The notes: a model not told the origin generated them from the sequence alone. A stretch of DNA of 64,000 bases from an uncultured Acidobacteriota bacterium (GCA_963742265.1 CAVULC010000002.1:243016-307015); one strand, 5' to 3'; positions 1 to 64,000 are shown, counted from the stretch's first letter. Made by a program: numbers and translations.

Positions 1-484
1 AGGTCTCGTCGAGCGCGGCGAGGTCGATGCCGTCCGCTTCCTGGCGCACACCGACCATGCGGGCCTGGACGTTACGAAATGCGGTGATCGCGCCGGTGTA
101 AGTCGGCAGTTCCACGAGTACCACGTCACCCGGATCGAGCAGGACGCGAGCGACGAGGTCGAGGCCCTGCTGCGACCCCGTGGTCACCAGCAGGTGTTCC
201 AGCGCAGTGGCCACGCCGCGTGCGGACATGATTTCAGCGATCGCGCCGAGCAGCGGCCGGTGGCCGCGCGTTGGCCCGTATTGCAGCACGCTGCCGTCGG
301 CCCCCGTCAGCAGTTCCCTTGTGATCTCGGTGAACTCCGCCCACGGAAAGGTGTCTGGTGCGGGGTAGCCGGGTGCAAAGGAGATGATGTCGCGCGATTG
401 CGCGAGCACGGTGCCCATCCGCCGTATCGCGGATTCCTGCATCTGCTCGGCGGCGCGGGATAGAAAGTCGTCGTAATTGATCAT
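1..484 (-). CDS. PLP-dependent aminotransferase, class I/II (2-aminoadipate/MocR-like), N-terminal part; 3' end lies outside the window
   Basis: Absent from the ORF track because it runs off the window edge. Minus-strand translation from ATG (484..482) gives MINYDDFLSRAAEQMQESAIRRMG..ISFAPGYPAPDTFPW..LQYGPTRGHRPLL..TTGSQQGLDLVARVLLDPGD..VELPTYTG, the conserved N-terminal half of this family. ATGA start/stop overlap with the upstream gene. Confidence 0.8.
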   Translation of the reverse strand, partial: MINYDDFLSRAAEQMQESAIRRMGTVLAQSRDIISFAPGYPAPDTFPWAEFTEITRELLTGADGSVLQYGPTRGHRPLLGAIAEIMSARGVATALEHLLVTTGSQQGLDLVARVLLDPGDVVLVELPTYTGAITAFRNVQARMVGVRQEADGIDLAALDET

Positions 485-1527
485 GCCGACCGTTGTCCAG
501 TGTGGTCCGGCTGCAGGCGGACGCTCCCGGTGAAACCCGGTACATCGCCAAGCCGTGGTGAGGTGCGTTCCGAATAGAGTCGATACTGAGACAAGTACGC
601 GCCCAGGGCTGCCAGCCCCAGGTATTGAAATACGAACCCGCGCAACAGCCACGCGGCTACCTGCAGGGGCAATGCCGCCAGCCCGGCGAACGGAACGAAT
701 GCGACCAGGCCCAGCCCCGCGGTGGCGAGGATGGACGCCATAGTGGCGAGTGTCACGAGAAGCAGGACGATGCCGAAGATGGCGGCGATCTCGCGCAGCG
801 AACTCCTGACGAACAGCAGAACGCGCCCGGCAGCGGTGCGCACGCTCACGTCTTCCACCGCGATGATCATCTGCGTGAGCAGGTATCCGAGATTGATCAG
901 CGTGATCCAGACGACCAGCACACTCGAGGCGAGCGCAGCGACGACCGTCCACCCGAGCAGCACGGGCGTGTCGGCAAAGAGCGCGTAGCCGCCAATGACA
1001 ATGGTGAGGTACACGATAGTGGTGACCGTGTAGGCGAGGAGGAGGCACCCGCCAAGGCGGACATACCGGCGCCAGAGATGGCGGCAGCCATCGAGGAATG
1101 GGTCGATGTGGACCCGGTTCAGGCGCTTCACCGCCTGGAAGCGAAGCGGCGGGCGCTCGATCGATCCGGCGCCGCGCTCCGCATCCGCGAGCAGCGTCAT
1201 CGTTCCGCCCTTCACGATGAACGTGAGGACGGAGCCGGCGAGCATTACCAGCAGAAACGCGAACACGAACGCCACCATTGCGACCGGGTTCGACTGCAGG
1301 GCACCGAAGACGGTGGCGGCGATATCGCGGAGGTTGCCTGCGAGGATCTCGTCGATATCGGCGTCCAGCAGCAGGACTACGAGGAACAGTCCGCCGATCG
1401 TCGGGACGGCCAGCAGCAGTTTGAGCGTCGCTTCTGTGACGAACTGCACCGCCACGAGCGGCCAGTTGGCAGCGGCGATGAGCGCCCCGCGTTTGAGCGC
1501 GGGCTTCAAAGGGAGCGAGTGGGTCAT
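481..1527 (-). CDS. polytopic integral membrane protein, function unknown
   Basis: 348-aa ORF with several long hydrophobic segments (LLLAVPTIGGLFLVVLLL, VAMVAFVFAFLLVMLAGSVL, IVYLTIVIGGYALF, FGIVLLLVTLATMASILA). I recognise no named motif. Its stop overlaps the aminotransferase start. Confidence 0.6.
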   Translation of the reverse strand: MTHSLPLKPALKRGALIAAANWPLVAVQFVTEATLKLLLAVPTIGGLFLVVLLLDADIDEILAGNLRDIAATVFGALQSNPVAMVAFVFAFLLVMLAGSVLTFIVKGGTMTLLADAERGAGSIERPPLRFQAVKRLNRVHIDPFLDGCRHLWRRYVRLGGCLLLAYTVTTIVYLTIVIGGYALFADTPVLLGWTVVAALASSVLVVWITLINLGYLLTQMIIAVEDVSVRTAAGRVLLFVRSSLREIAAIFGIVLLLVTLATMASILATAGLGLVAFVPFAGLAALPLQVAAWLLRGFVFQYLGLAALGAYLSQYRLYSERTSPRLGDVPGFTGSVRLQPDHTGQRSA

Positions 1528-1551
1528 CGACGCGGCTCTTAAGTTTACCCT

Positions 1552-4500
1552 TTGCGGTATTCTCCTGCTGGAGTGCTTCCCTCCGAGAAATCCCGCTTTC
1601 GTGTGCGTATCGTGAGCTGGCGGCGCCTCGCTCTGGGCGGTCTGCTGCTCGCTCTCGTCACCGGGATCAGCGGACTGTCACTCGAGTGGTGGCGCTTCGG
1701 AGCCGGCACCAATGGCTCCCTCGCACGCGCGGAGCGGGAGTTACTCGGACGATTCTCGCAGATGACCTCCGTTCTCGATGGCGTCGCGTCCGCAATTGCC
1801 AACGATCCTGCGGCTGCCGCCGCATTGCAGGCCGGCCCAGACGCAGCCAAGGCCCTGTTCGACGTCGTCGATCTGCACAGCCGCAGCATTGTCGAGGCCG
1901 CCGACATTGCGGTCACCATCTTCGACAAGAACGGCAACCGTGCCTCCGCATGGGCCGGTCGTCCCTTCGACCTGCCGCTCGAACGGATCCGGGGGCCGCG
2001 CACCTGGTTCGTGACTCCCTCACCGCTCGGTCTGCGGCTGGTCCACATTCGACCGATCGGTCCGGACGACCGGCGGCTCGGTGTCGTAGCCGTCGAGCAC
2101 CCGCTGTCTCCGGGCTCGGCCGGAGCGACGATCGCCCAGGCGGAGTACACCCTGCAGACACGGGTCGGGCCGGCGTCGCTTCGCACGCAGTATGAGGGTG
2201 CGGGCGACCGCCCGCGGTCGAACTCCTTTCTCGTCCGCGCTCCCAGTGGCGAAACGCTCGTAGAGGTGTCCCTCTCCCCAGACGACATCGCTGCCGAGCG
2301 TTCCGGCGCACGGCGCGGGCTGCTGGCCGTAGTCGTTGCGGAGCTCGCGGCCACGGTGTTTCTGCTGATCGGCCCTTTGCTCGACAGACGCGCGCTGGCG
2401 CCCGAAGGCGGGTCATATCGCGTGCTGACACTCGCCGCGGCCGTTCTGCTGTTCGCGGGGGCGGGACTGGTGAACGTTGCCCTGCGGCTGGGCCTCGAGG
2501 GTGGGCCCGACCGCTACATGCTGCTTCTGTTGGGTGGGACGACCGTGGCATCGCTGGTCGCGTTGTTCGCTTCAGCAGTCCCGCGTTTGCGCCTCACGTT
2601 CCGCGGCCGCCGGGCAACAGTGCGCACGACTCGCGGCCGGTTCACGCTCGAGCAGGTGGCTGCCGGGATCGTGGTCGCGGGACTCGTCGCCTTCTTCGAC
2701 GTGGTGCTGCGCTGGGCGCTCGAAGGCGCAACCGTCGACCTTCGGCACTTCTCGCTGCACCCGTGGAGCACGGACCGTCTGACGCTGCTCGCCGCCATTC
2801 TCGCGTGCCACCTCGCTGCGCTCTGGGGCGGCACGCTCGTTCTTACCAGCGCACTCGCGCGCTGGCGGCTCGCCCGAAAACTCAACGGCGATTCGCTCCT
2901 TGCGGTTATCGCCTGGGTCGTTCCGGCCGTGGCACTCGCGGCCGTCGCCGCGGCGAATCACTGGCCGGTGCCACTCGCGGGAATGATCGCGTCGACGGCT
3001 GCCTGTTCGGCGGCGGCGATCATCGCGCACCGGGTGTGGGCATGGCTTCGTCACGCGACGGTGGCGGCGCGCATCCTGGCGGTGTTCGTCGCGTTTCTCG
3101 CCCCTGCCCTCCTGCTCTATCCGTCGGTCAGCTTCTTCACGGACCGTGCGGTTCGCGACGTCGTGGCCACGACCTACGCGGTGGAGGCGCAAAACCATCC
3201 CCAGACGCTGCAACTGCTCCTGAAGGAATCACGCGACCAGATCGATGCACTCCCGCTCGCCGAGCACGTGCGCGACAACCGGGCCCTCCAGTCAGCCGGT
3301 CCGACGACCGACAGTGCGTTCTTCATCTGGCGGCAGACGTCGCTGGCCCGCGCACGCCTGACCTCCGCGATCGAACTGTACGATGCCGCAGGCGGGCTCG
3401 TCAGCAGGTTCGCCCTCAACTTTCCCGAGTACACGACCGTCGCGCAGCCGACGCCGCCATCGGCCCCGTGTCAGTGGGATGTCTTTGGCGAGGCGGCACG
3501 GTTCGGATCCGGGGAACGCCGCATGCTTCACGCCGAACGCAGCATCTGTGAAGGCGAAGGCGCCAGCCGCCGGGTGCTCGGATCGATCGTCGTCCACGTG
3601 GTTCCGGACTACCGAACACTGCCCTTCATCACGTCCGAAAACCCTTACTTCGAAGTATTCCGTCGTGACGGCGGTGCTCCCGGTGAGGGTGTAACGGGCA
3701 ACGATGTCGACATCGCCATCTACGGATGGGGGCTGACGCCGCTCTACGCGTCCGGCGCCGCCGCGTGGTCCATTACCGACGATCTGTTTGCCCGCATCTA
3801 TCGGTCGAGAGAGCCTTTCTGGACGGACATCGCTCGCGGCGACCGCAGGTGGCACGTTTTCATCTCGAACGATCGCAACGGAATCTACGCGATCGGGTAC
3901 CCGGCACTGACGGCGTTCGACCGGCTGGTTCATCTCGCCGAGCTGACCACGCTCGCGGCATCAGCCTACGTGCTGGTGCTCTTCGTCAGTGCGCTTTTCA
4001 CCCGGGTGGCGCGAGAGCGTCCGCGCGCCGGTCGAGCTCTGCTTCGCGAGATCCGCGCCAGCTTCTACCGCAAGCTTTTCCTGGCGTTTGTCCTGGCGTC
4101 GATCATTCCGGTGCTCACGCTGGCACTTGTGATCCGGGCCTATTTCGCCGGACTGCTGCTTGCGGACGTCGAAGCGCAAGCGACGCGGTCTGCGCTGGTG
4201 GCGCAGCGAGTCATCGAGGAGTCGCAGGCGCTCCAGCGTGAAGGAGGCGAGGCGCCGGTGCCCGCCAGTGACGACGTGATGATCTGGATCGGCCAGGTCA
4301 TCGACCAGGACGTCAACATTTTCGAAGGGCCAAGCCTCGTCGCGACCAGCGAACGCGATCTCTTCGCGTCCGGATTACTCCCCACCCGGACGCCGGACGA
4401 CGTGTATCGTGCGATCGCGCTCCAGCGCCTGCCGAGTTTCGTCGGGGAAGATCGGATCGGCGCGATCACCTACATGATCGCCGCAGCACCCGTGCGCACC

Positions 4501-5493
4501 GGCGGCCGCGAGGCGATACTCACGGTGCCGCTCGCCAACCAGCAGCGCGAAATCGAGCGCGAGATCGACGAAATCGATCGCGGCGTACACCTCGCCGCGC
4601 TGTTCTTCATCCTGCTCGGCGCCGGCATCGGCTTGTCGATGGCCGAACGCATCGCTGACCCGGTGCGGCGGCTGACGCGCGCGACTCGACGCATCGCGCA
4701 AGGGGACTTCGACGAGCGGGTCGCGCTCCATTCGCAAGACGAGTTGCGCCGCCTGGTCGATGCCTTCAACAGCATGGCCTCCGAGCTGAAAGCGCAGCGC
4801 ACACAACTCGAACGCACGCACCGCCTGGAGGCGTGGGCTGAAATGGCGCGGCAGGTTGCGCACGAGATCAAGAATCCGCTGACCCCCATCCAGCTGTCGG
4901 CCGAGCATCTGCGCCGGGTGCACGCGGATCGAGGCGAGCCGCTCGGCGAAGTGCTCGACAACTGCGTGACATCCATCCTCGGGCAGGTTCGCCTGCTGCG
5001 GCAGATCTCCTCGGAGTTCTCCAGCTTCGCCGCATCCCCGACCGCCCGGCTTGCGCCAGTGAACCTGCCGGAGCTCGTCGCCGAAGTGGTGGATCCGTAT
5101 CGCACGGGCCTGGCCGGCCGCGTGAGCATCGACAATCGCGTCTCTCCCGACTTGCCGCGCGTCGTCGTCGACCGGACGCTCATTGCCCGGGCGCTCTCGA
5201 ACATCGTCGAGAATGCATTGCATGCGATGCCCGGTTCGGGATCGCTCACGCTCACCAGCGAAGTCGCCGGCGGCGAGGTCATTCTGCGTGTTCGGGATAC
5301 GGGCGTGGGAATGGACGAGGAGGCGCTGGCGCGAGTGTTCGAGCCCTACTTCTCGACCAAGGCCACAGGGACCGGTCTCGGCCTGCCGATCGCCAGGCGC
5401 AACGTTGAATTGAGCGGTGGTGCCATCGAGGTCACGAGCCGGAAAGGCGAAGGCACCGAAGTCACCCTGCGCCTCCCGCCGGTCACTGGTTAG
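1552..5493 (+). CDS. sensor histidine kinase (NtrY-like core) with a very large multi-TM/extracytoplasmic N-terminus
   Basis: Uninterrupted 1313-aa ORF. HAMP-like linker RRIAQGDFDERV, H-box EMARQVAHEIKNPLTPIQLSAEHL, N-box NIVENALHAM, G-boxes RDTGVGMD and ATGTGLGLPIARR. Confidence 0.9.
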   Translation: MRYSPAGVLPSEKSRFRVRIVSWRRLALGGLLLALVTGISGLSLEWWRFGAGTNGSLARAERELLGRFSQMTSVLDGVASAIANDPAAAAALQAGPDAAKALFDVVDLHSRSIVEAADIAVTIFDKNGNRASAWAGRPFDLPLERIRGPRTWFVTPSPLGLRLVHIRPIGPDDRRLGVVAVEHPLSPGSAGATIAQAEYTLQTRVGPASLRTQYEGAGDRPRSNSFLVRAPSGETLVEVSLSPDDIAAERSGARRGLLAVVVAELAATVFLLIGPLLDRRALAPEGGSYRVLTLAAAVLLFAGAGLVNVALRLGLEGGPDRYMLLLLGGTTVASLVALFASAVPRLRLTFRGRRATVRTTRGRFTLEQVAAGIVVAGLVAFFDVVLRWALEGATVDLRHFSLHPWSTDRLTLLAAILACHLAALWGGTLVLTSALARWRLARKLNGDSLLAVIAWVVPAVALAAVAAANHWPVPLAGMIASTAACSAAAIIAHRVWAWLRHATVAARILAVFVAFLAPALLLYPSVSFFTDRAVRDVVATTYAVEAQNHPQTLQLLLKESRDQIDALPLAEHVRDNRALQSAGPTTDSAFFIWRQTSLARARLTSAIELYDAAGGLVSRFALNFPEYTTVAQPTPPSAPCQWDVFGEAARFGSGERRMLHAERSICEGEGASRRVLGSIVVHVVPDYRTLPFITSENPYFEVFRRDGGAPGEGVTGNDVDIAIYGWGLTPLYASGAAAWSITDDLFARIYRSREPFWTDIARGDRRWHVFISNDRNGIYAIGYPALTAFDRLVHLAELTTLAASAYVLVLFVSALFTRVARERPRAGRALLREIRASFYRKLFLAFVLASIIPVLTLALVIRAYFAGLLLADVEAQATRSALVAQRVIEESQALQREGGEAPVPASDDVMIWIGQVIDQDVNIFEGPSLVATSERDLFASGLLPTRTPDDVYRAIALQRLPSFVGEDRIGAITYMIAAAPVRTGGREAILTVPLANQQREIEREIDEIDRGVHLAALFFILLGAGIGLSMAERIADPVRRLTRATRRIAQGDFDERVALHSQDELRRLVDAFNSMASELKAQRTQLERTHRLEAWAEMARQVAHEIKNPLTPIQLSAEHLRRVHADRGEPLGEVLDNCVTSILGQVRLLRQISSEFSSFAASPTARLAPVNLPELVAEVVDPYRTGLAGRVSIDNRVSPDLPRVVVDRTLIARALSNIVENALHAMPGSGSLTLTSEVAGGEVILRVRDTGVGMDEEALARVFEPYFSTKATGTGLGLPIARRNVELSGGAIEVTSRKGEGTEVTLRLPPVTG

Positions 5494-6317
5494 TGAAGCT
5501 CGCTCGTCTGCGGCGGGGCGTGAGGCTCTTCTGCGTGTCTTCGCTGCCGGCCGATCGCCCAGCTCACGACTGCCCAGGTCACGTAGGAGTACGCCATCAC
5601 GACCAGTGCCAGTCGAGGGTGCGTGGCGATCAGTGCAAAGATCGCCGCCGCGATGAACAGCGCGAAGTAGGAGCGGCGCCAGCCGACGTCGATCGCCTTC
5701 ACGCTGCGGAAACGAATGGTGCTCACCATCAGCAGTGCCGGTACGAGCACCATCGCCAACGCCGGAAGCGCCTGCCGCCACTCCGTCAGGCCAGTGGGAA
5801 ACAGGTAGACCGTCGAGGCGATCACGCCGGCTGCCGCCGGACTCGGCAGTCCAGCGAAGTATCGCTTGTCATGAACCGTATTCGTCTGGATATTGAAACG
5901 GGCAAGGCGCATCGCGGTCGCCGTCACGTAGAGAAAGCCAACCGTCCAGCCTATGCGCTGAAGCGGCCATAGCCCCCAGGTGAATGCGAGGATCGCAGGC
6001 GCCATCCCGAACGACACCACGTCAGCGAGTGAATCGAGCTGCACGCCGAAAGCCGACGACGAGTTGGTGAGACGCGCGAAAAACCCGTCCAGGGTGTCGA
6101 GCACCATGGCGATGCCGATGAGCAGCGCCGCGGTGTCGAAATCAGCGCGAGTGGCGTAGACGACGCAGGCGTAACCGCAGAACAGATTGGCGACCGTCAG
6201 CAGCGACGGAAGCAGGAACACGCCGCGCCTGAAGCGCGTCGAGCGGTCGGTGCGGCGGCGCCGCCGCGGCAGGTTATCGAGCACCGGCGCTCCTGAGCAC
6301 CGCGAGGACGGTCTCAC
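5490..6317 (-). CDS. pssA: CDP-diacylglycerol--serine O-phosphatidyltransferase
   Basis: CDP-alcohol phosphatidyltransferase signature DTLDGFFARLTNSSSAFGVQLDSLADVVSFG. It lies directly downstream of psd. The ORF-track start at 6317 overlaps psd by 44 nt; an in-frame GTG at 6284 is an alternative start. Confidence 0.9.
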   Translation of the reverse strand: MRPSSRCSGAPVLDNLPRRRRRTDRSTRFRRGVFLLPSLLTVANLFCGYACVVYATRADFDTAALLIGIAMVLDTLDGFFARLTNSSSAFGVQLDSLADVVSFGMAPAILAFTWGLWPLQRIGWTVGFLYVTATAMRLARFNIQTNTVHDKRYFAGLPSPAAAGVIASTVYLFPTGLTEWRQALPALAMVLVPALLMVSTIRFRSVKAIDVGWRRSYFALFIAAAIFALIATHPRLALVVMAYSYVTWAVVSWAIGRQRRHAEEPHAPPQTSELH

Positions 6318-6912
6318 CGCCCACCACGCGCTCGCCGACGCTCACGCGTAACTCCGCCTCCAACGGCAGGAAGACGTCCATGCGCGACCCGAACTTCATG
6401 AGACCGATGCGCTCGCCGCGCGCGAGCTGCTGCCCCTCGACGATGCGGCAGACGATGCGACGGGCGAGGATGCCGACGACCTGTCGGACGACTACGGTGT
6501 GGCCGTGGTGGTCGATCCAGATTTCGTTCAGTTCGTTGTCGTTCGAGCCCTCGTTGTAAGCCGGGAGAAAACTCCCTGGCTTGTACTTGACGCTCGTCAC
6601 CCGGCCGTCGATCGGCGTGCGGTTCATGTGAACGTCCATGGGCGAGAGGAAGATGGTGATCTGCTTCCACTCGCCTGGCGGTGCCCACCGCTGGTCGGAA
6701 GGGCCGGCGATCATCACCCGGCCGTCGGCCGGCGAGACCACCAGGTCGGCATCCTGCGGGACCTGTCGCTCGGGATCGCGGAAGAAGTAAGTGAGGAAGC
6801 CGCCGAGCAGCGCGAAAGAGGTGGCGATCACGGGACGGCGGGCGACGCCGGCAATGGCGGCTGGAACCAGGGCGCCGGCGATGAACGGATATCCTGCTCG
6901 ATCGATTTTCAT
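6274..6912 (-). CDS. psd: phosphatidylserine decarboxylase (short-form proenzyme)
   Basis: 212-aa ORF. C-terminal GERIGLMKFGSRMDVFLP carries the Gly-Ser cleavage-type motif of small Psd proteins. Synteny with pssA. Confidence 0.85.
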   Translation of the reverse strand: MKIDRAGYPFIAGALVPAAIAGVARRPVIATSFALLGGFLTYFFRDPERQVPQDADLVVSPADGRVMIAGPSDQRWAPPGEWKQITIFLSPMDVHMNRTPIDGRVTSVKYKPGSFLPAYNEGSNDNELNEIWIDHHGHTVVVRQVVGILARRIVCRIVEGQQLARGERIGLMKFGSRMDVFLPLEAELRVSVGERVVGGETVLAVLRSAGAR

Positions 6913-6990
6913 GAGTGCGAAAGCGCCCTGAAACGTGAAAGGGCCAGTGCTGCCCTCGCGAGTACCGCGCGGCGGCGCTGGCCCTGAATT

Positions 6991-7248
6991 TTATCGGGAA
7001 CGCGTCAACTGCGCGCGTGAACCGCCGACGTTCCCGTGCTTGCGCAGAAGGCCTTCCATCTGGTCTTTCAAGTAGAGCTTCTGCTTTTTGAGGGTGAGTT
7101 CTTCGACTTGTTCGGGTTCTGTCAGGTAGTGGCGATCCGCGTAGTTGTGGAGCCGTTCGTCGAGATCGTGATGCTTGCTGGCGAGCTGGCGAAACTCCTC
7201 GTCGTCCTGCAGGAGTTTGCGCTTCAACTCTTCTAAATCTGTCGGCAT
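6991..7248 (-). CDS. DUF465 (YdcH-like) coiled-coil protein
   Basis: 85 aa, DDEEFRQLASKHHDLDERLHNYADRHYLTEPEQVEELTLKKQKLYLKDQM is typical of DUF465. AAGGAGG lies just upstream of the ATG. Confidence 0.8.
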   Translation of the reverse strand: MPTDLEELKRKLLQDDEEFRQLASKHHDLDERLHNYADRHYLTEPEQVEELTLKKQKLYLKDQMEGLLRKHGNVGGSRAQLTRSR

Positions 7249-7351
7249 CTCGCCTCCTTTGCGCTTTGAACGTCAGATCCGGGGTGTCATTAATGGGACG
7301 GTAACACAAGATCAGGACGTCGTTCAAGGTTATGGATCGTGGCGTCCAACC

Positions 7352-7811
7352 TCATGGATTGAGCCACAGAATCAGCGCGTCTTCGTCGGGATTGCTGTAG
7401 TACCGCTTGCGTACGGCGGTGGCGCGGTGAAGCCGAGTCCTTCATAGAGTTTCAGCGCGGCCGTATTCGACCGGCGGACTTCCAGGGTGGCCCGGCTGAC
7501 CGCGGTTCGCTGCAGCACATGGTGCAGCAGATTCGTCGCGATGCCCCGCCGGCGCATGTCTCCGTCGACGGCGAGCGTGTTGATGTGGAGTTCCCCGGCG
7601 ATCGACCCAACACGCGCAGAACGCGACGATCTGACGTCCGTCCCTCGCGACATAGAGACGCGTGACATCCGACGAGATCATCTCGGCCAGTGCTTCGCGC
7701 GTCCACGGATTGCTGAAGGAGTTCGATTCGAGCGCGGCGATCGACAGCAAGTCTGATTCGTCCGGGAGGGACAAGCCGTTCGATCGTGATCTGCTCTGAG
7801 CTCCCGCTCAC
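7352..7811 (-). CDS. rimI: ribosomal-protein-alanine N-acetyltransferase RimI (reading frame broken about 3 times in this sequence)
   Basis: GNAT sequence recovered from several minus-strand frames: SLPDESDLLSIAALESNSFSNPWTREAL..RQIVAFCACW / VGSIAGELHINTLAVDGDMRRRGIATNLLHHVL..ATLEVRRSNTAALKLYEGLGF / VRKRYYSNPDEDALILWLNP*. GTGA overlap with the tsaB stop at 7808-7811. Confidence 0.8.
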
Positions 7812-8586
7812 GCCCCACCCGCACGCCGATCGCGCGCTAATTCAACGTCCGGCCGGCGCACGTACATCTGGCGCGACCGCGTGAGGCAGGACAGCGCGCT
7901 CAGGATGCGCGGTTGCAAGGCACGCGATCGCGCCCGCGAGTGGCGGCACCTGCTGCACGAGGTGCGCGCGTTCGCCGACGGCGGCCCGGATGCGCGTCCG
8001 CGTACTTCACCGCGCCGTCACCGCGAAAGGCCACGTCCGCGAGCGTATTCGCCGGTCCCCACGACGCAAGGACTTCGTCCGGCGTGGCGGCGATGCGTGT
8101 CGGCGCCGGAAGGGCGCACCACTTGCCGCGAGGGCAGCCCTGAAGGGCTGCGCTACGTCGCCCGTCGAGGGCGGTTCCGACAGGGCTGCACTGCGTCGAA
8201 CAACTGGGCGAAGACCTGCTTGCGCTGCGCGTCCATCCACGCAGCCACTCGCGGCGTGCCGCTCACGATGCCGGCGCGCTGCGATGGCCTCGAGCGTCGA
8301 TACGGGAACGACCTGCTTGCCCAGCGCAAACGCCAGACCCTGGATCGAGGCGATCCCCGACGCGCTAGCCGGTGAAGGACCCGGGTCCGGCTGCGACCGC
8401 GAACAGCTCGATATCGGCAGAGTCCGACACCAGCGGATGTCGCAGACATTGAGCACGTCGAGCGGCAGACGCTGCGCGTGCGAGGTGGATGGGTCGCCCA
8501 GCCATCTCGCGACAGGACGGTCTCCGTCGCGCGCAATCGCGAGACTTCCGGCCGCGCGTGGTGGTATCGAGGGCGAGGATCAGCAC
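7808..8586 (-). CDS. tsaB: tRNA threonylcarbamoyladenosine biosynthesis protein TsaB (YeaZ), frame broken at least 5 times and carrying a REP-like insert
   Basis: Family-typical pieces scattered over three frames: MLILALDTTTRG / GSLAIARDGDRPVARWLGDPSTSHAQRLPLDVLNV / ADIELFAVAAGPGSFTG / GIASIQGLAFALGKQVVPVSTLEAIA / VAAWMDAQRKQVFAQLFDA / ATPDEVLASWGPANTLADVAFRGDGAVKYAD. GTG start at 8586. Confidence 0.8.
8132..8159. repeat. REP-like palindromic element (GGGCAGCCC-TGAA-GGGCTGC-GCTACGT) inside the tsaB reading frame
   Basis: 25 of 27 nt are identical to the reverse complement of 59781..59807. The hairpin is GCAGCCC/GGGCTGC with a 4-nt loop. Confidence 0.75.
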
Positions 8587-8631
8587 GGCAAGCTCAATCC
8601 GCTCAATGTTATACTCGCCCTCTCCTAGTCA

Positions 8632-8681
8632 GCACTCATCACTCAGCACCTTAGCACTGAGCACTGAGCACCTGGCACTGA
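8632..8681. repeat. tandem array of seven 7-8-nt units (GCACTGA-like) in the tsaB/mutS divergent intergenic region
   Basis: Read directly: GCACTCA TCACTCA GCACCTTA GCACTGA GCACTGA GCACCTG GCACTGA. The array ends 14 nt before the mutS ATG (8696). Confidence 0.85.
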
Positions 8682-8695
8682 CCGCTTCAGCCCTG

Positions 8696-11340
8696 ATGTC
8701 CCCCGTCTTCTCCGAGCCTGCTGGCGCGACGCCCGCGATGCGGCAGTACCTTCGAAGCCAAGCGCCAGCACCGCGACGCAATCGTCTTCTTCCGGATGGG
8801 GGACTTTTACGAGATGTTCTACGAGGATGCGCTGACCGCCGCGCGCGCCCTCGAACTGACGCTCACGTCGAGCTCGAAGGATGCAAGCGGCGGCGCCATC
8901 CCGATGTGCGGCCTGCCGCTTTCACGCGGCCGACGGCTACATCGCCAAGCTGGTCAAGAAGGGATTCCGGGTCGCGATCTGCGAACAGGTGGAGGATCCG
9001 AAGAAGACCAAGGGGCTCGTCCGCCGCGAGGTCGTTCGCGTGGTGTCGCCTGGAACACTGACCGATGCCGGATACCTCGAGGCACGCGAGCCGGCGTTTC
9101 TGATGGCGATCGCGCCCGCGCCCGGCGCCAGGGTTCGGGGTCGCGCTGATCGATCTCTCGACCGGCGAGTTCACCACCGCTGAGTTCACCGGCGCCGACG
9201 CGCGCCAGGCGTTGTCGGACGAGCTGTCGGTGCTCCGGCCGAGGGAAATCGTCGCCCCCCCGGCGCTCACCGCCGTGCGGGAGCTCTCCGACGAGCTGCA
9301 CCTGGGCGCTCTCGTCACGTCCGCCGACGACTGGACGTTCGAGTTCGAGTCGGCGCGGCGGTCACTGCTCGACCAGTTGAAAACACACAGCCTCCACGCC
9401 TTCGGTCTCGACGATCACCCGTCGGCGATCTGCGCCGCGGGCGCGCTCGTGCAATACCTGCGGGAGACACAGAAGGCGGATCTCGCGCACCTGCGCGAGG
9501 TCTCGTTCCGCGCCGGCTCCGACTGCCTGGTGGTCGATCCGACCACGCTGCGCAATCTCGAGGTGATCGGAGGCCACGACCGGCGGACGGACCGGATCGC
9601 TGCTCGACGAGATCGACCGGACGGTGACGTCGATGGGTGGGCGGCTCATTCGCGGCTGGTTGCTGCGTCCGCTGCTCTCGCTCGAGCGGATCCAGGATCG
9701 GCTCGACGCGGTCGAGGAGTTCGCGTTCCGGTCCACCGAGCGCGCCAAGGTCCGCGAGACGCTGAAGACGATCCACGACATGGAACGGCTGGTCGCGCGC
9801 GCGGCACTCGGCACCGCCGGGCCGCGCGATCTGGTCTCGCTGCGGCAATCGATCGCCATCGATTCCGCGCGTCCGTTTGCTGCTGGAGGACCTGCAGGCG
9901 CCACTGGTTCGCAGTCTGCTCGCCGAGATCGACGATCTCGCGGACATCCGGGATGAACTCGACCGCACACTGATCGATGAACCGCCGGCACTGGCGCGCG
10001 ATGGCGGCATGATCCGCGACGGCGTCGACCCCGAGCTGGACGAGCTGCGAACGATCAGCCGTTCCGGCAAGCAGCGCATCGCCGAGATGGAGGAAGCGGA
10101 GCGCGCGCGCACCGGCATCTCCAATCTCAAGATCCGCTACAACCGCGTGTTCGGTTACTACATCGAGATCTCGAAATCGAACCTCGCTGGCGTGCCGGCC
10201 GACTATCACCGCAAGCAGACCATCGCCGGTGGCGAGCGCTTCATCACTCCGGCGTTGAAGGAGTACGAAGAGAAGGTCCTCGGCGCCGACGAACGGATCA
10301 TCGAGCGTGAGGTCGGGATGTTCGAGGCGCTTGCGCGCGCGGATCGCCGCCGATGCGCCGCGCGTGCAGGACACGGCGCGCGGCATCGCCGCACTCGACG
10401 TGCTGTCGGCGCTGGCCGAAACCGCCGCCGTCTGCAATTACACCAAACCGCTGATGCACGCGGGCGAGGAGCTGGTCGCGGCGGACGTGCGGCATCCGGT
10501 GGTCGAGCGCTTCGCGCCGGACGCATTCGTGCCGAATGACGTCACGCTGGATGCCGTGTCACACCAGTTGATCATCCTGACCGGTCCGAACATGGGTGGT
10601 AAGTCGACTTACCTGCGGCAGACCGCCCTCCTGTGCCTGCTGGCGCAGACGGGATCGTTCGTCCCGGCGCGGACGGCCAAGCTGCCGGTGGTTGACCGGC
10701 TGTTCGCCCGCGTCGGCGCCAACGACAACATCGCGCGCGGGCAGTCGACCTTCATGGTCGAGATGCAGGAGACGGCGAACATTCTCCACTGCGCCACCTC
10801 GCGCAGCCTCGTCATCCTCGACGAGATCGGCCGCGGCACCGCGACTTTCGATGGTCTCAGCCTCGCGTGGGCGGTGGCCGAATACCTGGCATCGAACCCG
10901 AAGGCGCGTCCCAAGACCATCTTCGCCACGCACTATCACGAGCTCACCGATCTCGCCGACGGGCTGCCGGGCGTCGCCAACTTCCACGTCGTCGTCCGCG
11001 AGTGGAAGGACGACATCGTGTTCCTGCGCAAGGTGGTGCCGGGGCGCTCCGACCGGAGCTACGGCATTCAAGTCGCGCGGCTGGCCGGTCTGCCCGGCAG
11101 CGTCGTCACCCGCGCGCGCGAGATCCTCAACGGACTCGAACGCGACGAACTGTCCCGGGGCGGCCGTCCATCGCTCAACGGTGAAGGTGCCGCGGCACAG
11201 CAGCAGCTCGGCCTGTTCCAGGCGGCTTCGCCGGCGATGATCCGGTGCATCGGCGCCTGCGGGAGATCGACGTCAACCAGCTCACGCCGCTCGCCGCTCT
11301 GACGCTGCTCGCGGATCTCAAACGGGACGCGGAACAGTGA
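8696..11340 (+). CDS. mutS: DNA mismatch repair protein MutS (7 frame changes in this sequence)
   Basis: Reconstructed from ORF-track fragments 8489.., 8796.., 8881.., 9212.., 9624.., 9877.. and 10307.. plus a short tail. Motifs: [59 protein letters not shown], Walker [62 protein letters not shown]. The tail [35 protein letters not shown] ends at 11340. Confidence 0.9.
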
Positions 11341-11353
11341 GGCTCCCTTCCTG

Positions 11354-14164
11354 ATGCGCTGCCGGTCGCGCTGGATACGGCTGCTGGTCATCCTGCAACT
11401 GATCTCGACGATCCCGGCGTTCGCGGCCAATCGCTACGATCCGCGCTTCAGGTTCCGAACCCTTTCCACTGCGCGGTTCGACATCCATTTCCACCAGGGG
11501 GAGGAGCCACTCGCCCGGCGGCTCGCCGGCATTGCCGAGCGGGTCGCGACCGAGCTCGAGCGGTCGCTTGGCAGGCCGCAGCAGCGAGTGACGATCATCC
11601 TCGTCGACCAGTCGGATGTGTCCAACGGCTGGGCGACGCCGACGCCGTACAACCTGATCGAGATCACTGCCGTCCCGCCCCACTCGAACAGTGACATCGG
11701 GAACACGAGCGACTGGCTGCGCCTGGTGTTCACGCATGAGTACACGCACGTGCTGCATCTCGAACGGGCGGGCGGCTGGATCGGCGGAGCGAGGCACATG
11801 TTTGGGCGGGCGCCGTGGCTGCAGCCCAACCTGTTCCTGCCCGTGTCCCAGATCGAAGGACTCGCTGTTTATCAGGAGAGCCGGTCTACGGGTGAAGGGC
11901 GTGTTCCTGCCGGCGATTTCCGAATGATCGTCGGGCGCGCCGCCGCCTCGGGCCGCTTCGAACCGCTCGACCGCGCGACCACCTACCCAGTGGACTGGCC
12001 GAGCGGCGAGCTGCCTTATGCTTACGGTGCCTACTTCAACCAGTACCTCTCTGACACCTACGGCGAACAGTCATTGACGGCACTGGCCAATGCCACTGCC
12101 TCACGGCTGCCCTTCCTGGGATCCGGCGCTTACAAAAAGGTTTACAAGAAGTCCCTCGGTGAACTCTGGAATGAGTTCAAAACCGCTGCGGCCACGCCAT
12201 CGGCGCCGGCCGCATCGGACGCGAAGCGGCTCACCCATCACGGGTACTACGTGACGGGTCCGCGGTTCACGAAAGACGGACGGTTGTTCTACGCGCTCTC
12301 CGATGCGCATGACTTTCCCTCGTTGATGGAGCTGACGGCCGCCGGCCCGCGTCGGGTGACGACTCGCGTGCTCGGTTCGCGTACTGCGGCCGCCGGAGAT
12401 GACTTGATCTTCGACCAGGTGGAAGTGGCGCGCAGCATCGCCGTCAGTTTCGGATCTGTACGCAGTGCCGCGCGATGGTGGTACGCGACGGCGCACTCAC
12501 CGACGGCGCGCGGGCCGTCGACCCCGACGTTTCGCCTGACGGTCACACGATTGTCTGTGCCGTGCAGATGACCGGTCGGCGGATCCTGGCGACGCTGCCG
12601 CTGCACTCCGGAACGATCACCGCCCCGATCCCGTTTATCGATGAGCCCGCAACCGAGTTCTCCTTGCCGCAGTGGTCCCCCGACGGCCGCCAGGTCGTAA
12701 CCGAGCGTCGCCGCCTGGGCGGCCCGTCGGAGCTCGTGATCATCGATGCGAGTAGCCGCGAGCAGCATGTGTTGACGACGAGCGCCCATGGACGGAATAC
12801 GTCGCCGGCATGGACGCTGGACGGACGGGCGATCCTGTTCGCGTCCGATCGCGATGGCGGTCGTTTCCGCTGTACAGGATCGCGGCGAACGGCGCCAGCC
12901 TTCAAAGGGCAATCGAATCTCGGGAGCAGCGCGGAATCGCCAACCATCAGTCCGGATGGTTCGCGTCTCGTGTTTGTCGGCTATAGCACTGATGGTTTCG
13001 ATCTGTTCGAGATTGCCGCTTCAGACGTGAAGTGGCAGGCTGTTTCGATCGACAGCGCCAGCCGACGGTGCCTGCGTCGCAACCGGCCGAGCCCGATCTC
13101 AGCCGTCCAGTCATCGGCCTACCGGCCCTGGCGCACGCTCGCGCCACGATTCTGGTTTCCCGTGATCGAGGAAGATGACGACCGGCTGGCGTATGGCGCC
13201 GGAACCGCCGGCATCGACGCACTTGGCCGCCACACCTATTACGCCACCGCCGCATGGTCCTCGAGTGCGCGTCCAGACTGGAACCTCTCGTATGCCTACG
13301 ATCGCTGGCGTCCGACACTCTTCGTCGACTTCTCGGACAGTACCGATGACTGGCGAGCGGGTACCGTCGGCGTGCACGAGATCAACCTCGGGGCGGTGGT
13401 TCCGTTCAGGAAATACCGGCGCTCGCACACGATCTTCGGGTCGTTTCACGGCGCGTCTGAACACTTCGACTGCGCCGCGTGCGCGCGCCCGGTCGATGTC
13501 CGGATCGATCGCCGCGCGCTGCGAGCCGCCTGGCAGTTCAACGCGTCACATGCCTACGGTTACTCGATCAGCCGCGAGCAGGGGCTTACCGCCAGCCTCG
13601 CCTCCGAGTGGACCAGCGAGGCGCTGGGCTCCACCGGCGACGCGAGCTCGATCATTGCCGACGTGCGCGGATATATGCGCGCCTGGCCGCGTCACGGTGT
13701 GCTGGCCGGCCGTGCCGCGGTTGCCACTGCCTCCGGCGACGAGGCGGTGCGGCGCATCTTCTCCGCCGCCGGTTCGGACGCGCAACCCGGCGGCATCGGG
13801 TTTTCATTCGATGCGATCGGGCTGCTGCGCGGGCTCGAGCCGTCTGACATCGCGGGGCAGCATGCGAGCCGTGTTCAACGCGGATTATCGCTTTCCGCTG
13901 CGGTGGATCGAGCGAGGCTTCGGCACCTGGCCGTTCTTCGTGCGATCACTGCACGGTGCGGTCTTCGTCGACCGCGGGGCCGCGTGGGACGGGTCGTTGA
14001 GTTCGAACGACTGGCGCACGACAGCGGGTGGTGAGCTCTCCGCTGATGTCGTGCTCGGCTTCTGGCTGCCGGTGACCGTTGCCTCGGGGGTGGCGTGGCG
14101 GCACGACCCGACGGACGCGGTGAAGGGAGCGGCGGCATTCTTCAGGATCGGCCGCGCCTTCTGA
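11354..14164 (+). CDS. secreted/outer-membrane multidomain protein: HExxH peptidase-like domain + TolB-type (PD40) beta-propeller repeats + C-terminal Omp85/surface-antigen-like beta-barrel (2 frame changes)
   Basis: Signal peptide MRCRSRWIRLLVILQLISTIPAFA. HExxH in LVFTHEYTHVLH. PD40-like repeats DVSPDGHTIV, WSPDGRQVV, PAWTLDGRAILFASDRDG, PTISPDGSRLVF. Barrel-like C-terminus RAVFNADYRFPL..GAVFVDRGAAW..GGELSADVVLGFWLPVTVASGVAW..FFRIGRAF* with a terminal Phe. Fragments 11354.., 12475.. and 13175.. join at about 12470 and 13865. Confidence 0.7.
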
Positions 14165-14186
14165 CACCCGTCGATCGAAACCTTGT

Positions 14187-14195
14187 TGCTAGAAT
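14187..14195 (+). promoter_or_regulatory. candidate extended -10 promoter (TGCTAGAAT) giving a leaderless or near-leaderless speB mRNA
   Basis: TGnTAGAAT ends 6 nt before the speB ATG (14202). There is no Shine-Dalgarno sequence in between and no convincing -35. Confidence 0.35.
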
Positions 14196-14201
14196 CGTTC
14201 G

Positions 14202-15111
14202 ATGAGCTTTCCGTTCGACTACGACCATGGCGCGCCGCTGGCGTTCGGCGGTGCGCTTCCCGAGGCCCGCAACTTCGACGACTCGCGCGTCGTCATTCTC
14301 CCGATCCCCGTCGACCGCACGACGTCGTACGTGCCCGGCACGCGCAACGGCCCGCGCGAGATCCTGCAGGCCTCGTCGCACATGGAGTTGTGGGATGAAG
14401 AGATCGGCACCGACGTCCACGGCGTCGGCATCTTCACGCTGCCGGAGATGGAACTGCCGTTCGGCGAGCTCGCAGCCGCTGATGGACGAGATCCAGCGGG
14501 TGGCGTCCGAGGTGCTCTCGCGCGACAAGTTCCTGGTGTCGATCGGCGGCGAGCACTCGATCACGCCGCCGCTCGTTGCGGCTGCCGCCGCAAGATACCG
14601 CGGCGTGCACGTGCTTCAGATCGACGCGCACGCCGACCTGCGCGACAGCTACATGGGGACGCGTCACAACCATGCGTGCGCGATGCGCCGCAGCCTTGAG
14701 CATGCGCCGGTGACGCAGGTCGGGATCCGCAGCATGTCGACCGATGAGGCCGCAGGCCGCCCCAGCCTGCGGACGAGCATTTTCTACGACTGCTCGATGC
14801 GCGCAGGATCCGACGTGGATCGACCGGGTCGTCGAGTCGCTCGGCGATCCGGTCTACATCACCATCGACGTCGACGGGATGGATCCGGCGATCATGCCGT
14901 CCACCGGCACGCCCGAACCCGGCGGGCTGTCCTGGTACGAGATGCTCGCGCTTCTGCGCGCGACCATCGAGCAGGCGCAATGTGGTCGGCCTGCGACGTG
15001 GTCGAACTGAGCCCGCTGCCCGGGGCTGATGGCCCCGAACTTCCTCTGCGCCAAGCTGATCTACAAGATCCTCACCTACGCTTCGCCCGGAACTTCGATC
15101 ACAGTTCGTAG
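14202..15111 (+). CDS. speB: agmatinase / ureohydrolase family protein (about 3 frame changes)
   Basis: ILPIPVDRTTSYVPGTRNGPREI, SIGGEHSITPPLV, LQIDAHADLRDSY, ITIDVDGMDPAIMPSTGTPEPGGLSWYE and CDVVELSP are arginase-fold Mn-binding motifs. They are spread over ORF fragments 14202.., 14227.. and 14744... Confidence 0.85.
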
Positions 15112-15198
15112 TCCAGCCCTAGGGCTGACTCGTTAGGTAATCCAGCCCTAGGACCTTTCCGCTGGTCCCGTCACAGCCCCAAAAGGGCTGGAATTACG
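15107..15198. repeat. cluster of three REP-like elements (CAGCCC..GGGCTG hairpins with a CGTA(G/A)T flank)
   Basis: CGTAGTCCAGCCCTAGGGCTGACTCG (15107-15132), a truncated copy GTTAGGTAATCCAGCCCTAGGACC, and an inverted copy whose reverse complement reads CGTAATTCCAGCCCTTTTGGGGCTGTG (15172-15198). The cluster starts at the speB stop codon. Confidence 0.7.
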
Positions 15199-15272
15199 CT
15201 GTGCGGCCGGAAGCTGCCTACAGAGGTTGACTACTCGCGCCGGAACTGTATACGGGGTATACTGCGCCCTTT

Positions 15273-18209
15273 ATGGCGCAGGACCCTTACGCGTCGGCTG
15301 TTCGCGCCCTCGAGCAGGGGCACGGCGCAGAGGCCGTCGAGCTTCCTGGTCGCGGGCGCTCAAGCAACCTGATCTGTCACGCGACGACACGGCACAGTTT
15401 CGATGCGCGCTCGCGGAGGCGTGGCTGCTTCAGGACGATCTCGAGAAGGCGCCGTCCGTCCTCGGTGCGCCGATCCGGAAGGCCGCGAGCGGCTCAATCC
15501 GGCTCGGCTCTCCGATCTCTGGCGCATGCACGGCCGGATCGCCGTCGCCGGCGGCGAGGCGTCACGCGGGCATCGCCCTTCCTCACCCGCGCGCTGCAAC
15601 TGGCCGAGCGTGCGCACGACTCCAAGGCCATCGGGCTCGCCCACTACGAACTGGGCATCTGCTATCGGCAGGTCGGCGATACGGCCATCGTCCGCGAGCA
15701 CATCACCAGTGGCGGCCTCGGCGCTGCACGCCGCCGGCGACCGCCGGCACCTGGCCATGGTCCACTCGCTGTCCGGCATCATGCTGGCGCAGGAAGGACG
15801 GCTCGACGAAGCGATGTCGGCTCTCCGCCAGGCCGAGCGTCTGGCGGTGCATGGTCGAAGCGGGCGACGTGCTCGGAACGGTCTGCGGCAACCAGGCGAA
15901 CGTGGCGCTGATGCAGCATCGGCCACGAGCAGGCGCTCTCCCTGGCCGAGCGCAGCGTCGAGCTGCAGGAGCAGGCCGGCACGCCGCACGGCCTGGGCAT
16001 CGCGCTCGCGTCGCTCGGTCAGATCTGCGTGCGCGTCGGCAACCTGACACGCGCCGAGGCAGCACTGAATCGCGCGCTCGACGTCCGCAGCCCGCAGCAG
16101 TTCATGCGCGGAGACGACGGGCGCGGTGTTCGACTCGCTGGCGCAGATCCATCTGATCCGCGGCGCCCATGAGGAAGCGAGCCGCAGCCTCGAGTCGTGC
16201 GCGGCAGGCTTACGGCGAGACACGTTCCAGCGGCTGGTATCAGTGGTCGGTCCGCGTGCTCGATGCGCGTGTCGCCCTGCGCCGCGGCGATGCCGACGCA
16301 CGCGCTGACGCTCTGCACCGAAGTGCTTAGCGCCGCCGATGCGCCCGCGGCTTACGCGCTTCAGGCGGAACTGACAGCGGTCGAGGCGCTGCTCGCGCGT
16401 CGAGCGGATCGCTGAGGCGCAGGCACGGCTCGAGGCGATCGTGACCCGGATCGAGCCCGGCGCGATGAGCGGCACGTGGGGAGAGTTCCTGCGGCTCCGC
16501 GGCCGGCTCCACGCCGCGGCCGGACGCGCGCACTGAGGCGTACCACGATTTCGGCCAGAGCGTGAGCGTCTTCGAGCTGCTCGGCGAGCGTTACCAGGCG
16601 GCGCTCGGGTATCTCGAGCTCGGGCGGCTGGCGGCCGGCGCCGGCGCACGTTCGCGGGCCACTCGCTACCTGACCGATGCGCGGCGGCTCTTCGAAGCGC
16701 TCGGCGCCGCGCGAGATGGCCGACACCGACGCCGTCGCTCGCGGAGTCGGCAACCGCCGCGAGCGGCGGCTTCGTCGGTGTCCAGGTGGATGGGGACGAT
16801 GCGCTGGTGCGGCGGCTGGTAGACGCGTCGGCGATGCCGGCGCTGCTGGAACGCGAAGGCGCAACGCGCTTCTCGAGGCCTGCGACGCGGACCGCCGCGG
16901 CACTGGTCGTGGAACTCCCCGGCGGCCGGATTCGCGTGCTCGCCGGCGGCGGGCTGCGAACCGACGGCGCCGCAACCTGGCCGCCTGCGCCCTGCGCGGC
17001 GGTGATGCGGAGCACCGTGGTTCGTCGCAATCGAACCGATCGGTCGCGATGTCGAAGGCGCACGTCACGCAGTCGTCGCGATCCCGCGGCCGCTGACCTC
17101 GCGGCGGCGCGCCAGCGCTTCCGGACGCTCTGCGCCGTGCTGCGCCAGGGATTCGAGTTGTGCCAGGCACGCGACCGGACGCCGGAACTGGCGACCGGGG
17201 CACTCGAGCGGCAGCTCGAGCCGTTGCTGCCCGGCTTCGTCTGCGCCAGTGCGCGCGATGCATCGTGTCGCCGACCAGATCCAGCGCCTGCAGGGCAACG
17301 ATCTGACGGTGCTGATCACCGGCGAAAGCGGCACCGGCAAGGACCTCGTCGCCCGCGCCATCCACGCCGGCTCGCTGCGTCGCGCCAGCATGTTCCTCCC
17401 CTACAACTGCACCAGCGCCACACGGGAACTGGCCGACAGCCAGTTGTTCGGCCATCGCCGCGGGAGTTTTACCGGCGCCCACGCCGACCAGCCCGGCGTT
17501 CTGCGGACGGCGGTCGGCGGCACGCTGTTCCTCGACGAAGTCGGCGACCTGCCCGCTCGACGTCCAGCCGAAGCTGCTCCGCTTTCTCGAACAGGGGGAG
17601 GTGCTGCCGGTCGGCGAAACGCGTGCCGCAGCGCGTCGACGTTCGCGTCGTGGCGGCGACCAACGCCGACCTCGAGCAGCGCGTCTCCGACGGGAAAGTT
17701 TCGCGAGGACCTGTTCTACCGGCTCAGTGTGTATCCGGATCCACGTGCCGCCGCTCCGGGAACGGCGGGAAGAGATTCCGCACCTGAGCACGTTTTTTCT
17801 GCGCGAGGCGTGCGAGCGGCTGGGCAAACCGGGCGTGCAACTGAGTCCCGGAGACGCTCGATATCTTCGACGCGTTCGGCTGGCCCGGCAATGTCCGGCA
17901 GCTGCGAAACGAGGTCCAGCGGGCGGTCGCCCTGACGTCGCCGGGAGGTGTCGTGACGCCGGACATGCTCTCTCCGGCGCTCGGCGCGTCGACGGCGCTG
18001 GATCCGGCGATCGTGAGCCGTGGTCGATCCGGAAGACCACGCTGGCGGCCGCGGTCGAAAGGCTCGAACGCGAGATGATCCAGAATGCGCTTGGAGCGCT
18101 CGCGCGGCAACATTTCGGCGACGCGCGCGTTCGCTCGGCCTGACGCGGCGCGGGCCTCTATCTCAAAATGGAGCGCCTTCAGATCGGTAGCGATCTGGCC
18201 GCCATTTGA
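15273..18209 (+). CDS. sigma-54-dependent transcriptional activator with a long TPR-like N-terminal region (many frame changes)
   Basis: AAA+ sigma-54 interaction domain: Walker A VLITGESGTGKDLVARAIH, GAFTGA-type loop RRGSFTGA, Walker B GGTLFLDEVGDL, then PLDVQPKLLRFLEQGEV.. and VPPLRERREEIPHL. The Fis-type HTH, reconstructed across 3 frames, reads RGNISATARSLGLTRRGLYLKMERLQIGSDLAAI*. The N-terminal part (MAQDPYASAVRALEQGHGAEAVE.., LHYELGICYRQVGD, GLGIALASLGQICVRVGN) looks TPR-like. Confidence 0.8.
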
Positions 18210-18216
18210 CTACCCA

Positions 18217-18316
18217 GTATCCAGTCAAGATGCTGTCTGGATACCAGGTATGCATGTCGACCGGCGAGAGTGATGGATCAATGTTTGATGTAAGTTATTG
18301 CTGATAAACAACTTAC
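18217..18316. promoter_or_regulatory. AT-rich intergenic island with an inverted repeat and a hairpin, upstream of the PilZ gene
   Basis: GTATCCAG-N12-CTGGATAC (18217-18244). Hairpin GTAAGTT-N13-AACTTAC (18290-18316). Direct repeat ACTGTCAAT / ACTGTCGAT just downstream. The region is visibly AT-richer than its flanks. Confidence 0.4.
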
Positions 18317-18410
18317 TGTCAATAAAGCTGAAATCACTGTCGATGGTCCCTGATTCGGCCCGCACCTTGATACATACCTGGTCGAGTTCCACATCGTCGG
18401 AGGGGAGCCA

Positions 18411-18847
18411 ATGGAACAACGACTTACGGCTGGTTCAGGGAAACGGCGGCGCGTTGAGAAGCGGAGCGCCGAGCGGCGCCGAGTGCAGGTGCCCGGCCAG
18501 ATCGTCTGGAAAGACGGCCGCGGTCAGACCCGCATGGCGGCCGTGGTCACTCGCGACATCAGCGAGCACGGCGTGAGCATCGAGTGCCGGACAGGCCTGA
18601 GTCGTTCCGCTCTATCGCCTGGTCTACTTCCAGGTCGACCGGCATGCCCGCAACCGTCCCGATCGTTCCCGACGTCCTCCGCAAGCAGAGCGTGCTGTCG
18701 GCGGTGTTCCGCGTCGGGCCGTCAAACGACGTGACCGGCACGCCAACCGAATACGCGCTGCGCCTGCTGGTCGAACCGCCGCGCGCGACGCGAGCGGTGC
18801 GGGCGGCTCCGGCACTGCACTCAAACCGCCTGTCTCCGTTCGGCTAA
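18411..18847 (+). CDS. PilZ domain (c-di-GMP-binding) protein (frame changes in the C-terminal half)
   Basis: RxxxR (RSAERRRV) and DxSxxG (DISEHG) PilZ motifs within KRSAERRRVQVPGQIVWKDGRGQTRMAAVVTRDISEHGVSIEC. Fragments 18411.. and 18584... Confidence 0.7.
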
Positions 18848-19600
18848 CCCCTTCCGTCTCGTTTCCTTCCGAGTTCCCGCCTCGCATCCGCCGCATACGG
18901 CGGACTGCGGGAACTCGTCGACGACCCTGGCTAAACGCGCGCGCCGCTTCATCCTTACGGCCCGCGCGCGCGCACGCGCGACCCAGTGCCATCAGCACGC
19001 CGTCGGCGCGGCACGCCGGCCTTCGTGTCCGCAGCTCATCTCGCGGTAAATCGTGATCGCCGTGTCGAACTTGCCCTGCGCGACCTGCGCTTCGGCCACG
19101 CCGAGCTGCGCCGTTCGCCCGTAGATCTTCGAGCCTGCCTTGTCGACGACTTCCTGGAAGCGCTGCTCCGCTTCAGCGTAGCGGCCGAGCGACGCGAGCG
19201 CCGAGGCCGCGTAGTAGCGCGCCGCGATGCCCGCGTCTGCTGCTCGGGTACTGGTCCGCCGCCTCCAGCAGCTTGGGCAGCGCCGCTTCGAGCTTGGCCT
19301 GCTCGCGTCTGGAAGGTGCCCGGCTGCTGGACCGGCATCGGGCTGCCCGGCGCCGGCGCGGCGGGCATTATCACCGGCGCCTCGAAGATCGCGAGACCCT
19401 GCGGCCAGCGCGGCGCTCGCCTTCGTGTTCCTGCGACTGCCGCCACCACGAGTAGCCCGCCGACGAAGCGCGATGATGACCACGGCGGCCACCACGACCC
19501 GTGGCGATGTCGTTCTTGCGGGTGTCATCATATCGCGCGCCTGCGCGACCGACCGGGCGAATTCGTTTTCCTTCAGCTTGTGACGTTCAGTGCTTTTCAT
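18844..19600 (-). CDS. membrane-anchored tetratricopeptide-repeat protein (several frame changes; 3' end approximate)
   Basis: N-terminus MKSTERHKLKENEFARSVAQARD followed by a hydrophobic anchor. TPR-like AARYYAASALASLGRYAEAEQRFQEVVDKAG..GRTAQLGVAEAQVAQGKFDTAITIYREM and ..LMALGRACARAGRKDEAARAFS.. lie in different frames. Confidence 0.6.
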
Positions 19601-19626
19601 GATCGTTTTCTGCTTGTTCCTGGATC

Positions 19627-19703
19627 TGGTGCGCCCGGCAGGTCTCGAACCTGCGACCCCCGGTTTAGGAAACCGATGCTCTATCCTGCTGAGCTACGGG
19701 CGC
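19627..19703 (-). tRNA. tRNA-Arg (anticodon CCT)
   Basis: The minus strand reads GCGCCCG TA GCTC AGCAGGATA GAGC A TCGGT TTCCTAA ACCGG GGGTC GCAGG TTCGAGA CCTGC CGGGCGC A CCA. This is a 77-nt cloverleaf with an encoded CCA. Confidence 0.93.
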
Positions 19704-19737
19704 GTGGGAAAACGGACCATTTTACCGTATGGGCCGC

Positions 19738-20251
19738 TCAATACGTGAGGACCACGGTGACGTTTTCCCCGGCGAGTTTCGCCGTCCGTTCAACTCCAGC
19801 AGCTCGATCAGGAACGCCATCCCCTCGACGTCACCGCCGAGTTGCTTGACCAGGCTCACCGTCGCTGCCGCCGTGCCGCCGGTCGCGAGGAGGTCATCGA
19901 CGATCAGCACGCGCTGGCCGGGCTCGATCGCGTCGCGGTGCATCTCGAGCGAGTCGGTCCCGTATTCGAGGTCGTAGCTCGCGCTGATGGTCTGCGACGG
20001 CAGTTTCCCGAGCTTACGCACCGGCACGAAGCCGGCGCCGATCCGGTCCGCCACGGCGGCCCCGAGGATGAAGCCGCGGCTCTCGATGCCGACGACGAGG
20101 TCGATTGCCCGCCCTGCGAATGGAAGCGACAGGCTGTCGATCGCGAGCTTGAACCCCTGCGGGTCGCGCAGCAGCGTGGTGACGTCGTAGAACAGAATCC
20201 CGGCCTTCGGAAAATCGGGCACGTGTCGGATTCGGTCTTCAAAGAGTCCAT
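19738..20251 (-). CDS. apt: adenine phosphoribosyltransferase (2 single-base frame changes)
   Basis: [33 protein letters not shown] and PRPP loop [16 protein letters not shown]. The N-terminus MDSLK(T)RIRHVPDFP and the C-terminus [16 protein letters not shown] are each restored by adding one base (the latter in the T-run 19777-19779, an A-run on the coding strand). Confidence 0.9.
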
Positions 20252-20259
20252 GCTGTCCC

Positions 20260-20532
20260 TCAGCGAATGAAAAAACCGGTCGCCCGTGGATGGGGGCAAT
20301 GCCGGTTCGACCTGTACAGACTCGACACGCGCGCCGGCGGGACCGCGACGGACGGCGCGATTCGACGCGATCGACAGACTCCTGGTCTCCTTCGACTGGA
20401 TCTCGACGCGTCCGTCCGGCAGGTTCCGGACGTAACCGTGCACACCTTCGACCGCGGCCGCGCCTCCGCGAACACACGGAAGCCGACCCCCTGCACACGT
20501 CCACCAATGACGAATTTTCGCGCGACGATCAT
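20260..20532 (-). CDS. acyP: acylphosphatase (at least 2 frame changes)
   Basis: [24 protein letters not shown].. then, in another frame, [37 protein letters not shown]. The C-terminal FFIR* is restored by removing one base from the 6-nt homopolymer at 20270-20275. Confidence 0.8.
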
Positions 20533-20552
20533 CCGGGGGAAATTCTACACGG

Positions 20553-21396
20553 TTACGACCGGTCGACCGTCACTTCGACGACGCCAACCGGTTCGTCGAT
20601 CGCGACAAACAGTTCGTCCGGACTCGTGCGAGCCCCGGACGCGAACAGGTCGGCCGGCCGGTACGGACGTTCGTGAAACGCGAGCGTCACGTCCGCGATC
20701 TCTTCGTAGGTCGTGAGGATCACGTCGGCGACCGCGTACAGCGCGTGCTGGACCGACTGGCTCGGATGCCAGGCGAAGGTCTCGAGGATCGCCGCTGCGG
20801 ACCCCCTGCCGGTAGGGACCGAAGGTGACGTCGCCGCTCGTGTAGGTCCAGCGCGCGGAGAGATCTCCGACCAGCAGCGGCTGCAATCCGTCCGAGCGCC
20901 CATCGTCCTGCACCGTGCGCTCGCCGGGAGCAAAGCCGGCGCTCCGCATCAGCGTGAGATCCTCGATGCCGGCGACAACCGACACCTGCTTGCCGTTGCT
21001 GGTGACGATCGCGGTCCGTCGCTCGTCGGAACCGCCGATGAACGTCTGCGGCTGCGCTTTGCCGCCGGCCTCGAGCCGCTGCCAGCGCGTTCGGCCATCT
21101 CGACGCCTGACGCGGGTGATCCGCGGCTGCCGTTCGAACGCCCGCGCGCAGAGCGCGATGCCCAGGGTTTCGATCTCCTTGGCCCCGTGCTCCCTCGCGG
21201 CGGCGTGCACCAGGTTCTTGATCGTTTCGCCGGGCAGGATCCCGGCGGCATTCCCCTCGAGGAACGCGGCCGAGAACTCCCCTTCGAAACGGAACGAGAC
21301 CGTCAGGTCGCGCGGATCGTGACGGTCGCCGCGGCGGACGATCCGCAGCATGCGCAGGCGGGATTCGCCATGGCTGCTGGCAGAGATGCGCGCCAC
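20553..21396 (-). CDS. factor-independent urate hydroxylase (urate oxidase), 1-2 frame changes
   Basis: HGESRLRMLRIVRRGDRHDPRDLTVSFRFEGEFSAAFLEGNAAGILPGETIKNLVHAAARE matches the uricase N-terminal T-fold module. The C-terminal part (AAAILETFAWHPSQSVQHALYAVADVIL..VAIDEPVGVVEVTV) is in fragment 20553..20933. GTG start. Confidence 0.75.
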
Positions 21397-21399
21397 GGC

Positions 21400-24300
21400 T
21401 TACTTCTCGTCCTTGACCGGCGCCAGCCCCGCCGCCACCAGCAGCTTGTTCAGCGCGGCGAGATCCATCTTCGTCAGCGTGTTCATGCGGCCGAGCTCGG
21501 TCTCGAGCTTCGCCGACAGCTCGCTTGAACACGTCATACGACTGCGCGGTCGGCTTGTAGTCGCCGCTCTCGACCGTTCCCTGCAGCGCAGCCAGCTTGT
21601 TGTTCAAACGGATCGGATAGTTCAGCGGATCCTGGCCGCTGCGGATACGGTGCTGGTAGATCTCCCCTTCGACGTCCGTCAGCTTGTCGGCAAACGCCTG
21701 GATCGCCGCCTTCAGAGAGGCGTCGGTCGCTTTCGACGCGCGGTCGGTGAGCTGGTCCTTGATCTTGCGGATGCGGACGACGGTGTCGTTGGCTGCCGAG
21801 AGCTGCTGATTGATCTGCATCGCCAGTGCGAACTGTTCCTGCAGATCCGCATCGGTCACGGTCGTGACCGCGGGGTTGCGCACGATCTGGAAGTCCTGGG
21901 TTTTGGTCCCCGCCGGAGCGGTGATCTTCACCTGGTACCGCCCTGGAGGCGCCGGCGGGCCCTGCGTGCCCGCCGGCCCACATGATCAGCCCGGGAAACT
22001 CGTGCGCATTCGGATAGCGCATGTCCCAGGTGAATCGGTTCATGCCCTTCGCGGTGGTTACGCGCGCTGGCGGACGCCGGGGCGCATCGTCATCTCCTTC
22101 GGATCCAGGTCGCGTCGTCGCGTCGGCGCCAGTGGGCGGCGGACCGCTGAAGCTGCGAATCAGCTTCCCCTTCGCGTCGAGGAAGTCGATCGTCACCTTG
22201 TCGGCTGCGTCTTTGAGGAAGTAATCGACGACTACTCCACGCGAGACAGACCGCACGGCATCGGCCGGATCGAACAGCACCAGCGGCTGTGATGCCGTCG
22301 TCTCGTCGAGCTGTCTCAGCACGGAGATGTTGTCCATGATGTAGAACGAGCGGCCGTGCGTGGCGATCACCAGGTCGTTGCCCTTGATCTCGATTCCGTG
22401 CACCGGCGTCACCGGCAGCTCCTGCCGGAGCGACTGCCACTGAGCGCCGTCGTTGAATGAGACGTAGATGCCCGTTTCGGTGCCGAGGAAGAGCAGGCCT
22501 TTGCGCTTTTTGTCTTCGCGGATCGCACGGGGGAAATCATCGGCCTGGATACCGGTGACGATCTTCGTCCACGTCTTGCCGAAGTCGGTCGTCTTGTAAA
22601 CGTACGGCGCACGGTCGGCGCGCTGGTAACGGTTACCGGCGAGATAGGCGGTGCCGGCCGCGTGCGGCGAAGCCTCGATCAGGCTGATGCGCGTGAACTC
22701 GGGCAGATCCGGAGGCGTGACCTTCTGCCACGACTTGCCCGCGTCCCTCGTCACGTGGACGAAGCCATCGTCGGACCCCGCCCAGATCACGTTGCCGTCC
22801 ACTGCACTCGGGGCCAGGGTGAAGATCGTGGCGTATGTTTCGACGCCGGTCTGGTCGAGCGTGATCGGGCCGCCGCTGGGCCCGAGGGTCGATGGATCGT
22901 GGCGCGTGAGGTCAGGGCTGATGCGCGTCCAACTCTGTCCTTCGTTGACGCTCTTCCAGACGTGTTGCGAAGTCGTGTAGAGGACGTTCGGATTGGTCGG
23001 CGCGATCACGATTGGATACGTCCACTGGAAGCGCTCGGCGATGTCGCCCGACGAAAAGCCCATCGGGTTGTCAGGCCATACATTGATGCTCCGTCGCTCC
23101 CCGGTGCGGCGGTTGATCCGGGTCAGCAGACCCCCATAGCTGCCGGCGTAGAAGACGTCCGTGTCTTCGGGATCCGGAGCGATGTAACCGCTCTCGCCGC
23201 CGCCGACCTCGTACAGCTGTCCGCCGCCCGTGCTCGGCACGCACGCGGTGCTGTTGTCCTGCTGCGCCCCACAGACGTGATACGGCACGTGCGCCGTGGT
23301 GATGACGTTGTAGAACTGCGCGGTCGGAAAATCCTGGTCGGTCCAGCTCTCTCCGCCATTGTTCGAGATGTTCGCCCCACCATCGTTGGTGTTCGCGAGT
23401 CGCTGCGGATCCTCGGGCGCGATCCACAGGTCGTGATTGTCGCCGTGCGGCACCTGGATGCCGCGGATCGTCTTGCCGGCGTCGGTCGAGCGATAGAGGC
23501 CGGTGTTGAGAATGTAGACCGTGTCTCGCGACTTGGGATCCGCGTAGATCCGCGTGTAGTAGAACGCTCGCTGCCGCAGCCGGCGGTCATCATTCGCGAG
23601 TGTCCAGGACGTTCCGCCATCGTCAGAGAGGAAGACACCGCCCTCGGGTGCTTCGATGATGGCGTAGACGCGGTTCGGGTCCGCCCCAGACACGCTCACG
23701 CCGATCTTGCCCCAGAGCGGCTTCGGCAGCCCGGCGTTCTTTGTCAGCTCAGTCCAGTTCTGCCCGCCGTCGGTAGATTTGAACAGCCCGCTCCCAGCGC
23801 CTCCGCTCGAGAGCGAGTGGGGCGTGCGAAACACCTCCCAGAACCCGGCATACAGGACTTCGGGGTTCTTCGGATCCATCGACAGGTCCACCGCGCCAGT
23901 CTTGTCATCTCGAAACAGGGTTTTCGTCCAGGTCTTTCCCCCGTCGGTCGTCTTGAAGATCCCGCGTTCGGCACTTGGGCCATAGGTGTCGCCGAGCGCC
24001 GCGACGTACACGATCTCCGGGTTTGTCGGATGGATGCGAATGCGGGCGATGGTCATGGTCTTGTCAAGACCCACATGCGTCCACGTCTTCCCGCCGTCGC
24101 TCGTCTTGTAGACCCCGTCACCCTGGATGACGTTGCCGCGCAGTTCCGTCTCACCCATCCCGATGTAGACGATGTCGGGGTTGGATTCGGAAATGGCGAT
24201 GGCGCCGACCGATGATGTCTTGAGGAATCGGTCCGCCATCGGCCGCCAGGTGAGACCTCCGTCAGTCGTTTTCCACACGCCTCCGCCGGTTGCGCCGAAG

Positions 24301-24524
24301 TAGTACTCCAGCGGCCGTTTCGTGGTGCCCGCGACCGTTTGCGATCGTCCTCCGCGTGCCGGGCCGATCGATCGCCAGCGCAATCCGGTGAGGAGTGAGG
24401 CGTCGATGCCGGCCGGTGAGTTCTGAACAGCCTCCTGCGGCTCACGAATCCTGGCCGTTCCGCTGGTCGACAGCAGCAGAAGGGCGATGGGCAGATAACA
24501 GGCTGACTTTCTGGCGGGACTCAT
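21400..24524 (-). CDS. secreted BNR/Asp-box repeat protein of the sortilin-VPS10 / GH74-like beta-propeller family (2 frame changes near the 3' end)
   Basis: Signal peptide MSPARKSACYLPIALLLLSTSGTA. Repeated Asp-box motifs TTDGGLTW, TSDGGKTW, TTDGGKTW, STDGGQNW, SDDGGTSW, NNGGESW, NEGQSW, RDAGKSW. The C-terminal region continues in fragment 20720..21931 (..IYQHRIRSGQDPLNYPIRLNNKLAALQG..) and a third frame (..ELSAKLETELGRMNTLTKMDLAALNKLLVAAGLAPVKDEK*). Confidence 0.8.
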
Positions 24525-24690
24525 GGGTGCGGATCCTCCAAAGGTTGGGCTTTCGAATGCTATTCCAGAAGGGGTGCAAGTGGAAGCCGGCTCCATACTT
24601 CGAGGGTAGTCATCTACATGCCTGAATAGAATCAACAACTTATGGATCGGGCACGGCTTGTGCTGAAACAGGGACGCAGGAGGAAATGAA

Positions 24691-24840
24691 ATGCTTTTTA
24701 CAATCGCGGTGATCCTGTTGGTGCTCTGGCTCCTCGGTCTCGTCAGCGGCTACACGATGGGGAATTTCATCTATGTGCTGCTCGTGATCGCACTGGTGCT
24801 GTTTGTCGTGGGCCTGGTCAGCGGCCGGCGAACAGTCTAA
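24691..24840 (+). CDS. small two-helix membrane protein (lmo0937-like family), 49 aa
   Basis: Too short for the ORF track. GGAGGA lies 7 nt upstream of the ATG. Product: MLFTIAVILLVLWLLGLVSGYTMGNFIYVLLVIALVLFVVGLVSGRRTV*. Confidence 0.7.
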   Translation: MLFTIAVILLVLWLLGLVSGYTMGNFIYVLLVIALVLFVVGLVSGRRTV

Positions 24841-25089
24841 GGGCGTCCAGCAGTCAGGCGATTGGCCCGCGGCCAGTCGCTTGACTGCCCATTTCACGCA
24901 GCCTTCTCGGCGCCATTCGCCTGTGCGTCCGTTGCTGGATGTGTCTCTGTCCACGACGCGGCGGGCAGTAGACAGCAGGCGCCAGGTGGCGGGCGGGTCC
25001 GCGGCCCAAGCGCCTCACCAGTTGCAGCGCTGGTCCTGACGAACTCCTCCATCCTGCTGTCTACTGGCCGCTGCCCCCTCAGTAACCCG

Positions 25090-26022
25090 TCATTTGCCCA
25101 CACCCGGCAGATACCGTGCGGCGCGGATCGTGGCGCCTCGCCTCAGGATCCGCACGTCCACTCCTCGCAAAGCTTCCTTCTGAAAAATCGGCGGGTCGGC
25201 GATCCGCAGGATGTAGTAACTGACCGCCTCGCGCATGATGCGCTCCGCGGCGCGGTCCATGTCGTTCGTGTTGGAGAACGAATAGCCGCCAGTCTCGCGC
25301 GCGAACCCGTTGTCTCCGGCTGATACCGGCGACGCGCCGACGCCCCCGGATCGATCACGTACAAGGTGACATGCGCGAGCGCCATTGAGCGGACCGCCTC
25401 CGTCCATTCTGCGCGAACCTCGCGTCCAAGCGATGGCGGCGGGATCGGCGTGTCGAACAGCCATCCAGGACCGATCGCCACAATCGTGCGGCGACGCGCC
25501 GGCGATTCCGCGATCTGTCGCGATATTGACGTGAGCGTCGTCAGCACATGCGCGCTCAGGTCGTCGGCGCGGATGGGGCCGGTCGCGCCCGGGTTGTACG
25601 CATCGATCGTTCGCAGGAGTTCGGCGCGATCGTTGGTACTGTGCGACGCATTACCGTCCAGGCCGATGACGGCCATCTGGTCCGCAGCTCCAAGCCTGTT
25701 GACGAAATGTCGTGCGACGTCTCTGACTCTGGCGGCGTTCGAGGGATGGATGGTGATGTCATCGAGCAGGAGCACGAGCGATCGCCGTGCGCGGTCGTCA
25801 TCGGGAGTGATGGCGATGAAGGTCTCGATCGGGATGCGATAGTGCTCGATCCAGACCTCCACTTCGTCGCGCCTGATGTCGGTGAGCGGGTTCCCGTTTC
25901 GATCGAGCGGAACGGCGTCGATCTCCAGCATCCTGTGCGGCGCGGTTGACGACGGCTCCTGCACCGGCGTCGGCGCCGACCATGCGCCGAGAAGGAAGAG
26001 AACGACAGCCAGCGCGGCTCAT
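25090..26022 (-). CDS. VWA domain protein (acidobacterial TIGR03436-like), frame changes near both ends
   Basis: ..DEVEVWIEHYRIPIETF..SLVLLLDDITIH..VNRLGAADQMAVIGLDGN..RRTIVAIGPGWLFD..AHVTLYVIDPG. The C-terminal GGYSFSNTNDMDRAAERIMREAVSYYILRI..GVDVRILRRGATIRAARYLP lies in fragment 25090..25464. Confidence 0.7.
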
Positions 26023-26281
26023 GATGCGCAGTCTACTCCGATGGCGTGGCGGAACCACGCACGTCGACGCGGCGGCACGATAACGAATTCGTTCATCGGC
26101 CTGCCGCCACAATCCCGTGAACGCTCCGACAAAATCGCAGTTCTGTAACCCTCCCGCACTCTTCGCAATCCATCGCTCCGAGCCGCTTTCACGCGGATAA
26201 AACGCATTCCACCGAGCAGGCACCAATCCTGCACAGCCGGCGGTACCCCGGCAAACCATCGCTAAAAATTCGAGGCAACAA

Positions 26282-29200
26282 ATGCAGCGCTCGATCTGTG
26301 GATACGTGTGGCTTGGCATCCTTTCAGTCGCCCTCACGCTGGCGGCATTGACCCCGGTGAGCGCGCAGTCCGTGCTCGACGGACGCCGTGCGGAGTTCTC
26401 TCCGTCGGCGGAACACAACGCGGTTGATCCGACGACTGGTGTTCCGCTCGTCGACAGCTACATGCTGCAGATCTTCGTCGCCGGTGACAGCACGCCGGTG
26501 CAGACCGTCAACCTGGGCAAGCCGTCCCCCGACGTGGACGGCATGATCCGTTTCGACTATGTCTCGCTGCTCTCGAGCCCACTCACTCCCGGCGTCATCT
26601 ACGAAGCGCAGGTGACGGCGATCGGACCTGGCGGCAGTGCCGCAAGCGAGCGTTCCAACACGTTCGCGTTCAGCGCCACGTGTGCGCCGACCATCTCGCC
26701 GTCAACCGCCAACGGTGCCTCGACCGGCTTCAACGGCGTGGTGGCGGTGACGGCCGGCGCTGGCTGCGCGTGGACCGCGAGCAGCGATGCGGCGTGGGCG
26801 ACGATCACGGCCGGCACGGCCGGTACCGGCAACGGCTCGGTGAGTTACAGCGTCGCGCCCAATACCGGAAGCACCCCTCGCAACGCCGTCCTCACGATCG
26901 GCGGCAACAGCTTCACCCTGACACAGGCCGGCGCTCCGTGCGTCGCGACGATCTCGCCAGCATCTGCGAGCGTCTCTGCGAGCTCGTTCTCCGGCACCGT
27001 GCCGGTCACCGTCGGCGCCGGGTGCACGTGGACGGCCAGCAGCAACGCGTCCTGGATCACGATCAGCGGAGGCACGAGCGGCAGCGGCAACGGATCGACG
27101 ACCTACAGCGGCACGGCGAACACCGGATCCACTTCTCGTACTGGAACGTTGACGATCGCCGGCAACACGTTCACCGTGACCCAGGCAGCAAGCGCCTGCA
27201 CCCCGACCATCTCGCCGGCGTCGGCGAACGTTGCTTCGGCGGCTTTCACCGGAGCGGTGGCGGTCACGGCGGGCAGCGGCTGCACGTGGACGGCGGTCAG
27301 CAACGCATCCTGGATCTCGATCACCGCCGGTGCCAGTGGCACCAGCAACGGATCGGTCGCCTATTCAGGCACCGCCAACACGACGAGCACGTCTCGTTCT
27401 GGAACGTTGACGGTCGCCGGCAAGACCCTCACGATCACCCAGGCCGGGGCCGCCTGCACCCCGACGATCGGATCCACGTCAGCGAGTGTGGTGGCCGGTG
27501 GCGGCACTGGCAGCGTGGCTGTGACAGCAACGAGCGGCTGTTCGTGGACGGCGACGAGTAACGCCGCCTGGATCACCGTCACTGCCGGCGCGAGCGGCAG
27601 CGGCAACGGCTCGGCCAGCTACAGCGTTGCCGCCAACACGACCAGCACTTCTCGTTCTGGAACCCTGACGGTTGCCGGTAAGACCTTCACGATCACCCAG
27701 GCCGGGGCGGCCTGCACCCCGACGCTGTCGGCGCCCACGGCGAGTGCGGTGGCGGGTGGCGGCACCGGTGCTGTGGCGGTGACCGCCGCGAGCGGTTGCT
27801 CGTGGACGTCTACCAGTAACGCCGCCTGGATCACGATTACGGCCGGCGCGAGCGGCAGCGGCAACGCGTCGGTGAGCTACAGCGTTGCGGTGAACCCGAA
27901 CAGCGCAGCTCGCACTGGCACGCTGACTATCGCCGGTAACACGTTCACCGTGACGCAGGCCGGCGCCGGTTGCACTCCGACGATCTCGCCAGTCTCGGTC
28001 AACGTCGGCGCCGGCGGATCGACCGCCACTCTTCCCGTCACGGTCGCGGCGGGCTGTAGTTGGACGGCGGTCAGCAACGCTGCCTGGATCACGATCACGG
28101 CAGGTGCGAGCGGAACCGGGGACGGTGCCGTGAGCTACACGGTAGCGGCGAACACTTCGAGCGCCTCGCGCACCGGGACGCTCACCGTCGGTGGTAACAC
28201 CTTCACGGTGACCCAGGCCGGTGTTCCCTGCGTGCCGACGATCTCACCGGTCGCGGCCGACGTCGTGGCCGCGGGCGGTTCGGGTGTGATCCCGGTGACC
28301 GCGGCGAGCTGGCTGCGCATGGACGGCGACCAGCAATGCCGCGTGGATCACGGTCACTGCCGGTGCCACCGGCAGCGGCATCGGCTCGGTCAGCTACAGC
28401 GTCGCCGCGAATCCCGGAAGCGCGGCTCGCACCGGAACGGTCAGCGTCGGTGGGAATACCTTCACCGTCACGCAGGCGGGCCTCCCCTGCACGCCCACGA
28501 TCTCACCGGCGTCGGTCAATGTCAGTGCGTCCGGCTTCGCTGGAAACGTTCCGGTGACCGCCGCGACCGGCTGCTCGTGGACCGCTTCGAGCAACGCGGC
28601 GTGGATCACGATCAGCGCCGGCGCCAGCGGCAACGGCAGCGGCTCGGTGAGCTACAGCGTTGCGGCCAATAGCACCAGCACCTCGCGCAGCGGCACGCTG
28701 ACCGTCGGCGGCAACACGTTCACCGTCACCCAGGCTGGACTGCCCTGCGTGCCGACGTTCTCCCCGACCTCGGCCAACGTCGGCGCGTCCGGCTTTACGG
28801 GCGTAGCTCCGGTCTCGGCCGCAACCGGCTGCGCGTGGACGGCGACGAGCGACTCCCCCTGGCTCACGATCAGCGGCGCGGCCTCCGGCAGCGGCAATGG
28901 GTCGATCACCTATGTCGCCGCCATCAACACCGACACCAGCCCGAGAACGGGAACGCTGACAGCTGGCGGAAACTCCTTCACGGTGACGCAGGCCGGCAAC
29001 GTCTGCCTGGCAACACTGTCGGCGACCTCGAGCAGCGTGGGCTCGATTGGATTTACCGGCGTGGTGTCGGTCAGCGCCGGGACGGGCTGCGGCTGGACGG
29101 CGGTGAGTAACGCCGCATGGATCACGATCACCGCCGGGGCATCCGGCAGCGGCAGCGGGTCCGTCACTTACAGCGTCGCGGCCAACACCGGAACGTCCGC

Positions 29201-30042
29201 GCGCACCGGAACCTTCACCGTGGGCGGGAATACCTTCACCGTCACGCAGGCGGCGCCGGTGTGCACGGTCTCGCTGTCATCGACCTCGATCAACATCGGA
29301 GCCGCGGCCTTCACCGGAGTGCTGCCGGTCAGCGCCGGAACGGGCTGCGCCTGGACAGCGACGAGCAATGCCGCCTGGATCACGGTCACTGCCGGTGCCA
29401 CCGGCAGCGGCAGCGGGTCGGTCACCTATGTGGCTGCGGCCAATACTTCGGCCACTCCGCGGACCGGCACGATCACGGTCGGGGGCAACACCTTCACCGT
29501 GACTCAGAGCGGCGGAAGTTCCTGCTGGTACAGTCTGTCAGCGGCGAGCCAGGCGCTCGCGGCCGGCGGCGGCAGCGGTAACGTCTCGGTGACGACGGCC
29601 ACTGGTTGTGCCTGGAGCGCCAGCAGTGATTCTTCCTGGGTGACGCTGACCAACGGGACCGGCCGCTCCGGGTTCGGATTGGTCGGATTCACAGCATACC
29701 GCGAATACGACCGGAGCTGCGCGAACCGCGACACTGACGATCGCAGGCAGCACCTTCGTCATCACCGAGCCGAGCAACACGTGCACGTTCTCCGTCTCGC
29801 CATCCCTGGTGATCGCGTCACCGGGAGGAGCAACCGGATCGATCACGGTGACCACCCAGCCCACGTGCAACTGGACGACGTCGACAAATGCTCCGTGGGT
29901 AACCATAACTCCATCGGGCACCGGTACAACGACGCTGACTTACACGGTGCCGCCGAATACCGGAACGCTGTCGCGATCGGCAACGATCAGTGTTGCCGGC
30001 GTACTGGTCACGCTGATCCAGAACCAGCCGCCAGTACAGTAA
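26282..30042 (+). CDS. secreted repeat protein: N-terminal Ig/FN3-like module + 13 tandem BACON-like domains (2 frame changes, about 28307 and 29690)
   Basis: Signal peptide [30 protein letters not shown]. About 86-aa units of the form C-x-PT-ISP..(a)-x-G-x-VAVTA-x-x-GC-x-WTA-x-SNA-x-WITITAG-x-SG-x-G-x-GSVSYSV-x-AN-x(4)[19 protein letters not shown]. Fragments 26282.., 28554.. and 29809... Confidence 0.8.
26681..30039 (+). repeat. 13 tandem coding repeats, period 258 bp
   Basis: The first Cys codon of each unit recurs at 26681, 26939, 27197, and so on. The period is mirrored by minus-strand ORF-track entries starting every 258 nt (26845, 27103, 27361, 27619, 27877, 28135 ...). Confidence 0.9.
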
Positions 30043-30060
30043 GCGCCGGTCCTCGCCTAT

Positions 30061-30099
30061 CGTGATCCTGTTGTGCGCCCTCGGCACAACAGGATCACG
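30061..30099 (+). terminator. perfect 16-bp stem / 7-nt loop hairpin downstream of the repeat-protein gene
   Basis: CGTGATCCTGTTGTGC-gccctcg-GCACAACAGGATCACG, starting 19 nt after the stop codon. There is no clear U-tract, so its intrinsic-terminator function is uncertain. Confidence 0.55.
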
Positions 30100-30107
30100 A
30101 TGGGTTC

Positions 30108-31383
30108 TTGCCTGATGCGGCGCTTCGAAATCCACTTCGACAACTCACGCGCGACGGCCGGCTGCTCTTCGCGACGCGGTTCGTGCGCCTGTTTGCGTAC
30201 GGCGCCCTGTCGGTCGTGCTGGTCTTCTACCTGGTCGGGCGTGGGCTGAGCGAGTCGCAGGACCGGTCTTCCTCCTCACGGCCACGCTGATCGGAGATAC
30301 GGTCGTCTCCTTGTTTCTCACCACCCGCGCCGACCGCATCGGCCGCCGCCGGATGCTGATCATCGGCGCCGCGCTGATGGCAGCGGCAGGAGCCTGGTCT
30401 TCGCCTCCACGTCCAACTGGTGGCTGCTGCTGCTCGCCGGCACGATCGGCGTGATCAGCCCGAGCGGTCACGAGGTCGGCCCGTTCCTGTCAATCGAACA
30501 GGCCGCGCTCTCGCACGTGGTCACCGATCAGACGAGGACCCGGGTGTTTGCGTGGTACACGCTGGCCGGCTCGTTCGCCACGGCGTTCGGCGCACTCGCC
30601 GGCGGCACGCATCACGCGCGCGCTGCAGAGCGCCTCGTGTCGAACCCGTGACCACATATCGTGGCGTCGTCATTCTCTATGCGGCGTTCGGGCTGCTCTT
30701 GATCGTGCTGTTTCTCGCAGCTGTCCCGTGCCGCTGAAGCGGCGAGCTTCGACGAGCGGAGGCGTTCAGCCGGACGTTCGCCGGCGTCTCGGGACTGCGA
30801 CCAGTCGCGCTCGGTCGTGATGAAGCTGTCGGCGCTCTTCGCCCTGGATTCATTTGGCGGCGGCTTCGTCATTCAGAGTTTTGCCGCGTACTGGTTCTAT
30901 CTTCGCTTCGGGCTGGATCCCGGGACGCTCGGCGCAATTTTCTTCTGGGCCAACATCTTCGCCGGTATCTCGGCGCTGCTCGCGGCACGCTTGGCCAGCC
31001 GGTTCGGCCTGATCAACACGATGGTCGCCACCCATCTGCCGTCCAACGTTCTGCTGATCATGGTGCCGCTGATGCCGACGTTGTCGTGGGCGATCGCCGT
31101 GCTGCTGGCGAGATTCAGCATCAGCCAGATGGACGTTCCGACGAGGCAGTCGTACGTGATGGCAGTGGTGAGCCCTCAGGAGCGATCCGCGGCGGGAGGC
31201 ATCACATCGGTCGCGCGCACCATCGGTGCCGCCATCAGTCCGCTGTTCGTCGGCTTCATGTTCGCGCGGCCGCGGCTGGTGAACCTGCCGTTCTTCATCG
31301 CCGGCACCTTGAAGATCGTCTACGACCTGCTGCTCTATCGCGCGTTCGTCAAGGTGCGCGCCCCGGAAGAATTGCCGCGGTGA
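30108..31383 (+). CDS. MFS transporter (several frame changes in the N-terminal half)
   Basis: FATRFVRLFAYGALSVVLVFYLVGRGL, TTRADRIGRRRMLIIGAALMA (MFS motif-A-like). The C-terminal half is intact as ORF 30817..31383. Confidence 0.7.
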
Positions 31384-31394
31384 ACGCGACAACC

Positions 31395-31833
31395 TTACAG
31401 GGCGGGCTTGCCCTTCAGAACGCCCAGCTGGATCAACAAGCCGGTGAAATCGTAGTAACGCCGCTCGTGCGCGATCAGGTTGTCGCGCAATTCGAACAGT
31501 CGCACTCCCTGGATATGGAACTTCTTCCTGGTGCCCGCCAGGCCCATGAACTCACCGACGTGAGTCGCCTGTGCGGTGAACGGCTCGGCGACCCGGTTGC
31601 CGTGGATCAGCAGGTCTTCGCTTTGATAGGTCCAGTCAGGAAAGACTTCGAACAGCGATTGATATGACTGAAGGATCGCTTCCCTTCCACTGACGGTCCT
31701 GAAGATCGGGCTCACGACCACGCCGTCCGGGGTGTGACACGAGGCCAGCGCCCGAGGCGTCGCGGGTATTCCAGTAGTTCAATTGCCGTGCGAAGAGCTC
31801 CTGGGTTTCCTGGTCGGTCACGCAGACCTCCAT
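31395..31833 (-). CDS. SnoaL-like / ester-cyclase (NTF2-fold) protein (1 frame change)
   Basis: MEVCVTDQETQELFARQLNYWNTRDASG.. continues in the next frame as ..VVVSPIFRTVSGREAILQSYQSLFEVFPDWTYQSEDLLIHGNRVAEPFTAQATHVGEFMGLAGTRKKFHIQGVRLFELRDNLIAHERRYYDFTGLLIQLG. Confidence 0.7.
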
Positions 31834-31921
31834 TGAGCGGGTGGTCCGGATTCTATCGGAATCTCCGTTCACTCATGGCAACCGGTGATGGGTGCTGGTT
31901 CGTCACCTGGAAGTCCCCGGT

Positions 31922-31977
31922 TTGACAGCCCTGGCCGGAGGTGTTACAAAAGTCGCAGAGGTGTTATAAAAATCGCA
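31922..31977 (+). promoter_or_regulatory. sigma-70-type promoter (TTGACA-17-TACAAA) overlapped by two tandem 20-bp direct repeats, a candidate BlaI-family operator
   Basis: TTGACA at 31922-31927 and TACAAA at 31945-31950. Repeats GAGGTGTTACAAAAGTCGCA (31938-31957) and GAGGTGTTATAAAAATCGCA (31958-31977) match at 18 of 20 positions. The second ends at the blaI-like ATG. Confidence 0.55.
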
Positions 31978-32405
31978 TGGCAAAACGCGCCGGCCCGACA
32001 ATGCTGACGAAGCGCGAACGGCAGATCATGGATGTGCTGTACCGGCTTGGCCGCGCATCCGCCGCGGAGATCATGGACCGGCTGGACGGTGCCCCCACCT
32101 ACTCGACCGTACGCACGCAGCTGCGCGTGCTCGAGCGAAAGGGCCACGTGAAGCACCAGCAAGAAGGACTGCGCTACGTGTACATGCCGACGCTCGCCAA
32201 GCATTCTGCCCGCCGGTCCGCATTGAGACACCTGGTCGACACCTTCTTCGACGGGTCGACGACCAAGGCTGTCGCGGCGCTCCTCGGCGGAGAGGCTTCG
32301 CGCGTCTCCGATCAGGAGCTGGCTCGCATCGAAGAGATGGTCGAGATGGCGAGGGACGTTCGCAAAGACGATGGGCCGAAGAGTGCCCGGGGGGAACGGC
32401 GGTGA
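31977..32405 (+). CDS. BlaI/MecI/CopY family transcriptional repressor
   Basis: Winged-helix LTKRERQIMDVLYRLGRASAAEIMDRLDGAPTYSTVRTQLRVLERKGHV. GTGA overlap with the downstream M56 gene. The ATG at 31977 is preferred over the ORF-track alternative start at 31941. Confidence 0.85.
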   Translation: MAKRAGPTMLTKRERQIMDVLYRLGRASAAEIMDRLDGAPTYSTVRTQLRVLERKGHVKHQQEGLRYVYMPTLAKHSARRSALRHLVDTFFDGSTTKAVAALLGGEASRVSDQELARIEEMVEMARDVRKDDGPKSARGERR

Positions 32406-34027
32406 CGATCTTGATCGGTCTCGCGCTTCGATCTTCCGTGATCCTGGCCCTGGGTCTGCTGCTGGTCCTGTGCCTGGCGAAACGATCCGCGGCATTGAGG
32501 CACCGTGTGCTCGCCGTAACGCTGGTTGCGGCGGTCGCTGTCGTGCCATTGCGCTTCACGCTGCCGGATTGGACAGTGACGCTGCCCGCACCGACCGCTC
32601 ACATCGATCGCATTGCCGGTCACACTGGTGTTGCAGAAATGCCGGTCCCCGGAGTGCAACCGGCGAGCGTCCAGCCGGAGACGACCTGGTCGGGCGCCGC
32701 GGCAGTGCGGCCCGTCTGGCTGATCGTGCTCGTCTGGCTCGGCGGTGTCGTCATCAACGCCGTCGTGCTGATCGAAGGCCTGTTGCGCGTGACTACCCTC
32801 GCCGCTCGTGGTTCGCCGATCGACGACAGGCGATGGATCCAGATTTTGGAAACGGCCAGAGGTGACTATGGACTGTCACGCCGAATCGTCGTTACTCGAA
32901 CCGACTCAGTCGATCTGCTCGCCACCTGGGGTGTCTTCCGGCCGCAGGTGCTGCTGCCCCGGGGGGCAGCCGAATGGCCATTGGACCGTGTGCACATTGT
33001 CTTCTCGCACGAACTGGCGCACATCAGCCGCCACGACTGGCTCGTGCAGATCGGAGCTGAAAGCGTGCGCGCCCTGCTCTGGTTCAACCCGCTCGCATGG
33101 ATCGTCTGCCGCCGGCTCCGTTGTGAGAGCGAGCAGGCATGCGACGACGAAGTCATCCGCCGCGGCGTCGGTGGCCGTGACTACGCGGCGCACCTGCTGG
33201 CACTGGCGCGGCAGTGCCGCCGGCCACGTTCTTCATGGGCCGCCGTCGTCCCCATCGCCCATCCATCAACTCTGGAGAGGAGAATTGCTGCCATGTTGAA
33301 TCCGCACCTCGAACGCCAGGCGCCATCACGACGTGCTGTCGCTGGGATCGCTACTGCCATTCTTCTCCTTTCGCTACCGGTCGCGGGGCTTCGCGCACGA
33401 CAAGCCGGTCCGGCACCGCTCTCGGGCACCATCTACGATGCCAGCGGTGCAGTGATGCCCGGCGTTGCGGTCACGCTGCTGGATTCGAACGAGATTCCTT
33501 CCAGGGCGACGACGAACGCGAGCGGCCGCTTCCAGTTCTCGCCCGTCGACGCGGGCAAGTACGTGCTCGAAGCCGCGATCCCCGGATTCAGGCCGCTGCG
33601 TCAGGAGTTCGAGCTGCGCGACCCGCCCGACTGGAATCGAGCCGTCACGCTGCAGGTCGGCGAGCTGAGGGAGACGATCACCGTCCGTGAAAGCCGAATG
33701 AATGCGACAACGCAGGCCGCACCGGCTCCGCCAGTGATCCGGGTCGGAGGCAACGTCCGTGCACCGCGTAAGGAGGTGAACGTCCCCCCGGTCTATCCGG
33801 CGGCCATGCGGGAGGCGGGTCTCACGGGTGTTGTGCCGATCGAAGCCGTGATCGGGCGCGATGGCACCGTGTCGTCTGTCCGTGTGCTCAGCGCGCAGGT
33901 TCATCCTGATTTCGCGATCGCAGCGGTCGATGCCGTTCGGCAGTGGCGCTTCACCCCTACGCTGCTGAACGGCATCGCCGTCGAGGTCGTGATGCGAGTC
34001 AGCGTCACATTCGACCTCGACGACTAG
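32402..34027 (+). CDS. BlaR1-like M56 peptidase sensor fused to CarboxypepD_reg and TonB C-terminal domains
   Basis: M56 HExxH in FSHELAHISRHDWL. LSGTIYDASGAVMPGVAVTLLD..NASGRFQFSPVDAGKYVLEA (CarboxypepD_reg). PPVYPAAMREAGLTGVVPIEAVIGRDGTVSSVRVLS..AVRQWRFTPTLLNG (TonB_C). Confidence 0.85.
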   Translation: MTILIGLALRSSVILALGLLLVLCLAKRSAALRHRVLAVTLVAAVAVVPLRFTLPDWTVTLPAPTAHIDRIAGHTGVAEMPVPGVQPASVQPETTWSGAAAVRPVWLIVLVWLGGVVINAVVLIEGLLRVTTLAARGSPIDDRRWIQILETARGDYGLSRRIVVTRTDSVDLLATWGVFRPQVLLPRGAAEWPLDRVHIVFSHELAHISRHDWLVQIGAESVRALLWFNPLAWIVCRRLRCESEQACDDEVIRRGVGGRDYAAHLLALARQCRRPRSSWAAVVPIAHPSTLERRIAAMLNPHLERQAPSRRAVAGIATAILLLSLPVAGLRARQAGPAPLSGTIYDASGAVMPGVAVTLLDSNEIPSRATTNASGRFQFSPVDAGKYVLEAAIPGFRPLRQEFELRDPPDWNRAVTLQVGELRETITVRESRMNATTQAAPAPPVIRVGGNVRAPRKEVNVPPVYPAAMREAGLTGVVPIEAVIGRDGTVSSVRVLSAQVHPDFAIAAVDAVRQWRFTPTLLNGIAVEVVMRVSVTFDLDD

Positions 34028-34033
34028 CCGCAT

Positions 34034-35989
34034 CTACTTAACAGGCGGGTTGTGCTGCTGTCGGAACTCGCGCAGGAACCCCATGACGCCGGCTGAGATC
34101 GCATCGCCGGAGCCGTTCGTGCCGGTCACCAGAATGTCCGGCACGAAGCGATTCCCGCTCTTCGCCAGTTCCGAGATGACGTTGACCAGCGCGGTCGTTT
34201 CGGGCCCGAGCGCGTCCTTCTGCGCTTCGAACCCTTTGGCGCGGGCGAGGCCGATCGCTTCGATTTCTGCGCCGCGTGCCCGTCCCGTCTGTTCGATGTA
34301 GGTGGCTTCACCGTCGGCTTCGGCCTTTCGCGCACGGGCGCGGTTCTCCTTGATGATGATGTCCACCTCGGAACCGGCCAGGTCGCGTTGCCGATCGGCA
34401 AGCCCTCCCTGTTTCTCCATCGCGATGCGATTCAGTTGCGCTTCCTTCTGTGCAGTAAAGGTCACCTTCTCCTGGTTCGCGATTTCTCGCTGCGTGAGTA
34501 CGGTCACGATCTCTCCGGGCAGGACCACGTCCTGGATGTAGACGCCGCGCGTCTCGACGTTGTACTTGCGGATCTGCTCCGTGATGTACGCCTGCGCCTG
34601 CCTCTGAACCGAGGCCCGGTTCTCGATGAACTGCACCGCCGCCATGCCCTGCAACGTGTCACGGAAGTAGTTCCCGACGACGGCCTGCAGCACCTCGTTG
34701 ACGAGATTCTGCATCGTCCCGACCATCGAGATCACCTTGGGCGCGAGCTTGTCAGCCACGTGGATCTGCACCTGCAGATCGATATTGAAGACGAATCCTT
34801 CCTTCGACTTCGCGATGACCTGCCGCAATTGCATGTCCAGCGTATGCGCCTGCGAGCTGGCTTCCGCCCAGTTCAGTGTGAGAATCGCGGTCGGGACCAT
34901 CTCCGCCTGGTAGATGCGCGGATTGATCGCGTATTTGCCCGTTCGCAGCGGTTCCTCCCAGATCCCACGGTGTCCGGGGTGCACGATGGATCCATGCTTG
35001 AACTCATCGCCTGAGACGTCTTCGGTCGGAAGACCGACCGCCGCCTTGATCACCGCCACCTCGCCCTGCCTGACCACCAGCATCGGCACGGTCTCGACTC
35101 GTACGAGGTAAGGATTGAGCGCGTACGATCCGTAAAGCAGCGGATCGTGCTGCAAACCAATCCTGCCGCCCGAGTCCAGGAACTTCTGGTAGTCCTGGTA
35201 GTTGTTGTGGCGCTCGTTCTGATTGCCGATGAGCACGTCGGCGATTTCGGCGTCGCTGCGCCCATCTGCTTCCATCTTCTTCACATCGTCGAAGCGTCCG
35301 AGGCGGCAGGCGATGTCGCCGGACGGAAGCGGTTCTCCCTCCAGTGTCTCGACGATGCCGACGCGGTCGATGACCTTCTCGCCACCCGCTTCCTTGATTC
35401 GAAGCGGCTCGATGACCTTCAACGTCAGATCTTCAGCGTGCAAGCCGAAGAGCGCCGGGCCGAACTTGCCGCGGTACTGCGCGTTCACTGGCAGGCCGAA
35501 GCTGCGACTTTGCGTCAGGACGAGGAACGCCACCGGGTGCAGCGGCAGGATCGCGCCTGGGGGGAGTACGGCACGCTGAACACCCTGCTGTCCGCCGGAA
35601 CCGATGAAACCGCGAACGTCCGTGAACTGTCCGAATTGCGGCTTGTAGATACCTGATTTCCAGCCGGTGGGCAGCGGCGCCCCCACCTGTGCGACGATCA
35701 GCCCGATCTCGCCGGTTGCAATCTGCACCCATGGGTGCTTCTCGACGCGATTGATCGGCCACAGGCAGAAAGCAAGCCCCGGCATCAGGAGGTCCGCCTG
35801 GTAGCCGGCTTCCCCACCGAGCGCAACCGGTCCTTCCGACCGCTTTTCCCGACCCACGCGTTTGATCACCAGCCCGACTTCGTTGGGGCCGATTCGAATC
35901 GTGGACATTGCGGCGATCGCAATCCCCAGGAAGAGTACGAGCGACAATGCGACAAAGATCCCGAGTGTCAGGAGGGTGTAATCGGCCAC
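34034..35989 (-). CDS. flotillin-like SPFH/Band-7 domain protein
   Basis: Intact 651-aa ORF. N-terminal anchor LLTLGIFVALSLVLFLGIAIAAM followed by IRIGPNEVGLVIKRVG. C-terminal Ala/Glu-rich flotillin-type region (..NRARARKAEADGEATYIEQTGRARGAEIEAIGLARAKGFEAQ..). Confidence 0.8.
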   Translation of the reverse strand: MADYTLLTLGIFVALSLVLFLGIAIAAMSTIRIGPNEVGLVIKRVGREKRSEGPVALGGEAGYQADLLMPGLAFCLWPINRVEKHPWVQIATGEIGLIVAQVGAPLPTGWKSGIYKPQFGQFTDVRGFIGSGGQQGVQRAVLPPGAILPLHPVAFLVLTQSRSFGLPVNAQYRGKFGPALFGLHAEDLTLKVIEPLRIKEAGGEKVIDRVGIVETLEGEPLPSGDIACRLGRFDDVKKMEADGRSDAEIADVLIGNQNERHNNYQDYQKFLDSGGRIGLQHDPLLYGSYALNPYLVRVETVPMLVVRQGEVAVIKAAVGLPTEDVSGDEFKHGSIVHPGHRGIWEEPLRTGKYAINPRIYQAEMVPTAILTLNWAEASSQAHTLDMQLRQVIAKSKEGFVFNIDLQVQIHVADKLAPKVISMVGTMQNLVNEVLQAVVGNYFRDTLQGMAAVQFIENRASVQRQAQAYITEQIRKYNVETRGVYIQDVVLPGEIVTVLTQREIANQEKVTFTAQKEAQLNRIAMEKQGGLADRQRDLAGSEVDIIIKENRARARKAEADGEATYIEQTGRARGAEIEAIGLARAKGFEAQKDALGPETTALVNVISELAKSGNRFVPDILVTGTNGSGDAISAGVMGFLREFRQQHNPPVK

Positions 35990-36097
35990 GGTGGGCCTCC
36001 AAATGCCGGCGGGGTTAGCTGACGGGCTCGAGGTTGGAGTTCCTCTATTTCACGGCCGCTTCGCCGGCACAGGCCGGGTGGCGACCTCGAAAATTCG

Positions 36098-36153
36098 CCC
36101 CGTGGCGCGGATATCGCGCCGGTGGTTCCCCCGTGGCGCCGGTTCAGGGCGCC
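36098..36153. other. two GC-rich hairpins, each starting with the direct repeat CCCCGTGGCGC, in the flotillin/lipoprotein divergent intergenic region
   Basis: CCCCGTGGCGC at 36098-36108 and 36129-36139. Hairpins GGCGCG-gatat-CGCGCC (36104-36120) and GGCGCC-ggttcag-GGCGCC (36135-36153). Confidence 0.35.
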
Positions 36154-36259
36154 TTAGGCTGAAATCCAATATACGCCTTTGCCGGCAGGATTCAACTCAC
36201 CTGCTGCTGCTGCGCAATCCGTGATACCGTCCGGCCACTCACGAGTCAGGAGGTCGCTG

Positions 36260-36607
36260 ATGTCCCGCAACCCCCGTTCGCTCTCGTTCGTGGCCCTCGC
36301 TCTCCCAATCCTCAGTGTCTTCGCGCTCGCACTGGCCGGCTGCGGCGGAGCGGGCGGTGGCGGCGGCGCCGCTGCCAGCAAACTCGATGGCTTCTACCGC
36401 GGCGTCGCGGGCGGCCCGATCACCCTCAACATCAAAGGCGGCAAGGCCACCCTCGGCGTTGCCAATGAGTCCAAGACGCTGGATTACAAAGTCGAGGGGA
36501 ACAAGCTCACCATCCTGGATCCCCAGGCCGGCAACATCGTGTTCACCATCAACGACGATGGCACGCTGAATGGCGAGTTGGGCATCATGACGAAAAAGGA
36601 CTCGTGA
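36260..36607 (+). CDS. small lipoprotein, function unknown
   Basis: AGGAGG lies upstream of the ATG at 36260. Signal peptide plus lipobox: MSRNPRSLSFVALALPILSVFALALAGC. A Gly-rich linker is followed by a beta-rich body. Confidence 0.7.
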   Translation: MSRNPRSLSFVALALPILSVFALALAGCGGAGGGGGAAASKLDGFYRGVAGGPITLNIKGGKATLGVANESKTLDYKVEGNKLTILDPQAGNIVFTINDDGTLNGELGIMTKKDS

Positions 36608-36626
36608 CGTCGCAAGCAGAACCCGG

Positions 36627-37910
36627 CTAGTGCCGGAACCGGTCTCCGTACACGAGGGGCTGCTGCGTGCGCCAGGGGTGATACTCGTTGACGAAGTCGA
36701 TTCGCTCGCCCAGCGGGGGATGGCTTTCGCGCCACAGCTTGAACAGCAGGCCGGGACGTGGATTGGCCAGCGCATCCTGCTGCAGCTTGACGAACGCGGT
36801 GCCGGCGCTGTGGCTGGTCTGGGTGATTTCGAGGCCGAACCGGTCGGCTTCGTGTTCGACATGTCGCGTGTAGGCAAGTTCCACCGGCGTGGCCACGAGT
36901 CCGAACCCGGCAAACAGGAGTAGCAGTAAAGGCAGTGACGCTACATCAGCGAGCGTGGTGAACCCGAACCGCTCGCGGTACCGGGCAATCACGGCATCGG
37001 CGGTCCGGTAGGCGACGTAGAGCGATGCGAGCAGGAAGACGGCCGTGAACGCCATTCCTTGCCACACGTGCCCGAGCACGTAATGGCCCATCTCATGCCC
37101 CATCACGAACAGCAATTCCCGTTCATTCATTCTCTTCAGAATCGTGTCCCACAGCACGATGCGCTTGGTAGCGAACACGCCCGCGACGTATGCGTTGAGC
37201 GTCTTCGTGTCGACGCTCTTGTTCACTTCGTAGACGCGGCTGCCCTCGATGCCGGCGCGATCCGCCATCGCGAGGATCTTCGACTCGAGCTGCTTGTCGT
37301 GCATCGGTTCGAATTTGTTGAAGAGTGGTGCGATCCAGATCGGTGCGACCAGGTTCGCCAGCAGGATGAACGGCATCAGCGCCATCGCGGTGTACAGCCA
37401 CCATCGGCGCGGGCTTTTGCGGAGCAGAAGGTAAGGCACCCAGATCACGAGCGGGCCGATCATGCATGCCAGCGCCAGCGACTTCAATGAATCGCCGAAC
37501 CACTTGCCGAACGTCTGATTGGAAAGTCCGTACGCATGCTGACGGACGAACTCGGTGTAGTAGCTGAGTGGCAGATCGATGACTGCGGTCAGCACCGTGA
37601 AGAGCACGAAGTACACCACGATCGTGAAGAACCAGTTCCGCCCGACGCGTTTCGCGACATTGCGCATCGCCGCCGAAAAACCGGTGGCCAGCAGCAGCAC
37701 CATCACCGCGACCGACCAGACCTGCTCGACTATCCACAGCACATTGCCGCTGTTGTAGTAGCGCATGGCGAGCTCGCTCGGTTCGGGCACCGCCACGGGC
37801 GCTGATTCGTCGACCGCCAGGGCCTCTGCCGTGGGCGGAGTATTCAGGGACTGGGGTTCAGCAACGGCGCCACCGAGCGCGAGTGCAAGCAAGAACGGAG
37901 CGATCACCAT
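36627..37910 (-). CDS. M48 family (Ste24/HtpX-like) zinc metallopeptidase
   Basis: HExxH in FVMGHEMGHYVLGH. N-terminal multi-TM region ..LSYYTEFVRQHAYGLSNQTFGKWF... C-terminal ..SHPPLGERI... Start taken at MVIAPFLLALALGG. Confidence 0.85.
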   Translation of the reverse strand: MVIAPFLLALALGGAVAEPQSLNTPPTAEALAVDESAPVAVPEPSELAMRYYNSGNVLWIVEQVWSVAVMVLLLATGFSAAMRNVAKRVGRNWFFTIVVYFVLFTVLTAVIDLPLSYYTEFVRQHAYGLSNQTFGKWFGDSLKSLALACMIGPLVIWVPYLLLRKSPRRWWLYTAMALMPFILLANLVAPIWIAPLFNKFEPMHDKQLESKILAMADRAGIEGSRVYEVNKSVDTKTLNAYVAGVFATKRIVLWDTILKRMNERELLFVMGHEMGHYVLGHVWQGMAFTAVFLLASLYVAYRTADAVIARYRERFGFTTLADVASLPLLLLLFAGFGLVATPVELAYTRHVEHEADRFGLEITQTSHSAGTAFVKLQQDALANPRPGLLFKLWRESHPPLGERIDFVNEYHPWRTQQPLVYGDRFRH

Positions 37911-38061
37911 GCAGTCGTGTCCTTTCGGGAAGCCCAATGCTACCTCTGCCGGGGGAGACTCGTGACGTGCATGCGTTGCCAGCAACTCCGGCGATGTCCC
38001 AGCAGGCCCTTTTTTTCAAGGACAGGGCCTACTGTGGTCCATGAATTGCTAGCCGCGCACC

Positions 38062-39154
38062 ATGCCTCGCACTCGCGTTGTTCGTCCCCTACTCGTTCTC
38101 GGCATCGCTCTCTTCATCGCGTTCGTAGTAGGTGGCGTCGGAACCGCACCCCGCTACAACCGGATCGTCTTTGGTGCGCTGCCGTTGGCGGGTGCGCTGA
38201 TCTGCTTTGGCGCTGTGGCGTACTCACGGCGGTCCGCAGCCGGCCGAAAAGGGCTTGCCCTTGCCTTCGCGGCAGTGCTCTGGGTGCTGGCAGCGGGCAT
38301 CTGTGCGATCTGGTGGCAGCCGTCGTTAACCGGAAGCGTCAAGCCTGAACCGCACAACCAGCGGGCGCACGCCCTTCTCACGCTGAACGCGGACCGTCAG
38401 CGTCACGCGCTGTTCGACGAGTTGCGGCCGGTTGCGCTCGACACCTGCGATCTTCAACGGTTCGGCGATCCCTCGAGCGACGGCGGGTATCTGATGTGCG
38501 GCAATCTACTCTCCCCGATAAGGTCCGCGTATTCTTACGGGATCGAGGGGCGGGATCGATGGGGCTGTGATGTGTCACAGCGATTCAGTGTGCGAGTTCA
38601 TGAGTACCGACTGTTTCGATACCAGACGACCGGTGTGCTCGGCGGGAGATACCGAGTTCCATGCCGAATGCGTCGCGCCAGTTGCCAGTGTCGATGAAGC
38701 GTCTCGAGTCTTCGACAGCCTCGAGAATCAAGTCAAGAGGAATGGGGACGCTGGGAATCCGATCGTCATCAAAATGGACGTCGAAGGCGCGGAGTGGGCC
38801 ACACTGGCGCAAACCCCGGATGAAATCCTCGCGCGTACCGAGCAGCTCGTGATCGAGTTCCACGGGGTCGGACTCGAGCAGCAGGTGGCCGTCGTGCGAC
38901 GCCTGAAGCAGTTCTTCCATGTCGCCCATCTGCATTTCAACAACTACAGTTGCCTGGAGCGGCTCGATCCGTTCCCTGCCTGGGCGTATGAAGTCCTCTT
39001 TGTGAGCAAGCGGCTGGCGCACGCGACAGGACCGGCGGCGCCCGGTCCGCATCCGCTGGACGCGCCGAATGCGCCATACGATCCTGACTGCCAGGCACCT
39101 ACGACGCGGTGGACGCATGCGTTACCTGGTGCTCTGCGGGGCTTCCAGCGCTAG
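38062..39154 (+). CDS. membrane-anchored FkbM/Methyltransf_21-like protein (1 frame change at about 38620)
   Basis: Three N-terminal hydrophobic helices. Then [27 protein letters not shown] and, in the second frame, [25 protein letters not shown], which resembles the FkbM-type KxDxEGxE motif. Confidence 0.55.
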
Positions 39155-39260
39155 CTGAGGGTGTGGGCGCAAAAGATAGACGAGGATGCGCCAACAAGCG
39201 AATGGAACGGAGCGAGCTGGCGAAGCGCGAGCGAGTGGAGGGAGGGAGCGTTAGAAAATG

Positions 39261-39337
39261 TGGTCGGGGCGAGTGGATTCGAACCACCGACCCCTCGGTC
39301 CCGAACCGAGTGCTCTACCAGGCTGAGCCACGCCCCG
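39261..39337 (-). tRNA. tRNA-Pro (anticodon CGG)
   Basis: The minus strand reads CGGGGCG TG GCTC AGCCTGGTA GAGC A CTCGG TTCGGGA CCGAG GGGTC GGTGG TTCGAAT CCACT CGCCCCG A CCA (77 nt). Confidence 0.93.
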
Positions 39338-39362
39338 ACTAAGCGTGAACCGACATTCTACC

Positions 39363-40121
39363 TTATCGACGAGCGGCCTCTGAAATATTCTTCAGCCCCT
39401 CGACATGCGCCATCGCGTCGTACCCGGTGAGGTCAGGCTGCAGCGGCGTGATCGACAGGTAACCGTCCTTCACCGCCTGGAAGTCCGACCGGTCGTGCGG
39501 CTCCCAGTTGTTCTCCCCTTCTTCGATCCAGTAGTACGACTTCCCTCTTGGATCGGTGCGTTCGGACACGACGGTGACGTGATTGCGCTTGCCCTGGACG
39601 GTCACTTTCATCCCGAGCGGCTCGCCGGTCGGAACATTCACGCTGAGGAACGTTCGCGGCGGCAACCCGCGCTCGAGCACGGCCGCTGCCAGCGTCGCGG
39701 TCATACGCGCCGACGGAACGAAGTCGTAGGTGCCCGGCGCGCGCTCCAGCGACACCGCGATCGACGGCACCCCGAGCAGCGCTCCCTCGAGTGCGCCCGA
39801 CACCGTCCCTGAATACGTCACATCGTCGCCGAGGTTGTAGCCTTTGTTGATCCCCGAAACGATGAGGTCCGGAGGCGTGTCGTAGAGCTGCGTGTAGGCC
39901 AGGTTGACGCAGTCGGTCGGCGTGCCGTCGACCTCGTACACGCCCTCACGCAGCTTCTCCATGCGCAGCGGACGACGCAGCGTCAGCGCGTGACCGATCG
40001 CGCTCGCTTCGACGTGCGGCGCAACGATGATGACGTCGCCGAGTCGCTGCAGCGCTTTGGCGAGCGTGTGGATCCCGTCCGAATGGACCCCATCGTCATT
40101 TGTTACGAGAATTCTGTTCAT
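39363..40121 (-). CDS. surE: 5'/3'-nucleotidase SurE
   Basis: MNRILVTNDDGVHSDGIHTLAKAL..SGINKGYNLGDDVTYSGTVSGALEG. Start taken at the internal MNRIL rather than the ORF-track start at 40190. Confidence 0.9.
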   Translation of the reverse strand: MNRILVTNDDGVHSDGIHTLAKALQRLGDVIIVAPHVEASAIGHALTLRRPLRMEKLREGVYEVDGTPTDCVNLAYTQLYDTPPDLIVSGINKGYNLGDDVTYSGTVSGALEGALLGVPSIAVSLERAPGTYDFVPSARMTATLAAAVLERGLPPRTFLSVNVPTGEPLGMKVTVQGKRNHVTVVSERTDPRGKSYYWIEEGENNWEPHDRSDFQAVKDGYLSITPLQPDLTGYDAMAHVEGLKNISEAARR

Positions 40122-41307
40122 CGGGAAACACGAAGTATAGCAGCAGCGTTGCGACGCCTGCGAGGGCAGCGCCGGTGTAGAACGCTGCATGCGGTGAGAC
40201 GCGCGTCCAGATGAGGCCGAACAGCACGCTGGCGAGCAGCGCCCCCACGCCGAGGACGGCGTTGTAGTACCCGAAGGCCGTTCCTCGCCGCTCGGGCGTC
40301 GCCAGATCCGCGATCCACGCCTTCTCCACTCCCTCGGTCAGCCCGAAGTAGATCCCGTAGCTCAGAAACACCGTGATCAGGAATGCCGGCGTGTCAGTGA
40401 CGGCGAACGCGGCGTACACGATCGCGTAGAACGTCCAGCCGATGCCAATCAGCGTGCGACGGCCGAAGCGATCGGACAGCTCACCTCCTGCTAACGACGA
40501 CACCACCTTGACCACGTGCAGTGCGGACCAGAGCAGCGGGATCCAGAAGTCCGCGATGCCAACGGCGCTCAGGCGCAACAAAAGAAAGGCATCGGAAGCA
40601 TTGCCGAGGGCGAACAGGAAGATGACGGCTAAGGCGCGAGTCAACACGGGTGCCAGGGTGCCCGGGTGCCGGGTGCCGGGGTGCTTTGGTGCCGGGGTGC
40701 TGGGCCGGGGTGACTCGGGGATTGCGAGGATGATCGCGATGACGATCGCGCCGGGGATGAGGGTCAGGGCGAAGAGCGTGCGGTACTCGCCCGGGTAGAA
40801 ATAGAGAAACAGCGCAGCGAGCAATGGACCCAGAACCGCACCGGAATGGTCCATGGCGCGGTGAAAGCCGTAGACGCGGCCGCGCTGCCCCTCGGGGGCG
40901 AAGTCGGCGAGCATGGCGTCGCGCGGTGCGCCGCGGATTCCTTTGCCGAGTCGATCGGCGAAACGGATGCCGAGGACGTGCACCCACGTCGTCGCCACAC
41001 CGATGAACGGACGCATCGACGATGAGATGCCGTACCCGATCAGGACGAGCCGTTTGGGACGTCCGGTCGAATCGGCCAGCCGTCCCGAGACGATCTTGAG
41101 CGCGCTGTTGGCCGCCTCGGCGATCCCCTCGATCACGCCGAGCGACATCGCTCCCGCCTTCAGCACTGTCGTGAGGAACAGCGGGAGGAGCGGGTAGATC
41201 ATCTCCGACGCCATGTCGGTGAACAGGCTCACCCAGCCGATGAGCCAGATGGGACGAGTCAGGCCGAACCGCGCGGAGGACGGCTGTTCTGCGAGCGGCG
41301 GGGTCAC
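40096..41307 (-). CDS. MFS transporter
   Basis: IWLIGWVSLFTDMASEMIYPLLPLFL.., SGRLADSTGRPKRLV, GELSDRFGRRTLIGIG. GTG start forms a GTGA overlap with the upstream gene's stop (41304-41307). The ORF-track entry 40096..42312 is this gene plus out-of-frame read-through. Confidence 0.8.
   Translation of the reverse strand: MTPPLAEQPSSARFGLTRPIWLIGWVSLFTDMASEMIYPLLPLFLTTVLKAGAMSLGVIEGIAEAANSALKIVSGRLADSTGRPKRLVLIGYGISSSMRPFIGVATTWVHVLGIRFADRLGKGIRGAPRDAMLADFAPEGQRGRVYGFHRAMDHSGAVLGPLLAALFLYFYPGEYRTLFALTLIPGAIVIAIILAIPESPRPSTPAPKHPGTRHPGTLAPVLTRALAVIFLFALGNASDAFLLLRLSAVGIADFWIPLLWSALHVVKVVSSLAGGELSDRFGRRTLIGIGWTFYAIVYAAFAVTDTPAFLITVFLSYGIYFGLTEGVEKAWIADLATPERRGTAFGYYNAVLGVGALLASVLFGLIWTRVSPHAAFYTGAALAGVATLLLYFVFPDEQNSRNK
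40648..40716. repeat. tandem 7-8-nt repeat array (GGGTGCC units; GGCACCC on the coding strand) inside the MFS gene
   Basis: GGGTGCCA GGGTGCCC GGGTGCC GGGTGCCG GGGTGCTTT GGTGCCG GGGTGCT GGGCCG GGGTGACTC. It is in frame (69 nt) and encodes ..ESPRPSTPAPKHPGTRHPGTLAP.. near the middle of the protein. Confidence 0.8.
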
Positions 41308-42434
41308 ACGCGCAGGAACAGCCGGCGGCGGTACATCCACGCCAGGAGTGCGTAGAGGACGACGAGGTTGGCAAGTGCGTAGAGAAGCGACGCGTTCTTC
41401 GGAGATGCGAAGGGGACGAAGAAGTGGAGATACGCCCAGCGGCTCACCGCCACATCCTTCCCGTCCTCCCCCGAGACGTGGATCAATGCCAGCGTCTTCA
41501 CGAGAAGGCCGGACGCCACGAACAATGTGATCGCATTCGATCCGAGCACGACGAATGGCTTCGTCCAGCGCGTCCAGCCCTTCACGTCGATGACCCAGTA
41601 GAGCGCGGCCAGGAGAACGGCTCCGAATCCAGCCGTGAAGATCGCGTAGGAGCTCGTCCACAGCGACTTGTTGATCGGGAACACAACCCCCCAGCACCAG
41701 CCGGCCACCAGCGCCACTGCTCCGCCGATCCCGAGGAGCCTCACCTTCTGTGCAGGCGTGACAGGTGCCGTCAGGCAGATGCCGGCGAGAATCCCAAGAA
41801 GGGTCGTGGAGATGGCCGGCACGGTGCTGAGAAGTCCCTCGGGATCCCACCTGGGCTTCCACAGGTGACCCACCATCAACGCGCGATCGAGCCACGCACC
41901 GAGATTGCCCTCCGGAGTGAGATCGCCGGCCATGCCTCCTGGCGGCGGTACCAGCATCATCACTCCCCAGTAGCCCAGCGCCAGCACCAGCGCGAGCAGT
42001 CCGATCGCGATCGCTCGACTCCGAAGTGCCGCGCTCGAATCGCTGGCCGTGCGTTCTCGAGTCGTGATCAATCGATGCACGCCTGCGGCAACCAGGTAAC
42101 AGACCGCGATACGCTGCAGCACGCCGGGGATGCGCCATCGCGCCGGATTGAAACGGGGGTACCCGGCGAGGAACAGTCCGAGTGCGAAAATCAGCGCTGC
42201 CCGCCGGCCGATGGATGCCCAGCTCGCTGATTTCTGCGACAGCGTGATCGAAACGCCGACGATGAAGAGGAAGAAGGGGAAGATGAGATCGGTCGGCGTC
42301 CAGCCGTTCCACTCAGCGTGCAGCAGCGGCCAGTAGACGGTTCCCCAGTCGCCCGGATTATTGACGATCACCATCCCGGCCATCGTCAATCCGCGGAAGA
42401 CGTCGAGGGAGATGAGGCGCGCGCGCGCAGACAT
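41304..42434 (-). CDS. heparan-alpha-glucosaminide N-acetyltransferase-like (DUF5009/DUF1624) membrane acyltransferase
   Basis: LISLDVFRGLTMAGMVIVNNPGDWGTVYWPLLHAEWNGWTPTDLIFPFFLFIVGVS plus about 10 further hydrophobic helices. Confidence 0.75.
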   Translation of the reverse strand: MSARARLISLDVFRGLTMAGMVIVNNPGDWGTVYWPLLHAEWNGWTPTDLIFPFFLFIVGVSITLSQKSASWASIGRRAALIFALGLFLAGYPRFNPARWRIPGVLQRIAVCYLVAAGVHRLITTRERTASDSSAALRSRAIAIGLLALVLALGYWGVMMLVPPPGGMAGDLTPEGNLGAWLDRALMVGHLWKPRWDPEGLLSTVPAISTTLLGILAGICLTAPVTPAQKVRLLGIGGAVALVAGWCWGVVFPINKSLWTSSYAIFTAGFGAVLLAALYWVIDVKGWTRWTKPFVVLGSNAITLFVASGLLVKTLALIHVSGEDGKDVAVSRWAYLHFFVPFASPKNASLLYALANLVVLYALLAWMYRRRLFLRV

Positions 42435-42480
42435 GAGACGCGCTCACTATATCGCTATAATCCGAACGGAACCCGATCCC

Positions 42481-43497
42481 GTGCCACACACTTTCGACGC
42501 GGTCCTGGTCGTTGCCTTCGGCGGGCCGCAGGGGCCCGATGACATCCGCCCTTTCCTCGCGAATGTATTGCGCGGCCGCCGCGTCGCCCCTTCCCGCGTC
42601 GAGGAAGTGGCGCACCACTACGAGCTGTTCGGCGGCGTGTCTCCGATCACGGAACTCACGATGCGCCAGTCGAATGCGCTCGCCGGCACTCTCGAGCAGC
42701 GGGGCCATCCGCTGCCGGTGTACGTCGGGATGCGCAACTGGCATCCCTATCTTCGCGACACGCTCGAGCAGATGGCGCGTGATGGGGTGCGCCGTGCCGT
42801 CGGCGTGATCGCCGCAGCGCACCGGAGCTACTCGAGCTGTACCCAATACCGGGAAAACGTTGCGGATGCACGCGCGGCGCTTCGAGCCGGCGGGCATGCC
42901 GGCGTCGAGATCACGTTCACCGGCGACTGGCACACGCATGCGGGTCTCGTCGAGGCGAACGCGTCGAACATCCGCGCCGCGCTCGCGCGCCTGCCGGGCG
43001 ATACCGCCGGTACTGCGCGGATCGTGTTCACCGCGCACAGCATTCCGGTGTCGATGGCGGCGCGGTATCCGTACGAACGGCAGATCCACGAGACCGCCGA
43101 TGCCGTGATGGCGCAGCTCCGCGGCGACGGGGGCGGGCACAACCTCTCGAACGCCGTTGTCTTTCAGAGCCGCAGCGGCCGGCCGGAGGATCCATGGCTC
43201 GGTCCTGACGTTTGCGACTACCTCCGCGATGCGCATCGCGAGGGCGTCTCCGCGGTCGTCCTCTCCCCCATCGGATTTCTGTGCGATCACGTCGAGGTGT
43301 TGTACGACCTCGATGTGGAGGCGATGACGGTGGCCAGGGAGATTGGTTTGCCGTGCAGCCGCGCCGCGGCGGTGAACGACCATCCGGCATTCATCCGAAC
43401 GCTGGCCGACGCCGTCATATCCGTGTGCGCGCGCTATGCCGGAGGCCGGCCGCTGCCTTTGGTGGCTTTTACATCCTTAACACCGGATCCTGCGTAG
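42481..43497 (+). CDS. hemH: ferrochelatase
   Basis: FDAVLVVAFGGPQGPDDIRPFLANVLRG.., VYVGMRNWHPYL, VLSPIGFLCDHVEVLYDLD. The start is uncertain: the GTG at 42481 is preceded by TATAAT (42456-42461), and the ATG at 42433 would overlap the divergent gene's start. Confidence 0.85.
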   Translation: MPHTFDAVLVVAFGGPQGPDDIRPFLANVLRGRRVAPSRVEEVAHHYELFGGVSPITELTMRQSNALAGTLEQRGHPLPVYVGMRNWHPYLRDTLEQMARDGVRRAVGVIAAAHRSYSSCTQYRENVADARAALRAGGHAGVEITFTGDWHTHAGLVEANASNIRAALARLPGDTAGTARIVFTAHSIPVSMAARYPYERQIHETADAVMAQLRGDGGGHNLSNAVVFQSRSGRPEDPWLGPDVCDYLRDAHREGVSAVVLSPIGFLCDHVEVLYDLDVEAMTVAREIGLPCSRAAAVNDHPAFIRTLADAVISVCARYAGGRPLPLVAFTSLTPDPA

Positions 43498-43522
43498 AAT
43501 CAGGGCCCGAGGCAACACTTCC

Positions 43523-45368
43523 ATGAAAACACCGACACTGATCGGCGCGGGCCTTCTCGCGCTCGCTTTCGTTCCGAGCCCGCTCTGCGCGCAGCAGGTG
43601 CAGACGCAAACCATCCAGGTCGGCGGCGCCGCGGGCGAGATGCCGATGATGCAGCTCCCCGGCATGGGGCGGCCGATGAAGACCGGCACCGGCCGCATCA
43701 AGGGCCGGGTGGTGACGACCGATACCGGCGCGCCGGTGCGGCGCGCGCAGGTCAGGATCACCGGGTCCGACGTTCCGCCCAAGATCGCGGTCACCGACAA
43801 CGACGGGCGGTACGAGTTCCGCGACCTTCCGTCCGGCAAGTACAACGTCAATGTCACGAAGTCGGGTTACGTCAGCGTTCAGTACGGTCAGACGCGTCCG
43901 TTCGAGCAGGGCAAGTCGATCGAGCTGGTCGAATCGCAACCGATGGACAAGGCGGACATCACGATGCCGCGCGGCTCGGTCATCTCCGGGCGGCTGGTCG
44001 ACGAGTTCGGCGATCCCATGCCGGACGCAACCGTAACGGCGATGCGTCAGACCTGGAGCAACGGCAAACGGCGGCTGCAGTCGGCCGGCCGTACGGCACA
44101 AACGAACGATCTCGGTCAGGTACCGCCTCTACGGGCTGCCGCCCGGCGAGTACTACATTTCAGCGACGATGCGCGGCAGCAACGAGATGATGGTGACCGA
44201 AATGGCAATTGCGGCCAGCTTCTCGGTCAACACCGGCGGTCCGCAGCCTTCCGGTTCGGAACCGCGCTCAGGATATTCGCCGACCTACTATCCCGGAACG
44301 CCCAACGGCGGTGAAGCGCAGCGCATTCCCCTCGGTGCCGGCGAGGAAAAAGGGAACGCCGATTTCGGCCTGGTGCCGGTGAAGCTGGCCAAGGTGACCG
44401 GGAGCGTGATCGGTTCTGACGGTAAGCCGGTCGAAGGCGCGATGATCAACCTGGCGCCACGCAACTCGAGCGAGATGGCGTTCCCCAATCCCTTCGGCGG
44501 ATCCCGCACCGACAAGAACGGCAACTTCACGCTCCCGAACGTCGCGCCCGGCGACTACACGCTGCGCGCGAGCGGCATGCGCGTGTTCATGACCGGCGGC
44601 GACGGGGGCGGCGACAACATGGTCTTCGCGACCCGCATCAACATGGGCGGCGGTGACGGCCAGACCGAGTTCGGGGCGGTGTCGCTGTCGGTCAACGGCG
44701 AGGATATTCCCAACGTGATGATCGTCACCTCGAAGGGCACCAGCGCCACCGGCCACGTGACCTGGGAAGGCGGATCGAAGCCGACCAATACCGCGACCGT
44801 GCGGATATCCGCGATTGCCACTGACTCTGACGGACCTGCGGCCCTCGCCGGCGGCTCCGCGGCAGTTGGTGCGGACGATGCCTTCGAGATCAAGGGCCTC
44901 GCCGGGCAGCGGCTGTTCCGCGCGACCGGCCTGCCGCCGGGATGGCTGCTGAAGTCAGTGAAGGTCAACGGGCAGGACATCACCGACACCGGCATCGAGG
45001 TGAAGCCGAACGAGCCGGTAACCGGGCTCGATGTCGTGCTCACCTCGAAGACGACCGAGATCAACGGCTCGGTGAAATCCGGAAACGACCCGGCGACGGA
45101 CTACACCGTCGTGATCTTCTCCGACGATGCCTCGAAATGGGCGGTGCCGATGACCCGCTTCATCACCGGCACACGGCCCAACCAGGACGGCCGCTTCCAG
45201 GTGAAGAACCTGCCGGCCGGCAGCTACTACGCGGTCGCGCTCGACTACATCGCGCAGGGTGAATGGAACGATCCGGACGTGCTCGAACGCCTGGTCGAAA
45301 AGGCCACGCGCTTCACGCTGGAGGAAGGCAAGGTCGAGACGCTCGACCTCAAGCTCTCCGGATCCTAG
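43523..45368 (+). CDS. secreted CarboxypepD_reg-like domain protein, paralog A (1 frame change at about 44120)
   Basis: Signal peptide MKTPTLIGAGLLALAFVPSPLCAQ. GRIKGRVVTTDTGAPVRRAQVRITG..TDNDGRYEFRDLPSGKYNVNVTKSGY, ISGRLVDEFGDPMPDATVTAM, VTGSVIGSDGKPVEGAMINL..DKNGNFTLPNVAPGDYTL. C-terminal ..LPAGSYYAVALDYIAQGEWNDPDVLERL... Confidence 0.8.
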
Positions 45369-45385
45369 ACCGACCGGGCGAGGCG

Positions 45386-46120
45386 TCAGCGCGGCTTCTC
45401 GAGCAGCGTTGCGGCCTCGTCCTCCTCCCCTTCCTCGACCGGCCCCTTCTTCCGCGCGTAGCCGTAGGCGATCGCGAAGATCACCACGATCAACCCGAAC
45501 GAGATCCACTTGTTGATGTGCCAGCCGACGTAGCCGGCGCTGTTCAGGAACTCGACCGTCAGCTTGATCGCGACCCACGCGATGATGATAAAGGCGCCGT
45601 CCACCAGCGCGGGGTAGCGCCGGACCAGCCGCAGCAGCTGGCCGATGACCAGCCGCATCGTGATGATGCCGAGAATGCCGCCGCTGATCACGACCCAGGT
45701 TTTCGGTGACATCGCCACCGCCACGAGAATCGAATCCACCGCAAACACGACGTCCGTCAGTTCGACCTTGACGACCGTCGCCCAGAACGCCGACAGGCCC
45801 AGCGCCGGCCTCGCCGGCCTGATCGCCGTGCGTGACTCCCCGTCTCCGCTGCCGAAGAAGTGATTGACCGACAGGTAGATCAGGTAGCCAGCGCCAACCA
45901 GCTTGACCCAGCCGATGCTCAGCAGGTGGACGGCGAGCAGCACCGCCAGGATCCGGAACGCGAACGCGCCGACAATGCCGTAGCGAAGCGCTTTGCGCTG
46001 CTGGCTTTTCGGCAGCCCCAGCACCAGGATCGCCAGCACCAGCGCGTTGTCGGCGCTCAGCAGCCCCTCGATGATCACGAGAAGGCCGATGGTTATGAAG
46101 TCGGTGGCGTGAACGTCCAT
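45386..46120 (-). CDS. TerC family integral membrane protein
   Basis: LLVIIEGLLSADNALVLAILV.. and the second-half repeat ..VELTDVVFAVDSILVAVAM... Confidence 0.85.
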   Translation of the reverse strand: MDVHATDFITIGLLVIIEGLLSADNALVLAILVLGLPKSQQRKALRYGIVGAFAFRILAVLLAVHLLSIGWVKLVGAGYLIYLSVNHFFGSGDGESRTAIRPARPALGLSAFWATVVKVELTDVVFAVDSILVAVAMSPKTWVVISGGILGIITMRLVIGQLLRLVRRYPALVDGAFIIIAWVAIKLTVEFLNSAGYVGWHINKWISFGLIVVIFAIAYGYARKKGPVEEGEEDEAATLLEKPR

Positions 46121-46165
46121 CGGTTGGTAATCAGCGGCCGGGCGGGCGCGACGATTCGCGCATCA

Positions 46166-46196
46166 CCTTGACACGTTACGTATCAAGGCCTATCGT
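46166..46196 (+). promoter_or_regulatory. HAIR-like (HspR-associated inverted repeat) operator overlapping a TTGACA-17-TATCGT promoter
   Basis: CCTTGACACGT-T-ACGTATCAAGG (46166-46188) is a 23-nt palindrome with one mismatch. Its core CTTGACA-N7-TATCAAG has the half-sites and spacing of the HAIR consensus CTTGAGT-N7-ACTCAAG. TTGACA at 46168-46173, TATCGT at 46191-46196. Confidence 0.65.
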
Positions 46197-46230
46197 TGAT
46201 GTGACGCAACCTTGGGCCGTCGAGGCGAAC

Positions 46231-46563
46231 ATGATTGAGCACGATCTCTACTTTATCAGCATGGCTGCGCAACTGCTGGACATGCATCCGCAGACGCTGC
46301 GCAAATACGAACGGCTTGGCCTGGTCCGGCCGACTCGCACCGTCGGCAGCATGCGGGTCTACACGCGCGAGGAGCTGGACCGGCTCAGACTGATCAAGTT
46401 CCTGGTGGATGAGGCGGGGGTCAACCTGGCCGGTGTGCAGCGGCTGCTGGAAATCGCCGAAGCCGTGCAGCGCATCCGTCCGCTGATCAAGGAAGGGCGG
46501 CCCGAGTCGCGCCGCCGGATCGCGTCCGAGCTCCAGCGCATCGCCGAGATGGCAGGGATCTGA
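46231..46563 (+). CDS. hspR: MerR-family heat-shock repressor HspR
   Basis: YFISMAAQLLDMHPQTLRKYERLGLVRPTRTVGSMRVYTREELDRLRLIKFLVDEAGVNLAGVQRLLEI. Followed by J-protein and clpB genes. Start taken at MIEHDLY, because the ORF-track start at 46168 lies inside the operator. Confidence 0.85.
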   Translation: MIEHDLYFISMAAQLLDMHPQTLRKYERLGLVRPTRTVGSMRVYTREELDRLRLIKFLVDEAGVNLAGVQRLLEIAEAVQRIRPLIKEGRPESRRRIASELQRIAEMAGI

Positions 46564-46566
46564 GGG

Positions 46567-47545
46567 ATGGACTTCAAGGACTACTACCAGACGCTCGGCG
46601 TGGCGAAGGGGGCCTCCGAAAAGGAGATCAAGCAGGCGTATCGCAAGCTCGCCCGCAAGTTTCACCCGGACGTGAATCCCGGCGACAAGGCAGCCGAGGC
46701 GAAGTTCAAGGAGATCAACGAGGCCAACGAAGTACTCGGCGATCCCGAGAAGCGCCGCAAGTACGACGAGCTCGGCGCCAACTGGCGGATGTACGAGCAG
46801 GCGCAGCAGCAGGGCTACGGCGCGGGCGGTTCGGCCAATCCATTCGGTGGCGGCGCCTGGAACATCAACACCGGGGGCGGTTCCGGCAGCTATCGCACGA
46901 TGACCGAAGAAGAGATGCAGGAGATGTTTGGAGACGAGAATCCGTTCTCCGACTTCTTCAACGCATTCTTCCGGCCCGGCGAACCGCGGGCGCGATGCCG
47001 GCCGGTCACGCGGCCGCGCGCGCACGCAAAAAGGGCGCGACATCGAGCACGAAGTGGAGCTCACGCTGGAAGAAGCGTTCCACGGCGCGACGCGCCGGAT
47101 CTCGATCAAGCAGGGTGGGCACGCGCGCACCGTCGACGTCCGAATACCGGCGGGTGTGAAGGATGGATCGCGCGTCCGCGCCGCCGGCGAAGGCGAGTCC
47201 GGCACCAATGGCGGCACCTCGGGCGACCTGTACCTGCGCGTCAAGCTGCGGCCGCACCCCATGTTCGAGCGCGACGGGAACGATCTGCGCACGCGCGTCG
47301 CTGTCCCGGTCACGACCGCGGTGCTCGGCGGCGAAGCCAACGTGCCGACGATCAACGGCTCGGTGCGGCTGAAGATTCCCGAGACGACGCAGAACGCCCA
47401 GGTGTTCAGGCTCAAGGGCCACGGCATGCCGGTGCTCGGCAAACCCGACGAGCGCGGTGACCTGTATGCCGCCGCGGAGATTCAACTCCCCCGTTCGTTG
47501 TCCAAGGAGCAACGGCGGCGGTGGGAGTCGTTGAATGAAGATTGA
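46567..47545 (+). CDS. cbpA: DnaJ-family co-chaperone, CbpA-like, no zinc finger (1 frame change at about 46975)
   Basis: J-domain [37 protein letters not shown]-terminal substrate-binding domains in fragment 46928..47545 ([47 protein letters not shown]..). Confidence 0.85.
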
Positions 47546-47630
47546 AGATTGCCGATTGGCCGATTCGCCGATTGGCAGATTGACCGATTGGCCGATTGCC
47601 GGGAGCTGACAGCTGAGAGCTGAGAGCTGG
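47537..47630. repeat. compound tandem array: about eight 7-8-nt units ending in GATT (GGCCGATT-like) followed by four AGCTGAG heptamers, filling the cbpA-clpB spacer
   Basis: GAAGATT GAAGATT GCCGATT GGCCGATT CGCCGATT GGCAGATT GACCGATT GGCCGATT gccggg AGCTGAC AGCTGAG AGCTGAG AGCTGG tt ATG. It starts inside the last cbpA codons and ends 2 nt before the clpB ATG. Confidence 0.9.
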
Positions 47631-47632
47631 TT

Positions 47633-50228
47633 ATGAACATCAACAAGTACACAGAGAAGGCCCAGGAAGCAGTCATTGCCGCGCAGACGCTGGCGGACCG
47701 CGAAGGGCATCCGGAAATTACGCCAGAGCATCTGCTGCTGACGCTGGTCGAACAGCGGGATGGCATCGTCCCTTCGATCGTGACGAAGATGAATGTCGAC
47801 CCCGCCGCCCTCGCGGTTGCGGTGAGGACCGAGATCGGACGACTGCCGCGCGCGCAGGGAGGATCGCAGCCCTCGATTTCCTCCCGCCTGCGGCGGGTGA
47901 CCAGCTCGGCGGAGTCGGAGGCGGAACGTCTGAAGGACGAGTACGTCAGCACCGAGCACCTGTTTGTCGCGATTGCGAGTGAAGGCGGCCGTTCGGCGTC
48001 GTCGCGGATCCTCGAGCAGCGCGGCATCACGCGGGATGCCATCCTGCAGGCGCTCGCCTCGGTCCGCGGCTCGCAGCGGGTCACCAGTCAGAATCCGGAG
48101 TCGACCTACGAATCGCTGGCGCGCTATGGGCGCGATCTCACCGAGCTCGCGCGCAAAGGCAAGCTCGATCCGGTGATCGGCCGCGACGAGGAGATCCGTC
48201 GCGTGATCCAGGTGCTGTCGCGACGTACCAAGAACAACCCGGTGCTGATCGGCGAGCCGGGCGTCGGCAAAACGGCAGTCGTCGAAGGTCTGGCGCAGCG
48301 GATCGTCCGGCAGGACGTCCCCGAGGGTCTCAAGAACAAGAAGATCTTCGCGCTCGACATGGGCGCGCTCGTCGCCGGCGCGAAGTACCGCGGTGAATTC
48401 GAGGAACGGCTCAAGGCGGTCCTCAAGGAGATCACCGATGCGCAGGGGCAGATCATCCTCTTCATCGACGAGCTCCACACCGTGGTCGGGGCCGGCGCCG
48501 CCGAGGGGGCGATGGACGCCTCGCAGATGCTGAAACCGATGCTCGCCCGGGGCGAGCTGCACACCGTCGGCGCGACGACGCTCGACGAGTACCGGAAACA
48601 TATCGAGAAGGACGCCGCGCTCGAGCGCCGCTTCCAGCCGGTCATGGTCGGCGAGCCGACGGTCGAAGACACGATCAGCATCCTGCGCGGATTGCGCGAG
48701 CGCTACGAGATCCATCACGGGGTGAAGTTCAAGGACTCGGCCCTCGTGGCCGCGGCGGTGTTGTCGCATCGATACATCAGCGACCGCTTTCTGCCTGACA
48801 AGGCGATCGACCTGATCGACGAGGCCGCCTCACGTCTCCGCATGGAGATCGACTCGATGCCGGCGGAGCTCGACGAGGTCCAGCGACGGCTGATGCAGCT
48901 CGAGATCGAACGCGAGGCCTTGCGCAAAGAGAGCGACAAGGCATCGATCGAGCGGCTCGAGCGCCTCGAGAAGGAACTGGCCGACCTGAAGGAACAGAAA
49001 GACCAGCTGACGGCGCACTGGCAACAGGAGAAAGACACGATCCAGCGCGGACGCAAGCTGAAGGAAGAACTGGAGCAGGTGCGCCTCGACATGCAGCGCG
49101 CGCAGCAGGCGGGCGATTACGCCAAAGCGTCCGAGTTGCAATACGGCCGGCTCCCGCAGCTCGAACGCCAGATCCAGGACGAGGAACAGCGGCTGGCTGA
49201 CGTGCAGAAGAACCAGCGGATGCTGAAGGAGGAAGTCGACGAGGAAGACATCGCCGAAGTGGTGAGCCGCTGGACGCACATTCCCATCAGCCGGCTGATG
49301 GAAGGCGAGATCCAGAAGCTGCTCAGGATGGAGGAACGGCTGCATCACCGGGTGATCGGACAGGATGAAGCGATCCGCGCGGTCGCCAACGCCATCCGCC
49401 GGGCCCGCGCCGGACTGCAGGATCCGAATCGACCGCTCGGCAGCTTCATCTTCCTCGGGCCGACAGGTGTCGGCAAAACCGAGCTCGCGCGTGCGCTCGC
49501 CGAGTTCATGTTCGACGACGAGCAGGCGATGATCCGGATCGACATGTCCGAATACCAGGAGAAGCACACGGTGTCGCGGCTGATTGGTGCACCTCCGGGA
49601 TACGTCGGCTACGAAGAGTCAGGCCAGCTGACCGAAACGGTTCGGCGCCGGCCCTACTCCGTCGTCCTGTTCGACGAGGTCGAGAAGGCACACCCGGAAG
49701 TACTCAACGTCATGCTGCAGCTGCTCGACGACGGGCGGCTGACCGACGGGAAAGGACGGACGGTCGACTTCAAGAACACCGTCGTGATCATGACCTCGAA
49801 TATCGGCAGCCACTACATCGCCGCAGGCGGCCGGCGAACCCTCGTTGAGCGAAGGGGTCAAGCGCCAGGTGATGGACGCGCTGCGCGAACACTTCCGTCC
49901 GGAGTTCATCAACCGCGTCGACGAGATCATCGTATTCCACGCGCTGAGCCGCGCCGAGATGCGCGAGATCATCGACATTCAGCTGCGCGGCCTGTTGAAG
50001 CGGCTGGAGGATCGCAAGATCCGGGTCGAGCTCAGCGAAGATGCGAAGGACTTGCTGATCGCGGAAGGATACGATCCGACGTATGGTGCACGTCCCTTGA
50101 AACGCACGATTCAACGCCGGGTGCTGGATCCGCTTGCCATCAAGGTCCTGCAGGGAGAAGTCGGCGAGGGAGAAACGGTCCGCATCGACGCGCCCGCCGG
50201 CGAGCTGGCATTCGAGGCCACGCGCTAA
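47633..50228 (+). CDS. clpB: ATP-dependent chaperone ClpB (1 frame change at about 49830)
   Basis: Clp_N repeats. Walker A motifs [15 protein letters not shown] and [15 protein letters not shown]. Long coiled-coil M-domain. The true C-terminus is in fragment 49845..50228 (..[30 protein letters not shown]..). Confidence 0.93.
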
Positions 50229-52125
50229 ATGGCAGACGAAAAAGCGAAACCGCCGAATCCACGCGGCAAGCGCCACGGGCCGGAGCGTCGCCTCACGCCA
50301 CGCCCGGCCCCCAGCCAGGCGATCTGGATGGTGCTCGGTTTCTTCCTGCTGCTCGCGCTCGGGCAGGCCGTGTTCTTCTCGATGCAGGCCGGGAGCACGA
50401 TCTCCTACAGCGATTTCAAGGCGGCGGTGCGTGCCGGGCGCGTGCAGGAAGTGATCGTGTCGGAGGAAGCGATCCGCGGCACGATGAAGGCGCAGGAGAA
50501 TGCGAAGGCGGAGCCGTTCAACGCCGTCCGGATCGAGGATCCCAAACTGGTCGAAGAGCTCGAAAAGGCCGGCGTGTCGGTACGCGGCGAACGGGCGAGC
50601 CGCTGGATGGGCGAGCTGCTCGGCTGGATCATTCCGCTCGTCTTCTTCGTCGGGCTGTGGGGGTTCTTCTTCCGCCGCATGGGTGGCGCGGAAGGTGGTG
50701 TGATGTCCTTCGCGCGCAGCAAGGCCAAGGTCTATGCCGACGATGATGTCGCCGTTCGCTTCGAGGATGTCGCGGGCGTGGACGAAGCGGAAGAGGAACT
50801 GAAAGAGATCGTCGAGTTCCTGCAAGACGCCGAAGAAGTACACCAGCATCGGCGGCAGGATCCCCAAAGGCGTGCTGCTCGTCGGCCCTCCGGGTACCGG
50901 CAAGACGCTGCTGGCGCGAGCGGTCGCCGGCGAGGCCAAAGTTCCCTTCTTCAGTCTCAGCGGATCCGAGTTCGTGGAAATGTTCGTCGGCGTCGGCGCG
51001 TCACGCGTCCGCGACCTGTTCGCACAGGCCGACGCAAAGGCGCCGTGCATCGTCTTCATCGACGAGCTCGATGCGCTCGGCAAAGTGCGCATCCAGTCAC
51101 CGATGGGCAGTCACGAGGAACGCGAGCAGACGCTCAACCAGCTGCTTGCGGAGATGGACGGCTTCGACGCGCGCAAGGGCGTGATCATCATGGGCGCGAC
51201 CAACCGTCCGGAGGTGCTCGACCCTGCCCTGCTCCGCCCCGGACGGTTCGACCGGCAGGTGCTGGTCGACAAGCCCGACAAGCGCGGACGTGAAGACATC
51301 CTGCGGATCCACGTCAAGACGGTGAAGATCGGCGAAGGAGTGGATCTCAAGATCATCGCGGCCCGGACCGCCGGTTTCGCCGGCGCCGACCTCGCCAATC
51401 TGGTCAACGAGGCGGCGCTGCTCGCGGCCCGTCGCGACAAGACGGCGGTCGACATGAAGGACTTCGACGCAGCGATCGACCGGATCGTCGCCGGCCTCGA
51501 AAAGAAGCGCGTGATGAACGACAAGGAGCGACGGATCGTCGCCTATCACGAATCGGGTCACGCGATCGTCGCCAGCGTGCTGCCCGGACTCGATCCGGTT
51601 CACAAGATCTCGATCGTGGCGCGCGGCTTCGGCGCGCTTGGCTACACGATGCAGCTGCCGCTCGAAGACAAGTACCTGCTCACCCGTGAAGACCTCCTGA
51701 ACCAGCTCTCGGTGCTGCTCGGCGGCCGCAGTGCGGAGGAGATCGCGTTCGGTGAAGTAACTACTGGTGCGCAGAACGATCTAATGAGAGCGACCGATAT
51801 CGCGCGCGCGATGGTCACCGAGTTCGGGATGACCGAGGAGCTCGGCGCGGTGAATTACACCGCGCACAAACGGTCGCAGTTCCTCGAGATGCCGTTCGCG
51901 CCAGAACGCGGCCCCTACGCGGAGGAGACGGCGCTCAAGATCGACAATGCCGTGAAGCAGCTGCTGGTACAGGCGCACCAGACCGCGCGACAGGTCCTGC
52001 GAGAACGTAGGGACGTGCTGGACCGGGTTTCCGCCCGGCTATTGGAGAAGGAAGTAATCGAAGCGGAAGAGCTGCGGACGCTGCTCGACGATACCGCGGC
52101 GGATGGTGGTAATCCTCGTTCCTGA
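50229..52125 (+). CDS. ftsH: ATP-dependent zinc metalloprotease FtsH (1 frame change at about 50840)
   Basis: TAAATG junction with clpB. Two N-terminal TM helices. [34 protein letters not shown], and zinc site HESGHAIVA. Fragments 50229.. and 50872... Confidence 0.93.
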
Positions 52126-52163
52126 GGTCTATATTGGTTCGAATCAGTTGTATACGCTCTGGG

Positions 52164-52191
52164 CCTCTAGCCCTTAGCCCGTAGCTCCAGG
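52164..52191. repeat. short heptamer array (CCTCTAG CCCTTAG CCCGTAG CTCCAGG) downstream of ftsH
   Basis: Read directly. It lies in the 133-nt spacer between ftsH and the response-regulator gene. Confidence 0.6.
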
Positions 52192-52258
52192 CGGAGTGTG
52201 TCCACCTGAGGCGATCGTTCGCTGTCGAACCCATCGTATTGGAGACCGAACGAAACCC

Positions 52259-52926
52259 ATGACCCAGCTGGAACGGTCCATTGACGCTCCCCCCCCATCA
52301 TCCTCCTCGTCGAAGACGACGCAGATACGCGGGAACTCTACCGCGCGGCCTTCGAGCTGGAAGGCTTCTGGATGGCGGAGGCTCCGAGCGCGGACGAGGC
52401 GTTCGAATACGCGCAGGATGTCATGCCCGACGCGATCCTGACCGACATCGGGCTTGACGGCGACGGGAACGGGATCGACTTCGTGCGGCGGTTGAAAGCG
52501 CTCCCGAAGATGAGCGATATCCCGGTGCTCGCGGTCACCGGGCGCGATCTGCGGCGCCTGCCGGAGCACGCCGGGCTGTTCTCCGACATTCTCATCAAGC
52601 CCGTCTTCCCGGACGTGCTGGTAAACAAGGTCCATGACCTGCTGCAGCACTCTGCCGGTTTGCGGATGAGGAGCGCTCAAGCTCGTGAGAAGACACCGGC
52701 ACTCGTCGCGAAATCGGCCGAACTCCTTGAAAAATCCCGCCGGTTGACCGCCGACGGGTCGATAAACGTCGCCCGTGAGTGTCCGAAGTGCGGCACGCCT
52801 TTGACCTGGGCCGAACGGCGGGTGACCCTCGGCGTGGTGTTCGACTACTACCAGCCCTGCGCGCAGGGTTGCGGACTCTTCTGCTACGATCACGGAGGCC
52901 GTAATTTCGTAGCCCTGATTGAATAG
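52259..52926 (+). CDS. response regulator: receiver domain + C-terminal Cys-rich (zinc-ribbon-like) domain (1 frame change in a C8 run)
   Basis: IILLVEDDADTRELY.., DAILTDIGLDGDGNGIDFV, PVLAVTG, ILIKP. C-terminal CPKCGTPLTW..YYQPCAQGCGLFC. The N-terminal MTQLERSIDAPPP joins the receiver frame if the homopolymer at 52289-52296 is one C longer. Confidence 0.8.
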
Positions 52927-54792
52927 CCCGTGCATGACGCTGCCGACTGACGTCGAATATTTCGAACCGATACTCAAGCACCTCGAGCAGACCCGGGGCT
53001 TCGATTTCACCGCCTACAAACCGACCAGCCTGATGCGCCGGCTGGTGCGCCGGATGCAGATGGTGAACGTCGGAAGCTTCGAGCAGTATCTCGACCTGCT
53101 CCAGGTGGACAACGAAGAGTTCACCGCGCTCTTCAACACCATCCTCATCAATGTCACATCGTTCTTTCGTGACAAGGACGTGTGGGACACACTCGCTGCC
53201 GAGATACTCCCGAAGGTATTCTCCGACCGGAATCCGGCGCTGCCCTTCCGCGTGTGGAGCGCCGGGTCCGCTTCCGGACAGGAGGCCTACAGCATCGTCA
53301 TGCTGCTGGCCGAACAACTCGGTCCCGACATCGTGCGCGAGCACGTCAAGGTCTACGCGACCGATCTCGATGAAGACGCGCTGCTCGAAGCACGCCAGGC
53401 GACGTATTCCGCCCGGCAGGTCCAGGGCGTGCCCGCGAATCTGCTGGAGAAGTACTTCGACCGGAGTGGGGACTCGTTTCGTCTTCAATCGCGACCTGCG
53501 GCGCGCGGTAATCTTCGGACAGCACGACCTGGTGCAGGACGCACCGATCTCGCGGCTCGACCTCCTGATTTGCCGCAACACGTTGATGTACTTCAACGCG
53601 GACGCACAGGCGCGGATCCTGGCGCGCTTCTACTTCTCGCTGAACCCGGAGGGGCTGATTCTCCTCGGCCGGGCTGAGATGCTCTTCAGTCATACGGCCA
53701 TGTTCACGCCGGTCGATCTGAAGCGCCGGATCTTCAAGGCCGTCGCCAAGCCGAATCATCGCGACCGCATGCTCTTGCTGGCGCAGACCGGCAGAGACCT
53801 GACCCCGACGGCGGCCCCGAACGAACAGCGCCTGCGCGACGCGGCGTTCGACACCGAAGCCACGGCCCAACTGGTGACCGAGCCGTCCGGCACGATCGTC
53901 GCGGCCAACGCGCGGGCGCGAGAGACGTTTGGCCTGACGAGCAAGGATCTCGGTCGGCCGCTCGACGACCTGGAACTGTCGTACAGACCATCCGACCTGC
54001 GCATGTCGATCGAGCGCGCGCTCAACGAACGGCGGGAAATCAGGGTCGCCGACGTACCCTGGACCCTTCACGGTGACCTGCGGGCCTTTGACATCGTGAT
54101 CACTCCCCTGCTCGGCGACGATCGCTCAGTGCTGGGCTCCAGAATCAGTTTCCAGGATGTCACTGAGCTGAAAGCACTTCGGATCGAGCTGCAGCACTCC
54201 AAGCAGGAGCTCGAGACTGCTTACGAGGAGTTGCAATCGACTAACGAGGAACTCGAGACCACGAACGAAGAGCTCCAGTCGACGGTCGAGGAGCTGGAGA
54301 CGACGAACGAGGAGCTCCAATCGACCAACGAAGAGCTCGAGACGATGAACGAAGAGCTCCAGTCGACGAACGAGGAGTTGCACACCACTAACGAAGAGTT
54401 ACGGAACCGCAGCAGCCGAGTTGAACACCGCGAATGGATTTCTCGAGGCGGTGTTTGCGAGCCTTCGGTCCGCGGTAGTCGTAGTCGATACGGACTTTCA
54501 CGTGCTGGTGTGGAACGATCGCGCGACCGAACTGTGGGGTGTGCAGCAGGCCGAGGCACAGCACAAGCACCTCATGAGCCTGGATATCGGCCTCCCGCTC
54601 GGGGACCTGAGGCAACCCATCCGGGACGTGGCAAACGGCAGCAAAACCACCGCGGAATCTGTATTATCTGCAATCAATCGCCGGGGTAAGTCGTTCGACT
54701 GCCGGGTCGCGTTGACGCCGCTTCGGCAGAATGATGGAAACACCGCCGGTGTGATCATCCTTATGGAAGAAGCCGCAGGGATACCGACATGA
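52919..54792 (+). CDS. cheR: CheR-type protein-glutamate O-methyltransferase fused to PAS - Glu-rich coiled coil - PAS (2 frame changes, about 53480 and 54400)
   Basis: FDFTAYKPTSLMRRLVRRM (CheR_N). FFRDKDVWDTL..FRVWSAGSASGQEAYSIVMLL..VKVYATDLDEDAL..DLLICRNTLMYF (SAM-dependent MTase). PAS (..LVTEPSGTIVAANARARETFGL..). EELQSTNEELETTNEEL coiled coil. Second PAS in fragment 54421..54792. Confidence 0.85.
54225..54402 (+). repeat. about 8.5 tandem 21-nt (heptad) coding repeats encoding NEEL(Q/E)(S/T)T
   Basis: EELQSTNEELETTNEELQSTVEELETTNEELQSTNEELETMNEELQSTNEELHTTNEELRNR. Confidence 0.9.
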
Positions 54793-55364
54793 CAAGCCTT
54801 CATCTACTTACGGTCCGGACCGCGGCGGCAATCGGCCGTCTGTCGGCTCTCCAGAAACGCGCCGAGCGGTTGACCGGTCCGGGAGGCCCGGTCATCAAAC
54901 CGGCACTGAAGGAGTTATCCGATTCGCTCGAAGAGTTGCAGGTGGCCAACGAGCAGCTCCAGCAGCAGGTCGACATGCTGGTGGAGGCGCGGACGTCGGT
55001 GGAGGCGGTTCAGAACCGGTATCTGGAGTTTGTCGACGCCGTTCCGGTCGCGTGTGTGTGGACCGACAGTGACGGACAAATTGTGCAGGCGAACACGGCG
55101 GCGGCTTCGCTGCTCAATGTGTCGAGCCAGCACCTGCAGGGACGGCCGTTGATGTTCTTCATCGTCGATCGTGACAAGTTCCGCGACGCGCAGGCCGCGC
55201 TCAACGGTCAACTCACCTCGGTGGTGGAGATGTCGCTGGCGTTGCGTCCCCGCGAGCGCCGCTCGCGGCAGGTGCGCCTCATCGGCCGCCGTCTTCAGCA
55301 CGATGACCGCCGCTGCTGGTTCATCCAGCAGGATTCCGAAACCGCAGACGCGTCGGCCTCCTGA
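54789..55364 (+). CDS. coiled-coil + PAS domain protein
   Basis: ATGA overlap with the cheR-like stop. LEELQVANEQLQQQVDMLVEARTSVEAVQNRYLEFVDAVPVACVWTDSDGQIVQANTAAASLLNVS..LQGRPLMFFI is PAS-like. Confidence 0.7.
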   Translation: MTSLHLLTVRTAAAIGRLSALQKRAERLTGPGGPVIKPALKELSDSLEELQVANEQLQQQVDMLVEARTSVEAVQNRYLEFVDAVPVACVWTDSDGQIVQANTAAASLLNVSSQHLQGRPLMFFIVDRDKFRDAQAALNGQLTSVVEMSLALRPRERRSRQVRLIGRRLQHDDRRCWFIQQDSETADASAS

Positions 55365-55378
55365 CGCGTATCGATCCG

Positions 55379-56425
55379 CTACCGATCCACTAGATTCGTA
55401 ACCGGCACGACCGGCTCGGCGTTTTCGTCGGGCGATTCGTGTCCGGTCGTGCGATTCACGAGCATCTCGCGCACCACGGCTGCATGCTGCCGCGCTTCTT
55501 TCGCCCGGGCTTCAAACGCGTTCGCCACCCAGCCGTGCTGACGCTCCCGAGCGCGTTCCGCCATTTTCGTCGTGAGGGAGGCGCGCTCTTCCAGAGATCG
55601 GAGCGCCGCCCACAACGCGCGGTCGACCGAATCGGTCTGCGCCGCCAGCATGCTTTCCGAACTGTAGACGTGACCCACTCGACAGCGGAACCTGAGGATT
55701 CCGAGGTCGTCGGTCTCCCACAAGCTGCCGTGACACTCGGGGCAGCTGTAGACCGATAACCGCCCAGGCCGATCCTCGGGTCCGAGTGCGATCAGGGCTT
55801 CTGAGTGGTCAGGCTCGATGGGCGCGAGATGCGGACCCGTCTGCGCGGCGTCCCTCGGTGCTCTTTCGAGCGCAAGGGTCGTGAGCAGGATCGGGATCTC
55901 GCGCAGTGGCAGCACGTGATCGACAGAGACCAGGTTCATCGCGCTTCGCGGCATGCTCGGGGAGAACGCCTCGTCGGGATCCTGCACCACCGCGATTCCG
56001 CCGGCTTCCTTCACCGCAGCCAGACCAGCCGTCCCATCGTCGAGCGCGCCGGTAAGAACGACGCCGACGACCCTGGTGCCGAACGTCCGGGCGGCCGATC
56101 TGAACAGTGGATCGAGTGCTGGACGTACACCATTCTCGGACGGGCCATGCTGCACCCGCACTCGAGTTCCCTCTACCGTCAGATGGTGATCGGGAGGGGC
56201 CACGTAGATGTGCCCGTAGTGCAGTTCGTCACCGTCGTGCGGGTGTGTCGCCGGGAGTCGCGACACGCGCGAAATGATGTCAGGCAGGACGCTCCGGCCG
56301 CGTGAGATGTGGAGCACCACGAGCACCGCGGCGCGAAGGTCACGCGGCAGCCCGGCGAGCACGGTGGTGATTGCCTCGACCCCACCGGCCGAGGCGCCGA
56401 TCACGACAATATCGTGTGTGTTCAC
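55379..56425 (-). CDS. cheB: CheB-type protein-glutamate methylesterase catalytic domain (no receiver domain) + C-terminal Cys-containing/helical extension
   Basis: IVVIGASAGGVEAITTVLAGLP (active-site Ser region), HIYVAPPDHHL, VGVVLTGALDDGTAGLAAVKEAGGIAVVQDP. Extension YSCPECHGSLWE..FRCRVGHVYS. Confidence 0.85.
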   Translation of the reverse strand: MNTHDIVVIGASAGGVEAITTVLAGLPRDLRAAVLVVLHISRGRSVLPDIISRVSRLPATHPHDGDELHYGHIYVAPPDHHLTVEGTRVRVQHGPSENGVRPALDPLFRSAARTFGTRVVGVVLTGALDDGTAGLAAVKEAGGIAVVQDPDEAFSPSMPRSAMNLVSVDHVLPLREIPILLTTLALERAPRDAAQTGPHLAPIEPDHSEALIALGPEDRPGRLSVYSCPECHGSLWETDDLGILRFRCRVGHVYSSESMLAAQTDSVDRALWAALRSLEERASLTTKMAERARERQHGWVANAFEARAKEARQHAAVVREMLVNRTTGHESPDENAEPVVPVTNLVDR

Positions 56426-56470
56426 GGTCCGGTCCCCTGCATGTTATACGCCCGTTTTTTCCTTGGCGAG

Positions 56471-56512
56471 GTTAGACTCTCGCTGGCCGTTTTGGCCACG
56501 TGGGGGTCTAAC
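56471..56512 (+). other. nested hairpin in the 5' leader of the CarboxypepD_reg paralog B gene
   Basis: GTTAGAC tctcgc TGGCC gtttt GGCCA cgtgggg GTCTAAC. It ends 5 nt before the ATG (56518). Confidence 0.4.
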
Positions 56513-56517
56513 TGACC

Positions 56518-58266
56518 ATGCTGACCGTTCTCCTCCTGATGCTGTTTGGCGCGCCGTTCAACCCGCAGGTTGCTGGCGGAACAATTGGCGGCACTGTCCA
56601 GGGGCTTCCCGCGCCCCAGGGGCCACCGCGAGACCAGGCGCAGCGACCGGTTACCGGGAACAGCTCGATCAGCGGTCGCGTGGCGACCGCTGACAGTGGC
56701 ATGCCGGTCCGGCGCGCGACGATCAGCCTGTCGGGCACGTCAGTCCCCAGGCGCTCGGTGTATACGGACGCGGAAGGACGCTATGCGTTCACCGGGTTGC
56801 CGGCTGGGACCTACCAGTTGAACGCATCTCCCGGTACGCAACGCGGCCATTATCTCGCGGCTGCTTACGGGCCGACCGCGACCGGCCCGCTCGTGCGTCC
56901 GACCCCGATCGAGCTGGCCGCCGGGCAGCAGATGACTGATGTCAACATCGCGCTGCCGCGGGGCTCGGCGATATCGGGAACAGTCACCGACGAGAGCGGC
57001 GAACCGCTCGCCCGCGTACAGGTGAGCGCAATGCTGGTTCGGCGGGGCGGTGAGCCGATGCAGACAGGCGGCGCGCAGACCGACGATCACGGACGGTACA
57101 GGCTCTTCGGACTGCAGCCCGGTGAATACACGGTCGTCGCCGAGGCCCGGGACTTCGGCGGCACGGAAGTGCAAGGTGAAGCAGTCGGCTTCGCGCGCGC
57201 CTACGCACCCGGAACACCCAGCCTTCTGCAGGCGCAACGGGTCAGGCTCACCCGAGGCACCGAAGCGAGCGCCGACATACGTCTCGGCGAGACCCCGCTC
57301 TTCAAAATCACTGGCAGGGTCATGGACTCCTCCGGTCAGCCGGTGCGGCCCCAGTCGGTTTCCGTGCAGTCGACGGCAGAAGGATCGCGCAACGGATTTG
57401 GCTTCTCCACGAGGAACAACAACCTGGAATTCACCGTTGGGGGACTTCCCGCAGGTCAGTACGAGATCACGGTGAGGCATGATCCCGGGCGTGCGGTGAT
57501 GACCGGCTCGATGGGCGGGTCCGGCGGTCCGCCGCCGCCTCCTCCCCCGCCGGGCCCCGGCGCCGATAGTCGCGTGGAGATGGCCTCGATGGTCATCGAC
57601 GTGTCGGCTGACGTTGAGGGCGTCGTCCTGATCACGCAGCCGGGCGCAACTGTCTCAGGGGAGTTCGTGTTCGAAGAGCCCGCCGAGGGTCGCCGTGCGC
57701 AGGTATCCACGGTAAATGCCGGCCGGCCGAACGCGATGACGAATCCAGCCAGCGCCGAGGTGACAGAGAACGGTTTCACGCTGAAGGGGCTCTTCGGTCC
57801 GGTTCTCATCCGCGGCACGGTGAATGGTCCGGGGTGGGCGTTGAAGGCCGTCCTGTTGAACGGCAAGGACATCACCGACGTGCCGACCACACTGACGACG
57901 AAAGACAGCGGCCATCTCCAGGTGGTGTTCACGTCTCGCGCGGCGGCGATCGAGGCGCTGGTGACCGATGCGTCGGGCAAGCCGACGCGCGAAAGTATTG
58001 TCGTTGTCTTCGGGCGAGACGAGCAGACGTGGGTCACGCGCTCGTCGATGACTCGAATCGTGGGCCCGGACAAAGACGGGAAACTGACGGTTCGAGGACT
58101 TCGCGACGGGGAATACTACGCGGTTGCAGTTGCACCAGAGGATTGGACGAACATCGGCAACCCGGATACGGAAATGCTGAGGGACTTGAGCAAGGTGGCG
58201 ACTCGTGTCTCCGTGACCGCAGGCGAGACGCGCACCGTCGATCTGATGGTCACCAGGCTGCAGTAG
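56518..58266 (+). CDS. secreted CarboxypepD_reg-like domain protein, paralog B
   Basis: Intact 582-aa ORF. ISGRVATADSGMPVRRATISLSG..TDAEGRYAFTGLPAGTYQLNA, ISGTVTDESGEPLARVQVSAM..TDDHGRYRLFGLQPGEYTVVA, ITGRVMDSSGQPV. C-terminal ..LRDGEYYAVAVAPEDWTNIGNPDTEMLRDL.. is collinear with paralog A. Confidence 0.8.
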   Translation: MLTVLLLMLFGAPFNPQVAGGTIGGTVQGLPAPQGPPRDQAQRPVTGNSSISGRVATADSGMPVRRATISLSGTSVPRRSVYTDAEGRYAFTGLPAGTYQLNASPGTQRGHYLAAAYGPTATGPLVRPTPIELAAGQQMTDVNIALPRGSAISGTVTDESGEPLARVQVSAMLVRRGGEPMQTGGAQTDDHGRYRLFGLQPGEYTVVAEARDFGGTEVQGEAVGFARAYAPGTPSLLQAQRVRLTRGTEASADIRLGETPLFKITGRVMDSSGQPVRPQSVSVQSTAEGSRNGFGFSTRNNNLEFTVGGLPAGQYEITVRHDPGRAVMTGSMGGSGGPPPPPPPPGPGADSRVEMASMVIDVSADVEGVVLITQPGATVSGEFVFEEPAEGRRAQVSTVNAGRPNAMTNPASAEVTENGFTLKGLFGPVLIRGTVNGPGWALKAVLLNGKDITDVPTTLTTKDSGHLQVVFTSRAAAIEALVTDASGKPTRESIVVVFGRDEQTWVTRSSMTRIVGPDKDGKLTVRGLRDGEYYAVAVAPEDWTNIGNPDTEMLRDLSKVATRVSVTAGETRTVDLMVTRLQ

Positions 58267-58635
58267 TCAGTACCGCGACGGGCTCTCCCCGATGCTGATG
58301 ATGCTGCACGCCTGGATCACATTCAGCCCGAGGCGGCTCGCGCGCTGAACTACATCATCGTCGTCGGCCCCAGGGTTGAGCCAGACTTCGGGGACTCCTT
58401 TCTTCGCGAGATCCTCCATCACCGTCACGCCGGCGTAGGCGGGCACGTACACGGTCGCCATGTCGATGTCCCCGGGCACATCGAGCACCGACCGGTAGGC
58501 GCGGTGCCCTTCCACCTCGGTTGCTGTCGGGTGAATCGGGATCACGCGGTATCCCTGGTGCTCGAAGGCGCGGAGCGCCTTGTTACCGAACTTGTGGCGG
58601 TTTCGTGAAGCCCCGATGACGGCGACGCTCTTCAT
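58267..58635 (-). CDS. CoA-binding domain protein (YccU-like)
   Basis: MKSVAVIGASRNRHKFGNKALRAFEHQGYRVIPIHP..VPEVWLNPGA. Confidence 0.8.
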   Translation of the reverse strand: MKSVAVIGASRNRHKFGNKALRAFEHQGYRVIPIHPTATEVEGHRAYRSVLDVPGDIDMATVYVPAYAGVTVMEDLAKKGVPEVWLNPGADDDDVVQRASRLGLNVIQACSIISIGESPSRY

Positions 58636-58657
58636 TCGCCCATCGTACAATCGATAC

Positions 58658-59776
58658 ATGCCCTCCCTCGCTGAAGTTCTCGGAGCGAGAACGGTCGAGG
58701 CCGCACCGGAACTGGTCGAGCCGATCAGCGGATCCCGGCTACGGTGCTACGGCTGCGGCCACGAGTGCCCCATACCTGATGGAGCGGTAGGGGTCTGCAA
58801 GGTCAGGTTCAATCGCGGCGGCAAGCTCATGGTGCCGTGGGGTTACGTCGGCGGGCTCCAATGCGATCCAATCGAGAAGAAGCCGTTCTTTCACGCGCGC
58901 CCTGGAGCCCTGGCGTTCAGCTTCGGGATGCTCGGCTGCGATCTCCACTGCTCCTATTGCCAGAACTGGGTCACGTCGCAGGCGCTGCGTGATCCGCACG
59001 CCGTCGCGCCGCCGATGGATGTTCGTCCCGAACAGCTGGCGGCGGAAGCGGTGCAGCTCGGCGCGAGGGTCGTGGTGAGCACCTATAACGAGCCGTTGAT
59101 CACCAGCGAATGGGCCGTATCGGTCTTCAAGGAGGCACGTGGCGCGGGCCTGATGACCGGCTATGTGTCGAACGGCAACGGTACGCCCCGCGTTCTCGAT
59201 TACATTCGGCCGTGGATCGACCTTTACAAGGTGGATCTCAAGAGCTTCGACGACAAGCATTATCGCCAGCTGGGCGGACGTCTCGAACCGATCCTGGCAA
59301 CGATCCGCGCACTGCACGCGATGAATGTCTGGCTGGAAATTGTCACGCTGTTGATCCCCGGATTCAACAGTTCCGATGACGAACTCGATCGCCTGACCTC
59401 GTTCATCGCCAGTGTGTCCCCGGACATTCCGTGGCACGTCACCGCGTTTCACAAGGACTACCGGATGAACGATCCGGAGAACACGACGCCGGAGATGCTG
59501 ATCCACGCCGCGGCGATCGCCGCTCGCAACGGCCTTCGCTATGTGTACGCCGGCAACATTCCAGGACGTGTCGGCGACCTGGAACACACGCGATGTCATC
59601 ACTGCCGCGCGATGCTGGTGGAACGCTACGGCTACTTCATCCAGTCGTATCGTCTTACGCCCGACGGCACGTGCCCCGATTGCGACACGTCGATTCCGGG
59701 GCGATGGGGCCGCCAGTTCGATGGACAAATCTCTGCATCCCCATTCCTCCCCGGCCGGCGCTTGAGAGTGCTGTAG
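58658..59776 (+). CDS. AmmeMemoRadiSam-system radical SAM enzyme
   Basis: N-terminal CYGCGHECPIPDGAVGVCKVRFN..DPIEKKPFFH and radical-SAM cluster motif CDLHCSYCQNW. C-terminal ..RCHHCRAMLVER..DGTCPDCDTSIPGRW. Start taken at MPSLAEVL. Confidence 0.8.
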   Translation: MPSLAEVLGARTVEAAPELVEPISGSRLRCYGCGHECPIPDGAVGVCKVRFNRGGKLMVPWGYVGGLQCDPIEKKPFFHARPGALAFSFGMLGCDLHCSYCQNWVTSQALRDPHAVAPPMDVRPEQLAAEAVQLGARVVVSTYNEPLITSEWAVSVFKEARGAGLMTGYVSNGNGTPRVLDYIRPWIDLYKVDLKSFDDKHYRQLGGRLEPILATIRALHAMNVWLEIVTLLIPGFNSSDDELDRLTSFIASVSPDIPWHVTAFHKDYRMNDPENTTPEMLIHAAAIAARNGLRYVYAGNIPGRVGDLEHTRCHHCRAMLVERYGYFIQSYRLTPDGTCPDCDTSIPGRWGRQFDGQISASPFLPGRRLRVL

Positions 59777-59780
59777 CCAG

Positions 59781-59807
59781 TCGTAGTGCAGCCCTTCAGG
59801 GCTGCCC
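59781..59807. repeat. REP-like hairpin between convergent genes (possible bidirectional terminator)
   Basis: TCGTAGT-GCAGCCC-ttca-GGGCTGC-CC, located between the radical-SAM stop (59776) and the DsbA-like stop (59809). It is the near-identical reverse complement of 8132..8159. Confidence 0.75.
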
Positions 59808-59808
59808 G

Positions 59809-60603
59809 TCAACGCAGCAGCGGGTCGAGCGCAGCTTTGAAGTCCGCGAACGGACGCGCGCCGTAGACGTAGCTGACGACCTTCATCGGTTGCCCGGGTG
59901 CGGGCGTCAGTCCGATGAGGGTCAGGGGCGTTCCCCCCACGCCGAGCTGCTCCATCCGCGCCACGCTGGCCTTTACCTGCGACGTGTAGCGGCCTGATGA
60001 GAGGCAGGATGAGAAAGCGGAAATGTTGACGCCCAGAGACTGTGCCTGTGCGGTCAACGCGGCATCGTCCTTCGCCGGCGCATTGGCGAACAGACTGTTG
60101 TGCATCTCCCAGTACTTGCCCTGCTCCCCTGCGCAGGCGGCCGCTTCGTGGGCGCGGGCCGACGCCGGGTGGAGCTGCGCGATCGGATAGTCGACGAACA
60201 AATACCGCACCTTGCCGGTCTTGATGTACTCCTCACTCAGCTGCGGGAAGGTTTGCTGCGTCTGGCGACGGCAATACGGACAGTGATAGTCCGACACCTC
60301 CATGATCGTGATCTTGGCGGTCGGCGATCCCTGTGACGGCTTGCCCTCAGTCGGCAGTGTCGCGCCGACCACGCCCGGCATCGGCGGATCCTGCGCGGCA
60401 CCCTGCTGCGCCGCACCGGTCACCTGCGCGAGAAAGTTCTTGATCGCCTGCAGGTCGCGTTGCATCGCGGCCTGCTGTTCCTTCATCGCCGCGATCTCCC
60501 GTCTGAGCGCGGCGATTTCTTCGGAAGGGTTCTGCGGCGGCGACAGTGACACGAGCGCCAGGAGTGAAACCGTCGCGAGTCTGGTCAACATGGATCTCTG
60601 CAA
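59809..60603 (-). CDS. DsbA-family thiol:disulfide oxidoreductase with an N-terminal coiled coil
   Basis: Signal peptide, EEIAALRREIAAMKEQQAAMQRDLQAIKNFL, thioredoxin-fold active site SDYHCPYCRR, and ..QLGVGGTPLTLIG. Confidence 0.8.
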   Translation of the reverse strand: MQRSMLTRLATVSLLALVSLSPPQNPSEEIAALRREIAAMKEQQAAMQRDLQAIKNFLAQVTGAAQQGAAQDPPMPGVVGATLPTEGKPSQGSPTAKITIMEVSDYHCPYCRRQTQQTFPQLSEEYIKTGKVRYLFVDYPIAQLHPASARAHEAAACAGEQGKYWEMHNSLFANAPAKDDAALTAQAQSLGVNISAFSSCLSSGRYTSQVKASVARMEQLGVGGTPLTLIGLTPAPGQPMKVVSYVYGARPFADFKAALDPLLR

Positions 60604-60633
60604 ATGTATCAGGATTGGCCGGCGTCGGCCTGC

Positions 60634-61200
60634 CTACGGAGCCTTTCGGCTCATCCGGAGAATGGCAACAGGCGGGGTCAGGTTCTGCCCGTCGGCCGGC
60701 GAGGCCTGGATCTTGCGCACGACATCCATTCCTTTCACCACGCGACCGAAGGCCGCAAATCCCTGTCCGTCTGGATTGCGTTTGCCGCCGAAATCCAGTT
60801 CCGGTTGCTTGCCGATGCAGATGAAGAACTGGTCCCTCGCGCTATCGGGTTCGCTGCGGGCCATCGACACCACTCCGTCTTCATGGGTCAGTGTCGTGAC
60901 GCTGGTGCGTTCGAGCGGGATCGGTGGCAGGAACTCGCGCGTCCGCGCCGCGCTGGCACCCGCCTGGATCACCTCGATCTTGACGTTCTTGTCAGGCTGG
61001 TTGTCCATTCTGACGGTGCGGTGAAATCTCCCGCCGTCGTACATCTTCGCGTCGACGTACTCGAGAAAGTTGGCCGAGGTCGCGGGGGCATGCGCGGTGT
61101 CGACTTCGATTTCGATCTCGCCGAGATCGGTTTCGAGCACGACGTGCGGGAGAGCTGCCTGGCTTGCGAAGAGCGCGAGCAGCAGCACGATCAGTGTCAT
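60634..61200 (-). CDS. cyclophilin-type peptidyl-prolyl cis-trans isomerase (secreted)
   Basis: VVLETDLGEIEIEVDTAHAPATSANFLEYV..GRFHRTV.., FFICIGKQPELDF..GFAAFGRVVKGMDVVRKI. Confidence 0.85.
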   Translation of the reverse strand: MTLIVLLLALFASQAALPHVVLETDLGEIEIEVDTAHAPATSANFLEYVDAKMYDGGRFHRTVRMDNQPDKNVKIEVIQAGASAARTREFLPPIPLERTSVTTLTHEDGVVSMARSEPDSARDQFFICIGKQPELDFGGKRNPDGQGFAAFGRVVKGMDVVRKIQASPADGQNLTPPVAILRMSRKAP

Positions 61201-62582
61201 TGCGGGAAGATCTTTCCTGGGTTGAGAAGGTTGCGCGGATCGAACGCCGCCTTGACGCGCTTCATCAGTGCGATCTCATCGGGTGAGAGCTCCATCTCGA
61301 TGAACGGCGCCTTGGCGAAGCCGATGCCGTGTTCCCCGCTGATCGATCCTTCGAGCGCGACGACGCCTTCGAAGAGAACCTTCTCCGCCTCGTGAGCGCC
61401 TGCGATCTCTTCGGCGTCATCCGGTGTCACCATGATGTTGACGTGGATATTACCGTCGCCGGCGTGGCCGAACAGCGGAATCCGCAGACCGTAGGCCTGC
61501 CGGATCCGGGCCACCAAGGCGAAGAGCTCAGGGATCCGCCCTTTCGGCACGACTACGTCGTGATTGAACTTCAACGGCGACACCATTTTCAACGAGAACG
61601 AGAGCTCCCGGCGCACGCGCCATAACTCCTGGCGCTCTTCATCCCCGGCGGATCGGATGACTTCGGTGGCGCCGGCGGTTCTGCAGGCATGTTCAACCCG
61701 GCCCGCCTCCTCGTTGACAGCCTCCGGTGTCCCATCGACGTCGAGCAGCAGGAGTGCCCCGGTGCCGGCCGGCGCGAGCGCGTTGGTCTGGAGATAGCGG
61801 GCGACGGCATCGAGCGATTCACCGTCGATCAACTCTACCGCCGCGGGAATCACGCGCTGCCGGATCACTTCGCTCACAGCCGCGACCGCGCCTTCGACGT
61901 CGGCGAAGGTCGCTCGCAAGGTGACCTGCACGGGCGGCTTCGGTACCAGGCGCAGAATGATCTTGGTGATGATGGCCAGCGTTCCCTCGGATCCGACCAG
62001 CAGTTGCGTCAGATCGTAGCCGACCACGTTCTTGACGACCTTGCCGCCGGTTTCGATCACTTCGCCGGTGGGCAGCACGGCTTCGAGTCCGAGAACGTAG
62101 CGTTTCGTCGTGCCGTACTTGAATGCGCGCGGACCGCCGGCGCATTCGGCGACGTTGCCGCCGATCGCGGATTGCTTCAGCGACGCGGGATCGGGTGGGT
62201 AGAACAGGCCGAGCTTTTCGACCTCGGTCTGCAGATCCCCGGTGACGACGTTTGGCTGCACGACCGCGACCAGGTTCGCCTCGTCGATTTCCAGGATCCG
62301 GTTCATGCGCTCGAGCGAGATGACGATTCCACCCTGGAGCGGCACGGCCCCGCCTGTATAGCCACTCCCCGCTCCGCGCGGCACGAACGGCACGTCGTGC
62401 TCGGCGCACAGGCGAACCACGCCGGCGACTTCGCTGGTATCGGCCGGCGACACCACCGCGTCGGCAGGATGGCCGCGCTTCAGCGCGTCGGTGCCGTAGG
62501 CGAGCAGCGACGGCTCATCCGTCCGCACGTGAGCGTCGCCGACGAGGGCGATCAGTGAGGAAACGAGTTCGTTGAGGGACAT
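61197..62582 (-). CDS. glcD: FAD-linked oxidase, glycolate oxidase subunit GlcD-like
   Basis: Start at MSLNELVSSLIALVG (ATG at 62582). FAD-binding PCMH domain VVSPADTSEVAGVVRLCAEHDVPFVPRGAGSGYTGGAVP. C-terminal GSISGEHGIGFAK. The N-terminal 109 aa of the ORF-track product look non-coding (Arg/Ala/Gly-rich). Confidence 0.8.
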   Translation of the reverse strand: MSLNELVSSLIALVGDAHVRTDEPSLLAYGTDALKRGHPADAVVSPADTSEVAGVVRLCAEHDVPFVPRGAGSGYTGGAVPLQGGIVISLERMNRILEIDEANLVAVVQPNVVTGDLQTEVEKLGLFYPPDPASLKQSAIGGNVAECAGGPRAFKYGTTKRYVLGLEAVLPTGEVIETGGKVVKNVVGYDLTQLLVGSEGTLAIITKIILRLVPKPPVQVTLRATFADVEGAVAAVSEVIRQRVIPAAVELIDGESLDAVARYLQTNALAPAGTGALLLLDVDGTPEAVNEEAGRVEHACRTAGATEVIRSAGDEERQELWRVRRELSFSLKMVSPLKFNHDVVVPKGRIPELFALVARIRQAYGLRIPLFGHAGDGNIHVNIMVTPDDAEEIAGAHEAEKVLFEGVVALEGSISGEHGIGFAKAPFIEMELSPDEIALMKRVKAAFDPRNLLNPGKIFPQ

Positions 62583-62608
62583 TGCTGGACGGAAGAATCC
62601 GCCGACCG

Positions 62609-63814
62609 CTACGCTCCCGCAGCGGCGCGCGGACGCCCGTCCATCGCGTGAACGAAACTGATGATGCGTTCGACGCCGCGTTCCAGTTCCTTCATCGACG
62701 TCGCATACGAGATGCGCACGAAGCCGGGCGCATCGAATGCCTCGCCCGGTGTCAGTGCGACGCGCGCCTCGTCGAGTAGTGCCTGCGCCAGCTGCGCCGA
62801 CGTCCGGATTCCGTTGGCCGAGAGAATGTCGGATACGTCCACGAACAGGTAGAACGCGCCGGCCGGCGTCTGCGCCCGCAGCCGCGGCTCGGCGGCCAGC
62901 CATCGGCACAGTTGATCGCGCCGGCGCCGGTATTCATCGAGCATTTCGGTGACGCATTCCTGCGGACCCGTCAGTGCAGCCGTCACGGCTTTCTGGGTGA
63001 TCGAGCACACGTTGGATGTGGAGTGACTCTGGATCGCGTTGCTCGCGCCCACGACCTCGGCCGGTGCGAGCGCCCAGCCGCAGCGCCAGCCGGTCATCGC
63101 ATACGCCTTCGAGGCCGAGCCGCACAGCACCGTCCGGTTCTTCATGCGGGACGTGAGGACCGCCGGAAGATTGTGCGCCACCGGATCGTAGATCAGTCGC
63201 TCGTAACAGAGATCCAGCAGGATCCAGATGTCCCGTCGAGCCGCCTCGTCGGCGATTGCCGCCAGGTCCTGTTCGCTGATCAACGCTCCGGTCGGATTAC
63301 CCGGCGAATTGATCACGACGCCACGCGTTCGCGGCGTCAACGCACGCAGGACCGTGTCGGCGTTGAGGCGGAACCCTTCCTCCGCCTGTGTACGCACCAC
63401 CACGGGCGTCGCGTCCGCGAGCTTGATCTGCTCGACGAGCGTCGGCCATCCCGGCATGTGCGTGATCACTTCGTCGCCGGGGCCGAACAGTGACAGCGCG
63501 GAATTGTAGAGCGCCTGCTTGCCGCCCGCAGTGATGATCACTTCTGCCGGCGTGTAGTCGACCCCGTAGTCAGCGCGGTAGCGGCCGCACACGGCCTGCT
63601 TCAGTTCGTCGGTTCCCGAGTTGGTCGTGTACTTCGTGAAGTTGGCGTCGATTGCGGCATGGGCGGCTGCCGCAATGTGCTTTGGTGTCGGGAAGTCCGG
63701 TTCTCCCGCACCGAAATCGACGATATCGACTCCCTGCGCTTTCAGCCGCATCGCCTCGGCGGCGACTTTCATCGTCGGCGACGTTCCAATCGATTTCGTA
63801 CGTTGCGACAACAT
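62609..63814 (-). CDS. aspartate/aromatic aminotransferase, class I PLP enzyme
   Basis: DFGAGEPDFPTP, VINSPGNPTG, and PLP-lysine motif SASKAYAMTGWRCGW. Confidence 0.85.
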   Translation of the reverse strand: MLSQRTKSIGTSPTMKVAAEAMRLKAQGVDIVDFGAGEPDFPTPKHIAAAAHAAIDANFTKYTTNSGTDELKQAVCGRYRADYGVDYTPAEVIITAGGKQALYNSALSLFGPGDEVITHMPGWPTLVEQIKLADATPVVVRTQAEEGFRLNADTVLRALTPRTRGVVINSPGNPTGALISEQDLAAIADEAARRDIWILLDLCYERLIYDPVAHNLPAVLTSRMKNRTVLCGSASKAYAMTGWRCGWALAPAEVVGASNAIQSHSTSNVCSITQKAVTAALTGPQECVTEMLDEYRRRRDQLCRWLAAEPRLRAQTPAGAFYLFVDVSDILSANGIRTSAQLAQALLDEARVALTPGEAFDAPGFVRISYATSMKELERGVERIISFVHAMDGRPRAAAGA

Positions 63815-63816
63815 CG

Positions 63817-64000
63817 TTATGCCTTCAGGGTCTCGCGGGCCATCTTCTTTTCGCGCAATCGTTCCTCGACCAGCGTGGGCACCAGGCCGGTGACGGTGCC
63901 GCCGAGCGCGACGACTTCCTTGACCAGGCGCGAACTGACGTAGGTGTATGGTTCTGCGGGCATCATGAACACCGTCTCGACGTCAGGGCTCAACCGGCGG
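63817..64000 (-). CDS. coaD: phosphopantetheine adenylyltransferase, C-terminal part (5' end outside the window)
   Basis: Absent from the ORF track (truncated by the window edge). The minus strand reads ..ETVFMMPAEPYTYVSSRLVKEVVALGGTVTGLVPTLVEERLREKKMARETLKA* with its stop at 63817-63819. Confidence 0.8.
   Translation of the reverse strand, partial: RRLSPDVETVFMMPAEPYTYVSSRLVKEVVALGGTVTGLVPTLVEERLREKKMARETLKA

Follow-up and report, generated by a model that had tools for sequence, protein, structure and literature searches.

Reversible glutamate methylation is the textbook form of sensory adaptation, and it is understood almost only in chemoreceptor arrays. For a family of fused proteins that KEGG lists as K13924 ([quoted passage not shown]) we know of no demonstrated function; the searched literature yielded neither a functional study of these fused CheB/CheR proteins nor an experimental study of a split CheR/CheB pair. 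Chemosensory pathways with alternative cellular functions include Wsp, Frz and Che3, some with CheR-TPR fusions (PMC3447774; FrzF, PMC2535941), and in Salmonella the substrates of CheR include EE/ED pairs in PhoP, a response regulator (PMC8546571).

Four genes and their reading frames

The locus described here lies at 52259-56425 of a 64-kb window (the whole stretch of DNA that was analysed, 64,000 nucleotides) from a soil acidobacterium (Vicinamibacterales). After correction of three single-base indels it comprises four neighbouring protein genes: the REC, CheR and small PAS genes on the plus strand and a convergent CheB gene on the minus strand. The features are:

52259..52926, plus strand: 222-aa protein with a REC domain, a linker helix and, at the C-terminus, a zinc ribbon of four Cys (CPKC...PCAQGC) (Pfam, orthologues)
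52934..54792, plus strand: CheR-PAS-coiled coil-PAS protein, ~618 aa (Pfam; intact 618-aa orthologue P0001, 95% identical)
52961..53729, plus strand: CheR_N and SAM-dependent methyltransferase domains, aa 10-265 (PF03705, PF01739; alignment to 5ftw/1bc5)
53874..54176, plus strand: PAS domain 1, aa 314-414 (PAS_4, PAS_9 and PAS_10 matches)
54205..54404, plus strand: heptad coiled coil, N-E-E-L-Q/E-S/T-T, ~9 repeats, with a near-invariant core at 54225-54380
54439..54765, plus strand: PAS domain 2, aa 504-612 (PAS and PAS_8 matches)
54789..55364, plus strand: small coiled-coil/PAS protein, 191 aa (Pfam PAS 6.8e-8; ATGA overlap with the CheR stop)
55892..56407, minus strand: CheB methylesterase catalytic domain, aa 7-178 of 348 aa (PF01339; gene at 55379-56425)
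55442..55762, minus strand: CheB extension, a zinc ribbon CPEC...RCRVGH (aa 222-255) and a two-helix hairpin (aa 256-328)

Compared with an intact, 92%-identical locus (L001), the window carries a 1-nt deletion at 52290, which falls in a run of C (~52290-52299) in the REC gene, and 1-nt insertions at 53480 and 54415, both in the CheR gene. Three indels in two genes could mean that the frameshifts are real and that REC and CheR are pseudogenes in a decaying locus. We consider this highly improbable: single-base indels of the same kind disrupt the essential genes for ClpB (49823) and FtsH (50822) within the same 7 kb, and the frame breaks are therefore attributed to assembly errors rather than to gene decay. 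The amino acid sequence on either side of every shift is also 95% identical to that of intact orthologues (222, 618, 191 and 348 aa for REC, CheR, small PAS and CheB, respectively), and the CheB and small PAS genes are unbroken. The four genes lie where a preliminary description had placed them, except that the likeliest start codon of CheR is the ATG at 52934 rather than the TTG at 52919. In Vicinamibacterales the module sits directly behind a MerR-DnaJ-ClpB-FtsH heat-shock cluster, and given this position it may have a role there in stress control.

Pfam upheld the earlier domain calls for all four proteins, and the catalytic motifs of both CheR and CheB are kept after frame correction. The CheR protein matches CheR_N (1.2e-14) and the CheR SAM domain (2.6e-51) and has two PAS domains flanking the coiled coil. 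Compared with B. subtilis CheR (5ftw; E=2e-36) it keeps the SAM motifs and the basic alpha-2 helix, and in the alignment to 5ftw and 1bc5 the motifs WSAG..G.E.YS, ATD.D and CRN...YF are conserved. With its SAM motifs and its basic substrate-binding helix present, the enzyme looks active.

The CheB protein begins at its catalytic domain (CheB_methylest, E=2.9e-55), which is the only domain found; Pfam detected no N-terminal receiver. In an alignment with 1a2o, Ser12, His39 and Asp130 coincide with the triad Ser164/His190/Asp286, and none of the three varies among 41 homologues. Foldseek matches the protein to CheB structures at E=1e-17. With the triad retained, CheB also looks active. That this is a receiver-less CheB with a CxxC...RCxxGH extension is borne out by Pfam and by conservation. 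The 170-aa extension is strongly conserved in 41 homologues and has AlphaFold2 pLDDT values of ~80 for the ribbon and ~98 for the hairpin, with no Pfam model and no PDB fold match. It is found in 4571 clusters (50% identity), and a CheB domain is present in each of the five full-length members that were tested.

The REC protein covers the whole Response_reg profile (E=1.7e-14). Its sequence has an acidic pocket (VEDD), a phospho-acceptor Asp (LTD), a Thr (AVTG) and a Lys (IKP), and its C-x2-C...C-x3-C tail is conserved in four orthologues. Because all phospho-acceptor residues are kept, the protein needs a kinase from outside the module, and the earlier suggestion that the module is self-contained is not supported. 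No kinase domain was matched by Pfam in any of the four proteins, and the window encodes a single kinase, of HAMP-HisKA-HATPase architecture, at 1552-5490. In a relative (L003), a GAF-PAS-HisKA_3 kinase adjoins the REC gene.

Distribution and neighbours of the CheR/CheB pair

At least 587 genome stretches carry the gene pair. Full-length matches come from 80 species of ~10 phyla, and the hosts include abundant soil lineages, cyanobacteria and actinobacteria. A CheB gene lies less than 3 kb from the CheR gene in 72 of the 80 species genomes. The extended CheB (CPxC...RCRVGH ribbon and hairpin) is near CheR in 56 of the 80, mostly directly upstream and on the same strand. In at least 80 species genomes the usual form is a stand-alone CheR-PAS-coiled coil-PAS protein of ~615 aa with a separate CheB nearby; the split arrangement, taken at first as peculiar to this genome, is the norm across many phyla. 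The fused CheB-CheR-PAS-kinase relatives mentioned in the preliminary description do exist: WP_237352232.1 of Rhizobium sp. N324 (1325 aa) consists of a degenerate CheB, CheR, a NEEL-type coiled coil, PAS_10, PAS and an HWE kinase, and a separate ~340-aa CheB is encoded beside it.

The 191-aa protein shares homology with the first ~190 aa of HisKA/HATPase kinases, of hybrid kinases and of a SpoIIE phosphatase; it corresponds to their sensor head but has no output domain. In other phyla, the kinases and the phosphatase that bear this head are encoded after CheR, in the same position as the 191-aa gene. The neighbouring outputs vary between phyla and include histidine kinases, a PP2C phosphatase and, in actinobacteria, STAS/anti-sigma-kinase proteins. 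The earlier statement that no kinase is present is right for this lineage but does not hold as a general trait, as kinases and a PP2C phosphatase occupy the same position elsewhere. The 191-aa protein is also weakly paralogous to the coiled-coil/PAS2 region of the CheR protein (28% identity, E=1e-4); the small-residue motif E[EQ]xx[AST][AST] was not found in the partner heads.

There are at least two possibilities for what such a pair of enzymes serves. The first is ordinary chemotaxis, with CheR and CheB as adaptation enzymes for MCP arrays encoded elsewhere in the genome. The homology of both catalytic domains to those of chemotaxis is clear, and the JGI and NCBI pipelines annotate them accordingly. 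However, tblastn searches that used Tsr, CheW and CheA of E. coli as queries and Pfam scans of large ORFs agree with the preliminary description in finding no MCP, CheW or CheA in the 64 kb, and no MCP, CheW or CheA P5 was found in 85 related loci (1.23 Mb). CheB lacks the receiver that CheA phosphorylates, CheR is fused to PAS domains, and the neighbouring genes encode outputs such as kinases, PP2C and STAS proteins, not Che proteins. In addition, the module was found in non-motile genera such as Mycobacterium, Pseudonocardia and Amycolatopsis, and the pair is kept in taxa that are not known to have flagellar chemotaxis, among them the first two. Judged from the window and the related loci, a role in ordinary chemotaxis is very unlikely. 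The second possibility, and our best reading of these comparisons, is that the module is a member of a large conserved CheR/CheB family that acts without chemoreceptors.

The coiled coil as a candidate methyl-accepting array

The DNA encoding the coiled coil is a 21-nt tandem repeat of 8.4 copies, and the window's CheR protein, which is of the ~615-aa type, contains the near-invariant core EELQSTNEELETTNEEL. Column conservation across phyla is ~97% at positions 432-483 compared with 72% for the catalytic domain. In 79 genomes the 52-aa core has a mean amino acid identity of 95% but a third-codon-position identity of 53%, which indicates purifying selection on every residue, surface positions included. 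All 'a' positions of the coiled coil are Asn, which predicts a weak, dynamic structure.

The motif E[EQ]xx[AST][AST] occurs at seven heptad-phased sites in the coiled coil and nowhere else in the four proteins, whereas shuffled controls gave a mean of 0.4-0.6 matches and a maximum of 5. In the cytoplasmic domain of Tsr the same motif matches at 296, 303, 310 and 492 only, which are the known methylation sites. All seven coiled-coil motifs read E-E-x-x-[S/T]-T, and both pattern and register match the Tsr methylation sites (N-E-E-L-Q-S-T-V here, M-E-Q*-L-T-A-T-V in Tsr methylation helix 1). On the strength of this conservation and these Tsr-like motifs, the protein's own coiled coil is a strong candidate for the methylation substrate, which the preliminary description had left as unknown.

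The likeness to MCPs is incomplete. The ten-residue MCP consensus [ASTG][ASTG]xx[EQ][EQ]xx[ASTG][ASTG] has no match in the CheR protein compared with three in Tsr, as the upstream small pair of the coiled coil is one residue too near. E-to-Q substitutions, which are common at MCP methylation sites, are nearly absent from the coiled coil across homologues. The four proteins have no Pfam match to the MCP signalling hairpin (MCPsignal) and no similarity to the Tsr signalling domain. The extreme conservation could alternatively reflect a binding surface for CheB, for the partner head or for another protein.

CheR and CheB might instead modify another protein: REC at its acidic pocket, some other response regulator, the partner kinase, or a target not linked to the locus. 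The coiled coil would then serve only as a helix for dimerisation and signal transmission, or as a docking rail. Conservation by itself cannot separate a substrate from a binding surface, and the coiled coil does not match the strict MCP consensus. The VEDD pocket of the window's REC protein offers an acidic target, for which PhoP methylation by Salmonella CheR is a precedent (PMC8546571). Yet the REC/zinc-ribbon protein is restricted to a few acidobacterial loci and is absent from almost every one of the 80 loci in which CheR and CheB are retained, and the output partners change between phyla; only the coiled coil always accompanies both enzymes, and it alone carries MCP-like site motifs. We regard a different target as doubtful.

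A proposed switch and its relation to known systems

We assign a probability of roughly 0.5 to the reading that the module is a receptor-independent, PAS-gated CheR/CheB switch with its own coiled coil as the methylation target. What is observed is the anatomy, the conservation and the linkage of the genes, and from there we infer all of the following steps. The CheR-PAS-coiled coil-PAS protein would be enzyme, sensor and substrate in one. Its coiled coil would offer ~7 Glu-Glu pairs, one per heptad, each with a small Ser/Thr one helical turn away as in MCPs. The CheR domain would methylate these glutamates with SAM, probably across a dimer, and the receiver-less CheB would strip the methyl groups off again. 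The zinc ribbon and hairpin would stand in for the CheB receiver and probably dock CheB on the coiled coil or regulate it. The two flanking PAS domains would sense a cytoplasmic cue and set the accessibility of the sites or the conformation of the coiled coil. By a transmission step that is conjectural, the methylation level would then be passed to a partner protein with a related N-terminal 'EEL' coiled coil and PAS domain, namely a histidine kinase or PP2C phosphatase in most phyla and a STAS/anti-sigma-kinase protein in actinobacteria. In the window's lineage the partner would have been cut to the 191-aa head, and the operon would have gained a REC/zinc-ribbon protein that receives its phosphate from a kinase encoded outside the module.

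More tentatively, the module may be a stand-alone molecular memory, formed by the CheR protein and the extended CheB, in which a cytoplasmic signal sensed by PAS is stored as the methyl count on a seven-to-eight-site array in the coiled coil. Interchangeable heads would read this count, with kinases, PP2C phosphatases or anti-sigma partner-switching as their outputs. Non-motile bacteria in ~10 phyla would thereby have a chemotaxis-style adaptation free of receptors and arrays. If self-methylation does feed kinases, phosphatases and partner-switching, adaptation by methylation would be a general bacterial signalling add-on rather than a speciality of motility. The enzyme, the candidate substrate and the eraser are three small soluble proteins, which makes the hypothesis directly testable. 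Two elements have no prior structural or functional description: (i) the CheB-linked zinc-ribbon/hairpin domain and (ii) the 52-residue coiled-coil sequence, which is ~95% identical on average across phyla.

With Tsr/Tar adaptation in E. coli and Salmonella, the module shares a homologous SAM-dependent glutamate methyltransferase, a Ser-His-Asp methylesterase and candidate Glu-Glu pairs with small flanking residues, in heptad spacing and in the register of Tsr sites 297, 304 and 311. It lacks that pathway's MCP signalling hairpin, CheA/CheW array and pentapeptide tether, its CheB has a zinc ribbon and hairpin in place of the receiver, and its CheR shares one polypeptide with the PAS sensors and the putative substrate. 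Tsr/Tar carry four or five sites on a four-helix bundle, whereas the module would have at least seven in one continuous coiled coil.

The K13924 proteins resemble the window's CheR protein in having CheR, a NEEL-heptad coiled coil and PAS domains, and JGI gives the name of this fusion protein to its closest homologues. CheB and CheR are not, however, part of one polypeptide in the window, where their genes are convergent, or in 80 related loci. The fused proteins carry a CheB-like domain, apparently degenerate, at the N-terminus and an HWE kinase at the C-terminus, neither of which is present in the window's CheR, and their coiled coil is more variable. Wsp, Frz and Che3 likewise use CheR and CheB for non-flagellar outputs and have CheR enzymes with an extra regulatory domain, but they still employ the MCP, CheA and CheW that the module lacks. 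The PhoP case shows that a CheR-type enzyme can methylate acidic pairs on a protein that is not an MCP (PMC8546571). That case is moonlighting by a chemotaxis CheR, whereas the window would hold, as proposed, a dedicated and co-inherited module of enzyme and substrate.

Anatomy and reading frames of the module

The module at 52259-56425 contains four genes, two of which are split between reading frames according to the ORF list and a three-frame translation.

Module proteins and their Pfam domains
REC protein (frames joined): 222 aa; Response_reg and a Cys-rich tail
CheR protein (frames joined): ~618 aa; CheR_N, CheR, PAS, long coiled coil, PAS
Small PAS protein: 191 aa; N-terminal helical region and a single PAS; its ATG overlaps the CheR stop codon (ATGA)
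CheB protein: 348 aa; opposite strand; CheB_methylest at residues 7-178, then a further 170 residues without a Pfam model

Pfam found no receiver domain in the 348-aa CheB protein, and NCBIfam contributed just generic CheR, CheB and PAS-type matches, every one under the equivalog cut-offs.

As a frame check, positions 47600-56450 were aligned to an intact metagenomic locus, L001, that is 92% identical to the window. This revealed six single-base indels, insertions in the majority and outside long homopolymers: at 49823 (ClpB), 50822 (FtsH), 50227 (ClpB/FtsH junction), 52290 (REC), and 53480 and 54415 (CheR). There are two possibilities for this observation. The locus could be decaying, with real frameshifts that make pseudogenes of REC and CheR. 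This is scarcely credible: the essential ClpB and FtsH genes are interrupted by the same kind of indel, and the L001 proteins are intact (222, 618, 191 and 348 aa) and ~95% identical to the corrected window proteins. Because these two chaperone/protease genes are broken likewise, the indels are most likely long-read assembly errors. Therefore, other window genes may be falsely frameshifted too.

Elsewhere in the window, a 258-nt tandem repeat (26762-29507; 10.6 copies, 70% identity) encodes at least 10 BACON/BACON_2 domains in the plus-strand ORFs 26282-28672 and 28554-30065. Since these ORFs overlap in different frames, they may be one large protein split by an indel. The minus strand of the repeat carries a regular ladder of 85-codon ORFs, each stop-terminated, which is a repeat artefact. 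At the thresholds used, Pfam matched none of the long ORFs at 11354-12568 (+), 15363-17063 (-), 16364-18040 (-) and 46186-47442 (-), some of which may be further frameshift fragments or spurious antisense frames in high-GC sequence. A promoter and terminator scan of 51800-56700 performed no better than on shuffles. Between FtsH and REC (52160-52190) lie short direct repeats resembling CCCTCTAGC; the window and L001 have different numbers of copies (a 9-nt deletion and a 4-nt insertion).

Tight cross-phylum linkage of CheR and extended CheB, with varied outputs

Homologue searches with CheR-PAS and CheB each returned at least 8000 scored matches. Among the matches listed, the named homologues were Vicinamibacterales MAGs bearing the JGI label 'CheB/CheR fusion protein'. 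In relatives 63-95% identical, the module sits after a MerR-DnaJ-ClpB-FtsH cluster and before CarboxypepD_reg genes. One of these loci, L003, has an extra divergent GAF-PAS-HisKA_3 kinase; another, L005, has no REC gene, and its CheR start overlaps the stop codon of FtsH, an arrangement suggestive of co-transcription of the module with proteostasis genes. The heat-shock cluster precedes the module in every Vicinamibacterales relative cited (window 44169-52125; L001, L002, L003, L005), a linkage that may reflect a stress or temperature signalling function or mere synteny.

When the family alignment was run against one genome per species, at least 587 stretches matched. The best 80 of these are full-length (~615 aa, 49-59% identity) and come from Acidobacteriota, Gemmatimonadota, Cyanobacteria (Nostoc, Anabaena, Stigonema, Scytonema), Actinomycetota (Mycobacterium, Pseudonocardia, Amycolatopsis, Actinoplanes, Nocardioides, Solirubrobacteraceae), Planctomycetota, Chloroflexota, Armatimonadota, Methylomirabilota, Burkholderiales and Kapaibacteriota. 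ORFs called in the 80 loci were checked for similarity to the four window proteins.

CheB genes near the CheR gene
Any CheB within 3 kb: 72/80 loci
CheB with C-terminal extension within 3 kb: 56/80 (42/56 among loci with full flanks)
Extended CheB within 3 kb, same strand: 50/80
Extended CheB directly upstream, same strand: 43/80

Because a separate CheB lies near CheR across these loci (72 of 80), the split arrangement is the rule rather than a quirk of this genome. The proposed neighbourhood analysis across phyla thus showed tight linkage of CheR-PAS-coiled coil-PAS with extended CheB (56 of 80 loci) and, beside the pair, signalling outputs that vary. Many cyanobacterial and other loci have two adjacent CheB genes, one extended and one short (~190 aa, catalytic domain alone), as at L019 3043-4657 and in L036, L042, L043, L046, L054 and L072. 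CheB-extension-CheB fusions also occur (homologue P0253, 570 aa; an L058 ORF, 541 aa).

In 28 of the 80 loci, the first ~190 residues of a neighbouring gene product align to the 191-aa window protein. This head consists of a helix, a 'LEELxVAEEELRQQNEEL' coiled coil and a PAS domain, after which the neighbours continue as HisKA and HATPase; HisKA, HATPase and REC; GAF-PAS-kinase-REC; or a SpoIIE-type PP2C phosphatase. By this alignment, the small PAS protein is the usual output protein's sensor head, lacking an output domain. It is in addition weakly paralogous to the coiled-coil/PAS2 region of the CheR protein itself (28% identity, E=1e-4). Among the loci compared, the REC/zinc-ribbon protein is found only in Vicinamibacterales and one other acidobacterial MAG (L012), and these belong to the few loci with a short head protein. 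The earlier statement that no kinase is present applies to the window module, which contains no kinase gene; it does not extend to other loci, where kinases are encoded beside CheR or, in L003, beside the REC gene. The window's sole kinase, located 47 kb away from the module, is a 1313-aa sensor kinase (1552-5490, +) with HAMP-HisKA-HATPase confined to its last 300 residues and no Pfam match in the first ~1000.

Actinobacterial loci instead have a ~240-aa STAS and HATPase_c_2 protein as the neighbour, in some cases with an additional STAS protein.

STAS and HATPase_c_2 genes beside or between CheB and CheR
L059: 7156-7878
L068: 7163-7930
L045: 9897-10622
L025: 9924-10676

Such adjacency suggests that the output of the methylation module in those actinobacteria goes to a partner-switching cascade. 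L059 encodes a separate STAS protein in addition to the anti-sigma-kinase-like STAS and HATPase_c_2 fusion.

RefSeq names the plasmid-borne pairs 'CheR family methyltransferase' and 'chemotaxis protein CheB'; in Azospirillum lipoferum, where the pair lies on a plasmid, a PAS-HisKA kinase and a response regulator come next. Full-text literature searches found no functional work on the CheR-PAS-coiled coil-PAS/extended-CheB family, and K13924, the KEGG entry 'CheB/CheR fusion protein', only within annotation lists. The window copy is an ordinary representative of a family that is very large and catalogued in databases but functionally unexplored; specific to its lineage are a head protein that has no output domain, the REC/zinc-ribbon gene and a location behind the heat-shock cluster.

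Enzymes, CheB extension and local chemoreceptor machinery

Domain scans of the frame-corrected proteins recovered the Pfam CheR and CheB domains with their motifs kept. CheB Ser12, His39 and Asp130, which do not vary among 41 homologues, align to the Ser164/His190/Asp286 triad of Salmonella CheB (1a2o), and the protein's predicted structure can be overlaid on crystal structures of CheB (Foldseek E=1e-17). A homologue, P0121, is 100% identical to window CheB. The CheR portion aligns with B. subtilis CheR (5ftw; E=2e-36); conserved in it are the SAM-binding motifs and the basic helix (LMRRLVRR vs NRLVRRLR), which in canonical CheR faces the acidic substrate. Judged by these motifs, both enzymes look active. 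The REC protein gave no BLASTP match to CheY, and its assignment rests on Pfam and a reading of conserved residues; since the acidic pocket, phospho-acceptor Asp, Thr and Lys are kept, it should be phosphorylatable.

The CheB extension is highly conserved (DRPG...CPEC.G.LWE...R[FY]RCRVGH.Y...DSVDRALW.ALR.LEER), with no Pfam model and no PDB sequence relative. AlphaFold2 models a small zinc ribbon and, after it, a two-helix hairpin predicted with confidence; a structure search gave nothing significant (best Foldseek E-value 0.1, generic hairpins). The hairpin resembles symerythrin/rubrerythrin weakly in sequence and fold, but this was dismissed as not meaningful: E-values exceeded 0.1, the match was a generic helical hairpin alone, and conservation is lacking at the positions where metal ligands would sit. 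In a full-library search, 4571 clusters at 50% identity contained the domain, and 2725 of these matched at E<=1e-10. All five full-length proteins tested carry a CheB domain; five of five shorter matches had no Pfam match and may be fragments.

Are these the ordinary chemotaxis enzymes? The reported lack of CheA, CheW and MCP within 64 kb was borne out: tblastn with the E. coli Tsr signalling domain, CheW and CheA P4-P5 matched only the ATPase domain of the unrelated HAMP-HisKA kinase at 1552-5490. Pfam assigned the other large ORFs to MutS, BNR/sortilin, Band_7, M48 and M56 peptidases, BACON repeats, TerC, CarboxypepD_reg, CoA-binding and radical SAM. The same queries found no MCP, CheW or CheA P5 in 85 related loci (1.23 Mb). 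With chemoreceptor machinery locally absent, an ordinary chemotaxis role is unlikely.

An exceptionally constrained coiled coil with MCP-like site motifs

In the DNA, the CheR coiled coil appears as a 21-nt repeat (8.4 copies, 54205-54398).

Column conservation in the cross-phylum set
CheR_N: 0.61
Catalytic (SAM) domain: 0.72
PAS domains: 0.58-0.59
Coiled coil, 425-490: 0.91
Coiled-coil core, 432-483: about 0.97

The 52-residue core (54225-54380) has a mean 95% amino-acid identity to 79 other species, whereas third-codon positions are 53% identical (down to 23-31% in low-GC cyanobacteria). Selection therefore holds every core residue, surface positions included; simple coiled-coil formation would not require such constraint. 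A PDB sequence search with the segment found resemblance only to generic coiled coils, and a homologue search with the coiled coil alone returned only fragments of up to 163 aa, uninformative on domain architectures.

The repeat N-E-E-L-[Q/E]-[S/T]-T fits the classical methylation-site pattern. After Tsr sequence and numbering had been checked against PDB chains, the motif E[EQ]xx[AST][AST] matched the Tsr cytoplasmic domain at 296, 303, 310 and 492 and nowhere else; the second residues of these sites (297, 304, 311, 493) are the methylated ones. The CheR protein has seven matches (432, 439, 446, 453, 460, 474, 481), all heptad-phased, and there are none elsewhere in the four module proteins. 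Shuffles of the protein or coiled coil gave a mean of 0.4-0.6 and never reached seven. The CheR coiled coil does not match a stricter 10-residue consensus, and the small-residue motif is absent from partner heads.

We put the probability that the coiled coil is the methyl acceptor at about 0.5. The main rival, that CheR and CheB are active on a substrate elsewhere, we regard as doubtful but a serious contender. We further propose that the PAS domains gate methylation, that the CheB extension docks onto the coiled coil, and that the methylation state is passed to the partner head. The modelled hairpin has a shape suited to packing against a two-helix coiled coil, and we conjecture that it may do so.

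Among known systems, Tsr methylation helix 1 (M-E-Q*-L-T-A-T-V) and the CheR coiled coil (N-E-E-L-Q-S-T-V) are in the same register. The fused CheB-CheR-PAS-kinase proteins with a NEEL linker that the preliminary description mentioned are real: a 1325-aa protein of Rhizobium sp. N324 joins a degenerate CheB-like domain, CheR, a NEEL-type coiled coil, PAS_10, PAS and an HWE kinase, with a separate 339-aa CheB upstream. It thus differs from the window CheR protein in holding a CheB-like domain and a kinase in one chain and shares the NEEL-type coiled coil with it. For a non-MCP substrate, the nearest precedent is the methylation of PhoP by CheR in Salmonella (PMC8546571).
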